The notes beneath the pieces were generated by a model. The model made no database searches. It saw only the letters and a list, made by a program, of their open reading frames with translations, and had not been told where the DNA came from. The position numbers and the translations under genes were made by a program. A stretch of 64,000 nt of DNA from Sphyrna mokarran (lineage: Eukaryota): NCBI GenBank assembly GCA_024679065.1, contig JAGIQG010000009.1:110298001-110362000 (forward strand), in the 5' to 3' direction. Each line of letters opens with the position of its first letter. Position 1 is the first letter of the stretch. Positions 1-64,000 of the stretch are shown here, in pieces.

Positions 1-29
1 ATTGAGCACGCCAAACAGAACCTGGACAT
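1..29 (+). CDS. CRAT: Carnitine O-acetyltransferase-like, 3' end of an internal exon (truncated by window start)
   Basis: Encodes IEHAKQNLD(I), matching CRAT IEKAKQNLSI; donor AT|GTGAGT at 29/30; phase 2 matches the next exon. Confidence 0.8.
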
Positions 30-239
30 GTGAGTATTGCAGCTGCCAATTAGGAATATGTGTCATTTTTATGGGATTGGATGCAATTAATGCAAAATAA
101 AATTGAACTGTTTAGTGGCCATTACTCATAGATTCATTGAATTCATTGTTGGTTTATTTATATTATCTCTCTGTGATTTAATTTTGACTTTTGATCCTCT
201 CGAAATATGAATTCTGAGTGCCTATCCTGTTCAGTGGAG

Positions 240-880
240 TCAAACACTCGTTAGATCACAGCTAGAATACTGAGTGCAGTTGTGATCGCCACACTATAGG
301 GGGGATTTAAGTTTATTTATTATTGTCACAAATAGGCTTGCACAATGAAGTAAATCCCCTGTAAGAGATACAAAGATGTCCAGAGGGATAATTTTTCTGG
401 AACAAGCTGCCAGAGGTAGTAATAGAGGTGGGTATGATTTTATCTTTTAAAAAGCTTTTAGACAGTTACATGGATACGATGCGTATAGAGGGACATAGGC
501 CATATGCGAGCAATTGGGATTAGTTTCGGGGCTTTAAAAAATTAAGGGCAGCATGGACAAGCTGGGCCAAAGGGCCTATTTCCATGCTGTAAACCTCTAT
601 GACTCTTATGATTGAACTGGAGAGGGTACAGAGGAGATTCACCAGGATGCTATCTGGGCTGGAGCATTTGAACTAACAGGGAACCTGGTTAGGCTGGGGT
701 TACTTTCCTTATAGCAGACAAAACTGAGGGGGGGACCTGATCGAGATGTAAAAAAATTATGAAGAATACAGATAGGAAAGTACTTTTCCCCTTAGTAAAA
801 GGATCAATGATGAAGGGTTGCTTATTTAAGGTAATATGCAAAAGATTTAGAGGGAATTTGAGGAAAACTTTTTATCCAGA
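240..880 (+). mobile_element. Nested CR1-type LINE 3' fragments
   Basis: CR1 RT C-terminal remnants (ctagaatactg..gtgcagtt; agaggagattcaccaggatg; gggggacctgatcgagatgta) and a 3' tail (gggccaaagggcct..ctctatgactct). Confidence 0.65.
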
Positions 881-1039
881 AGATCTGGGTTTCTGAGTGT
901 GGTCCAGAAGACACTTTGTTAACCATTGCCCATGCGCAAAGTTGCCACATTAAACCAATTTCCATCTGTGTAGTTTTTTTCCTTACTGAAATGATGGAAA
1001 TAGTATGCATGTAAAGCATGGGTAAGAAATTCATAGAGT

Positions 1040-1375
1040 TCATTCATAGAATCTCTACAGTACAGAAGGAAGCTATTCATCTCATCGAGTCTGCACAGAA
1101 CATCTTACTCGGATTCTACCCTCCCCCTTCCCCATAATCTCTCCAAATTTACTCCAATAATCTCCTTAACCTTTACAAGTTGGGACACTAAAGGATGATT
1201 TAGAATGGCCAATTACCTAATCTGCATGTTTTTGGACTATGGGAGGAAATCAGAGCACCTGGAGGAACCCCACGCAGACACGGAGTGAACGTGTAAACTC
1301 CATACAGACAGTGACCCAAGGTCGGAATCAAACCCGGGTCCCTGGCGCTATGCTGCTCATCATGCTGCTCTGTTG
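1040..1375 (-). mobile_element. V-SINE (HE1-like)
   Basis: Reverse V-domain tttggactatgggaggaaatcagagcacctggaggaaccccacgcagacac. Confidence 0.75.
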
Positions 1376-1970
1376 CCCATAGTCAATTGAGATGTGTGCT
1401 GATTGCCCACAACATTGACTGTGGGAACTTTATGCTCTCTGTGTTCAAAGTGTAAATATTATCATTTGAAGCCGATGCTTGTTCTATTAATATATGTAAC
1501 TAAGCATTTCCTGTAACTCGTTATGAAATATTTGACATGTATTTAATCTTATGGGGAATGATTAATGAACAAGTCTGATTCCAACTTTGCGGCCCATGAA
1601 GATAAAGAGGGGCTTCTCGTGTGACCCATTCACAAGCCTACGTTGTCCATCATTGCTCTATAACACATTCCTGAATGCACCTAAGCCAAAAGGAGGAGAT
1701 TTCCTTTAACTGTCTAGTACTGTGAAATTATAATTGTGCTTGTAAAGTAACATGTTAATGATTTTGCCCTGCTCAAAGGAAATTGAATTCTTAGCGCATA
1801 TGTCCAGAATCCATTGATTAAATACTAAACTTGTTTGGGTGATTTTTTTTTTTATTGCCAGAGTATAAAGCTTAAAATATATCGCCATTTTTTTCACTGT
1901 CGCTGGGTCAAAATTCTGGAACTCCCTGCCTAACAGGGTACGTCTACACCCAGGGACTGGAACAGTGAGT

Positions 1971-2320
1971 GGCATGGTAGCACATGGTTAGCACTGCTGC
2001 TTCACAGCTCCAGGGTCCTGGGTTCGATTCCCGGCTTGGGTCATTGTCTGTGTGGAATTTGCACATTCTCCTCGTGCCTGTGTGGGTTTCCTCCGGGTGC
2101 TCCAGTTTCCACCCACAGTCCAAAGATGTGTGGGTTAGGTTGATTGGCCTTGCTAAGAAATTGTCCCTTAGTGTCCAGGGATATGTATGTTAGCGGGATT
2201 AGTGGGCATAATATACAGAGATATGGGGGTAAGGCCTGGGTGGGATTGTGTTCGATGCAGACACGATGGGCCGAAGGGCCTCTTTCTGCACTGTAGGGTT
2301 CTATGAAAATATTTTCTATG
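1971..2320 (+). mobile_element. V-SINE (HE1-like), full length, inserted in a LINE 3' end
   Basis: tRNA-like A box (tggttagcac) and B box (ggttcgattcc), V-domain (gggtttcctccgggtgctcc..cccacagtccaaagatgtg), CR1-like tail (..ttctatga). Confidence 0.85.
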
Positions 2321-3314
2321 AAAGTTCAAGAAGGCAGCTCATTGCCACCTTCTGGTGGGCAATTAGGGATGGGTAATAAATTCTAGCCTAGCCAATGATG
2401 CTCACATTGTGTAAATTAATCTTTAAAACCCAGAGAAACCATTACAAAAAAACCCATAAAATTTTGAGCACCATAAAAAACCCATAAAAAATTCAGCACC
2501 AATCACAGTTTTGAATGCTGGTTTAGAAAGCATTGCACGAGGATCCAACTTTAAAACTCACCATCGTCCCAGCCTGCTCACAGTTGGGAAGTTCTGCAAA
2601 CTGCATCCCATGTAAAAAATTAAGTTGTTTTTTAAGGTGGAAGGAAAAGAATAGATATATTAAACACATTTTGAATTAATTGCTTAGGCTGAGGTGCCAC
2701 TGGCAAGGTCAGATTTTAAAAAAATCATTCATGGGTGTAGATGTTGCTGGCAAGACCAGCATTCATTGTCCATGCCTAATTGTCCCTTGAGCCCATTACA
2801 ACCCCTGAGGTATAAGTACATCCACAGTACTGTTAGGGAGGGAACTCCAGGATTTTCATCCAGTGGCGTTGAAGGAACAGAGTGATTTATTTCCAAGTCA
2901 GGATGGTGAATGATTTGGATAGAGTCCTGGTAGTATTCCCAGGTCCTGTTAGTAGAGGTTGCTGATTTGGAAGATGCTCCCTCAGGAACCTTGGTGAGTT
3001 CCTGCAGTGCGTCTTGTAAATGGTTAAGTGGCTGTTACTACGTGTCAGTGGTGGGTGGGGTGCCAATCAAATAGGGTGCTTTGTTAGGGAGGGAATTCGA
3101 GAATTTTGACCCAGGAACAGTAAAGGAATGGCGAGTCGGGATGATGCATGGGAATGGAGGATAGAAATCACTCAAAAGGATTGCTGATGGGTTCTGATGT
3201 AAGGTTAACTTTTTATTTTACCATCTGAATCTTAATTTGAGTATAGCTGTTCATTAGAAAATGGTTGTAGAATTGTAAAGTACAGAATCAGCTGAAATTA
3301 TATCTCTGTTACAG

Positions 3315-3437
3315 TTTAGTTAATGACTTGGACATCAGCTGCTTCACCTATAGGAACTTTGGCAAAGACTTTTCCAAACTCCATGGAATGAGTCCAGACT
3401 GCTTTGTTCAGATGGCACTACAACTGGCCTACTTTAG
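3315..3437 (+). CDS. CRAT: Carnitine O-acetyltransferase-like, internal exon (123 bp)
   Basis: ttacag| ... |gtaagt; encodes LVNDLDISCFTYRNFGKDFSKLHGMSPDCFVQMALQLAYFR, the FGK..K...SPD..Q.ALQLAY motif of choline/carnitine acyltransferases. Confidence 0.92.
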
Positions 3438-3480
3438 GTAAGTACTCCATGGTGAAAGAAAATACTCAACCATTATTATC

Positions 3481-3800
3481 GAAGAATCTCTACACTGCAG
3501 AAAGAAGCCATTCAGCCCATCAAGTCTGCGCTGACCACAATCCCACCCAATCGCCATTTCTGTAATCCCACATATTACACTGCTAATCCTTCTGATACTA
3601 AGGGACAATTTAGCATGGCCAATCTATCTAACCTGCAGATCTTTGGAGTGTGGGATGAAATTGAAGCACCTGCAGGAAACCCATGCAGATACAGGGAGAA
3701 TGTGCAGACTCCACACAGGCAGTCAGCCAAGGCCAGAACTGAACCCTGGTTCCTGGCACTGTGAGGCAGCAGTGCTAACCACTGTGTCACCATGCTGCCC
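3481..3800 (-). mobile_element. V-SINE (HE1-like)
   Basis: Reverse complement of the 1971-2320 family. Confidence 0.8.
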
Positions 3801-4409
3801 TTGGAGTTTTTAAATTTAACCTTATGAAGCTGCAGCGAATTCACTTACTGTTTCGATGCACTCCAGATTCAAGGTTCATTCAAAGCTTATTGGAACTGGA
3901 TGATAATTAGGATTTGTACTAATCTCCTCATCTTGCTACCTTCCTGATAAACTGTGTTCGGGTTCTGGGATTAGAATTTTCCTATCCCGCTCGCCATGTA
4001 GCAGGTGGGTCATCACCCATGCAAAAGTCCACTGACCTTGGGTGGGATTTTCCAGTCTCAGAGTGAACGCAGCTGAAAATATCACCCTGAATCTGCTTTA
4101 AAATTACATTTGTTTGAAATTTTATTCAACATTTTCAGACCTTATGTGACTTTTTAGTCAACCGTTCATAGAAGCAGGTGAGACAAGTTTTCTGTTTAAT
4201 GTTTAAATCCACAATTTATAGATTACTTGAGAGTGAGAGCTGTGAATCCTGCACATACTAATTAAACTTAATGTGCGTAATGGTTCAAAACTTTCACTCT
4301 GTATTGCAGACCAAATGCAGTCAAATGATAACCTTGACTCTGTACCAACCAGCACAGCAGTTGCAACTGTGAGCAGTTGGAAAATCCTGATCTAAAAATG
4401 TCAAGGGGT

Positions 4410-4850
4410 AGAGTCAAAGAGGCTTACAGCATGGAAACAGGCCCTTCTGCCCAATTTTGTCCATGTCATCCCTTTTATCACTAAGCTAGTCTCAATTGCC
4501 CACGTTTGACCCATATCTTTCTTTACCCATCTTACATGTAACTGTCTAAATTCTTTTTAAAAGACAAAATTGTACCTGCCTCTGCTACTGCCTCTGGCAG
4601 TTCATTCCAGATACTCACCACCCTCTGTGTAAAAACAAAATTGCTCCTCTGCATCTTTTTGTATCTCTCCCCTCTCACCTTAAACCTGTGCTCACTAGTT
4701 TTAGATCCCCTACCTTTGGGAAAAGATAGGATATGGGAAGAGTGCGGGAGGAAGGTTTTGAGATAGAGATCAGCCATGATCAGATTTCATGGCAGAGTAG
4801 GTCCAATGGGCCGAATGGCCTACTTTTGCTCATATTTTCTATGTTTCTGC
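4410..4850 (-). mobile_element. CR1 LINE 3' end fragments
   Basis: ORF 4532-4777(-): ..HRFKVRGERY...FTQRVVSIWNELP. Confidence 0.75.
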
Positions 4851-5180
4851 AACCACGTGATTTTCCTCAGAGTCACATTTATGTGCATTGCACATCCAGT
4901 GTAGAGTAAGATTTCCTGCCTGCTAACATCAAATAGCTCTAATAGTTGAAACATCGAGGCTGTATGATTAAGTATCTGTACTTTGCTAGGATTGTTCTCA
5001 TGTTTCATTTCAAAATTGGATAGGGATTGTGTTCAGGCAAATATGGATTTTGTTTGAAAGTACAGATTGTGGTTTTATTTTCTGCAAGCAAGCCCCACAT
5101 CTATCTGGTACTAAGTTTAAAATGTTGGCCTTGCTTTGAAGCCTGGGTTTGTTAATCTACCCGGTTGGTTATTCAGACAT

Positions 5181-5296
5181 TGCAAAGGCCGAAAGCTTGC
5201 AAGTTTACTATCAAATAAATCAGTTAGATTTAAAATTGGTGTTGTCAGACCTCTTACTGAGTTTACCCCAGTCCAACGCCGGCACCTCTACATCAT
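5181..5296 (+). mobile_element. 5'-truncated Penelope-like terminal fragment (partial hammerhead core)
   Basis: Same terminus as the other copies (..actatcaaataaat..ccaacgccggcacctctacatcat); TSD (t)attcagacat at 5170-5180 and 5296-5306; begins inside hammerhead stem II (..aggcc GAAA gc UU). Confidence 0.85.
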
Positions 5297-5348
5297 ATTC
5301 AGACATCCCCATGATTCTCATGTTACACCTCTTTACTGCCACTTGTAG

Positions 5349-5484
5349 AATGTACAAGGAGCTGTGTGCTACGTGTGAGAGTGTTTCAATGAGAACTTTC
5401 CACTTGGGACGCACGGATGTAATCCGATCAGCATCTGCAGATTCCTTGGAGTTTGTGAAAACTATGGATGATCCAGAAAAGGAG
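5349..5484 (+). CDS. CRAT: Carnitine O-acetyltransferase-like, internal exon (136 bp)
   Basis: ttgtag| ... |gtactt; encodes MYKELCATCESVSMRTFHLGRTDVIRSASADSLEFVKTMDDPEKE (CRAT: CATYESASLRMFHLGRTDTIRSAS). Confidence 0.92.
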
Positions 5485-5759
5485 GTACTTTGTCTTTGGA
5501 ATTGTGCAGAAATGTCATTATGGTACGAGGATCAGTGAGTGAGATTCCTCAGTGAGTGTCAGGCAGACTTTACCTTTCAGCTGCAATCTCATTCCTCAGG
5601 GTGGAAAGTCAGGGCTCAAATAAAGTTAACAAATGTTTCTGAACCGTGTACGATGGTGCTGCCTAAACATTAATGGCACAGTTTTCTGCTGATATTTATT
5701 ACAGATTCACAGTTCACTTAGACAGTTCTGCAGTGGCTGTGGGAGTATATATGAATCGC

Positions 5760-6320
5760 TACACCCACTCATCCTGGTATTGACTCACTGGGGAACCTCA
5801 CTCACTGATCCTGGTACTGACACTCACTGGGGAGCCTCACTGATTGGTCCTGGTACTGGCACTCACTGGGGAGCCTCACTGATTGGTCCTGGTATTGACA
5901 CTCACTGGGAAACCTCACTCACTGATCCTGGTATTGACACTCATTGGGAAATCTCACTCACTGATCCTGGTACTGACTCACTGGAGAACCTCACTCACTG
6001 ATCCTGGTACTGACACTCACTGGGGAACCTCACTCACTGATCCTGGTACTGGCACTCACTGGGGAGCCTCACTGGTCCTGGTATTGACACTCACTGGGAA
6101 ACCTCACTCACTGATCCTGGTATTGACACTCATTGGGAAACCTCACTCACTGATCCTGGTACTGACTCACTGGAGAACCTCACTCACTGAACCCAATCCC
6201 CCACTGATCCTCATTGAGGAACCTCACTCACTGATCCCAATCCCACACTGACCTTCATTGAGGAACCTCACTCACTGATCCCAGTCCCACACTGACCCTA
6301 TTTGAAGGACCACACTCAAT
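5760..6320. repeat. 39-bp minisatellite in a CRAT-like intron
   Basis: Unit ~cactcactggggaacctcactcactgatcctggtactga, ~13-14 copies, degenerating at the 3' end. Confidence 0.92.
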
Positions 6321-6537
6321 CTTTGCAATGACACCGGCATTAAATAACAAATTGAGATATAAGGTTCAGTCAAATGGAGACAATGTAATCACACACAGTT
6401 CTGTCTGACAAGTGAAGTTAGAGAGGAAATTCCTTCTACTCCAACATGCAACAATACAAACTAATACTAACAGTTTTTTAACATTGTGCAGTTCACCTTG
6501 ATTAACTTTACGTTTTTCTTTCCATGTCTAATAACAG

Positions 6538-6600
6538 GTCAGTCAGAAAGTGGCAGCATTACACAAAGCTATTGATTGTCACAGTGCGTATACAGAAATG
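6538..6600 (+). CDS. CRAT: Carnitine O-acetyltransferase-like, internal exon (63 bp)
   Basis: aacag| ... |gtaagg; encodes VSQKVAALHKAIDCHSAYTEM (CRAT: EHQKVELLRKAVQAHRGYTDR); phase 0-0. Confidence 0.88.
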
Positions 6601-7406
6601 GTAAGGACATCTCTCTACCTAAACTCTTCAGTCTGTCTGCAGTGCACTTCTGCTTGCAGTTTGAACTTTCTGCCTGACAGTTAGTAGTCCACTTTTTGGG
6701 TGATGAGAGGAACTGTGGTCAATTCAGTTCACTTATTGGTCAGGGAAAGACTGTTTCTTCTACCAGCTTCTCCAGGCAGAATCAAGAGGGAAAAGGTTTG
6801 ATGAAAATACCAAGAGAAGGAAGTTAAGGCTCACTGAAAGTGGGTTACGGTATCAGAATGTCACAAGAGACAGAAAAAGGATAGGAGTACTAGATTTCTG
6901 AAATGTGATAAATCTGAGATGCAAAAGGATTATATGAATCTGCGGATGTGACAATGAAAGTCAATCAGGGAATGTAAGAAGAATGATAAGGGCAAAGCAG
7001 TGGCCATGGCTGTGTAATGAGGAAGGTGGAGGGAACTACTGATAATTCTGATATTTTAGTACATACAGTATTATAGTCACTAATCCCTTCTCCCACGATC
7101 ATTGAGATGTTAGGCTGTGCATAGCTGTAAGCAAGCCTCATTGGAGTAGGTGAGAATGCTACAAGAGGAATTAATTTTCAATGTTATTACAATATCACTC
7201 ATAGTTGATGAAAATAGTAATGCATGGTTTAACATGCTTCACAGCTTGTGTCTAGTTCTGCTATCTAATTAGAGTTATTATTAAACCTTGTATTATATGG
7301 GAAAACTGGATTGGATCACTGAAACAGTGAGTGCTCATTAATTATCTGTGCAATTTGAACTGTATGTTCATTTTTAAATAATACGCTCATTTGATTTTAC
7401 TCACAG

Positions 7407-7544
7407 GCACTTAAAGGAATGGCAATTGATAGGCATTTGCTGGGCATGAAGCTGCAGGCAATTGAAGAAGGTCTGAGTGTGCCAGAAATCTTCATGGACA
7501 CATCTTTTGCTGTAGCGACACACTGGAGGCTCTCGACAGGACAG
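7407..7544 (+). CDS. CRAT: Carnitine O-acetyltransferase-like, internal exon (138 bp)
   Basis: tcacag| ... |gtgtgg; encodes ALKGMAIDRHLLGMKLQAIEEGLSVPEIFMDTSFAVATHWRLSTGQ with the DRHL motif. Confidence 0.92.
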
Positions 7545-7584
7545 GTGTGGCAAAGATAGGAACAGCTTCACTGCTGCCATTTGC

Positions 7585-7945
7585 AGCAGTGGTGGCGTGG
7601 TGGTATTGTCACTGGACTCGCAATCCAGAGACCTAACCTAATGCCTGGGTTCGAACCCCACCATAGCAGCTGGCGAAATTTTGAATTCAGTAAAAGTCTC
7701 AAATTGAAAGTCTAATGATACCCACAAAACTATTATCAATTGTGGTAAAAACCCATCAGTTTCACTAATATTGTTTAGGAAGGAAGGAAATCTATCATCC
7801 TTACTTGGTCTAACCTACGTGTGACTCCAGATCCATTAGCAATGTGGTTGACTTGTAAATGCTAGCCAGTCAAATCAAGGGAAATCAGGGATGGGTAAGA
7901 AACGCTAGCCCCTGCGCACATCCCATGGATGAATTTTTAAAAAAA
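7585..7945 (+). mobile_element. tRNA-derived SINE of a second family (related copies ~11950-12130, ~12940-13110, ~14380-14840 on -, ~50035-50400 on +)
   Basis: Head gtggtattgtcactggact..gggttcgaacccc, conserved core (aaaacccatc..ttcactaat..ggaaggaaatct..gtgactccaga), LINE-like tail. Confidence 0.65.
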
Positions 7946-8425
7946 AGTCACCCCCAAATATTCTTTTTCTCATTTTTTTGAAGACGCCATGTCGACAATA
8001 GGACTTCTGAAATGCTCAGCAGTGGCAGTGCAAGGCCCTGCCTATGTAAATGCCTTAGCAAATTTGAGTTGGTATTTCTTACAGATTATTTTTATAGGAA
8101 AACAGATCCAATTTTAATTGAATAATAGATTTGAATGAGAATCATGCCTGAAAATGTAACTGTGTTTGAGCATCTTTGTGGGTTAAATGTTAATTAGCAG
8201 ATCACAATTTCTCCGTTTATTCCTACTATCTATTACCATAAGCAATATATTATCTTCAATCCCATGTCAACATAGCCTATATCCCATGCCAATTTATTAT
8301 CCTCAATCCCATTGCCCTAATTTCCCATGTGGAATAACATGTTATGTGGCACATTATTGAATATTTTTAAAATTTCAAATATACTATATCCATTAATCGT
8401 CTCTTATCCATCCCATGAAGTTACA

Positions 8426-8702
8426 GGGTGGAATAGTAATTAGCATTGCTGCCTCATAGCACCAAAGACTTGGGTTCAAATCCGGCCTGGGATAACTCCC
8501 TGTGCGGAGTCTGCACATTCGCCTCATGTCTGCGTGAGTTTCCTGTGGGTGCTTTGGTTTCCTCCCGTACTCCAAAGATGTGCGTGTTAGGTTTATTGGC
8601 CATGCTAAATTGCCCCATAGTGTCAAGGGGATTAGGAAGATGGGATTGTCAGTGCAGGCTCGATGGACAAATGGCGGTCTTCTGCACTGTAGGGATTCTA
8701 TA
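8426..8702 (+). mobile_element. V-SINE (HE1-like)
   Basis: A/B boxes, V-domain, tail ..cactgtagggattctat. Confidence 0.8.
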
Positions 8703-10368
8703 AAACTTCGTCACAGAATTCTCAAAACTTCTTATGATTTCTCTTTCATAAATCCTCTATCTAATCATATTATAATTTTCTAAGTTATATTATCAAGTCC
8801 TCAACATTTGATTCCAGCATTTTGGTCCTGATGTCCGATTAATTGGACAATAGTTCCCTTTTTTTCATTTGATCAATAGTGATGTTGATGGGTGGGGGTT
8901 TACAGCGATGATGACGCTGAATGTGAAGGGGAGGTGGTTAGATTCTCACTTGTTGGATATGCACTCACTCGAGCTGGCATTTGAAAAGAAAGTCCTACAT
9001 TTATATAGTACTTGTCACTCTGGTCAAAAATGTCTCGGTGTCTGAAGTAAATTACTTTGAACATAGTGGGCATTTAGTGCATGGTATGATCTCACAATAG
9101 GAATGAGATGAATGACCGACTAAGCTAATTTTAGTGGTGTTGATGAAAGATGGAATGTTAACCTGGGCATTGAGTAAATGAAGGTATTGCACATGAGTGT
9201 CTAGGACAGACTGGTGAGAGCTTGAATTGCCATCTTCTCTACAGGATGGCCTCACAGTCAGGCTATTACAATGCTGAGCAAATGTTGCACTGTCAGCCTG
9301 GATTATATTTGGTTCCGGGAATGTAGCTTGAATCCGTTACTTTTCAACTCTGACAAAGCCAAGCTCATACAAATCTCATTGGCTGGGTAAGATGGTACCT
9401 TGAAACAACTTTGGGCCAATGTGCTGTCAGGTTTAATGAGGAGAATTCAACATTGGTTGAGTTGTAGTTTGCAAGATATCAAAAGAATGAGTGTGCAGAG
9501 CTCAATGGACCAATGTATCTCACATCAATCACTCTTTGATTCTCTCATTGTCTTACTGAGCTTTGGGTGGTCTGATTCATTAAGCCACTACATTATCATT
9601 AATCTGGCAATGTCTGAGGTCATCCAGGATCAGACATATTGACCTTGCCTCCTTTTATTTTTTATTCATTTTCAGGACATATGCATCATGGGTAGACTAG
9701 CCTTTATTGTATATCCTTAAATTCCTATGAGAAAATGTTGGTGAGCTGTCTTCTTGAACTCCTGAAGTCCCTGAGGTGTAGATATACCCGAGTGCTGTTA
9801 GGGAGGGAGCTTCGGGATTTTAACCCAGCAACAGTGAAGGAAAGGCCGATATATTTCCTTGCCAGAATGGTAAGCAACTTGGAAGGGAACTTCCAGGTGG
9901 TGGCATTTGCATGCATCTGCTGCCTTTGTCCTTCTAGAAGGAGTGGTCATGGGTTTGGAAGGTGCTAGCTAAGTTACTTCATCTTGTAGATGGCACACAT
10001 GACTGCCACTTTACTTCGGAGGTAGAGGAACTGGATGTTTGTGGATGGGGTGCCAGTTAAGCGGGCTGCTTTGTTCTGGATGGCATCTGGAATGTTGTTA
10101 CAGCTCTCAGATAGAGAAATGGATGGATTGCTTCTGACATGTGCCCTGTAGATGGAGGACAGGCTTTGACAAGTCCTACTCTGTCACGGAATTGAGGAAA
10201 GCAATGAGGATGGTGTGGTAATAACAAAGTGTGGTTTCTGTTTGCTGTGACTGCAAACACAGAATATTGAGCCTGGTAGAAGTGGAGTTAAGTTCTGGTG
10301 CAGTGCCTGTGTTAACTGTTTTGATATTGGAAGATTGTCTTTAATGTTGATTCTCTTCTCCTGTGTAG

Positions 10369-10584
10369 GTGGCGGCCAGAACAGACTGTGTGATGTGCTT
10401 TGGTCCTATGGTGCCAGATGGATATGGGGTCTGGTACAATCCCCTGGAAGATCATGTCAATTTCTCGGTCTCTGCCTTCAACTGCTGTGAAGAGACTAAT
10501 GCAGAATGGTTTTCGAAATCTCTGGAGAGTGCTCTGTCAGACATGCAGAACCTAGTTTTACAGACATCAGGTCAAACTGAATAG
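10369..10584 (+). CDS. CRAT: Carnitine O-acetyltransferase-like, terminal coding exon
   Basis: Pyrimidine tract + tgtag|; encodes VAARTDCVMCFGPMVPDGYGVWYNP...LQTSGQTE* (FGP..PDGYG..YN motif); stop TAG 10582-10584. Confidence 0.93.
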   Translation: MAARTDCVMCFGPMVPDGYGVWYNPLEDHVNFSVSAFNCCEETNAEWFSKSLESALSDMQNLVLQTSGQTE

Positions 10585-11110
10585 CGAGATCCAACAGGAA
10601 AGGTTATTTTCTTGTCCAGGGTGCACAATACATCCTTTATTGGAAAGTCACCTTGAAAACTGTTTGGGTGAGGCAGATGACTGGTGATCCAGATGTCCCC
10701 AACAACAGAAGTGTTAATTGGTACTGAATGCTGGAGGCTGTTTAACAGCAAACTTTTGCTTCCTGTATTCAAAGGTCAAGATTTAATGTCCCTGTTCTTA
10801 AAATGTGTTTGAAATCCATATTGTCATCTATAGAAGAAGTACTGTGTGTGTTGAGTTTACAATGTTGCAATGAGGTGTGTTTATATGGATGTAAGAGATG
10901 GACTTCATTTATTATTTCTGTTAGACTCCCTTATGTAACATAATTGGTGATCGATGCATTAACTGATTTCTAAGTAGGTCAATATATATGTGCAATATCA
11001 GTCTGTTACAGCTTTGTTAAATCCAATGATTTTTCTTTTGACATCTTTGTACACATGTTTTTGCACCACACACTATTGCCTCACATATCCACTATCTAAA
11101 GATGTGATAC

Positions 11111-11116
11111 AATAAA
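11111..11116 (+). promoter_or_regulatory. Candidate polyadenylation signal of the CRAT-like gene
   Basis: AATAAA ~530 bp after the stop, followed by GT/T-rich sequence. Confidence 0.5.
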
Positions 11117-12147
11117 AGTCTAACCTAGCACTGTGTGCTCTCTTCTGAGATCTTCTCAGGTACTCACATCACATATAGTAGATAGTATATCCACTACCAG
11201 TCTTTTAGGCGATCTCTCATGTCACATTTTTCTTGCAGTAATGTTTCTGATTACTTTTTGTGTTGTGAATGCCCCTGTACTGGGGTCTGGATTGTAGCGC
11301 CATTATTTTAGAATTTGGCAAGACACGGAATTTCATCTTGGGAATCTGAATTAAATTTGAAGCTCAATCCCAAAGAAGGTGCTAAATATTTGCCATGCTT
11401 TAAAGTGGATTGTTACAGATACTTTACTCAGTGACACTGTTTGAATTTGAAATATATTTTTAATGCAAATATTCAGACACATTGCTGTGTTGGGGCATGT
11501 CAGCTCTTGCCAGTGTTAGGAACACTATGTCACAAAAAGTGATGAGATGCAAAACATTTGAAGTAAATAGTTCTTGCAACTGTGCTGTTTTCTCTCTCCA
11601 TATTTATTTGGTATCTTTAATGATTTTGGTGTTATTTACTGCAAATGTGAAATTGACAATAATGGGGGAAATTGACCTTGGCATCCTGTCATACAATTAT
11701 AAGCTTGCTCCATTTTGTAGGTATATCCTGAGGCTAAAGAGAAGGAATTTGCTTTTTTTAAAACTGCTGGCAACATATAGTTTGCTGCTTAGAAAGCCCA
11801 CACCTACATTTCACTCTAGTTTGCTATCTGGCCCTACTCTGTGCTCACATGAGACTTTATAGAAACCTATAGCACAAAAACTTCAACCCATTGAAACTCA
11901 TTAGCCTTTGAAGGAGCAGTCATACTTAGTCCCACACAAGGCTGCATTTTTAAAAAGAAAATTAATGGGATGTGGGCGTTGCAGACTGGGTAGCATTTAT
12001 TGCCCATCCCTAATTGCCCTTGAACTGTGTGGCTTACTAGACTATTTCAGGGAACAATTAAGTGTCGACCACAATATGGATCTGGAGTCATATGTTGGCC
12101 AGACCAGGTAAGGATGGCAGATTTCCTCCCGCAAAAGACAGGAGACT

Positions 12148-12916
12148 CCTGTGGTGAGTGACCTGCAACCCAAGGATCACATGCAGCCCGTCAGTGTTCT
12201 GGGGTGCATTCCCTAAGACATTTTGTTGACCATTGCTCACGCACACAGCAATGTGCATAGCTTTTTTCCTATGGGTATAACTTAAGTGATATTAACATAA
12301 AGCAAGGACAAGTGAAGTGCATGCTGATTGAACACAACATTGACTGTGAGAGCCATGAGCTCCCTCTATTCAATCAAGCAGAAATATTTCTTTGGGTTTT
12401 AACATTTCAAGTTGATAGTTCTATTAATTACAGGCAGCATGATGACACAACATGCACCACAGTGCTTAACACTCCTCCCTCACCGAGCCAGGAACCCAGG
12501 TTCAATTCTGGCCTTGCGTGACTGTATGGAGTTAAACATTTTCCCTGGGTTTCCTCCTGGTGCTCCAGTTTCATCCCACAGTCCAAAGATTGGCTATACT
12601 AAATTGTCCTTTAGTGTCCAAAGATGTATGAATTAGGGGGATTAGCCATGGCAAATATGCAGGATAGGGTGGGGGATACGGTCTCAGTAAGGGAGTCGGT
12701 GTAGAATTAATGAGATGAATGGCCGCCTCCTGCACTGTAGGGATTCTATGATCCTATGAATGATGAAGTATTTTCTGTAAGTTATGAAATTTTTGACTAG
12801 TATTAAATGTATTTAATTTTACTGAAGGATCATAGTTAGTGAACATGCCTGATTTCAATCCTGTAGCCCCTTGAGAAGAAGGAGGGCCACTTTCTAGCCC
12901 ATGTTGCCCATCACTG
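12148..12916 (+). mobile_element. Probable non-autonomous hAT-like DNA transposon interrupted by a V-SINE (~12460-12760); partial second copy at ~1385-1655
   Basis: Degenerate terminal inverted repeats (ctgtggtgagtgacct.. / ..gttgcccatcactg); internal similarity to 1385-1655 (tgctgattg..cacaacattgactgtg; gttatgaaat). Confidence 0.5.
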
Positions 12917-13234
12917 CTAATGCATGAGTGAAAAAGTGAATTTTTATACCAAATGACATTGGTTTCATGGTCATCATTAGAGGTTCAATTCCAGATTTTA
13001 TTGGATTCAAATTTCACCCTCTGCCATGATGGGATTCAATCCCAGGTCCCTAGAATATTACCTCTGGTCTCTGCATTATTAATCCAGTGACAGTGTCACT
13101 ATGCTGCCACCACCTCCCCATCGCTTTGTAAACTACTAATCTTCATGTAGCTATACAACTGCATTTTGAAATTATTTTTAAAATACACTGTCTTTTCATG
13201 TGGAATGTTCCAGATCCCAGTAGGTCTCTGATTG

Positions 13235-14345
13235 ACATAAGAACATAAGAAATAGGAACAGGAGTAGGCCATACAGCCTCTCGAATGCCCTGCCATTCAA
13301 TAAGATCATGGCTGATCTGTAGTGGTTTACTTCCACTTTTCCGCTTTCTCTCCGTAACCCTTAATTCCCTTGTCAATCAAAAACCTATCCACTCTTGAAC
13401 ATATTCAGTGAGGAAGCCTCCACCACTTCATCAGGCAGAGAATTCTAAAGATTCACTACCATTTACATGAAGAAACCCCTCTGCAACTCCAATCTGAACT
13501 GCACTCCACTCCCCTAATCCTGAGGCTGTGCCCTCTAGTCCTGCTATCTTTGCTAAGCAGGAAGAGTCTCTCAACCTCTACCCTATCCATCCCCTTCATT
13601 ATCTTATACATCTCTATAAGATCCCCTCTCAGCCTTCTAAACTCCAAAGTACAAACCAGTCTCTCCTCGTAATCTAACGTGCTCATCTCCGGTATCAGCC
13701 TAGTAAACCTTCTCGGCACCCCTTCCAAGGTCAATATATCTTTTCTCAAATGTGGTGACCAAAACTGCACACAGTACTCCAGCTGTGGCCTCACCAGCAC
13801 CCTATACAGCTGCAAGAGAACCTCCCCACTTTTATATTCTATCCCCCTCGCTATAAAGACCAACATTCCATTCACCTTCTTAATCACCTGCTGCACCTGC
13901 ATACTGTGTTTTTGCGATTCATGCACAAGGACCCCCAGGTCCCTCTGCACTGTCGCATGATGCAGCTTTTCTCTATTAAAATAGTAGTCCTTCCTACCAT
14001 TATTCTTCCCAAAGTGGATAACCTCACCACTTGCTAACATTATACTCCATCTTCCAGGTCCTCACCCACTCACTCAACCTATCCAGATCCCTCTGCAGAC
14101 TTTTCACACCTTCCACGCAATTTGCTTTTCTCCTAATCTTCCCTCTAGATTTTTTGGAAGTAATTTTAAATCTATGGCCTCTGAATATCAATTTATTCAT
14201 CATACAGAATAGTTTTTCTCCATTTATACTATCACAATCTTGCATCATCTTGAAAACCTCTTTTGGATAAAATCTTAATCTTCTCTGTTCCAAGAATACC
14301 AGTCAATTTTTCTGAAGCTGAAATTGCTCATCCATTGCGACATTT
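13235..14345 (-). mobile_element. CR1 LINE 3' fragments
   Basis: ORF 13456-14040(-): RDLGVLV..LYRVLVRPQLEYCVQFWSP..LEFRRLRGDLIEMYKIMKG..TRGH; tail (acataaga)n. Confidence 0.88.
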
Positions 14346-15838
14346 TGTAAACTCTTCCATACCTTTTGTAATGTCTAAGTGACTTTCTTGGCCATTTCAG
14401 AATCGATCGCATTGCTGTGGCTCTGGGAGCACATGTAGGCTGGGCCAGGTAAGGATTGCAGATTTCCTTCTCAAAACAGAACCAGATTTTTTTTTCCGAT
14501 AATCAACAATGGTTTCATGATCATCAATAAATTCTTAATTCTAGACTCTTTTTTAATTCAAATTCTATCATCTTGTGTTTCAAACCTGAATTCCTAGAAT
14601 ATCGGCTGAATTTCTGGATTAATAGTCTCGCGATAATTCCACTAGGCCATTACTTTACCACAGCGGGTAAGGATGTAGATTTTCTTCCTTAAAAAATGGG
14701 TTTTTAGTGACAATTGACAGCAGTTTCATTTCAGATTTTTATTGAATTCAACTTCACTATCTGTGGTGGGATTGAAACTCAGGTCTCTGGAGCATTACCC
14801 GGAGTCTCTGTCCAGTAACAACATCACTATGCTACTGCCTCCTCTCTTGAATTTGCTGATATTCTTGTTATTGAAAATCTTAGGATAAAGATCCTTATTG
14901 CACTGCAAGGTATACCATAACCTTGACAATCTTTAAAAGTTACGTTTCAACTTATAAACTGACCTCAGCTAGCCACAGTGATGGTCTTAGGGTGATGCAT
15001 TTCAATAGTTTTGAATTTGTTTCTATAAAAAAAAGCTGTTAACGATAACACACAATGCAAAGCACTTTTATTACCAATGATAGCAGAAGGTTAAAGTACA
15101 ATAGTTCATAATAAAATTACCCTTCTAGATTTTTAACTGGTGATCAAAGTAACTTGAAGTTACAGATAAACCAAAGAGAAGGGTTACACAACATACAGCA
15201 AGATATAAATTAAGAAACACCAACCACAGTTAGTTACGTTTATAAATCTGAGTGGGGCCACGATTATTTGGGAGTCAGACGATTGTGGTTTGAATCTGAC
15301 TCCATACAGGATTGAGCACGCAGACTGCAGATGGAATCGGTTTGGTTTCCCCACAGCTGAGATTCTCCAGTCTTGCTGCAATGAATGGAGATTTGGCTGA
15401 GCACCAAATTCTCCATTTTGCTGACAGCGGTAACATGGTCAATGATGCAGTGGTGTGTTTTCTGGTGTCAGACGCACTCTCCCATTGGTTGGCAGCAAGA
15501 TATTCCAGACCTGCCAATGCCAACCGAGTTTTTCTGTGGCCCACACCCTCTACTGATGGTGAGCCCACCTCAGGGACTGGACAGTTAACAGTCAACACCG
15601 GGACTGGAAGATTCTGTTGGTTAGAAAGGTTGGAAAATTCTGCCCAATATTTTTCCATGGGGAGGAGGTCAATGTCATACTGTGTTTCATGAATGTTCCT
15701 TTGTGTAGGCTCAGTGGCACAGCAGCGCTGCTCCCTCACAGCACCAAGGATCCAGGTTCAATTCCGGGTCACTGTCTGTGTAGAGACTGCACATTCTCCC
15801 TGGGTCTGCGTGGGTTTTCTCTGGGTGCTCCGGTTTCA

Positions 15839-16289
15839 TAGGACATAGAACACTACAGCACAAACAGACCCTTCGGCCCACAAGTCGTGCCGATCATATC
15901 TACACCTACCAGGCCATAGAACTATCTATAACTCCCAATCCCATTGAATCCCATGTACTCATCCAGAAGTCTCTTAAGAGACCCCAGCGAGTTCGCCTCT
16001 AGCACTGACGGCAACTAATTCCATTCACTCACCACGCTCTGAGTGAAAAACTTACCTCTAACATCTCCTCTGTACTTGCCCCCCAGCACCTTAAACCTGT
16101 GTCCTCTCGTGGCGACCATTTCAGCCCTGGGAAATAGCCTCCAAGAATCCACTCTATCTATTCCTCTCAACATGTTATAAACCTCAATTAGGTTGCCTCT
16201 CAATCTTCGTCTCTCCGGGGAGAAGAGACCTAGCTCTCTCAACCTATCTTCATCAGGCATGCCTCCCAATCCAGCAACATCCTTGTAAA
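15839..16289 (-). mobile_element. CR1 LINE 3' end inserted into a V-SINE (halves ~15710-15838 and ~16290-16445)
   Basis: ORF 16015-16335(-): LGLFSPERRRLRGNLIEVY..TRGHRFK..FFTQSVVSEWN; the SINE V-domain is split at ccggtttc|ccacagt. Confidence 0.85.
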
Positions 16290-16783
16290 TCCACAGTTCA
16301 AAGATGTGCTGGTTAGGCACATTGGCCATGCTCAATTCTCCCTCAGTATATCTGAACAGGTACCAGAGTGTGGCTGACTAGAGGATTTTCACAGTAATTT
16401 CATTGCCCTGTTAATGAAGCTGACTTATGACACTAATAAATAAACTTTAAATGAAGCACCTTAGGACATTTCATTAAGATGTTACTGATGTTTTGGAGAA
16501 CATTTATCCCTCAATCAGTCACTACAAAAATGATTATCTGCCCCGTCAGTCCTTGCTATTTGAGATAGTAATTCATTTGGTTATTGTACCTCCTACATTA
16601 CAACACTTTTATTTTAACTGTGAATCAATCTGGGATATCTGGCGGTTGTGAAGGGCAGTGTAGGTGAATTTGAGTCAAGAACATGCTACCTGTTGTTTGG
16701 TCGCGGACTCTGGACTTAAAAAGGGTTTCCGTTTGTTTTACAACCGATAATTCTGAAACTAATGACGCACCAATCCCTCGCAC

Positions 16784-16795
16784 AGTTTCATTTTC
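16784..16795 (+). promoter_or_regulatory. ISRE consensus in a CpG-enriched segment (candidate butyrophilin promoter/enhancer)
   Basis: AGTTTCATTTTC = AGTTTCNNTTTC; nearby GGGTTTCC (16723-16730) and a possible donor CAG|GTCAGT at 17041. Confidence 0.4.
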
Positions 16796-17072
16796 TCGGT
16801 GACGCCCAATTCAGCAACCATTTTGTGGAGATGTTTTAAATTTACTTTTCCCCGCCTTGGACGAGTTGCTTTTTTTTGCTGTTGTGTCCAGTAACTGGAC
16901 ATTGAAGGAAGCGCTTCTCTCTGATCCGGCTGCACAGAACCCACTCACCCAGAATAAGCCGACATAACTTTCCATCGGCAAGTTCTCAATAAAGAAGCTC
17001 TCTCGACAAGGTGAAAAGAGGCTACCAGAAGTGTTGACCAGGTCAGTGACTTCAGGAATATTTCTCCTAACT

Positions 17073-17218
17073 GGGAGGTGGGGTGGGGTAGGGGGGAGTT
17101 GGGGGTAGGGGGGAGTGGGGAGGGGGGAGGGGGGAGTGGGGTAGGGGGGAGTGGGTAGTGGGGGTTGGGGTTGGGGTTTGGGGGGTGAGGAGGGAGGAGT
17201 GGGAATGGGGGTGGGAAT
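17073..17218 (+). repeat. G-rich low-complexity tract (G-quadruplex prone)
   Basis: Runs of GGG-GGGGGG separated by 1-4 nt. Confidence 0.85.
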
Positions 17219-17419
17219 AGATCGATGGGTTGAAGGGTTCACTTTGAGAATTTTGAACCGGGATCAGTGAGTGTTAAACCCATTGCGCTTTTTGCAATTA
17301 CCGTTCAGAGGTGGCGAACTTAGACCTAAACCGAAACAAGGAAGTCTAATTGGAACCCCCACAATACCGACTCTCAGATAGAGTATCTTTCCCCAGGCTG
17401 TATCCCTGTAACTTCTCCC

Positions 17420-17910
17420 CCTCTTCCATTCCTATAAACCCACTCATCCTAGTGATCCCCCCCTTCCCTATAAACCCACCCTTCCCCGTAACCCCCCCAA
17501 CTCCCTCCCCGCCCCAGTAAACCCCTCCCCCTCCGTTCCCGTCCGCCCCGCCCCAGTAACCCCGCCCCGCCCCCGCCCCCCCTCCCCCGCCCCGTCCCCC
17601 GCCCCGCCCCGCCCCGCCCCCGCCCCCGTTCCCCGCCCCGTCCAGTAACCCCCTCCCGCCCCGTCCCGCCTGTCCTGTCCCAGTCCCCGCCCCGCTCCCG
17701 CCCCGTCCAGTAACCCCTCCCGTAACCCCCTCCCCGCCCCCGCCCCGTCCCCCGCCCCGTCCCCCGCCCCGCCCCGTCCCGCCCCGTCCCAGTAACCCCC
17801 TCCCCCGCCCCGTCCCAGTAACCCCCTCCCCCGGCCCCGTCCAGTAACCCCCTCCCCCGCCCCGTCCAGAACCCCCTCCCCGGTCCCACCCCGTCCCGTC
17901 CCAGTAACCG
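17420..17910 (+). repeat. C-rich minisatellite/low-complexity tract expanded within a V-SINE remnant
   Basis: Units ~ccagtaaccccctcccccgccccgt; flanked by SINE sequence (17360-17415; 17940-18018). Confidence 0.85.
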
Positions 17911-18014
17911 CACACGTGGCTAATTCATCTGGCTCTGAAACTGGGGACAATTTAGCATAGCCAGTCCCCCTAACCTGCATATCTTGGGACACTATGGAGC
18001 ATTTAGCATGGCCA

Positions 18015-20815
18015 ATCCGAAACAAGGTAAATAAGTTGACGGCACAAACCATTGCAAACGAGTATGATTTGGTGGCCATTATAGAGACATGGTTGCAGGA
18101 TGGTCATAACTGGGAGTTGAATATCCAGGGGTTTCAAACTGTTCGGAGGGAGCGACAGGAAAGTAAGGGAGATTGAGTAGCTCTGATATTTAAGGATGAT
18201 ATCAGAGTGGTAGTGAGAGATAACATAGAGATGATAAAGGTTGAATCTATTTGGTTGGAAATTAAAAATAGTAAGGAGAAAAAGTCGCTGACAAATGTAG
18301 TTAATAATGACATCATGGTAGGGCGAGAAATAAACGTGGTAGAGCAATTATCATGGGAGATTTTAATCTACATATCAATTGATCAGTCCAGGTCGGTCAA
18401 GGCAGCCTTGAGGAAGAATTCATAGAATGTATCCACAATACCTTCCTTGAACGATATGTAATGGAACTGACAAGGGAACGAGCTATTCTAGATCTGGTCC
18501 TGTGTAATGAGATGGGAATAATTAACGATTTTTGAGTTAGGAATCCTGTTGGAAGAAGTGATCACAGTATGATTGAATGTAAAATACAGATGGAACATGG
18601 GAAGGTAAAATCTAATACCAGTGTCTTGAGATTAAACGAAAGAGACTATAAAAAGATGATGGAGGAGTTGGCTAAGGTAGACTGGGAACAAAACTTTATG
18701 GTGAAACAGTTAAGGAATACTGGAGCGAATTTTCACAGTGCTCGGAAAAGTATATACCAGTGATAAGGAAGGACTTTAGAAAAAGAGATAATCCACCATG
18801 GATATCTAAAGAAATAAAGGAGGGGATCAAATTGAAAAAAATGCATACAAAGTGGCAAAGATTAGTGGGAACCTAGAGGATTGGGAAATCTTTAAAAGTC
18901 AGCAGAAAGCCATGAAAAAAGCTATAAAGAAATATAAGATGGATTATGAAAGTAAACTAGCTCAGAATATAAAAACTGATAGCAAAAGTTTCTACAAATA
19001 TATAAAACGAAAAAGAGTGGCAAAAGTAAGCATTGGTCCTTTAGAGGACAAGTGAAATGTAATAGTTGGAAATGAGAAAATGACTAAGGCATTGAACAGG
19101 TATTTCACAGTGGAAGATACAAATAACATGCCAAAAATTGATGACCTAGAAACTATCATTATCACAAAAGAGATAGATTAATGGGCAAATTAATGGAACT
19201 AAAGGTAGACAAGTCTCTTGGTGCTGATGGAACGCATCTCAGGGTACTAAAAGAGATGGCGGGTGAAATAGCAAATGCATTAGTAGTAATTTACCAAAAT
19301 TCAGTGGACTCTGGGGTGATTCCCACAGGTTGGAAAACAGCAAATGTGATGCCACTGTTTAAAAAAGGAAGTAGACAAAAGGCAGGTAACTGTAGGCCAT
19401 TAGCTTAACTTCTGCAGTAAGGAAAATGCTTAAATCCATCAAGGAAGAAATAGCAAGACTTGCAGAGGAGATTCACTAGGTTGATTCCTGAGTTGAGAGG
19501 GTTGGCTTATGAGGAGAGACATCTGGATATAAATGATCCGATTGATAAGATGTAGCACGGGTTCATGAAAGGCAGATCGTGTTTGACTAATTTCGTGGAA
19601 TTCTTGTAAACATTACATGTGCAATGGATAATGGGGAACCTGTAGATGTGATGTATCTGGATTTCTAGAAGGCATTTCACAAAGTGCCACATCAAAGACT
19701 GCTGCATAAGATAAAGCTGCACAACGTTACGGGTAATGGATAGAGATTGGTTAACTAACAGAAAGCAAACGATGGGGGTAAATGGGTGTTTTTCTGGTTG
19801 GCGACCAGTGGTGTGCCTCGGGAATCAGTGTTGGGATCGCAATTGTTTACAATTTACAAAGATGATTTGGAGACCAAGTGTAGTGTGTCAGAATTTGCAG
19901 GTGACACTAAGATGGGTGGAAAAGCAAAGCATGCAGAGGATGCTGAAAGTCTGCAAAGGGATGTAGGTAAGCTAAGTGAGGGGTCGGGGGTCGAGCGTCG
20001 AGCAAATGGAATATAATGTTGAAAAATGTGAGGTCGTTCCTAGTAGGAATAACAGCAAAATGGACTACCATTTAAATGGTAAAAAGTTGCAACATGCTGT
20101 TGTGCAGAAGGACTTGGGTGTCCTTGTGCAAGAATCTCAAAGAGTTGGTTTGAAGGCGCAGCAGAAAATTAAGAAGGCAAATGGAATTTTGTCCTTCATT
20201 GCTAGAGAAATGGAGTTTAAAAACAGTGAGATTGTGTTGCAGATTATAAGGTGCTGATGAGGCCATAAATGAAGTATTGTTTACAGTTTTAGTCACCTTA
20301 CTTGAGAAAGGACATACTGACACTGGGGGACGTGCAGAGGAGATTCGCTAGGTTGATTCCTGAGTTGAGAGGGTTGGCTTATAAGGAGCAACTGAATAGA
20401 CTGAGGCTATACCATTGGAATTCAGAAGAATGAGGGGAGATCTTATACAAGCATATAAGATTATGAAGGAAATAGTTAAGGTAGAAGCAGGGAAGTTGTT
20501 TCCTTTGGCGGGTAAAACTAGAACTAGGGGGCATGGCCTCAAAATAAGGGGAAGCAAATTTAGGACTGAGTTGAGGAGGAACTTCTTCACACAAAAGGTT
20601 GTGAGTCTGGAATTCCCTGCACAGTGAAGCAGTTGAGGCTAACTCATTCAATGTTTTTAAGACAACAATAAATAAATTTTTGAACAGTAAAGGAATTGAG
20701 AGTTGTGGTGGGTAAGTGCAGCTGAGTCCACAAAAAGATGAGCCATGATCTTATTGAATGGTGGAGCAGGCTTGAGGGGCCAGATAGCCAATTCTTGCTC
20801 CTAGTTCTTATCTTC
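18015..20815 (+). mobile_element. Decayed CR1 LINE ORF2 (APE endonuclease + RT) with 3' tail
   Basis: YDLVAIIETWL (APE), WKTANVMPLFKKG, GVPRESVLG, FAGDTK, LEFRRMRGDLIQAYK, FFTQKVV; many frameshifts; tail ..ttcttatcttctt. Confidence 0.92.
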
Positions 20816-21265
20816 TTAATCCACCTAACCAGCAGATTTTTGGACACAAAAGTGCAATTTATCATGGACAATTGCCCTTAACCTGCACATCTTTGGACAC
20901 TAAGGGACAATTTAGCATGGCCAATCTACCTAATCTGCACATCTTTGGACTGTGGGAGGAAAGTCGAGCATAGACTCATAGAATTCCTACAATGCAAAAG
21001 GAGGTCATTTGGCCCATTGAGCCTGTATCGACCGTAATCCCATCCAGGCCCTATCCCCATAACTCCACGTATTACCCTGCTAAAGGGCAATTTAGCATGG
21101 CCAATCAACATAATCCGCACATCTTTGGACTGTGGGAGGAAACTGAAGCACCCAGAAGAAACCCATGCAGACACATGTAGAGCGTGCAAAATCCACACAG
21201 ATAGTCACCCAAAGCTGGAATTGAATCCAGGTCACTGATGCTATGAGGCAATAGTGTGAACCAAG
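20816..21265 (-). mobile_element. V-SINE cluster with internally repeated ~50-bp subunit
   Basis: Repeated taacctgcacatctttggacactaagggacaatttagcatggccaatc; V-domain 21120-21200. Confidence 0.7.
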
Positions 21266-21394
21266 TGTCTAAAAAGTGTTTTGAAAATGATCTCCAGGGT
21301 ATAAAATTCAGACTTGTATTTATCTTTTTCTCTATATTCAGTATTATTTAAAAGAGGAAGATTTTAAGGTGGCTTAAAGGAGGAAAATGAGGTG

Positions 21395-21805
21395 ATTTAA
21401 TTTGATTTGATTTATTATTGCCACATATATTAATACACAGTGAAAGGCATTGTTTCTTGCGTGCTAAACAGACAAAACATATAGCTCATAGAGAAGAAAA
21501 TGAGAATGCAGAATGTAGTTACAGTCACAGCTATGGTGTGGAGAAAGATCAGCTTAATGCAAGGTAAGTCCATTCAAAAGTCTGACAGCAGCAGGGAAGA
21601 AGCTGTTCTTGAGTCGGTTGGTATGTGACCTCAGATTTTTGTATCTTTTTCCTGATGGAAGAAGATAGAAGAGAGAATGTACAGGGTGTGTGGAGTCTTT
21701 AATTATGCTAGCTGCTTTGCCAAGGCAGCAGGATGTTTGGACAGAGTCAATGGATGGGAGGCTGGTTTGCAAGATGGATGGGGCTACATTCACAACTTTT
21801 CATAG
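21395..21805 (-). mobile_element. Rex1/Babar-like LINE 3' end
   Basis: ORF 21554-21793(-): LPSID..KAASIIKDSTHP.HSLF.LLPSGKRY...TNRLKNSFFPAAVRLLN; tail (atttg)n. Confidence 0.75.
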
Positions 21806-22832
21806 ATACGTGCAGTCCTTCCTCCTTCCTTGTGGTGGCAAGGTATAGAGAGGGCATTCCAGAGCTTGGGCCTAGGCAGCTGAAGATACAACAACCCCCA
21901 GTAGTGGAACAATAAGTGTGGGAATGCACAAGAAGGCAGAATTAGATGGTACAGTTATCTCAGAGGATTTCAGGACTGGAGGAAGTTATAGAGATAGGGA
22001 GGAAAACCAAGGAGAGATTTAAACCAGGTATGACAACTTGAAATTCAGTTTTCCTCTCACCGTTTATAATTTTTCTTGATTTTTATTGCTTTATTATTTT
22101 CTCCCATGTCTTGTAATGTTACGCGAATTGGCCATGCTGAATTCTCCATCTGTGTACCCAAAAAGATGCTGGAGTATGGTGACTAGGGGACTTTCACAGT
22201 ATCTTCATCGTAGTATGAATGTAAGCCTACTATTACAGAACAGGTGCTATACACCCTGCAGTATCTTGCCAAAATGGGCATTATTTATACGTATTGTTCT
22301 TACAGCAAGTGTGTGTTTGTGTGAATGTCAGAACCAATCCCTGGTCCTGATCCCCCAGAATCCACAAATATCTTAAACAGGAGTGAAACATTGACTGATT
22401 CACCTTTTACCAATGCAGGGCTGTAGCAAGGCCAATTGGTATTTTTGTTTCCACAATCCTACTGAAGTTCAGCAACACTGGTCTCAGGTCATGGGATAAA
22501 ATTGCTGAGCTGACACAGAAATGGTTTTAGTCTTGAATGTTGAAAAAAAAGTGTTCACAACTCATTAGAACATTGTTTCCTTCTTGCTGTAGTAGCCATA
22601 CTGCTGAGACAATAGGAGGTGAGGTGGGCACTTAGATATTGTGAGGATGACATATGAACAAATGACACTTATTGAACTTAAGTGAGTTGCACCTTTGCTA
22701 AAAAGGGTATTAGTTATAATTGTACATTAACATCCATAGCTTAATTTCAGAACCATTGATACTTCAATGATGTTCTCTTCAAAAAGATTAACAAAGATTT
22801 TCATTCAGGTAATCAATCAAATATTTCCGAAG

Positions 22833-22893
22833 ATGAAACGAATTTGCTTCAGTGTTTTGGTCCTTCTCTGTGTTCTTCAAACTGCAATAACAG
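22833..22893 (+). CDS. Butyrophilin-like protein, signal peptide exon
   Basis: ATG 22833, MKRICFSVLVLLCVLQTAIT, phase-1 donor ACAG|GTGAGA. Confidence 0.85.
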
Positions 22894-24873
22894 GTGAGAA
22901 ATTGAGTTTTTACAGTAAATATTACTGTTGCCTTAACCTATTGATCAATGATACCATAGACCATAAGAAGTAGGTCATTTGGCCCACTGAGTCTACTTCA
23001 CCATTCAGTGAGATGATGACTGATCTGATGTGATAATCCTCAATTCCCACCTTATTCCCTTACTGAATGACCCAGCCTGTACAGAGCTCTGCGGTAAAGA
23101 ATCCCATAGATTTCCTAAAGAAATTCCTCCTCCTCTCTGCTTGTAATGGACAACCCCTTGTTCAGGGATTATCTCCATGATGAGAGGCTGTGCAAATTGG
23201 GCCTCTGTTATAGTTTAGGAGAATGGGAGGAAATCACGTTAAAAGAAGAATGTCTAATAAGGTTGTGAAGAAGTTTTTAGGTTAGACATAGAGCGATTGC
23301 TTCCTTTGGCTTGGGGCTTTGGAACAGAGCTGCACAGCTTCAGGATAAGGGGCTGATTATTTAGACTGAGGTCGAACAAAATTTTTTCACTCAAGATTAT
23401 GGATCTTTGGAATTGTAAATGCCACAGGGGTTTAGTACATCCAAGGCTGAGAATTTTTAATCTTTTGGGGAACCTAGGGTGAAGGGCAGGAAAGTGGAGA
23501 TGAGGCAAAAGATCAACTATGATTATACTGAATGGAGGAGCAGGTGATTGGAGCAGACAATGTGGCTTACTCCTGCTTCTATTACTTATGTCAAGAAACA
23601 AGTAAATGGTAGCTGGAAAAAAAGATTGCATTTATACATGTGTAGCATCTTTCACGATCTCAGAATGTTCCAAACTTCCAAACCCAAGATCATTACCATC
23701 CAGAAAGACAAGGGCAGCAGATACCCGGGAATTCCACCACGTGCAAGATCCCCTCCCAAGCCACTCACCATCCTAACTTGGGAATATTTTGCAATTCCTT
23801 CACTGTCGCTCAGTCAAAATCCTGGAATTTCCTCTCCAACAGCACTGTTACCTGTGCCTCAGGGACTGCAACGCTTCAAGAAAGCAGCTCACCACCACAT
23901 TTTCAAGTGGTAATTAGGGATAGACAATAATTGCTAGTATAGCCAATGGCACCCATGTTCTGTAAATGAATAAAAATAAATTTACTGCCAATTAATTACT
24001 TTTGAATGGAAACCATGTTAGTAATGTTGAAAATGCAGCAGCCACTTTGCACTCAGCAAGTTTTTATATTATTCATTCGTGGGACATTGCCGCTGGGTTG
24101 CCTTTGAGAAAGTGATGGTGAGTTGAATCTCTGCAGTCCATTGGTGTGGGTTGACCTATAGTGCCATTAGGGAGGGAGTTGCTGATTTTGACTCAGCAAC
24201 TGAAAAGGAGCAGCGATATATTTCCAAGACAGGATGGTGAGTGCCTTGGAGGAGAACTTGTAGGTGGCGGCTTTCCCACAAACAATGATGATGACCAGAT
24301 AATTTTGGTTGAAAAAATAACAAAGAACTAAAAAGTGGATGAGAACTCCTCTGATGTTCTTCTGAATGATGGCCATGCAGTAAGATCTTTTACGTCAACT
24401 CAAGAGGTTTACATCCTCACCTGAAAGATGGATTCCCACTAATAGTGATCCCACTAAACATTTCCACTGTTACTACGACTCTGACGGGGTTGTCTGACTG
24501 TCTCTTTGTCACTCCTGCTTGCTTTTTAAGATACCAGTTCTGAAATTCCATGGGGTCTTCCAGTCTCCCACTGAAACTTTGAGAGAAACTTGTCGAATTC
24601 CCAATGTGATAGCTGGATAGCCAATTCCGCTGTTTCTCTGGAGGTCTACTTACTTCCTGTTGCAACAACAGGAGATCAGTATGGTGTATCGCAGTGTTTA
24701 CTCTTAAATAAATAAAGCATTTTTTTTTCCACTTCTTTCCTAGAGTTGTTCGAAGTTATCAGAAGGAAAAATGATTTTCAGTTACATTTTGTGAAATACA
24801 CTTCATGATGTTGCAACTATAACATTTCTCTAGAATGATTACCAATTATGTTTAAAATGTTATATCTTACCAG

Positions 24874-25218
24874 AGAAGTTTCAAATTATTGGAGCAAAAC
24901 ATCCCATCATAGTGGCTGTTGGTGAAGATGTTGTATTAGAGTGCCAAATGGTACCCAGTGTATCTCTGGACAGACTGGAAGTTCGATGGTATAAGTCAGA
25001 CTACTCTTCACCAGTACATTTATATACTCGTGGAAAGGACCAACCTGTGAGAGACGACGCTTATCGAGGGAGGACGGAGCTTTTTAAAGATCAGTTTCCT
25101 GTTGGCAATGCCTCTCTCAAACTGAAGAAGATAAGAGCATCGGATGAAGGGAATTACACATGTTTTATTGATTCCAAAACAGATTATGAGGAAGCAGTGA
25201 TAAATCTCAAAGTTGGAG
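24874..25218 (+). CDS. Butyrophilin-like protein, IgV exon
   Basis: EKFQIIGAKHPIIVAVGEDVVLEC...LEVRWY...PVHLY..GKD...YRGRTELF...GNASLKL....SDEGNYTC: B7/BTN IgV signature; phase 1-1; 345 bp. Confidence 0.95.
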
Positions 25219-25782
25219 GTTAGTTCAAGCGTTCACAATATTAAGTAAGAAATTGTGACCTCCAAGTCCATGGAGACTTAGCTAAAGATGTGCTGGTGTT
25301 CATTAATATTATTCACTTGTATTATCAGTTTGACTCTCAAGTATTTTCTTAAGAATGAATTATCTTTCAAATATTTAAGTTGAAAAAGTGCATTTGCACA
25401 GGTTTAGAAAAGGCTTCCAGCTTTAAAATGGTGGAGCAGGGTCAAAGGGCTGAATGGCCTACTCCTGTTCCTATTTCTTAGATCAGGCTAGCAATTATGT
25501 TTGGTAAGATGGAGGGGGTTCCAGTGTCCGTAGGGGCAGGAAGGTGTTCTTTAATTTCACCAAGTGCGGGAAGGTCCCAATCTGGTTCGCACCAGACATA
25601 CCAGTTTTCTCACCCAAAATGACACTCAGTCATTTTTGGGAAAATTCTATCCCTAATCTTTTATTAGAGGAGCCCAATTTGTCATGTTGATGGTAATTAA
25701 TGGTTTACAATTAATGTTGCATTATCGCAATATATTTCAATCGATTTGCCTTGTATTGATAATTGATGATGTCTACCTGCAG

Positions 25783-26067
25783 GTGTTGGACAACAGCCTT
25801 GGATTCACCTGGAAGGAACCAATAGTCAAGGAGTTCATCTTGAGTGTAAATCAGATGGATGGTATCCGAAGCCGAGTGTGAAATGGTTGGATGGGAATGG
25901 ACAATCCATCACAACACAACCTGTGACCACACATCAGAAAGACTCCAATGGCCTTTTCACCGTCACGACTCAAATTGACGTAACAAGCGATTCTATGAAC
26001 AGATTCTCCTGTCTAATGCAAAACAGTCTATTGAACAAAGAGGAAGAAGCCCATCTCCAGCTACCAG
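25783..26067 (+). CDS. Butyrophilin-like protein, IgC exon
   Basis: GVGQQPWIHLEG...LECKSDGWYPKPSVKWLD...GLF.V...FSCLMQNSLL; ctgcag| ... |gtatgt; 285 bp. Confidence 0.93.
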
Positions 26068-26889
26068 GTATGTAAGCAGCCATTTTGCGTTCACTCCTGT
26101 CTAAAACTACTGACTCACAGGGTATCAGTCTCCCTCTGGTACGCTTCCTGATGTTATATGTGGGATCGTGTGGATTATGATACCATTAACCGAGCACGGC
26201 AGATTTTCTCATATGCTGGTGCTTGGAAGATATTTGAACATAGCTTTCATTAGTGATGTAACTTTTGTTGCCTTCTTATCGATAAGGAGAGGAGAACTGG
26301 AGAGTCCTGAGGCTTTTTCAGTCTGCTCTGCTCAATTGTGTACAGTTAACCTTTTTTTTATAGGGTATTTCTTACAACTTCTACTAAAGATAATTGTTTC
26401 TAGTCACGCACACCATTAAATTATTTACATATGATACATAGAGGTAGGTCCGAGACAGTTGCTGTTTAATCACATCCTATTGGTAGTATCATATTGGTAG
26501 TATCCTATTGGTAGTATCATAATCATTGATGGATGGATGAAATGGTCAGTTAATGATGCCTTTATTACAGTTTCAATGCTGTTAGCAAGGATAATTGGCT
26601 ATATCTTGTTGATAGATGTAGTGAAACATCCTCCTTTGTCTGCGTTGTCTATTTCATGTATATGCAGAGACAGCCAGTTTACAGTGAGGGTGCTGCTGCT
26701 GATACACTAATTTTCCTGGCCCCTAGCTGACAACCTACTTAGTCCCCTCTCCGTCACATATCCATGCACACAAATGCACATGATCCAGCAGAGGTCACAG
26801 ACTAATGATCTTACACAGGAAAGATTGTATTTTTTTTCTCTCTCCTCCTGGGCTTCCCCTATGTTGTCCTGGCTGTGACCTGATCACTT

Positions 26890-27129
26890 GTGATGTACAG
26901 ATGCCGGCGTTGGATTGGGGTGGTAAGAACTCAGTAAGAATTTAGCAACACCAATTTATAATCCAACCGATTTATTTGATAGTAAAAAAGCGAGCTTTCG
27001 ACTCCTGTGTCTTCAGGCAAATGGCATTTGCCTGAAGAAGACACAGGAGTCAAAAGCTCGCTTTTTTACTATCAAATAAATCGGTTGGATTATAAATTGG
27101 TGTTGCTAAATTCTTACTGAGTTCTTACC
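26890..27129 (-). mobile_element. Penelope-derived foldback insertion (arms 26922-27023 / 27025-27129, tail on the left)
   Basis: Arms are reverse complements except one 3-bp indel and one substitution; 1-nt loop; TSD acctgatcactt at 26878-26889 and 27127-27138. Confidence 0.92.
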
Positions 27130-27812
27130 TGATCACTTAGCAGAGATGAGCAGAATTGGGATCTTTTGGTTAAATGCCTCCTTTATGCTGCAGTTTAAGC
27201 AACTGTGGAAATCACAATTCAATTGACTTCTTTGGTTCCTTGTCTTGCCCCATTGTAATTATATTCAAGTCGATGCTTGATTCACCCGCATCAATATGTA
27301 GTGCTCTTTTGAGCATTATCAATTGGCAAGCTTCTAATTTCCATTGATTATTGTTTAATTCCTTGCACTAGTTTGCACGCTATTTATTGTGTGACTCCAA
27401 TTTTCCTCTATCCCAGGCATCAATCAATGCTCTTTATAAACTAGATGTCCATTGACCAGCTGACTAGATTGAGCCAATTCTGCCACAGTTTAAGTAAATG
27501 CTCGAATTTCTGATGATGTTATGGGCACTTTGAGTCAGAAATGGGTTCAATGATGTTGACATCTCCAATCAAATTTGGGGCCTCCGAAGGTGTGTGGGTT
27601 AGATTGATTGGCCATGCTAAAATTGCCCCTTATGTTCTGAGATGCGAGGGATTAGTGGGTAAAATATGTAGAGATATGGGGGTAGGGCCTGGGTGGGATT
27701 GTGGTTAGTGCAGACTCAAGGACTAAATGGCCTTTTTCTGTACTGTAGGGTTTCTGTGATTTCTAAGGTTCATATTTCTGATCATTGATTTTATTTCTCT
27801 TTCACTCTGCAG

Positions 27813-27932
27813 AGGCATTCTTTCCCAAGGTTAATCCATGGCTGGTAATTTTCTGGGTGTTTGTAGGCCTTGTGATTGCCGTCATTGTTCTCGATATAAT
27901 ATTCCACAGAAGAAAACGTAAAATGATTAAAG
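27813..27932 (+). CDS. Butyrophilin-like protein, transmembrane exon
   Basis: EAFFPKVNPWLVIFWVFVGLVIAVIVLDIIFHRRKRKMIK: BTN-type FFP..PW, hydrophobic span, basic stop-transfer; phase 1-1; 120 bp. Confidence 0.9.
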
Positions 27933-29253
27933 GTATGATCATAGGTAGCAGTTCAACATTATTGCTGTAAAAAGACTGTAAAATGCTTTGTAGGCAACAT
28001 CCTTTGAAATGAAAATGGATGTGGGCACTGGTGATATTGATCAACAATTAAATACCCCTGTCATTCCATGTGGGGCACATGATGTAGTAAGTGAGAAATC
28101 ACAATTCTGTCTATTTTGCTGTCTCAACCACCTTCACTTTCGCTACTTCAAAGTTTGACACACTTTATCTCAGTGGCAAAGAAGAACCACTGCTGTGTTT
28201 TTATATGACTTTGGATTGTTGGATTCTAGAAATAACAATATTACCTATTTACGTAGCATCTTTGCTGTAGTCAAACTTGCTACACAACTGCACATTGACA
28301 TGGTGTGTAGAATATATATAGATGTATATGTACATACATCCAGATGGAGATATATGAGAGAACAGGCAGTGGACCATAGAGCAGGAGGGCCAGAATTATT
28401 GTCAGAACGTGAGGCGAATGTGGTGCTTTGGGTTAGACAGCTTGGTTCCCTCAAAAAACCATAACAACAGTGCTATACAGTAATTAAATGGAATACAGAA
28501 CTAAACTGCAATATTATTTGACTCGTGGGATATTGTAAGGATTCAGAAGTTCGTTATTAACAATGTGGAGCCTATTATGCCAACACCGTCCAAATTTGAT
28601 CTGATTTTTACCTTAGTGACGTTCTGAATTGAGGTATGTGGTTAGCTCATTATCATCACTATCATTAGAACATTAGACAGAGGTGAAATGTATGAACTCT
28701 ATGGAAGGTCATGAGTTCAATTCCCATTGCAGACACAAGCCTAAACTTATAATTCAGTAGAATACTGAGAAAGTGCTGCACTGTTGATGGCTTCATTGGC
28801 ATTAAACCATGTCTGCCCCTCAGGTGAACACAAAAGACCCCATACCTATTATTCAGAGAAAAACGAGGGACTTCTCCCTGAGTTTTTGACTGGCATTTAT
28901 TCCACAATCAGCTTAAAACAACCCGATCATTTCATTTCTATTTGTGGGATCTTGCTGTGCTGTAAATGGCTGCCATTTTTGAAAGTAGTTAAATGATTGT
29001 AAAGCAATTTGGATGATCTGAAGATGTGAAGGGGACTAAACAAATGCAAATTCTTTCTTTGGTCAAGATTTTAAAACCCAAGTGGAGTAGGATTTTAAAA
29101 ATTAATATATTTGTTCAGAGTGTCAGTCAATTATCTTTAAGATTTATTCCATTGATACAATAAGAAGGGTTTTAAATGTGTACCCAGTATTTCTTTATAG
29201 GTTGTGACAGAATCTCTCTCACACTAACACATTCTTATGTTCTTGACTTCCAG

Positions 29254-29280
29254 AACTACAACTGTTTTGCACTTTGGAAG
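29254..29280 (+). CDS. Butyrophilin-like protein, 27-bp juxtamembrane exon
   Basis: ttccag|AACTACAACTGTTTTGCACTTTGGAAG|gtaagc; (E)LQLFCTLE; phase 1-1; 21/27-bp mini-exons are typical of BTN genes. Confidence 0.75.
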
Positions 29281-29739
29281 GTAAGCTATCCTAATCATTC
29301 CAATACTGAATCAGAAAGATCTGTTTTTATGACTTTAGATTTTGAATATGAACTGTTTTAATTCCATGTATATTTTCATAAGTATGGAAAGCTATTGGAT
29401 GAAAGCGGGGGGAAAACACTATTCTGATGGCTTGCATCTGAGAATGCTAAGAGATGTTTGGAAATAGTAGTGGCTCTGACTGTTGTCTTTTCGACACCTA
29501 TGAATATGGAGGCTGTGCCTGAAAAATGCAGTGGGGATGGAGTGAGAGGTTGGAGGGAGTGGGGAGTGTGCTAAATGCTTGGTTCAAATAACTAAAAGGA
29601 AAAAAAAATCAGGTACCTACTGACCAGCAAGTCTAACATTAGAGCAAGTCAGCTTGTTGAGTCCATGAGATTAACACCACAAAAAGAGATGTGGGATAAT
29701 CAAGATTTCCTCATATTAGTTTACAAAGTTTAAGTTATC

Positions 29740-30146
29740 ACTTTTGGCCCATTGAGTCTGCACCAACTCTTATCCAGGCTTACTCCATAACCCCACTTAT
29801 TAACTCTGCTAATTCCCCTAACCTATGCATCTTGGGACACAAAGGAGAAATTTATTATGGTTACCCCGCCTCCTTTCAACCTGCACAACTATGAACACTA
29901 GGGGGCAATTTAATACGGCCAATCCCCTTAACCTGCCCATCTTTGGGCACTAAGGGGCAAGTTATCATGGCCAATCCACCTAACCTGCGCATCTTTGGAT
30001 TGAGAGGAAACTGGAGCTCCCGGAGGAAACCCACACAGATACAGGGAGAATGTGCAATCTCCACACAGAACGTGCTCCAAAGCCAGAATCAAAACTGGGC
30101 CCCTGGTGCTGCGAGACAGCAGTGCTAACCACTGTGCCACCCTGCC
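29740..30146 (-). mobile_element. V-SINE with internal tandem subunits
   Basis: Head reversed at 30090-30146; V-domain 29995-30065; repeated ~50-bp subunit. Confidence 0.75.
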
Positions 30147-30994
30147 ACCTTATGACAAATTTAAGAGTTCTTTGAGAAAAGATTGGCACGCACACAGCTG
30201 TACTGGAGGGTTGCTGATCAAGTTAAAGTATGAGATATTAGAAGTGTGTGTAGGAAGAAGAAGTGGTTAAAATTAGTGTGAACAAGTTCATCTTTCTTTA
30301 TTTTGGATGAAATTAATGCAGAGATGGATAATTCAGAGGCTCAAATTTGGTACCATTGGTTAATTATTGAAACTAACGAATAACATACAAATTGGAAAGA
30401 TGGTTCACTGTAAAGGGGGACTGTAATTGATGGAAGATATGGAAACACAGCTTTTCTTGTACACGGGATCATTGGTATGACTGCAGTCGCTAAGTCGTAG
30501 CCTCCGTGGAGTGATAACTGCTGTCAGATTGCCACTCCATTCTCTGTTCTTTACCCTGATGTGCAGCTACACCTTTCTTGTTTGAGCTTACAACTCAGGT
30601 TGGGTGAGAAAGGTACAGTGCTGCTGTCCAGAAATTCTCTCAGTCAACTGCAACAGAGTCAAGAGCAGAGAATCAGGAGGTTCCGTGGTGATTGGGTGGG
30701 TGCCAGAACTATGGTTATCCAGAAATTTTAATTCTTTTAACATTTTCTAAGTGGAACTATTATTGTAAAATAGTTCAAAGCATCTGAAGTTTGCGATTTG
30801 AAATCGGAGTTTCTGGTGGTTTCTGTTGAGGGGCAGTTGTCTAATGGAAGTTTGAACTATCGTGCAGTCCATTGCAGACTGGTGAAAGGAAAATATTCCT
30901 CATTCTTCATTTGCAACAGTGAGATTGACTTGATTTTATTTGACATTCAGTGATGGAAAAGCAATGTGTCAAAATATTGTTGTTATATTTGCAG

Positions 30995-31021
30995 GTTATG
31001 ACAACTTTGAAATCAATTATC
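30995..31021 (+). CDS. Butyrophilin-like protein, second 27-bp juxtamembrane exon
   Basis: ttgcag|GTTATGACAACTTTGAAATCAATTATC|gtgagt; (G)YDNFEINY; phase 1-1. Confidence 0.75.
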
Positions 31022-32090
31022 GTGAGTATAAACCTGTAATACATCATCTTGTGTACTGTGCCTTTATTATAGTAAAACATCTAAAGTCACTTAATTGGAA
31101 CATTATCAAAGAAAAATTAGTATTTTTTAATAGGATTGCTTGTTTAGAGGTAGGTTATATGTGGAATTATGATGATGGAGAGGTTTAAAGAGGAAATTCA
31201 AGAAGGGAGGCAGCTGAAGGCATAAGTGTCCAAACTGAAGCCATTAAACATTCTCAAGAGGCAAGAATGGGAGGAATGTTAAGTTTGAATATTATAGAGC
31301 AAGGAGGCAATGGTGGGATTTAAACACTAGGATGAGAATTTTAAGTTCAGGCAGTGCTAACTGCAAATGTAATTATGTTCAATTTCTATTTGTGACACTG
31401 CCCTACTATATATTAATCTCCTCCTCAACAGCACCCTGTGTTGATCTAACACCATTGAAACAAATGCATGTTTTTGAATGTTTTGACTTGTGTTCTAATT
31501 CTTAGTTGTGAGTTGAAAAAGGATAAAGCCAGAGCCAATCTTTACTCAGTTTACATTTATTCACAAAGTGAAACATTTCAAGTATATAATTCTTAACCTA
31601 ACTCATGCCTGTGTGAGTAGGTATCTCTTTAGTACTCAAATAAGAGCCCCGTCCCCCTGCATATATTTAAAGATAATTGATTCCAGCCCTGCTATTTTCG
31701 ATCTCTTATTTTAATTTTATGGCATCTTTCCTATAATCTGCTTTTGGAAGCATGGATTGCCAAACTGTAATTAATTGTTTATTGAATTGACAATGTCCTA
31801 CTAATCAAATTTATTATTTGTATCTGCATAAAAGGACACCCATTTAAAACAATGAATATTGTTTAAGTATCTCGTGACACAAGATACTTTTGCTCACACT
31901 ATTGTTCACAGTGACACTGTGTGCATTGACATTCCAACTACATTCCCTGCAGTGACACTGTATGGAGTGACATTCCTACTACCTCCCTCCAGTGACACTG
32001 TGTGCAGTGACATTCCTACTACCTCCCTCCACTGACACTGTATGCAGTGACAGTCCAATTATCCTTCCTCCACTGACACTGTGTGCAGTG

Positions 32091-32355
32091 AGAACTCAGT
32101 AAGAATTTAGCAACACCAATTATTAATCCAACCGATTTATTTGATAGTAAAATAGCGAGCTTTCAACACTCCCGTGTCTTCATCAGGCAAGTGCAGTGTT
32201 CTGGTCAGAACACTGCACTTGCCTGATGAAGACACGGGAGTGTTGAAAGCTCGCTATTTTACTATCAAATAAATCGGTTGGATTAATAATTGGTGTTGCT
32301 AAATTCTTACTGAGTTCTTACCACTCCAATCCAACGCCGGCATCTTTACATCATG
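32091..32355 (+). mobile_element. Penelope-derived foldback insertion (perfect 113-bp arms 32091-32203 / 32206-32318, tail on the right)
   Basis: Exact reverse complement with 2-nt loop GT; tail 32319-32355; TSD actgtgtgcagtg at 32078-32090 and 32356-32368. Confidence 0.95.
32223..32252 (+). ncRNA. Minimal hammerhead ribozyme core (Penelope type); mirror copy on the - strand at 32157-32186
   Basis: CUGAUGA-A-[GACAC GGGA GUGUU stem II, GNRA loop]-GAAA-GC-UC; palindromic AGCU helix III; stem I only ~2 bp (GC/GC). Activity untested. Confidence 0.7.
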
Positions 32356-32869
32356 ACTGTGTGCAGTGACATTCCAACTACCATCCACCCAGTGACACTG
32401 TGTGGAGTGACATTACAACTTTTGTCATCCTGTAATGCGCGAACAACCCTTCCTCGTGATATTAGGTAATAGTGACTTTAACCATACTACTCCCTGTGAC
32501 ACTGGGTGCTATCTGTGACATTGGGTTCTCCCTGTGACCCTGGATAAAGTGTGACTTATCCGATGGAACAGTGTTTTGCACTTGTTGGATGTTTATTTCT
32601 GTACATTGGGAAAATTCCCTTTGTGCCTCAAATGGGAAATCTGCTGGAAACACCGAACTCGGTGAAAGCATTGAAAATACCTGATCTTTGGAATTAAGAG
32701 CAAAATTTCCCAGTCATTCAGAGAAAATGAATTAAATGAAAGTTTCAGTTCTAAACAGGAATGTTGTGGCTCTCTAAGGGTTTAATAGATTTATTTAATG
32801 TCTAAACATTGAGTTAACCTGCCTGTAACATTGAGTGAATCTCTCTAATACTGCCCTTTCTTCTCCCAG

Positions 32870-33396
32870 CCTCCTTGAACTTGGATAAGGAAACTGTCCA
32901 TTTGAAACTGAAGTTGTCTGAGGATCAGAAAAGTGTCAGATGGACTGGGACGAGTAGTGATCTCCCTGAATCCCGGAAAAGATTTTCTGACATCCCCTGT
33001 GTACTGGCATCAGAGGGATTCACTCAAGGGATACATTACTGGGATGTGGAGGTGACTGGGAATGGTGACTGGGGTGTGGGAGTAGCTAAGGATTCAGATG
33101 ACAGGAAGGGACAAATCGAGCTGAAACCTGAGAATGGATTCTGGACTATTGGGTGGAAGAAAGACCAGCTGGTAGTGAACCAGCCCATCTCATCTGATCT
33201 TACCAACAACAGCCTCAAGAGGATTGGTGTTTATCTTAATTACAAGTCTGGGGCAGTGTCATTTTACAATGCAAGCTCAAAGTGTCATCTCTATACTTTC
33301 CGTGGGAATGAATTCAAAGATAAACTTTACCCCTTATTATATACTTATGAAAATGCATGTCTTAAAATCTGCTCCAGGTCAGGTAAACGTTTCTAG
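32870..33396 (+). CDS. Butyrophilin-like protein, B30.2 (PRY-SPRY) terminal exon
   Basis: ctcccag| phase 1; LNLDKETVH...LSED...VLASEGF..G.HYWDVEV...W.VGV...GFW...IGVYLNY..G.VSFYN; stop 33394-33396; AATAAA 33436-33441. The seven exons sum to 1392 bp (463 aa + stop). Confidence 0.93.
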
Positions 33397-34511
33397 CATC
33401 AGAAGTATTGAAAGTCTGCAACTTCACAAATAGGGAATAAAATTGGGCATGTGTCGGGAATTTAAAGTTTCTAAACAAGATGGGCACATTAGACACACGT
33501 TATATGCTCTGCCCGATATTAAGTGCCATCAATTTGAGTAGATATAATGGACAGAATTCTTGCACTGCAACAACTCATCAAAGCTCCTTTAACAGCACCT
33601 TCCAAACCACTGTCTGCTATCACTTAGACTGACAAAGGCAGCAGACACATGGGAACACCATCGCCTGGAATTCCACTCCAAGACATTCACCATCTTGACT
33701 TGGAAATAAGTCGCTGGGTCAAAATCTGGAACTTCCTCCTTAGTGGCACTGTGGTGTACCTACACTTCATGGATTGCAACACGACCTTCTCAAGAGCAAT
33801 CGGGGATGAGTAATAAAAAAGCTGAGCTAACTGGTGACACCACAAAGCATGAATAAATATAAAAAAAAAACAAATGCTTTTTGACTGCCTGCCATATCTA
33901 CTTTCACCCCCATTCAGATAAAGGCATCATGAAATGAGAATCAATTTGTTTATTTCATAATAGGCAAGGAGGGGATTTTCACAGTAACTTCATTGCAGTG
34001 TTAATGTAAGCCTACTTATGACACTAATAAAAAACTTAAATGTAGAAAATTGTATTTGGAATGTTGGAGAATGTAATTTAGCCCGGAAGCCTGTTCTATC
34101 GTTTAATGACATCATGGCTAATCAGCAAGCTAGCTCCATGAATCCTTTCAAACCGATCAGTCTCAGATTTAAGATTTATTTATTTAGTACCAATTGTCAT
34201 TCGCAGAAGATATTCCAAATCTCTACTATCCTTTGTACACACAAATGTTTCCAAATTTCACTGTTGAATGGTTTATTTTTTTGTATAAGGTGCCACACCT
34301 TGAGCTTGTGTTTTGGAGCACTGCCTCTTGTTCAAGTGGGTGGGAGTTCTGTTCACAAACGGGGCAAATATAGCTACAAGCTCATTTACTGGCTTACCCA
34401 GCTATGTAGCTGATACTTGCATTGCTTTGCAAGCCTTGTACATTTAGCAATCTTATTTCTATTTTTTTAATGTCCTTGCAAAAGGAAACTAAAAATGGTG
34501 GTGTAAAATGC

Positions 34512-34706
34512 AAACAGAAAATGCTGAAAAAAATCAGCAGGCCTGATAGGAGAGAGAAAAACAGAGTGAATGTTTTTTTGAATCTTTCTGATTTACAAAA
34601 GGTTGACTCTGTTTCTATTTCCACAGATGCTGCTAGACTGGTTAAGTTTTTCCAGAATTTTCTGTCTTTGTTTTAGATTTCCGGTATCTGCAGTATTTTG
34701 CTTTTA
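34512..34706. mobile_element. Degenerate inverted repeat with one-sided tail, probably an older Penelope-derived family
   Basis: aaacagaaaatgctgaaaa..cagcaggcctg..gaaaaacagagtgaa pairs imperfectly with ttgactctgtttc..ccacagatgctgctagactg..ttccagaattttctgt; tail 34670-34706; family assignment is from recognition only. Confidence 0.6.
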
Positions 34707-37030
34707 TATTAGTGTTTTGTCCAATGTGCCACTGTGTATTCCTGCTGCCCACACATTGTGACCTCTATTTCTTAACTGTTCTGTTTTAAGAGCTGGAGTG
34801 AAAACTTTGCACTCCTTTAATAGATATTTTACAAAGAAAGTACTGTTCGTTGTTTCTTCCAAGCCATACAAAAGTTGCCACATTCTGGAAACCCTCACTC
34901 GTGGCTGAGATTCTGAAAGCCACTGTACGTGAATGGAATTTTGGCTGGAACACCAAATTCTCCGTTCTCATTTGCAGCAGGGCGGGCATGAACGAGATCA
35001 AAGAATCCCATTCAAAGGGCCGTAGGCTGCTGTCCCACTTTGGGAGACAGGAAGATGAATGGTGAGGATTCCCCCACCTCAAGCGAGGGACAAGGTTGAG
35101 AAGGCAGTGGCTTCATGGATTCACCAATGAATTGAATTGGTGCTGATGGTGTTTCTCTGCACCACTAACCAGCCTTCCAGCCAACTGAGCTAAATTAACA
35201 TCCTACTTGCCACACATCAGTTATAAAACTATGGGTCCCATTAGCAAATTTTTCCTGTCACCATATAAAACACAATTCTGGTCCACATATAAAACACAAT
35301 TCTGGTCCAGTTAGTATTTATAAATAGAAAATGCAGGTGATCCATGTTCTAATGTTTACTTTTTTTTAATCAGACCTTACTTGGAGTATTGTATGCTTGG
35401 AGTACCTTTTCTAAATCAAGTTTATTACATCTATAGATTTGTTTTCATACCATAATATAAACTACATTTCTTGATTAAATTATGAGATTAAATTTTTAAT
35501 TTGTTTCACTGCCTTCTGACAGATAAACTGTAAGAATTATTGTTCTCATTGTTGGATCTCACTTTGTGTTTCCTGCTATTTCCTGAATGTCACAGCTCAT
35601 TTTGTCTGCTTTGTTCTTGGCACACAAAATGTCTATAATTGATGCAAACTAATAGGTTTCTATTAAAAGTAACCTTGAAAACTCTAAGTGACTGATCAAG
35701 AATGAGCCTATTATATTGAATGAAGGACACTTAAAGAATCAAAGGGTTTAAAAGGGAAGAGGAAGACTTTAGTGGAGGGCTATATCTCGCACATTTTTAA
35801 AAAGTGAAATGTATTCATGTTGGCTTCACAGCAAGGCAAAAGATAAAGGGCCATTTTGTAGGCTAAATGTTGGGTTACCAGGTTATGTTGATGGTACCTC
35901 CATTGTTTTACAAACTGTGTATTTTGCTATTTCAGTGGTAGTTTTTAAAGGTGGAAATTATGTAACTGGACAGCTAGTGAATGACCTGTATAAGTATCCC
36001 ATTGGCAAGCTGCATGAATAGTTCCAGTGGATGACTATGGAGACAAAAGTCTCCCAAATTGATAATTGAGAGGACCCTCAGCAAATAGCAATTTCTTTAA
36101 AATTGCAGTAAATTTCAGCAATCCTGGCTGCATAGCAACATTGAAGCAGGAAGTAATCTAATTCAGGAAGTTAATTCAGGGGCAGCACAGTGGTTAGCTG
36201 CGTCACAGCACCAGGGACCTGGCTTTGACCGTCATTGTCTTTGTGGAGTCTGCACATTCTACCATGTCTGCATGGGTTTCCTCCAGGTGCTTTGGTTTCC
36301 TTCCACAGTCCAAAGACAAAAAACAAAGAAAATTACAGCACAGGAACTGGCCATGCTGCCCAACTGAACTAAAACCAGTAAGTCTTTCCCCCGATTCTTG
36401 GGCGTTTCTCCAATGAGTCTCACGCTGGTCCCAAACCATCTCCCCAATGAGTCTCTCCCCGATCCCTAAGCATTGCCTCATGAGTCTCTCCCCAGATCCC
36501 TAACCACCTCTCCAGTGAGACTCTCCCCAGATCCCTAACCACCTCTCCAGTGAGTCTCTCCTCTGATCCTTAATCATTTTCCCAGTGAGTCTCTGATCCC
36601 TAACCATCACCTCAGTGAGTCTCTCCAACAATCTCAAACCATCTCCCCAAGGAGTCTCTCCCTAATGCCTAAGCATCGACCCAGTGAGTCTCACCCCAGT
36701 GAGTCTCTCCCCAGATCCCTAATCACCTCTCCAGTGAATCTCTCCCCGATCCCTAATTATCTCCCCAGTGAGTCTCTGATTCCTAACCATACCTCAGTGA
36801 GTCTCTCCAATGATTCATAACCATCTCCCCAGTGAGTCCCCCCAATTCCTAACCATCTTTCCAGTGAGTCTCTCTCCTCAATCCCTAACCATCTCCCAAG
36901 TGCAATTCTCCCCAATCCCTAACCATCTCCCCTATCAGTCTCTCCCCAATCCCTAAGCATCACCCCAGTGAGTCTCTCCCCAGATCCCTAACTACCTCTC
37001 CATTGAGTCTCTCCCCTGATCCCTAATCAT

Positions 37031-38426
37031 CTCAGTAAAGTTTGACAACACCAATTTTAAATCCAACTGATTTATTTGATAGTAAATCCATGAGCTTTCG
37101 GCCTTTGTGGCCTTCGTCAGGCGAATGAAGTGTTCTAGTCTCCAAAAGCACACATATCAGCATAGACAGTTTACAGATTGCTGATTAGAATGCGAATCCT
37201 TACACCTAACGTGCTATTCAAGTCTTAAAGTGGCTAACAGCAGAGGTTAGAGAAATGTGTATTGTCTCCAGACAGTACAGTAAGTGAGGTTTTTTGCTAA
37301 CTCAGGCAAGTCATGGGGGTTACAGATAGTGTGACATGAAGCCAAGATCCCTGTTAATACCGTCCTCGTGTGCGGAACTTGGCTATCAGTCTCTGCTCAG
37401 CGACTCTGCGCTGTCGTGTGTCATGAAGGCCCCCTTGAAGAACATTTACCCGAAGGTCGGAGGCCGAATGCCCGTGACTGCTGAAGTGTTTGCCCACAGG
37501 AAGGGAACTGTTTTGCTTGGTGATTGTTGAGTGATGTTCATTCATCCGCTGTCGTAGTGTCTGCATGGCCTCCCCAATGTACCATGCTTCGGGACATCCT
37601 TTCTTGCAACATATTAGGTGGACAACGTTGGCCAAGTTGCAAGAGTATGTACCATGTACCTGGTGAATGGTAGTCTCACGTTTGACGATGTCGTCCATGT
37701 CAATAATCTGGCATGTCTTGCAGAGGTTGCTGTGGCAGGGTTGTGTGGTATTGTGGTCCCTGTTCTCCTGAAGGTTGGGTAGTTTGCTGTGAACAATGAT
37801 CAGTTTGAGGTTGCGTGGTTGTCTGAAAGCAAGAAGTGGGGGGTGGGGATGGCCCTAGCGAGATGTTCATTGTCATCAATGATATGTTGAAGACTCCGGA
37901 GAAGATGTCATAGCTTCTCCGCTCCGGGAAGACTTCAGCAGTCACGGGCATTTGGCCTCCGACCTTCGGGTAAATGTTCTTCAAGGGGCCCTTCACGACA
38001 CATGACAGCGCAGAGTCGCTGAGCAGAGACTGATAGCCAAGTTCCACACACGTGAGGACAGTCTTAACAGGGATCTTGGCTTCATGTCACACTGTCTGTA
38101 ACCCCCATGACTTGCCTGGGTTAGCAAAAAACCTCACTTACTGTGCTGTCTGGAGACAATACACATTTCTCTAACCTCTGCCGTTAGCCACTTTAAGACT
38201 TGAGTAGCAGGTTAGGTGTAAGGATTCGCATTCTAATCAGCAATCTGTAAACTGTCTGTGCTGATATGTGTGCTTTTGGAAACCAGAACACCTCATTCGC
38301 CTGACGAAGGCCACAAAGACTGAAAGCTCATGGATTTACTATCAAATAAATCGGTTGGATTTAAAATTGGTGTTGTCAAACTTTACTGAGTTTACCCTAA
38401 TTCAACGCCGGCATCTCTACATCATG
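37031..38426. mobile_element. Penelope-like element with inverted pseudo-LTR arms (37031-37487 / 37932-38390), GIY-YIG fragment on the - strand, tail 38391-38426
   Basis: ~457-bp inverted arms; ORF 37354-37698(-) has VVHLICCKKGCPEAWYIGE..LRQRMNEH (PLE GIY-YIG); TSD ccctaatcatctc at 37021-37033 and 38428-38440. Confidence 0.93.
37092..37120 (-). ncRNA. Minimal hammerhead ribozyme core; partner copy at 38301-38329 (+) with damaged stem II
   Basis: - strand reads attcgc CUGACGA A GGCC acaaa GGCC GAAA GC UC atggat; stem I pairs at 5 of 6 positions including GU pairs. Confidence 0.65.
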
Positions 38427-39815
38427 ACCCTAATCATCTCCCCAGTGAATCTCTCCCTGATCCCTAATCATCTCCCCAGTGAGTCTCTGATACCTAACCA
38501 TCTCTCCAGTGAGTCTCTCCCTCCAGTCCCTAACCATCTCTCCAGTGAGTCTCTCCCTCCAGTCCCTAACCATCTCTCCAGTGAGTGTCTCCCTCCAGTC
38601 CCTAACCATCTCTCCAGTGAGTGTCTCCCTCCAGTCCCTAACCATCTCTCCAGTGAGTGTCTCCCTCCAGTCCCTAACCATCTCTCCAGTGAGTCTCTCC
38701 CTCCAGTCCCTAACCATCTCTCCAGTGAGTCTCTCCCTCCAGTCCCTAACCATCTCTCCAGTGAGTCTCTCCCTCCAGTCCCTAACCATCTCTCCAGTGA
38801 GTCTCTTCCCCCCAATCCCTAACTATCTCCCAAGTGTGTCTCTTCCCAATCCCTAAGTATCGTCCCAGTGAGTCTCTCCCCAGATCCCTAACTACCTCCC
38901 CACTGAATCTCTCCCCGATCCCTAATCATCTCCCCAGTGAGTCTCTGATCCCTTACCGTCACTTCAGTGAGTCTCTCCAACGATTCATAACCATTTCCCC
39001 AGTGAGTCCCTCCCCCCAATCCCTAACCATCTCCCCAGTGAGCCTTTCCCCCCAGTCCCTAGGTGTTTTTCCAATGAGTCTCTCCAACAATCCCTAACCA
39101 TCTCCCAACTGCGTCTAAGCATCACCCCAGTGAGTCTCTCCCCCCAATCCCTAACCATCTCCCAAGTGTGTCTCTCCCTGATCCCAAACCATTTCCCCAG
39201 CGAGTCTCTCCCCCAATATCTAGGTGGTTCTCCAGTGAGTCTCTCCCTGATCCCTAGGTATTTTCCCAGTGAGTCTCTCCCTGATCCCTAGGTATTTTCC
39301 CAGTGAGTCTCTCCCTGATCCCTAACCATCTCTCAGTGAATAGTGTTTCCATTTATTCATATAAATGGAAACACTACAAGATAGATGAGTAATTTCAGTG
39401 ACAAATTCACTAAGTGATCATTATGGTGGAGTTAAAGGGACTGGTGAGAGTGCACAATGCAAATGTTTTAGTTTGTGTCTCCTACAACTTTAAGTCTATG
39501 TACTTAATTTCTCATCACTATTTGAGACACAAGTACTGTAGATAAGAGAAAGCAGCAGGCTGAAAGCCCCTCACAGGAAAACCACACTTCCTCTCATCCT
39601 CTCTCCCCTCAGTTTCACATCGGTCTTCACTCTTAGTGTCTGGGTTCAATTATACTCTATCGGTCCCTCTAACTTCATTCTGAGAGCTGGGGACAGAACC
39701 CAGGACAAAGTGTGGAACTTAAGAACTCAGAACTTAATTAAGCCCTTCAGTATTGCAGTGACTATCATGGGGGAATTACTGAACTGAATGTGTTTAGCAG
39801 CAACGCAGGAACATT

Positions 39816-39827
39816 GAAACGGAAAGT
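39816..39827 (+). promoter_or_regulatory. IRF/ISRE motif upstream of TRIM A
   Basis: GAAACGGAAAGT ending 47 bp before the ATG, overlapping a 17-bp tandem duplication that adds a GGAAAGT half-site. Confidence 0.55.
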
Positions 39828-39874
39828 GGTTTGAAGCGGAAAGTGGTTTGAAGCAGAAAGTGCTGAGTGTGAAC

Positions 39875-40282
39875 ATGGCTTCCAAACAACACGAGGAGAG
39901 TTGGACTGAAGATACAATTTGCCCTGTTTGTCTTGACTTTTTCATCAACCCAGTTATATTGCAGTGTGGACACAACTTCTGCCGTTCCTGTATCACCCAG
40001 CACTGGGAAAAGAAGAAGGCAAGATGCCCGGAATGTAGACAAAAGGTTCCAGAAATAAATCTCAGATTAAATTGGGCCTTAGCGAATCTGGCAGAGATAG
40101 CTCGACAAGTAATGCTGAAGCGGAAAGGGAAGGAAAGTAAGCTTCACTGTGAGGAACATCAGGAAGAACTGAAGCTGTTTTGTGAAACTGACAAGAAATT
40201 GATCTGTGTGATTTGTAGAGATTCACGGGAACACAAATCTCACAACTTCCTGCCAGTTAAAGAAGCTGTTGAAATCTACAAG
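39875..40282 (+). CDS. TRIM (RING-Bbox-CC-PRY/SPRY, TRIM27/TRIM39-like) copy A, exon 1: RING + B-box2
   Basis: ATG 39875; C3HC4 RING CPVC..CGH..C..C..CPEC and B-box C..H..C..C..C..H..H intact; donor AAG|GTAAAA. Confidence 0.93.
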
Positions 40283-40376
40283 GTAAAAGGGAACAGGTTG
40301 GATCACCTGATTATTTGATCACATTTTCAGGGTTGAACACTTTTTTTTATTCTCTGATTTTCTCTCCTAATCCCAG

Positions 40377-40472
40377 AATCGGGTGAAATCTTCCTTCGAT
40401 TCACTCACAGATAAGAAAACAATGGTTCTAGAAATGGAGCAGCAGCAGAAACAGAAGATTTCCCAAATTAAG
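40377..40472 (+). CDS. TRIM copy A, exon 2 (96 bp, coiled coil)
   Basis: tcccag| ... |gtagag; open frame NRVKSSFDSL...KISQIK; canonical TRIM exon size. Confidence 0.88.
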
Positions 40473-40565
40473 GTAGAGTGTCTCTGAGCTGATTTTTGAA
40501 ATTTGATTTTTTTTTTGTTGCTTTTATTACAGAAACATATTTTTTGCTTTTTTTTCTTCTTCTAG

Positions 40566-40799
40566 AAACAGTCGATCAGTCTGCAGATCCACATCACATC
40601 CGAATTCACTAAAATGCATCAGGTTCTCACTGAGAAAGAGCAGCATTTAATCCGAGATCTCAAGGAAGAAGAGGAAAGAATTCTCAAACCAATGGAGGAA
40701 AATCTTTGTGAAATTCAGGAGAATTTAAATTCTATTCAGGAGAAACTCTCAAAGTTGGAGAAACAGTTGGAACAAAAAGATGTAGTGATATTTCTGAAG
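40566..40799 (+). CDS. TRIM copy A, exon 3 (234 bp, coiled coil)
   Basis: ttctag| ... |gtgagc; ..ITSEFTKMHQVLTEKEQHLIRDLKEEEERIL...VIFLK. Confidence 0.9.
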
Positions 40800-41008
40800 G
40801 TGAGCGATTATTTTTCAGTTTACATCAGTGAAAGTTCACAGTTACAACATGATCCACATGAGCCTCCTCCCATCCTACTTCACTTTCCCGTCAACATATA
40901 ATTCTGTTCCTTTCTCGCTCGTGTTTATCCAGCTTCTCCTTAAATTATCTAAAATGTATCTTTTACCTCAGCGGATGTAGATTCATACTCTGCTTTAGTT
41001 CTGTAGTC

Positions 41009-41322
41009 ATGATGTGGAGATGCTAGTATTGGATTGGGGTAAACACAGTAACAAGTCTCACAACACCAGGTTAAAGTCCAACAGGTTTATTTGGTAGCAC
41101 AAGCCACTAACGTTTGTAGCATTGGACCTTCATCAGTAAGTGGGAGTTCTCTTCACAAACAGGGCATATAAAGACACAAATTCAATTTACAAAATAATGG
41201 TTAGAATGAGAGTCTTTACAGGTAATCAAGTCTTAAAGGTACAACAATGTGAGTGGAGAGAGGGTTAAGTACAGGTTAAAGAGATGTGTATTGTCTCCAG
41301 CCAGGACAGTTAGTGAGATTTT
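41009..41322 (-). mobile_element. Penelope-like element terminal remnant in TRIM A intron 3
   Basis: Same insertion as 51856-52170; internal part deleted; degenerate hammerhead (c ttcatcag on +). Confidence 0.85.
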
Positions 41323-41894
41323 AAAATCTTTTTCCCATCAGAAAAAGGTGAAACAGGGTACATCTGGGGTGCTGAGATTGAAATATTCCACCTTGTGTTA
41401 TGTTTATTGTTCCTATTTCTGGATTCTCTACAGGTGGAAACATTCTACACTGAATCTATCCAACCCCTTTCATCAGTCAGGTCTCTTTTCTACAGTAAAG
41501 TTGATCGATCTTTGCTATTAGTTGAATCCTCTCAGTTGCTGTCAATCTTTTTGATATGTTCTCCATACATTTCAGTAATCTTTGATTTGATTTGACTTAT
41601 TATTGCCACGTGTATTAGTATACAGTGAGGGAATGTCGAGGGGGTACTTGATTATGCTGGCTGCTTTTCCAAGGCAGTGCAAAGTGTAGATAGAATCAGT
41701 GGATGGGAGGGTGGTTTGCTTAATGGATTGGGCTAATATCTGTCTTAATGTTAACATCTGTAACATCCTCTTTCTAATCCAGCAATGAGAATTGACAATT
41801 CTCAGCAGTTTGTAACAACGTGAGTGTCATTTCTGCTTTCTGGGTATAGACAGTCCATCTCTGTTAACTCAGATTTGTGTTTTGTTTATTTCAG

Positions 41895-41917
41895 GAGGAA
41901 GTATCTCGGAAAAGGAG
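41895..41917 (+). CDS. TRIM copy A, exon 4 (23 bp)
   Basis: tttcag|GAGGAAGTATCTCGGAAAAGGAG|gtagga; canonical 23-bp TRIM exon, conserved in copy B. Confidence 0.85.
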
Positions 41918-42014
41918 GTAGGACATGAACTTTATTGAAAATGAATGCCAGTTGGTCAAATCACTCAGGAAAGTGTTTGTTGTCAATTTATAACCAACTC
42001 TTTAATATTTACAG

Positions 42015-42130
42015 GATAACAGATCTGGATAATCAGCTCTCGCTAGTAGATGGTATCCTGCCCACTGGAACATTCAATGGATCTTTACCGTTCCCAGTGT
42101 GGAGAGAAATGTTGGATTCCATTAACCCTG
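42015..42130 (+). CDS. TRIM copy A, exon 5 (116 bp linker)
   Basis: ttacag| ... |gtaaga; ITDLDNQLSLVDG...PVWREMLDSINP; phase 2-1. Confidence 0.88.
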
Positions 42131-43647
42131 GTAAGACTTATAGTTCCTTTATCCTGATTTCTTTGTCTTGATTTGAGTTGGTGGGGATGGCGGCAGGAAG
42201 CGAGTGTTCCGAGGTCCCCCTCACCCTCGTCACATCTGTCTCCAACTCCTTCTTTATATCACAGTGTCTTTAAAAGTGTGACCCTTCCCTTGGAGCTCTC
42301 AAGCAACTATGCATGGTTTGCTGTTCCTGATCCCTATAGAATAAACTCCTCTTCCCAGTCCCTACCCCCACCTGCTGGGTTAACATCAAGGGTGGAAGGA
42401 TGAGGCCTATAACTGGGCATTACTTGCCCACTTAAGTGCCTCAATTCACAGATTGGTGGAAAGACGTCTACGAGAATTCACTCCCATGGATCTATCAGGA
42501 TGGAAGCAGGAAGTTCCCTACATACATTCTCCGAGCTGAATAAAATATCTGCTTAGACACCAGACCTGCCACAGGAGAGAGTATTAAATTTCACCCAGAA
42601 TCTCTCAGTGCCAAGTTACAAAGGAATGTGGCAAAAAATGTCTTTCAATAGAATTAACTTTCATTTACCAAATCCACTTTTTAAACATGATCACCTTGAA
42701 CTGGCCAGCTGAAACTGCTAGCTCCCTAAATATCTTCTACAAATACATGAAGGACAAAAGAGTAACAAGGGAGAGAGTAGGGTCTCCCAAGGATTAGCAA
42801 AGTCATCTAAATGCGGATCTTTATGAGGTGGGTGAGATCCTAAATGAATATTTCTCATCAGGATTTACTTTGAGAGGAACATGGATGTTAGGGAACTTGG
42901 GGAAATAAAACAGTGATGTCTTGAGGAGTGTACATATTATAGAGAAGAAGGTGCTGAAAGTCTTAAAGTGCATCAAGGTAGATAAATCCCCGGGACCTGA
43001 TGAAGTGTATCCTAGGATATTTTGGGAGGCTAGGAGGGAAATTGCGGGTCCCCTAGCCGAGATGTTTGAATGATCGATAGTCATGGATGAGGTGCCTGAA
43101 GATTGGAGAGTGGCAAATGATGTGCGTTTGTTTAAAAAGAGCTGCAGGGAAAACTCTGGGAATTACAGGGCAGTAAGCCTCAAATATGTGGTGGGTAAAT
43201 TGTTGGAAGATATTTTGAGAAACAGGATCTGCAGGCATTTAGAGGTGCAAGGACTTGTCTGTCTTGTGTCCCACATCCTGACTACTGCTCAGAGACCTGG
43301 TATGTAACTCCTATCAGGGATTTCTTTGCAGTTTCTCAACTCTACCTACCCAGATTCTACACTTTTTCACCCAACATCATTTCTTGCTATCGCTTTCATT
43401 TCTTACTAATAGGGCAACGCAGCCCCCTCTGTCAATTTGCCTGTCTTTTTGGTACAGTGTGTATCTTTTGGTATTTAGTTCCCAGTCGTGATCCCCTTGC
43501 AGCCATTTCTCTGTGCTGCCCACAATATCTATCGTACCTGTCAATTTCAATCTGCGCTACAATGTAATTTTTCTCATTTTATATACAGCAAATACAACAT
43601 CCTCCATCCTGTATTAACCACTTTCTTTTTATCGTCGTCCCCTTATC

Positions 43648-44047
43648 TTGAGGTTGTTTTCGTTAGAAAGGAGGCGGCTAAGGGGGGATCTTATTGAAGC
43701 ATATAAGATAATTAGAGGTTTGGATAGGGTGGACAGTGATAGCCTTTTTCCTAGGATGGAGAAAGCTAGCACGAGGGGACACAACTTTAAATTAAGGGGT
43801 ATGAGTTATAGGACGGATATCAGAGGTAGGTTCTTTACTCAAAGAGTGATTAGGGAGTGGAATGCCCTGCCTGCAGCTGTTGTAGATGCGCCAAGTTTGG
43901 TGGCGTTTAAGAGGTTAGTTGATAAGTATATGGATGAGAAGGGAATGGTTTAGTTAGGAGGGGCATTGCTTTTTATTTTGGTCGGCACAACATCGAAGGC
44001 CGAAGGGCCTGTTCTGTGCTGTATTGTTCTATGTTCTATGTTCTATG
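43648..44047 (+). mobile_element. Young CR1 3' end, specific to TRIM A intron 5
   Basis: Open LRLFSLERRRLRGDLIEAYK..FFTQRVIREWNALP; tail (ttctatg)3; absent at the paralogous site ~58904. Confidence 0.9.
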
Positions 44048-44789
44048 TTGTGCCTGAAATCAGATTCCTAATCCTTTCCAAAAACTCTGTCCTATTATTG
44101 CTTCTGGAGGCTTAAATAACCTTTCCTGAGCTCTCCTTCCTTGTAACCTTTTCAATAATTTTTCATGCAGTTGTATCCTATCACGCACACACCCCCCCCC
44201 ACAACCCCGCCAAGCAAACCTGCTGCTTTGTTTCCCATTAACCATTGTACTTATAGTTTTACCCTTCCCTTCCCCCCACTTGTGAGTTTAATCTTGCTAG
44301 TTTTGTCATTGGGTTTCAATGACAATGGTAAATCATGATTATTATTGAGTGTCACGGTGGCGCAGTGTCTCTGTGAGATGCTGTCTCACTGCACCAGGGA
44401 CTCAGGTTCAATACTGGCATTGGATGACTCTGTGGGTTTCATCTGGGTGCTCCGGTTTCTTCCATAATCGGTGCAAACTTGATTGACTGGAGAGCCTCTT
44501 CTGCACTGTAGGAATTCAATCATATCTCTCTGTTGATCCTTATATCTCAGTGATCCCCAGTAAATCTCTATAGAATCCCCGGTGAATCTCTATCAGATCC
44601 TCAGTAAGTCTTGTCACCTGATCTCCAGCAATTCTCTGTTTAATCCCAAATGAGTTATTTTGATCTTTCTCCAGATACTTCCCCAATTACCAAATCTTCT
44701 CTCATGATTCTCCAGCCTGTAGTTCCCTGAACACAAGTTATTTCCTTCCCACTGCCCCAGTGACTCTAATTCTCGGCATTTTTCCCCAG

Positions 44790-45352
44790 TCTGTGTAACA
44801 TTGGATGTGGAAACAGTGAATCCTCACCTCGAAATATCTGAGGATCTGAAGAGTTTGAGACGGACCAGACTTGGGAGGAGCTTTTCCAACAATGTGAAGA
44901 GGTTTACACATTATCACTCTGTACTGGGATCAGAGGGGTTCACTTCGGGAAAATATTACTGGGAAGTGGAGGTGACAGGAAATCGGGGCTGGATTCTGGG
45001 AGTGGCCGCAGCGTCTGTGGAAAGGAAGGGAAGAGTTAAAGTGATGCCAGAGACTGGATTTTGGACCATTGGACAGATTGGTGATCAGTTTTACATGAAT
45101 TCCTCTCCTCCATCCTCTCTTCCTGTCGGTCTGATCCCCAAGAAAGTGGGAGTTTATCTCAATTATGAATCTGGAACAGTTTCATTTTACAATGCAGACA
45201 CCAAGTCTCATCTCCACACCTTCACTGGGAATAAATTCACCCAGAAACTTTATCCTTTCTTCTGGAGTCGGGATGAAAACCAATGGCTGCGAATCTGCTC
45301 CAGTTCTGATGAGGATCTGGAAATGGGTGGGTCCTCGAGGTGGTCACACTGA
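44790..45352 (+). CDS. TRIM copy A, exon 6: PRY-SPRY (B30.2)
   Basis: ccccag| phase 1; VTLDVETVNP..ISED..VLGSEGF.SGKYYWEVEV..; stop 45350-45352. The six exons sum to 1440 bp (479 aa). Confidence 0.94.
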
Positions 45353-45879
45353 CTTGCCCTGTGATTAGGTTCAGGGGCAGAGATCAAGGGTTGGGGGTCA
45401 GAAACCACCATTGACAACAGATTGTTACTAAATGTGTCATTTAATTAACAAATTGTAAAATCCCAACCAGACTGTAAATAAAAACAATATAAATAGAAAT
45501 ATCAGAAGATGAAAATAAAAAGTAAACTAAATATCTTGTGTCTCTTCTTCCTTCATTTATTCCCTGTTCAGTCGGTCAAAGCACCCAGTCCCATCTTTCA
45601 TCTCTTCCCGTTTCTCAGTCTTTAGCTGGGATTGCTTCCTGTTTCCATTTCTCACTTTATTCCCAGAGTGCAGAGCCTAGGGCGGAAATCCAAATTATGA
45701 TAAAGGATGACAATACTGGGAGTCTGGGCATATAATCCTTGTTTTTTAAAATTTTCCATTAAAATTCTGTTGTGTTCATTTCCACAGAGCTTCTCCTCTA
45801 CCCCCTCACTATTCTCTGCTTCTCCCCCAACACTCCCACTGCTAAGAGTGAGTTCCAGACCAAGCTGATGTCCTAGGTT

Positions 45880-46575
45880 AGCCCCACAAATTCCCACTGA
45901 CTATGGCAAGGTCTGCAAGACATCACAGTTTATAAGAAGAAGGCAGGTAAAAATCGCCAGCATCAATATACCCCTCTGCAATGAGATCAATGCATTCTAA
46001 GCCCATTTTGAGCAACAGGTCAAGGACAGCCCTCCCACTACCCTAGAAGCCTAGGCTGAAATTGTATCTGAGGTTACCGTTACAAACATCAGAGCTGTCT
46101 TCCTGAAAGTCAACGCACAGAAAGCGACTGACCAGATGAGAACTTCGATCCTGTGGGAACCACCTGGGAGGTGGTATTTGAAGCCATCTTTAACCTCTCC
46201 CTACACCAATCTGAGTTCCATATCTGTTACAGGATGCCAATCATCATCCTGGTACCAAAATAAACCAGGCAGTATGCCTTAATGACTATTGTCCAGTGAT
46301 TCTGACCTCCGTTATTATGAAGTGCTTCAAAAGGTCAGTCATGGCACAAATCAATTCCAGCCTCCCAGACTGCCTGGATCCATTATAGTTCACCTAGGGG
46401 CCTGAGGCTCAGCTCAGCCCTCTCTGACTGGATCCTGAACTTCCCAACCCACAGATAGCAGTCAGTAAGGATAGGCAACAACACCTCCATTACAATAATC
46501 CTCAACACTGGTGCCCCACAAGGCTGTGTCCTCAGCTCCCTCCTATACTCCTTTTATACCTGTGACTCTGTAGCC
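45880..46575 (+). mobile_element. Rex1/Babar-like LINE RT remnant (duplicate at ~60735-61415)
   Basis: CLNDYCPVILTSVIMKCF and GAPQGCVLSSLLYS motifs. Confidence 0.75.
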
Positions 46576-46855
46576 AGAGTCCCCATCCTCTCTCCACCCA
46601 ATCCCACCACCAACACATCCTCATCTCATCATCCGGGTTCAATTATTCCCTGTCGGTCCTTCTAACCTTGTTTATTTTTCATTCTGCTCTGGGTTTTGTC
46701 TCCAGCTCTCAAAATGGGTGGGATCCAGAGTAAAAAAAACAATAATTTGTTTTTTGACAGCAGTAAATGGCAGGGGGGATTACTAAACTGAATGTATTCA
46801 GCAGCAGTACAGCAACATTGAGACTGAAAGTGGTTTGAATCAGGAAGTGCTGAGC

Positions 46856-48050
46856 ATGAACCTGGCTTCCACACAGCAGGAGAATTGGACCAAGGAGACG
46901 ATTTGTTATATTTTTCTCGATTTCTTCACCAATCCAGTAACACTGCTATGTGACCACAACTTCTGCCGGTCCTGTATCACTCAGTGTTGGGAAAAGGAGG
47001 AGATAAACTCCTATCCAGAATGTAGACAGGAATTTTCTGCAAAGAAACCTCAGGTTAAATCAGACCTTAGCGAATCTGGCTGAGAAAACTCGAAAATTAA
47101 AGCTAAATTGGAAAGAGAAGGCAAGTAAACTTCACTGTGAGGAACATCAGGAAGAACTGAACAAAATATTCATTTTAAGAAACTTAACTGACACATCTTT
47201 GGACACTAAAGGGCAATTTAGCATGGCCAGGCCAACTAACTTGCACATCTTTGGGGTGTGGGAGGAAACACATGCAGACTCCACAGAGACAGTCACCCAG
47301 AATTTAATCTGGGTCCTGAACACTGTGAGACAGCAGTGCTAACCAATGTCCTGTTTGATATTTTTGGAAACTGTGTCCTCCCTCTGTGGAAGTCCAAGGT
47401 GTTTTCTGCTGCTGTCAGGTCCTCATTCCTTACACTCAGAGCGGCCTTTTTATGAAAAGAAAATGCTGAAACCGAGGAGAGAATCTTCCCAATCCAAAAC
47501 AGTGAATCTTTTGAATTCTCTGCTTTTTCTCCCAGTCTCTGTGATACTGGATGTGGAAAACAGCAAATCCCCAGTTTGAGGTGTCTGAGGATCTGAAGAG
47601 TTTGAGATGGACCAGGCCCGAGAGGACTCTCCCTGACAGTGGGAAGAGGTTTAGAAATTGGCACCATGTGCTGCGATCAGAGGAATTCACATCAGCGAGA
47701 TATCACTAAGAGGTAGAGATGATGGAGAATTGGAGTTGGAGTAGCTGCAGAGTCTGGGAAAGGAAGAGAGGAGTCAGTCTGATCCCGGATTTTGTATTAT
47801 TGAGTAGATCAACAATCAGTTTAATATATATTCCTCTCTTCCAATCCTTCTCCTTATCAGTCAGATCCTCAGGAAGGTGGGAATTTATCTCAGTTATGAG
47901 CCTGGAATAGTTTCATTTTACAACGCAGACACCAAGTCCCATCTCCACATTTTTACTGGGAATAAACTCACTGAAAAACTTTATCCCTTCTTCTGTAACT
48001 GTGACAAAGACACTGCTCTGATTTGGATCCAGAAAAGGGGCGAGGCCTAG
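46856..48050 (+). pseudogene. TRIM pseudogene 1 (broken RING, truncated B-box, missing coiled-coil exons, disabled PRY-SPRY)
   Basis: Ancestral ATG->CTG (an alternative ATG lies at 46856); RING cysteines lost (CYIF, YPEC); frameshift ~47040; B-box ends ~47161 at a SINE remnant; PRY-SPRY remnant from 47536 has a frameshift and TAA in the YW motif. Confidence 0.88.
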
Positions 48051-48829
48051 AGTCATCGCATCATCCCTGACATCACAATGACTTGACCCTGTTTAAGGTC
48101 GGAAACCATCATTGACAACAATTTGTACATAATTGACATTTAATATGCAAATTGTAAAATCACAGATTGTAAATTAAAACAATACAAATAAAAAGTGAAT
48201 TAAATATCTTGTGTCTTTCCTTCCTTATTTACTCCCTGCCTCAGTCAGTCAAACCACCCAGTCCCATCCTCCATGTCTTCCCGTTTCCCAGTCTGTGACG
48301 GGGTTTTCTCCCCCGTTTCCATTTCTCAGTCTGCTCCCACAACTCGAAAGCTTAAGAGGGAAGTTCAAACACTGAAGCAATGACAAAAATGCATTTCCCT
48401 GGGATGTGAAATTTGCACCTTTTCCCTATTTAACTTTCTCACTTCAACATGATTTAATCTGAAGAGGACCCCTTTTCCACAACCCAATTGCTATGTTTTA
48501 AAAGGAGTCAATATAACCCAGGATGATGTTTTCCCTCATTGAGATGCCAATAATGAGGGGATCACAGTCTCAATATACAGGTTGGACTGCTTAGAACAAA
48601 GATGAGGAGAAACTTCTTTACTCAGAGGGTGATGAACCTGTGGAATTTTCTACCATAGGGAGCTCTGGAGGCCAAATCACTGAATGTGTGATCGAACAAA
48701 TTTGGTAAATTCTCGGCTTGAAGACATTAAGAGGAGAACACGGAAGTATGGCATTGAGATACAGGGTGGCCATAATCATACTGAATGACAGAGCAGTCTT
48801 GAACGCTGTTATTTGCTTTGTTTTTATGT

Positions 48830-49400
48830 ACAAGACACACCAATGTGCAGAGAAACCCAAGACAATCTACAAGAGTCCCAGCAATGCTTCTTGGGTGAGG
48901 ACAAGGATCTAGGATTCTGTGTTTCCAGATGTGGCTGTCTCAGTGAACTTCAAGCTGGACACTGGAGCCAGTGTTATGATTTTCTCTGATAAAGCTGAAA
49001 GAGTTCTGGTCATGAATAACAGACACGCTATTCTCAGGGCCTGAAGAATCAGACTTCTAGTCTTAGACATCATCCTAGAATCATTATATCTGGTGACAAG
49101 CAAATATTCAAAATATTGTATGTCATCTGAAAACAATCCTGTTTTCTCCTGAGCAGAATATGTTGCTGAGGAAAACATCAAAACAACCTCAACGGTCAAC
49201 TATACAGAGTTGCAAGTTCCCAAGGGGTCACCCAATAAGAAAATTCTCGCTGAGACCTCAGTTCAGAATTGTCTTTGCTCTTTGCACATCCTGTTTGGTC
49301 AAGCCATTTGCAAAGTAGCAGGAACTCCTCAGTGCTGACCAGCGCTGGGTTCCTATGGTAGCAAAGAATTCAAACGTTGTATATATTCCGGATCTTTCTT
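48830..49400 (+). mobile_element. Gypsy-like LTR retrotransposon remnant (aspartic protease motif); duplicate begins ~63850
   Basis: 48943-48987 encodes VNFKLDTGASVMIFS (DTG catalytic motif); the surroundings are decayed and the boundaries uncertain. Confidence 0.55.
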
Positions 49401-50686
49401 ACCTAAAATAAACTGGACCTTTTCTAATGAACAAGGGGAATTAAGATGGCTGCACCAAGCCTTTTGATTATAGAGTTAGCCCTCTGTGTGGTAGCTACCA
49501 TCAGACTTTCAAAGACAAATGAACTCTTTTCTCAGTTTCTGGAATGCTATATCTCATTATGCATCAAGTTAGCCTTGAGCTTGTGTTGCACAGTATCTAC
49601 GTACATATAAAAAACCCCTCACTGGAGATTTTTGGGATATAATCAATAGAATAGAGAAGGGGGAGCCAGTGGATGTGGTGTGTTTGGATTTCAGAAAGCT
49701 TTTGATAAAATCCAACATAAGAGGTTAGCGTAGAAGATTAACTGGAAAAGTGCCAGCATAATCAAGGACACACGCACTCCAGACATACTCTTTTTCCTGA
49801 TGGAAGAAGGTGGAAAAGACAAAAGTCTCAGATTGTATACGAACTAACTGAAGAACAGTTTCTTCCCTGGTGCCAGACTTTTAAATGGACCTATCTTATA
49901 TTAAGTGAATCATTCTCTATATGCTAGCTATGACTGTGAACCTGTGGAATTCTCTACCACAGAAGGCTGTTGAGGTGAAATCACCTGAATATGTTTAAGA
50001 AAGAAATAGATTATTTTTGGGACAAAGGGAATGCACAGCAGTATTGTCACTGGACAAGTAGTCCGGAGAGACAGCCAAACACTCTGGGGTCTGAATCCCA
50101 CCGCAGCAGATGGTGAAATTTGTATTCAGTAAAAATATAGAATTAAAAATCTACTGATGATGATGAAACCAATGTCAATTGCTGTAAAAACCCATCTGGT
50201 TCACTAATGTCCTTTAGGGAAGGAAACTTTCTGTACTTATCTGATCTGGCTTACACATGACTCCAGAGGCACAGCAAACACAGTTTGTCCTTGAATGCCC
50301 CTGAAAATGACTGAACAAGCCACTCAATTAAAAGGGGCAGTTAGAGATGGGCAACAAAATGCTGGCCCAGCCAGTGAGGTCAAACATTCCATATATGAAT
50401 TAAAAAAAAGTATGGCATGAAGTAGAGAATTAGCTCTGATGATATTGAATGATGTAGCAGTCCTGAAGGGCTGAATGGCCTACACCTGCTCCCATTTTCT
50501 TTGTTTCTGTTATTAACAAAGAACAAATAACGTCAGCCTTAGAAGCCTCTGAATCCTTGTTTGGCATACTGAACAGCTTATGCAGCATACGCCAGGGACT
50601 CAGAGCAGTAAATAACATTAATTCCTTAGGTATTCAGCGAACACCATCAGGGAATAACTGGATCAAATATGTTCAGCAGGGTAATT

Positions 50687-50698
50687 GAAACTGAAAGT
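50687..50698 (+). promoter_or_regulatory. IRF/ISRE motif upstream of TRIM B
   Basis: GAAACTGAAAGT ending 30 bp before the ATG. Confidence 0.6.
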
Positions 50699-50728
50699 GG
50701 TTTGAATCAGGCAGTGCTGAGTGTGAAC

Positions 50729-51139
50729 ATGGCTTCCAGCCAGCAGGTTCAGGGTTTGACTGAGGAGGCAATTTGCCCCATTTGTCTTGAATTCTTCAAT
50801 GATCCGGTTTCACTGGACTGTGGACACAGCTTCTGCCTCTCCTGTATCACCCAGTGTTGGGGAAAGGAGAAGATAAACTCCTGTCCGGAATGTAGAGAGG
50901 AATTTCCAGAAAAAAACTTCAGGGTAAATCGAGCATTAGCGAATCTGGCAGAGAAAGCTCGACAATTAAAGCTGAATCGGAAAGAGAAGGAAAGTAAACT
51001 TCACTGTGATGAACATCAGGAAGAACTGAAGCTGTTTTGCGAAACTGACAAGAAATTGATCTGTGTGATTTGTAGAGATTCACAGGAACACAGAGAGCAC
51101 TATTCCATCCCGGTTAAAGAAGCTGTTGAAATCTATAAG
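50729..51139 (+). CDS. TRIM copy B, exon 1: RING + B-box2
   Basis: ATG 50729; CPIC..CGH..C..C..CPEC and B-box ligands intact; donor AAG|GTAAAA. Confidence 0.93.
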
Positions 51140-51229
51140 GTAAAAGGAAAAAAATTTGATCACCTGATTATTTGATCACATTTTCAGGATCTAACATTTT
51201 GATTTTATGATTTTCTCTCCCAATCCCAG

Positions 51230-51325
51230 GATGGGGTGAAATCTTCCTTCCACTCTTTCACAGAGAAGAAATTGACAGATCTAGAACTGGAACAGCAACA
51301 GGCACAGAAGATTTCCCAAATTAAG
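51230..51325 (+). CDS. TRIM copy B, exon 2 (96 bp)
   Basis: tcccag| ... |gtagag; open frame; paralogous to 40377-40472. Confidence 0.88.
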
Positions 51326-51411
51326 GTAGAGAGTCTCTGATATTTGAAATTTGATTTTGTTTTATTGTCTCTATGACAGAAACATGTTTTTTGCATTTTT
51401 TCTTCTTCTAG

Positions 51412-51645
51412 AAACAGTCGATCAGTCTGCAGAGCCACATCACATCCGAGTTCACTAAAATGCATCAGATTCTCACTAAGAAAGAGCAGTGTTTAATCCG
51501 AGATCTCAGGGAAGAAGAGGAAAAAATTCTAAAACCAATGGAGAAAAACGTTTGTGAAATACAGGAGAATTTAAATTCTATTCAGGAGAAACTCTCAAAA
51601 TTGGAGAAACAGTTGGAACAAAAAGATGTATTGATATTTCTGAAG
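51412..51645 (+). CDS. TRIM copy B, exon 3 (234 bp)
   Basis: ttctag| ... |gtgagc; paralogous to 40566-40799. Confidence 0.9.
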
Positions 51646-51855
51646 GTGAGCGATTATTTTTCAGTTTAAATCAGTGAAAGTTCACAGTCACAACATGATC
51701 CACACGAGCCTCCTCCCCTCCTACTTCACTTTCCCGTCAACATACGATTCTGTTCTCTTTTCCCTTATGTTTATCCAGATTCTCCTTAAATGTATCTAAA
51801 ATATATCTTTTCCCTCTGTGGGTGCAGTTTCATACCCTGCTTTTGTTCTGTAGGT

Positions 51856-53775
51856 ATGATGTGGCAATGCTAGCATTGGATTGGGATAAACACAGTAAGA
51901 AGTCTCACAATACCAGGTTAAAGTCCAACAGGTTTATTTGATAGCACAAGCCACTAGCTTTTGTAGCATTGCCCCTTCATCAATAAGTGGGAATTCTGTT
52001 CACAAACAGGGCATATAAAGACACAGACTCGATTTACAAAATAATGGTTGGAATGTGAGTCTTTATAGGTAATCAAGTCTTAAAGGTACAGACAATGTGA
52101 GTGGAGAGAGGGTTAAGTACAGTTTAAAGAGATGTGTATTGTCTCCAATCAGGACAATTAGTGAGATTTTGCAAGCTCAGGCAAGTCGTGGGGATTACAG
52201 ATAATGTGACATGAACCCAAGATCCTGGTTAGGGCCATCCTCATTTGGGCGGAACTTGGCTACCAGTCTTTGCTCAGCAACTCTGTGTTGTTGTGTGTTG
52301 TGAAGGCTGCCTTGGAGAACACTTACCCGAAGATCAGAGGTCAAATGCCCATGACTGCCAAAGTGTTCTCCAACAGGAAGAGAACACTGTTGCCTGGTGA
52401 TTGTCGAGCAATGTTCATTCATCCAGTGCTATAGTGTCCGCATGGTCTACCCAATGTACCATGCCACAGGATATTCTTTTCTGCAGCATATCAGTATTCA
52501 ACGTTAGCCGAGTTGCAAGTGTATGTACCGTGTACCTGGTGGATGGTGTTCTCACGTGAGATGATGGTATCTGTGTCAATGATCTGGCACATCTTGCAGA
52601 GGTTGCTGTGGTAGGGTTGTGTGGTGTCGTAGTCACTGTTCTCTTGAAGTCTGCATAGTTTGCTACGGACAATGGTCTGTTTGAAGTTGTGCAGTTATTT
52701 GAAGGCAACAACTGGGGGTCTGGGGATGGCCTTGGCAAGATGTTCATCTCCATCAATGACATGTTGAAGAGACCAGAGCTGCTCTGGGGCAGTTCTGGAC
52801 GACGAAGGGTACTCTGTCTGCTGTGTCCTACGTTTGTCTCCTGAGGAGGTCAGTGCGGTTTTTCACTGTGGCATGTCAGGACTATCGATCGATGAGTCGA
52901 GCACCATATTCTGTTGTTTTGAGGGCATCTTTCGGCCCTCATCTGATCCTCTTCATCTGAGCAGCTCCTGTGTATATGGAGGGCTTACCCGTAAGAGATG
53001 GCTTCTTTAATGTGTTTAGCATGGAAGATGGAGAACTGGTTATGAGGCTATCCGTGGGTTTGTGGTATAGTGAAGTGCTTGAGGTGACTGTCCTTGATGG
53101 AGATGCGTGTGACAAAGAATGCAACCAATTCTGGAGAGTAGTCCATGGTGAGTCTGATGGTGGAATGGAACTTGTTGTCATCTTATAGTTGTTTCAGTGA
53201 TTGTTCACCAAGAGTCCAAAGAAAGAAAATGTCATTGATATACCTAGAGTATAGCATCAGTTGAAGTTCCTGTGGGGGACGAAGTCTTTTTCGAATTTAC
53301 ACCTTGGCTTATTGAGGTGCAAATTTAGTCCTCATGGCTGTTCCATGTGTCGGAAGAAGAACCAGTTATTAAAGGTGAAGATGTTGAGGTCCAGGATGAA
53401 GCGGATGAGTGGTAAAATTGCATCTGGAGATTGGCACTTGAGTATGAGGCAGTTGCAGCAATGCCATCGTCATGAGGGATGCTGGTGTAGAGTGTCGAGA
53501 GATTCATTGTGACGAGGAGTGCTCCTGCATCAACTGCTCCATATGTGCTGAGTTTTTGTAGGAAGTCCGTAGTGTCGCAACAAAAACTGGGGGTTCTTTG
53601 TACAATGGGTTTCAGGATGTCCTCGACATAGCCGGAGAGGTTGTCACCCAGGGTCTTGTTGCCCAATGTGATGGGACGACCAATGTGTTTGCCTTGTGTA
53701 TCTTTGGGAGGCAGTAGAGATCTTCAGCACAGGGAATATATGGGCTGAAAGCATGGAGGGTGTTCTGAAGGTCTG
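51856..53775 (-). mobile_element. Decayed Penelope-like element (RT + GIY-YIG remnants) in TRIM B intron 3
   Basis: ORF remnants 53325-53666 (LKPIVQRTPSF..DTTDFLQKL..LLVTMNLSTLYTSIPH, PLE RT) and 52195-52422 (MNEH..PVGEHF..H..DLRVSVL, endonuclease C-terminus); homologous to 37031-37931. Confidence 0.9.
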
Positions 53776-54627
53776 ATTTTGATTTGGTTTTTTATTTTTC
53801 ATTTATTGGAATACAATTAGAAGTATTGTTTCTTGCGCACTATACAGACAAAGCATACCATTGGTAGGGTACGTAGAGGAGAATGAAAGGAGAGGGTGCA
53901 GAATGTAGTGTTACAGTCATTGCTAAGGTGTACAGAAAGATCGACTTAGTGCGAGGCAGGTCCATTCAAATGTCTGATGGCAGCAGGGAAGAAGCTGTTC
54001 TTGAGTCGGTTGGTATGTATCCTCAGACTTTTATATCTTTTTCCTGTCAGAAGAAGGTGGAACAGGATATGTCTGGGGTGCAGAGATTGAAATATTCCAC
54101 CCTATGTTATGATTACTGTCCCTATTTCTGGATTCTCTACAGGTTGAAACATTTTACACTGAATCTATCAAATCCGACCCCTTTCATCATTTTAAAGACC
54201 TCTGTCAGGTCTTCTGTTTTCTACAGTAAAGTTGATCGATCTTTGCTGTTAGTTGAATCCTCTCAGTTGCTGTCAATCTTTTTGATATGTTCTCCATGTG
54301 CTTCAGTATCTTTTGATTTGATTTGACTTATTATTGCCACATGTATTAGTATACAGTGAGAGAATGTCCAAAGTAATGGGGGTCCTTGATTATGCTGGCT
54401 GCTTTTCCGAAGCACTGCGAAGTGTAGACACAGTCAATGGGTGGGAGGCTGGTTTGCTTCATGGATTGGGCTAACATCTGTCTTAATGTTAACATCTGTA
54501 ACATCCTCTTTCTATTCTAGCAATGAGAATTGACAATTCTCAGCAGCATGTAAAAATGTGAATGTCATTTCTGCTTTCTGATATAGATAGCCCATCTCTG
54601 TTAACTCAGATTTGTGTTTTATTTCAG

Positions 54628-54650
54628 GAGGAAACATCTCGGAAGAAAAG
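54628..54650 (+). CDS. TRIM copy B, exon 4 (23 bp)
   Basis: tttcag|GAGGAAACATCTCGGAAGAAAAG|gtaaga. Confidence 0.85.
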
Positions 54651-54747
54651 GTAAGACATGAAATTTACTGAAATTGAATGCAAGTTGGTCAAATTACCTA
54701 GGAAAGTGTTTGCTGTCAATTTATAACCAACTCTTTAATATTTACAG

Positions 54748-54863
54748 GACAACAGATCTGGATAATCAGCTCTCGCTAGTAGATGGTGTCCTGCCCACTG
54801 GAACATTCAATGGATCTTTACCGTTCCCAGTGTGGAGAGAAATGTTGGATTCCATTAACCCTG
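54748..54863 (+). CDS. TRIM copy B, exon 5 (116 bp)
   Basis: ttacag| ... |gtaaga; paralogous to 42015-42130. Confidence 0.88.
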
Positions 54864-55479
54864 GTAAGACTCATTGTTCCTTTATCCTGATTTCTTTGTC
54901 ATGATTTGAGTTGGTGGGGATGGCGGCAGAAAGTGGGTCTTCCGAGGTCCCCCTCATCCTCTGTCACGTCTATCTCCAACTCCCCCTTTGTGATGATGGG
55001 ACCCAATATCACAAATGTCTTTAAAAGTGTGACCCTTCCCTTGGAGCTCTCAAGCAACTCTGCATAGTTTGCTGCTCCTGTCCCTTTCGGGTGAATTCCC
55101 TCTCTGAGTCCCTATCCCTACCTGTTGGGTTAATCATAAGGGTGGAGAGATGGACATTACTTGCCCACCTAAGAGCTTCAATTCACAGATTGGTGAAAAG
55201 ATGTCTATGAGAATTCACTCCCTATTAGGGATCTATTAGGATGGATGCAGGAAGTTTCCTACCCACCACTTTCTGAACTGAGTAAAGTATCTGCTCAGAC
55301 ACCAGACTTGCCACAGGAGAGAATATTAAATTTCACCCAGAATCTCTCAGTGCCAAATTACAAAGGAATGTGGCAAAAAATGTCTTTCAATAGAGTTAAT
55401 GTTCGTGTACCAAATACACTTTCTAAACATGATCACCTTGAACTGGCCAGCTGAAACTGCCAGCTCCCTAAATATCTTC

Positions 55480-57195
55480 TACAAATACATGAAGGACAAA
55501 AGAGTAACAAGGGAGAGAGTAGGGCCTCTCAAGGATTAGCAAAGTCATCTATGTACGGATTCACAAGAGATGGGTGAGATCCTAAATGAATATTTCTCAT
55601 CAGGATTTACTGTTGAGAAGAACATGGATGTTAGGCAACATGGGGAAATAAACAGTGATGTCTTGAGGAGTGTACATATTATAGAGAAGAAGGTCCTGAA
55701 AGTCTTAAAGTGCATCAAGGTAGATAAATCCTGGGGACCTGATGAAGTCTATCCCAGGACATTGTGGCAGGCTGGGATATTTGAATTATCGATAGTCATG
55801 GATGAGGTGCCTGAAGATTAGAGAGTGGCAAATGATGTGCCTTTGTTTAAAAAGGGCTGCAGGGAAAAGCCTGGGAACTACAATGCAGTAGCCTCACATC
55901 TATGGTGGGTAAATTGTTGGAAGGTATTTTGAGAGACATTTATTATTGCAGGCATTTAGAGATGCAAGGACTGATTAGGAACAGTCAGCATGGCTTTGTG
56001 AGTGGAAAATCATATCTCACAAATTTGATTGAGTTTTTTGAAGGGGTAACCAAGAAAATAGATGGGGGCAGTGCAGTTGATGTTTTCTACATGGACTTTA
56101 GCAAGGCTTCTGACGAGGTATCGCATGCTAAGTTGTTGCATAAAGTTAAATCTCATGGGATCCAGGATGAGGTACCTAAATGAATACAAAAGGTGATTGT
56201 AGGGAGTTGTTTCTCATACTGGAGGTCTGTGACCAGCGGTGTGCCTCAGGGATCAGTGCTGGGTCCACTGTTATTTGTCATTTATATTAATGATTTTGAT
56301 GAGAATATAGGAAGCAGAGTTAGTAAATTTGCAGATGACACTAAGATTGGTGGCATAGTAGACAGCGAAGAAAGTCATCTCCAATTGCAATGGGATCATG
56401 ATCAATTGGGTCAGTGGGCTGACGAATGGCAGATGGAGTTTAATTTAGACAAATGCAAGATGATGCATTTTGGTAGATTAAACCAGGCAGGATTTACTCA
56501 GTTAATGGTAGGGCATTAGGGAGATCTTGGGTTATATGTTCATAGTTCCTTGAAAGTGGGGTCATGAGTGGACAGAGCGGTGAAGAAAGTCAGAACATTG
56601 AATACATAGTTGGGACGTCTTGTTGAAATGGTACAAAATATTGGTAAGGCCACCCTTGGAATACTATGTGCAATTCTGGTCACCCTATTATAGAAAGGAT
56701 ATTATTAAACTGGGAAAGAGTGCAAAAAAGATTTACTAGGATGCTAACAGGTCTTGATGGATTGAGTTATAAGGAGAGTTTGGATAGACTGGGACTTTTT
56801 ACTCTGGAGTGCAGGACGCTGAGGGATGATCTTATAGAGGTCTATAAAATAATGAGGCACAGAAAGCGAGATAATCAATATCTTTCCTCAAAGGTAGGGA
56901 AGTCTAAAACTAGAGGGCATAGGTTTTAGGTGAGAGGGGAGAGATACAAATGTCCAGAAGGGCAATTTTTCACACAGAGGTGAGTGTTTGAAACAAGCTG
57001 CCAGAAGTAGTAGTAGTAGTAGAGGTGGATACAATTTCGTCTTTTAAAAAATATTTAGATAGTTACATGGGTATGATGGGTGTAGAGGGAAATGCGAGCA
57101 ATTGGGATTAACATAGGAGTTTTAAAATAGAAAGGGTGGCATGGACAAATTGTGCTCAAGGGCCTGTTTCCATGCTGTAAACCACTATGACTCTA
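55480..57195 (+). mobile_element. Decayed CR1 LINE RT in TRIM B intron 5 (5' part also at ~42745-43255)
   Basis: SQHGFVSGKSYLTNLIEFF, GVPQGSVLGPLLFVIYIND..KFADDTK, LDRLGLFTLE; 3' tail. Confidence 0.9.
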
Positions 57196-57199
57196 TCCC

Positions 57200-59170
57200 C
57201 AGTACAGGAACTGTCAGGTGAAGTACTGTCTCCAGAACCCATCCATAGTTTATAAACTTCAGCAAGTGGAAACTCCACCATTCCAAACTCAACCTTTCCT
57301 CCTCTACAAGCAGCACATCCCTGCTTTTGCATTCTAGTCCTCTCAAAATGGATGCTAACATTACAATTGCCTTCTTAACTACCAACTCAACCTGCAAGCT
57401 AACATTAAGAGGATCTGAACTAAGACTCCCAATCCCCTTTGTGCTTCTGATTTCTAAATTCTCTCCCCATTTAGAAAACAGGCTACCCCTCTATCCTATT
57501 CTAAAAAAGTGCATAACCTCACACTTTTCCATGTTATATTCTGTCTTCTTCGCCCACTGTTCTAACCTGTCCAAGTCCTTCTGCAGCACCCCCCCCCCTT
57601 CTCAAAACCACTGTCTTGGTATCATCTGCAAACTTCACCACAATGTCCTCAATTCCTTCATCTAGATCATATATATAGAGTGAAAAGTTGTGATCCCAAC
57701 CCTGATCTTTGTGGAACTCCACTTGCCATTGGCTGCCATCCTGGAAAGAACCCTCTTATCTCCACTGGCTGCCTTCTGCCAGTCAGCTAATCCTCTATCC
57801 ATGCTAGTCGTACTATGCCCCTAACACCATGGGCTCTTATTCTCTCGTCTGCAGTTCTTTGCCTTCTGGAAATCCAAGTAGATAACATCCACTGCCTCCC
57901 TTTGTCTAACCTGCTCGTTCCCTCCTCAAAGAATTTTTACAGATTTGTCAGGCATGACCTCCCTTTGATGAAACCATGCTGACTTCACCCTATCTTACCA
58001 TGCATTCCAAGTACTCTCGAATCTCATCCTTAATAATGGACTCTAAAATCTTATCAATGACTGAAGTTAGGGTAATTTCCCATTTTTTGCTTCACTCCTT
58101 CTTTAAGAACAGTGTTACACTGATGATTTTTCAAACCTCTGGGGCCCTCCTTGACTGCAGTGATTCCTGAAAGATCACCACTACTACCTTTTCAGCTTAC
58201 CTTTACTCAACTGATTCTAGCTTCTCCATCTCAGGGTGAACTGCAGGGTGAGTTCTATCACATAATTGGCACTGCCTCCTAAGGGTTCCTTTACCTTCAG
58301 TCCCCTTATCAAGGCTGCCTCATTAGCCATCACCAAATCCAGAATTACCTGTTCCCTAGTGGGCTCCACTAAAGATGTGCCAAAAACTCATCACATTTAC
58401 ATTTCATGAATTCCTTTCCTTAGGATCCACTACCAAACTGATTTTCTTGTCTATCTGCATATTTAAGTTCCCCATGATCACTATAATCTTGCCCTTCTTG
58501 CACACCTTTTTTATTCCCTGGTCTCGTGCCCACATCCTGATTACTGCTCAGAGACCTGGTATGTAACTCCTATCGGGGATTCCTTTGCAGTTTCTCACTC
58601 TACCTACACAGATTCTACACTTCCTCACCCAACATCATTTCTTGCTATCGCTTGCATTTCCTAATAACAAGGCAACACAGCCCCCTCTGTCAACTTGCCT
58701 GTCTTTTGAATAGTGTGTATCTTTGGATATTTAGTTCCCAGTCCTGATCTCCTTGAAACCACTTCTCTGTGACGCCCACAATATCTATCGTACCTGTCAA
58801 TTTCAATCTACGCTACAATCCCTTTTTTCTCATTTTATATACAGCAAATACAACATTCTCCATCCTATATTAACCACTTCCTTTTCATCGTCATCCCCTT
58901 ATCTGCTGTGCTTGAAATCAGATTCCTAATCCTTTCTAAAAACTCTGGCCTATTATTTGTTCTGGAGACTTAAGTAACCTTTCTTGGGCTCTCCTTCCTT
59001 TTAACTTTGTTCAATAATTTTTCATGCAGTTGAATCCTATCGCGCACCCACCCCCCACACAACCCCTGTTGTGTGAAACAATGCTTTATATCCTATTAAC
59101 CATTGTATTTATAGTTTTACCTTTCCCTTTCCCCCACTTGCGAGTTTAATCTTGCTAGTTTTGACATTGG
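57200..59170 (-). mobile_element. Second decayed CR1 LINE in opposite orientation
   Basis: ORF 57534-57722(-): IYDLDEGIEDIVVKFADDTK; further remnants to ~59100. Confidence 0.75.
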
Positions 59171-59642
59171 GTTTCAATGACAATGGTAAATCATTATTAT
59201 TGAGTGTCACGGTGACACAGTGTCTCTGTGAGATGCTGTCTCACTGCACCAGGGACTCAGGTTCAATACTGGTATTGGATGACTCTGTGGGTTTCATCTG
59301 GGTGCTCCGGTTTCTTCCATAATCGGTGCAGACTTGGTGGACTGGAGAGCCTCTTCAGCATTGTAGGAATTCTAACATATCTCTCCGTTGATCCTTATAT
59401 CTCAGTGATTCCCAGTAAATCTCTATAGAATCCTCAGTAAATCTCTATCAGATCCTCAGTAATCTCGTCACCTGATCTCCAGCAATTGTCTGTTTAATCC
59501 CAAATGAGTTATTTTGATCTTTCTTCAGATACCTCTCAATCACCAAATCTTCTCTCATGATAGTCCAGCCTGTAGTTCCCTGAACACAAGTTATCTCCTT
59601 CCCAATACCCCAGTGACTCTAATTCTCAGCATTTTTCCCCAG

Positions 59643-60205
59643 TCTGTGTAACATTGGATGTGGAAACAGCGAATCCTCACCTCGAAATATCTGAGGACCT
59701 GAAGAGTTTGAGACGGACCAGACTTGGGAGGAGCTTTTCCAACAATGTGAAGAGGTTTACACATCATTTCTCCGTACTGGGATCAGAGGGGTTCACTTTG
59801 GGAAAATATTACTGGGAAGTGGAGGTGACAGGAAATCGGGGCTGGATTCTGGGAGTGGCCGCAGAGTCTGTGGAAAGGAAGGGAAGAGTCAAAGTGCTGC
59901 AAGAGACTGGATTTTGGACCATTGGACAGATTGGTGATCAGTTTTATATGCATTCCTCTCCTCCATCCTCTCTTCCTGTCAGTCTGATCCCCAAGAAGGT
60001 GGGAGTTTATCTCAATTATGAATCTGGAACAGTTTCATTTTACAATGCAGACACCAAGTCTCATCTCCACACCTTCACTGGGAATAAATTCACCCAGAAA
60101 CTTTATCCTTTCTTCTGGAGTCGGGATGAAAACCAATGGCTGCGAATCTGCTCCAGTTCTGATGAGGATCTGGAAATGGGTGGGTCCTCGAGGTGGTCAC
60201 ACTGA
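59643..60205 (+). CDS. TRIM copy B, exon 6: PRY-SPRY (B30.2)
   Basis: ccccag| phase 1; open to TGA 60203-60205. The six exons sum to 1443 bp (480 aa). Confidence 0.94.
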
Positions 60206-61694
60206 CTTGCCCTGTGATTAGGTTCAGGGGCAGAGATCAAGGGTTGGGGGTCAGAAACCACCATTGACAACAGATTGTTACTAAATGTGTCATTTAATTA
60301 ACAAATTGTAAAATCCCAACCAGACTGTAAATAAAAACAATATAAATAGAAATATCAGAAGATGAAAATAAAAAGTAAACTAAATATCTTGTGTCTCTTC
60401 TTCCTTCATTTATTCCCTGTTCAGTCGGTCAAAGCACCCAGTCCCATCTTTCATCTCTTCCCGTTTCTCAGTCTTTAGCTGGGATTGCTTCCTGTTTCCA
60501 TTTCTCACTTTATTCCCAGAGTGCAGAGCCTAGGGCGGAAATCCAAATTATGATAAAGGATGACAATACTGGGAGTCTGGGCATATAATCCTTGTTTTTT
60601 AAAATTTTCCATTAAAATTCTGTTGTGTTCATTTCCACAGAGCTTCTCCTCTACCCCCTCACTATTCTCTGCTTCTCCCCCAACACTCCCACTGCTAAGA
60701 GTGAGTTCCAGACCAAGCTGATGTCCTAGGTTAGCCCCACAAATTCCCACTGACTATGGCAAGGTATGCAAGACATCACAATTTATAAGATGAAGGCAGG
60801 TAAAAATCGCCAGTATCAATATACCCCTCTCCAATGAGATCAATGCATTCCAAGCCTGTTTTGAGCAGCCCTCCCACTACCTTAGAAGCCTAGGCTGAAA
60901 TTGTATCTGAGGTTACCATTACAAACATCAGAGCTGTCTTCCTGAAAGTCAACGCACAGAAAGCGACTGACGCAGATGAGAACTTCAATCCTGTGGGAAC
61001 CACCTGGGAGGTGGTATTTGAAGACGTCTTTAACTCTCCCTATACCAATCTGAGTTCCATATCTGTTACAGGATGCCAATCATCATCCCGTATCAAAATA
61101 AACCAGGCAGTATGCCTTAATGACTATTGTCCAGTGATTCTGACCTCCGTCATTATGAAGTGCTTCAAAAGGTCAGTCATGGCACAAATCAATTCCAGCC
61201 TCCCAGACTGCCTGGATCCATTATAGTTCACCTAGGGGCCTGAGGCTCAGCTCAGCCCTCTCTGACTGGATCCTGAACTTCCCAACCCACAGATAGCAGT
61301 CAGTAAGGATAGGCAACAACACCTCCATTATAATAATCCTCAACACTGGTGCCCCACAAGGCTGTGTCCTCAGCTCCCTCCTATACTCCTTTTATACCTG
61401 TGACTCTGTAGCCAGAGTCCCCATCCTCTCTCCACCCAATCCCACCACCAACACATCCTCATCTCATCATCCGGGTTCAATTATTCCCTGTCGGTCCTTC
61501 TAACCTTGTTTATTTTTCATTCTGCTCTGGGTTTTGTCTCCAGCTCTCAAAATGAGTGGGATCCAGAGTAAAAAAAAACAATAATTTGTTTTTTGACAGC
61601 AGTAAATGGCAGGGGGGATTACTGAACTGAATGTATTCAGCAGCAGTACAGCAACATTGAGACTGAAAGTGGTTTGAATCAGGAAGTTCTGACT

Positions 61695-63110
61695 GTGAAC
61701 CTGGCTTCCACACAGCAGGAGAATTGGACCAAGGAGACGATTTGTTACATTTCTCTCGATTTCTTCACCAATCCGGTAACACTGGTATGTGACCACAACT
61801 TGGTTGGATTTGGGCCTGTGTCTGCGGGAGTTTGCGTGTTCTCCCCGTGGTTGTGTGGGTTTTCTCCGGGTGCTCCGGTTTCCTCCCACATCCCAAAAAT
61901 GTGCTCTTAGGCTGATTGGGTCACAAATTGTCCCTATATTGGTCTCTATATGTGATTAAGACTTTAGGACGGTGGCGCGGGTTCGCTGGGCCGAAGGGCC
62001 TGTTTCCTGTGCTGTGTTGTTCTTTGTTCTAACTTTTGCCGCTCCTGTATGACTCAGTGTTGGGAAAAGAAGAAAATAAACTCCTACCCAGAATGCAAAG
62101 AAACCTCAGGTTAAATCTGGCCTTAGCGAATCTGGCTGAGAAAACTCGAAAATTAAAGCTAAATTGGAAAGAGAAGGAAAGTAAACTTCACTGTGAGGAA
62201 CATCAGGAAGAACTGAACAAAAAACTGGATTTTAAGAATGTCTTTGGACACTAAGGAGCAATTTAACATCGCCAGGCCAACTCACGTGCACATCTTTGGG
62301 GTGTGGGAGGAAACACATGCAGACTCCACAGAGACAGTCACCCAGAATTTAATCTGGGTCCTAAGCACTGTGAGACAGCAACGCTAACCAATGTCCTGTT
62401 TGATATTTTTGGAAGCTGTGTCCTCCCTCTGTGAAAGTCCAAGGTGGTTTTCTCCTGCTGTCAGGTCCTCATAGCCTACACTCAGAGCGGCCTCTTTATG
62501 TTGTCGAGTAGAAAACAAAATGCTGAAACCGAGGAGAGAATCTTCCCTATCCAAACAGTGAATCTTTTAAATTCTCTGCTTTTTCTCTCAGTCTCTGTGA
62601 TACTGGATGTGGAAAACAGTAAATCCCCGGTTTGAGGTGTCTGAGGATCTGAAGAGTTTGAGATGGACCAGGCCCGAGAGGACTCTCCCTGACACTGGGA
62701 AGAGGTTTAGAAATTGGCCCCATGTGCTGCGATCAGAGGAATTCACATCAGCGAGATATCACTAAGAGGTAGAGATGATGGAGAATTGGAGTTGGAGTAG
62801 CTGCAGAGTCTGGGAAAGGAAGAGGAGTCAGTCTGATCCCGGATTTTGATTTATTGAGTAGATCAACAATCAGTTTAATATATATTCCTCTCTTCCAATC
62901 CTTCTCCTTATCAGTCAGATCCTCAGGAAGGTGGGAGTTTATCTCAGTTATGAGTCTGGAATAGTTTCATTTTACAACACAGACACCAAGTCCCATTTCC
63001 ACATCTTTACTGGGAATAAACTCACTGAAAAAATTTATCCCTTCTTCTGTAACTGTGACAAAGACACTGCTCTGATTCGGATCCGGATCCAGAAAAGTGA
63101 TGGCATCATC
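61695..63110 (+). pseudogene. TRIM pseudogene 2 (duplicate of pseudogene 1 with an extra SINE in the RING)
   Basis: Shares the CTG start loss, B-box truncation and PRY-SPRY lesions of 46856-48050; additional insertion 61802-62030. Confidence 0.88.
61802..62030 (+). mobile_element. V-SINE insertion specific to pseudogene 2
   Basis: V-domain, CR1-like tail, TSD aactt (61797-61801 / 62031-62035); absent in pseudogene 1. Confidence 0.85.
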
Positions 63111-64000
63111 CCTGACATCACAATGACTTGACCCTAATTAGGGTCAGAAACCATCATTGACAACAGTTTGTCCAAATTGTAAAATAAGATTGTAAATTGA
63201 AACAATACAAATATAAAGTAAATTAAATATCTTGTGTCTCTCCTTCCTTCATTTACTCCCTGCTTCAGTCAGTCAAACCATCCTCCATCCCTTCCCCTTT
63301 TTCCCAGTCTGTGGCTGGGATTTCTTCCCCGTTTCCATTTTTCACGCTGCTCCCAGAACACGAAAGCTTAAGAGAGAAGTTCAAACATTGAAGCAATGAC
63401 AACAATGCATTTCCCTGGTGTTTGAAATTTGTAACTTTTCCCTATTTAAGTCCCTCACTTCAACATGACTTAATCTGAAGAGGACCCCTTTTCCACAACC
63501 CAATTGCTATGTTTTAAAAGGAGTCAACGTAACCTGGGATGATGTTTTCACTGGTTGAGATGCCAAGAATGAGGGGATCACAGTCTCAGGATACAGGGTG
63601 GATCAATTAGAACAGAGATGAAGAGAAACGTCTTCACTCAGAGGGTGATGAACCTGTGGAATTTTCTACCAAAGGGAGCTCTGGAGGCCAAATCACTGAA
63701 TGTGTGATTGAAGGGATTTGGTAAATTCTCGGCTTGAAGACATTAAGAGGAGAACACAGAAGTATGGCATTGAGATAGAGGGTTAGCCGTAATCATACTG
63801 AATGACAGAATGTACAGGACGCTGTTATTTTCTTTGTTTTTACGTACAAGACACACCAATGTGCAGAGAAACCCAAGACAATCTACAAGAGTCCCAGCAA
63901 TGCTTCTTGGGTGAGGACAAGGATCTAGGATTCTGTGTTTCCAGATGTGGCTGTCTCAGTGAACTTCAAGCTGGACACTGGAGCCAGTGTTATGATCTTC

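Follow-up and report, generated by a model that had tools for sequence, protein, structure and literature searches.

Inverted Penelope-like insertions in Sphyrna mokarran: a known architecture with a shared arm polarity and a possible origin from one RNA

Results

Three inverted units and their target site duplications

The window analysed here is a stretch of 64,000 nucleotides from Sphyrna mokarran (assembly GCA_024679065.1, contig JAGIQG010000009.1, forward-strand positions 110,298,001 to 110,362,000), and all coordinates are counted from its first base. Three units, A, B and C, lie within it, each made of two arms of a Penelope-like element (PLE) set head-to-head with their 3' ends outward and flanked by one target site duplication (TSD); one arm of each unit carries a short tail and the other is tail-less. 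The initial annotation had described three inverted Penelope insertions with TSDs of 12-14 bp, and the arms were found at those places together with TSDs of 12 bp (A), 14 bp (B) and 13 bp (C).

Unit A is bounded by 12-bp TSDs at 26878..26889 and 27127..27138. Its tailed arm, which runs from the hammerhead region to the tail (26890-26921), lies on the minus strand at 26890..27023, and its tail-less arm lies on the plus strand at 27024..27129, the latter being 1 nt longer on its 5' side and having its final 3 nt in common with the TSD. Base 26890, at the tailed end, matches neither the TSD nor the other copies. Unit B sits within a ~41-bp minisatellite and has 14-bp TSDs at 32078..32091 and 32356..32369; its tail-less arm (minus strand, 32091..32205) is 2 nt longer on the 5' side and has 1 nt in common with the TSD, and its tailed arm (plus strand, 32206..32358, with the tail at ~32320-32358) has its final 3 nt in common with it. 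Unit C, within a ~34-36-bp minisatellite, has 13-bp TSDs at 37021..37033 and 38428..38440. Its tail-less arm (minus strand, 37031..37928, 898 nt) has 3 nt in common with the TSD, and its tailed arm occupies 500 nt of the plus strand at 37929..38428, with the tail at ~38391-38428. The tail-less arm of C is indeed the longer one, as had been annotated, by 438 nt (37491-37928, without counterpart in the tailed arm) and not by the 444 nt first given.

A 12-mer repeated within ±5 nt of both arm ends is expected by chance at ~1e-5. The TSD word recurs in the surrounding minisatellite at one further place for B and at two for C; the phase of the array restarts across the insert by exactly 14 nt in B and 13 nt in C, and because these shifts equal the TSD lengths both TSDs are real duplications. 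Chance TSDs in the minisatellites were rejected on this ground.

Three further copies in the window served as controls. Copy D, from a related subfamily, is a simple tailed stub without inversion (plus strand, 5181..5296) and has an 11-bp TSD at 5170-5180 / 5296-5306. Copy F (minus strand, 51853..53773) is a decayed, tailed and non-inverted PLE with remnants of both the reverse transcriptase (RT) and the GIY-YIG endonuclease (EN), and copy E (41003-41322) represents that insertion again, within a segmental duplicate. For copies E and F, no TSD of at least 8 nt was found in the ranges searched.

Comparison of the arms

Between 105 and 460 nt are present twice in each unit. The two arms of A differ by one substitution and a 3-nt gap, those of B are identical over 113/113 nt with no differences, and those of C are 95% identical, with 23 differences in 462 nt of mixed direction. 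The differences in A and C are indistinguishable from ageing; an editing signature in the C arms was considered and is not supported, the changes going in both directions. A 2-nt gap is common to both C arms and absent from copies D, E and F. Identity between arms could also arise if one locus supplied two RNAs, by fold-back, or through conversion of one arm by the other at a later time, a point that tells against reading it as a mark of a single RNA. At the centres of A and B are loops of 1 and 2 nt without a primer stem, and the C junction has a possible imperfect homology (GGGAA..ACT).

The units are ordinary dead insertions of 5'-truncated PLE copies. A discrete mini-element resembling a MITE was rejected, as the three units are unlike in size, centre and subfamily. 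An assembly artefact is unlikely, given that the arms of A and of C differ from each other and that TSDs flank all three units.

Identity of the element

Within the tail-less arm of C, a stop-free piece of 165 aa from a decayed PLE ORF (minus strand, 37357..37851) encodes a GIY-YIG endonuclease. By eye it reads TY..C..C..WYIG followed by two His downstream, that is, the CCHH motif. Its match to the Pfam GIY-YIG family (E=0.005, 17.5 bits) falls below the curated threshold of 22.6 bits, and it shows 74-82% identity to its five best shark proteins. A shark relative, P0005, matches RVT_1 (E=5e-9) and gave no match to an RNase H family; by tblastn it maps to copy F over both RT and EN, and to C over the EN part. 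The order RT then endonuclease within a single ORF is therefore seen through P0005 and copy F, A-C being truncated and without RT.

A putative minimal hammerhead core was recognised by pattern at 32223..32252 on the plus strand (CUGAUGA, helix II, GAAAGCUC) and is mirrored in the left arm of B. The same pattern, CUGA.GA / helix II / GAAAGCUC, appears to be present in all six arms, in decayed form in A. An Rfam search returned no match to a hammerhead model; its below-threshold matches to miRNA hairpins were rejected, being caused by the palindromes. The predicted cut site is read through by all six arms and by copies D-F. All six arms contain an AGCU, and dimerisation is predicted to gain -3.4 to -6.5 kcal/mol.

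Judged from sequence, A-C appear to be endonuclease-bearing Penelope-like elements. The annotated Penelope identity is borne out by the GIY-YIG piece, the shark relatives, the RVT_1 match of P0005 and the hammerhead pattern, and the inverted 5'-truncated copy with tail and TSD that marks endonuclease-positive PLEs is found in A-C. We provisionally take the clade to be Penelope/Poseidon and not Neptune or Nematis, an assumption drawn from domain order and resemblance.

Two end sites and the tail

One end of each unit is internal, as had been claimed with an offset of ~30-36 nt; the measured tails are slightly longer at 32 (A), 37 (B) and 37 nt (C), with 38 nt between the contig-end peaks described below. 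The tail-less ends lie close to one motif, also as claimed: they fall 12, 10 and 4 nt past the start of TACTGAG in A, B and C, a 9-nt stretch, or 15, 11 and 7 nt past it when the bases common to the TSD are counted. Clustering of three ends within 8 nt has a probability of ~0.016 if ends are uniform over 115 nt and 0.076 over 50 nt.

The initial annotation had placed a microhomology of 1-3 nt at the tail-less end. Such bases are present (acc in A, t/a in B, gag/ctc in C), and overlaps of 3+1+3 nt have P ~0.002. However, the tailed ends overlap the TSD too (A 0, B 3, C 1 and the simple copy D 1 nt; P ~0.03-0.04), so microhomology is not special to the tail-less end. The tailed arm had also been taken to run to the element terminus. 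This does not hold: the element sequence runs 3 nt into the TSD of B, where contigs of the public run X1 align on to 32358, and copy E likewise continues past the tailed end, which therefore forms no sharp terminus.

A 9-bp stem is predicted around the inner end site (plus strand, ~32289..32340, coordinates approximate), with its 3' strand within the tail. All nine pairs are kept in 6/6 tailed ends, among which copies E and F represent one insertion; covariation is weak, one pair being changed on both sides and most changes being C>T or G>A.

Contigs of run X1 were aligned to two probes, giving 15,482 on the 167-nt probe from the right arm of B and 31,244 on the 346-nt probe from the right arm of C, depths which are read neither as copy number nor as expression. 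On the B arm, two of the six loose ends listed enter long unlike sequence, at 32320 (23 contigs) and at 32358 (63 contigs), 38 nt apart; the latter peak pools all ends at or beyond 32358, because the reference enters the TSD of B there. The remaining four of the six listed are short and resemble subfamily differences. On the C arm, among the go-back joints listed (direct tandems), 2/5 end at the inner site and 2/5 at the outer site, and direct tandems therefore use both. Among the skip joints listed with known joining letters, 3/7 pick up again at 38393-38399, where the tail begins; each is a single contig, and the region is one of poor probe alignment and of alignment bias. As a weak indication, they suggest that the outer cDNA frequently comes to a halt at the inner site, in favour of the fold-back reading discussed below. 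The conserved 25-nt pLTR pattern was found at no locus in metagenome contigs or in viral contigs.

Polarity of the arms

In all three units the tail-less arm extends further 5' than the tailed arm, by 1 nt in A, 2 nt in B and 438 nt in C, a pattern which on its own has P = 1/8. The two arms of A end 1-2 nt apart, and so do those of B, in each case immediately 5' of the hammerhead, the stop of A being 11 nt from that of B. Were the stops independent, such coincidence in A and B would have P ~0.007 over 100 nt and 0.07 over 30 nt. The sample is n=3 insertions, and the 1-2-nt offsets (2/3) could be later edits of a perfect palindrome, which would weaken any rule of order between the arms.

Discussion

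We favour, with a rough probability of 0.45, the reading that each unit is one PLE insertion in which both 3' ends of a staggered cut of 12-14 nt were primed on the same uncleaved RNA. One 3' end would prime at the inner start site and the other ~35 nt further 3'. The inner-primed, tail-less cDNA would lead, and the outer-primed, tailed cDNA would follow on the same RNA and displace it, strand displacement by the RT being assumed; the RNA template would survive the first passage because no RNase H is evident. As the follower cannot overtake, it would stop at the same place, as in A and B, or earlier, as in C. The common stop in A and B would probably be the 5' end of the RNA, just upstream of the hammerhead. 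Both cDNA 3' ends would then be joined with little or no homology and the gaps filled in, so that the duplication would arise because one stretch of RNA is copied twice, in a variant of twin priming that duplicates.

Several observations fit this reading: the variants common to both arms at one locus, namely the absence of differences in B and the 2-nt gap in C, the contig ends at both sites, the tandem joints at both sites and the TSD overlap at both kinds of end. That the centres of A and B have no primer stem also counts in its favour. By analogy, so may the extension of both strands, the two start sites and the predicted dimer of PAc, the Poseidon of Anolis carolinensis, as far as the text of that study describes them (Frangieh et al., 2024; PMC11167929); in the same text the start sites are alike on both strands, and double priming on one RNA or strand displacement does not appear. 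Tentatively, we consider that the polarity and the A and B stops fit two copies of one RNA better than two RNAs or variants of fold-back.

Priming at both target ends, which the initial annotation had proposed, agrees with PAc, where both strands are cut and extended from two internal sites bounding the tail (PMC11167929). Its proposed templates were two RNAs or a tandem transcript, with hammerhead dimerisation as a possible means of bringing them together, a model that corresponds to the dual priming by two mRNAs put forward for L1 (Meyer et al., 2010; PMC2837659). In this model two RNAs, or the two pLTR copies of a tandem transcript, would be primed one per target end, and a protein dimer might hold them as well. 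The strongly unequal arms of C would fit independent stops. PAc, which extends both strands, has a predicted dimeric form (PMC11167929), Cervera and de la Pena (2014; PMC4209133) have suggested that minimal PLE hammerheads function as dimers, and AGCU occurs in 6/6 arms with the predicted gain given above. However, this proposal gives no reason for one tailed and one tail-less end in 3/3 units or for the longer tail-less arm in 3/3, and the arm stops, 1-2 nt apart within A and B and 11 nt apart between them, go unexplained unless both RNAs have one 5' end. Two separate templates are unlikely. The juxtaposition of templates by hammerhead dimerisation through AGCU finds no support here: the predicted gain, -3.4 to -6.5 kcal/mol, is small, the cut site is read through by all arms, and catalytic mutants were without effect on insertion in the PAc work (PMC11167929).

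A different way of obtaining two arms from one RNA is twin priming with fold-back, in which the outer cDNA copies little beyond the tail before coming to a halt where the inner one starts, while the inner cDNA extends further, folds back at its 3' end to copy itself, and the copy then switches to the short tail cDNA. It is rather unlikely, as is its corollary that the duplicate arm would be DNA-templated, even though it predicts the same polarity, with the spacer in the tail-less arm in 3/3, as well as mirrored variants of the kind seen between the arms. The three of seven listed skip joints that resume at the tail start suit it, as does the possible imperfect homology at the C junction. Palindromic junctions have been interpreted as self-priming (PMC3846280), and L1 breaks show small-hairpin inverted duplications with 2-bp homology (bioRxiv 2024.12.14.628481), going by the parts of these sources drawn on here. 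What argues against it are the 1-2-nt loops without primer stem in A and B and the need for one extra precise template switch, seamless in 3/3.

The longer tail-less arm of C had been held to exclude a snap-back copy. This stands for an unmodified snap-back of the tailed arm; a fold-back of the tail-less cDNA, or a deletion on one side of the centre of the kind described in PMC8701086, as far as that source was drawn upon, could still yield such a unit. In the second case a single priming at the outer site would be followed by snap-back of the tailed cDNA, microhomology joining before the tail and later loss of one side of the centre. A and B are near-perfect palindromes, the tail-less ends overlap the TSD by 1-3 nt, perfect palindromes often lose one side of their centre (PMC8701086), and C is the older (23 differences in 462 nt), all of which would suit this course of events. 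Against this, the tail-less end falls where RT has been proven to start in PAc (PMC11167929) and its site is also used in direct tandems, and a later deletion should fall on one arm or the other, yet in 3/3 units the tailed arm is the one that is shorter. We hold it to be very unlikely, and the fold-back variants taken together to be unlikely.

Returning to the ordered copying of one RNA, its general form would be that PLEs make two successive copies of a single RNA, the inner-site cDNA always first and the tail-site cDNA following by strand displacement, so that the tail-less arm is never shorter on its 5' side. This broader rule is possible but somewhat more doubtful. It was not found in the PLE literature searched, a search to which figures and the PLE reviews of 2005-2006 did not belong. 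If true, double copying in a fixed order would be one mechanism for the tail, the inverted pLTR and the palindromic stubs. How PLEs build inverted units is termed undefined by Craig et al. (2021; PMC8557442), and the in vitro work described in PMC11167929 ends at first-strand priming. A, B and C themselves add only a small sample (n=3); the family is highly abundant in the contigs of run X1, so that a shark assembly would offer thousands of copies on which to examine the polarity rule.

Comparison with known systems

The integration rule that the initial annotation had drawn from these units is common to all three, but as a layout it had already been published, and the supposed terminus corresponds to a second internal start, since the literature already shows both. 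Craig et al. (2021; PMC8557442) reported units with a 5'-truncated copy in inverted orientation and a 30-40-bp tail, often one-ended, and Arkhipova et al. (2013; PMC3846280) the same layout in a rotifer, Pen2a_Av, with palindromic junctions taken as self-priming. In the accounts given there, published endonuclease-positive PLE units and A-C alike have head-to-head arms, one TSD, a one-ended tail and palindromic junctions, with a C-terminal GIY-YIG and a hammerhead in the pLTR; TSDs are 12-14 bp in A-C and 8-10 bp in the rotifer examples, and there is otherwise no difference in kind; those accounts are silent as to the longer of the two arms. Hammerhead pairs on opposite strands, 100-700 bp apart, had also been noted (PMC4209133).

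PAc, in which reverse transcription starts at two internal sites bounding the tail (PMC11167929), has in common with A-C these two internal end sites, a stem-loop at the inner site, the use of an uncleaved RNA template (the arms of A-C cross the hammerhead cut) and the usability of both strands; its hammerhead catalytic mutants did not change insertion in vitro. In contrast, PAc primes without homology to the cut DNA, whereas the ends of A-C overlap the TSD by 0-3 nt, and its start sites are the same for both strands, whereas A-C have one end of each kind per unit. The text of that study, in the part used here, holds no model for inverted units.

Twin priming was defined for L1 (Meyer et al., 2010; PMC2837659), and the geometry of two inverted fragments within one TSD fits it, with what would here be a single template. 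Going by that account, L1 twin or dual priming and A-C are alike in that both target ends prime, inverted fragments lie in one TSD and the junction is of low homology. However, the fragments that twin priming yields in L1 do not overlap and are separated by an internal deletion, whilst A-C hold 105-460 nt twice and have no poly(A) tail. The layout of A-C is thus known PLE architecture, and the polarity of their arms is a modest mechanistic lead.

Results and Discussion

Opposite-strand joints were recovered in single contigs from two public sequencing runs, each aligned to one arm of a head-to-head inverted Penelope-like element (PLE) insertion. In the X1 contig (n = 1; probe 32206-32372, right arm of insertion B), the inner site at 32319 is joined to the tail end at 32352, on opposite strands; a tail-less end here meets a tailed end, tail-to-tail, and the joint perhaps reflects a PLE inserted into the end of its own element. 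The X4 contig (n = 1; probe 38100-38445, right arm of insertion C) carries an opposite-strand joint of 38335 with 38383, the short side of which has 41 letters, and this could be a unit with a tailed arm scarcely longer than the tail itself.

Non-inverted tailed copies were also found. The stub D (5170-5306 including its 11-bp TSD), 116 nt in length and without an inverted arm, has its 5' start within hammerhead helix II, and therefore D, too, reads through the cut site. A single tailed insertion is present twice in a large duplicated block of the window (approximately 40025-46551 and 50882-61389, 87-99% identity), as F (51853-53773) and E (41003-41322), with about 1.85 kb of F's copy absent from E. 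Other repeats comprise a degenerate, very C-rich tandem array (17495-17913), in which the word CCAGTAAC recurs, and a SINE-like repeat with many copies on both strands (2054, 3598, 8424, 20877, 21080, 29875, 47183, 61827 and others), which we presume to resemble the shark HE1 SINE.

Pieces of the endonuclease region of this PLE lie inside predicted shark gene isoforms (P0011, P0013, P0014, P0019 and P0021, from septin 5a, XRCC5, PPP1R12A-like, IQCK and USP8); these represent either exonised element or an artefact of the gene models.

Both B and C are hosted by minisatellites, with units of about 41 bp (31900-32420) and 34-36 bp (36400-39350). That two of the three inverted insertions lie in such arrays could be due to chance, or to a target or retention bias. 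The TSDs of B and C are GC-richer than the targets reported for PAc, Poseidon of Anolis carolinensis, which are AT-rich (PMC11167929).
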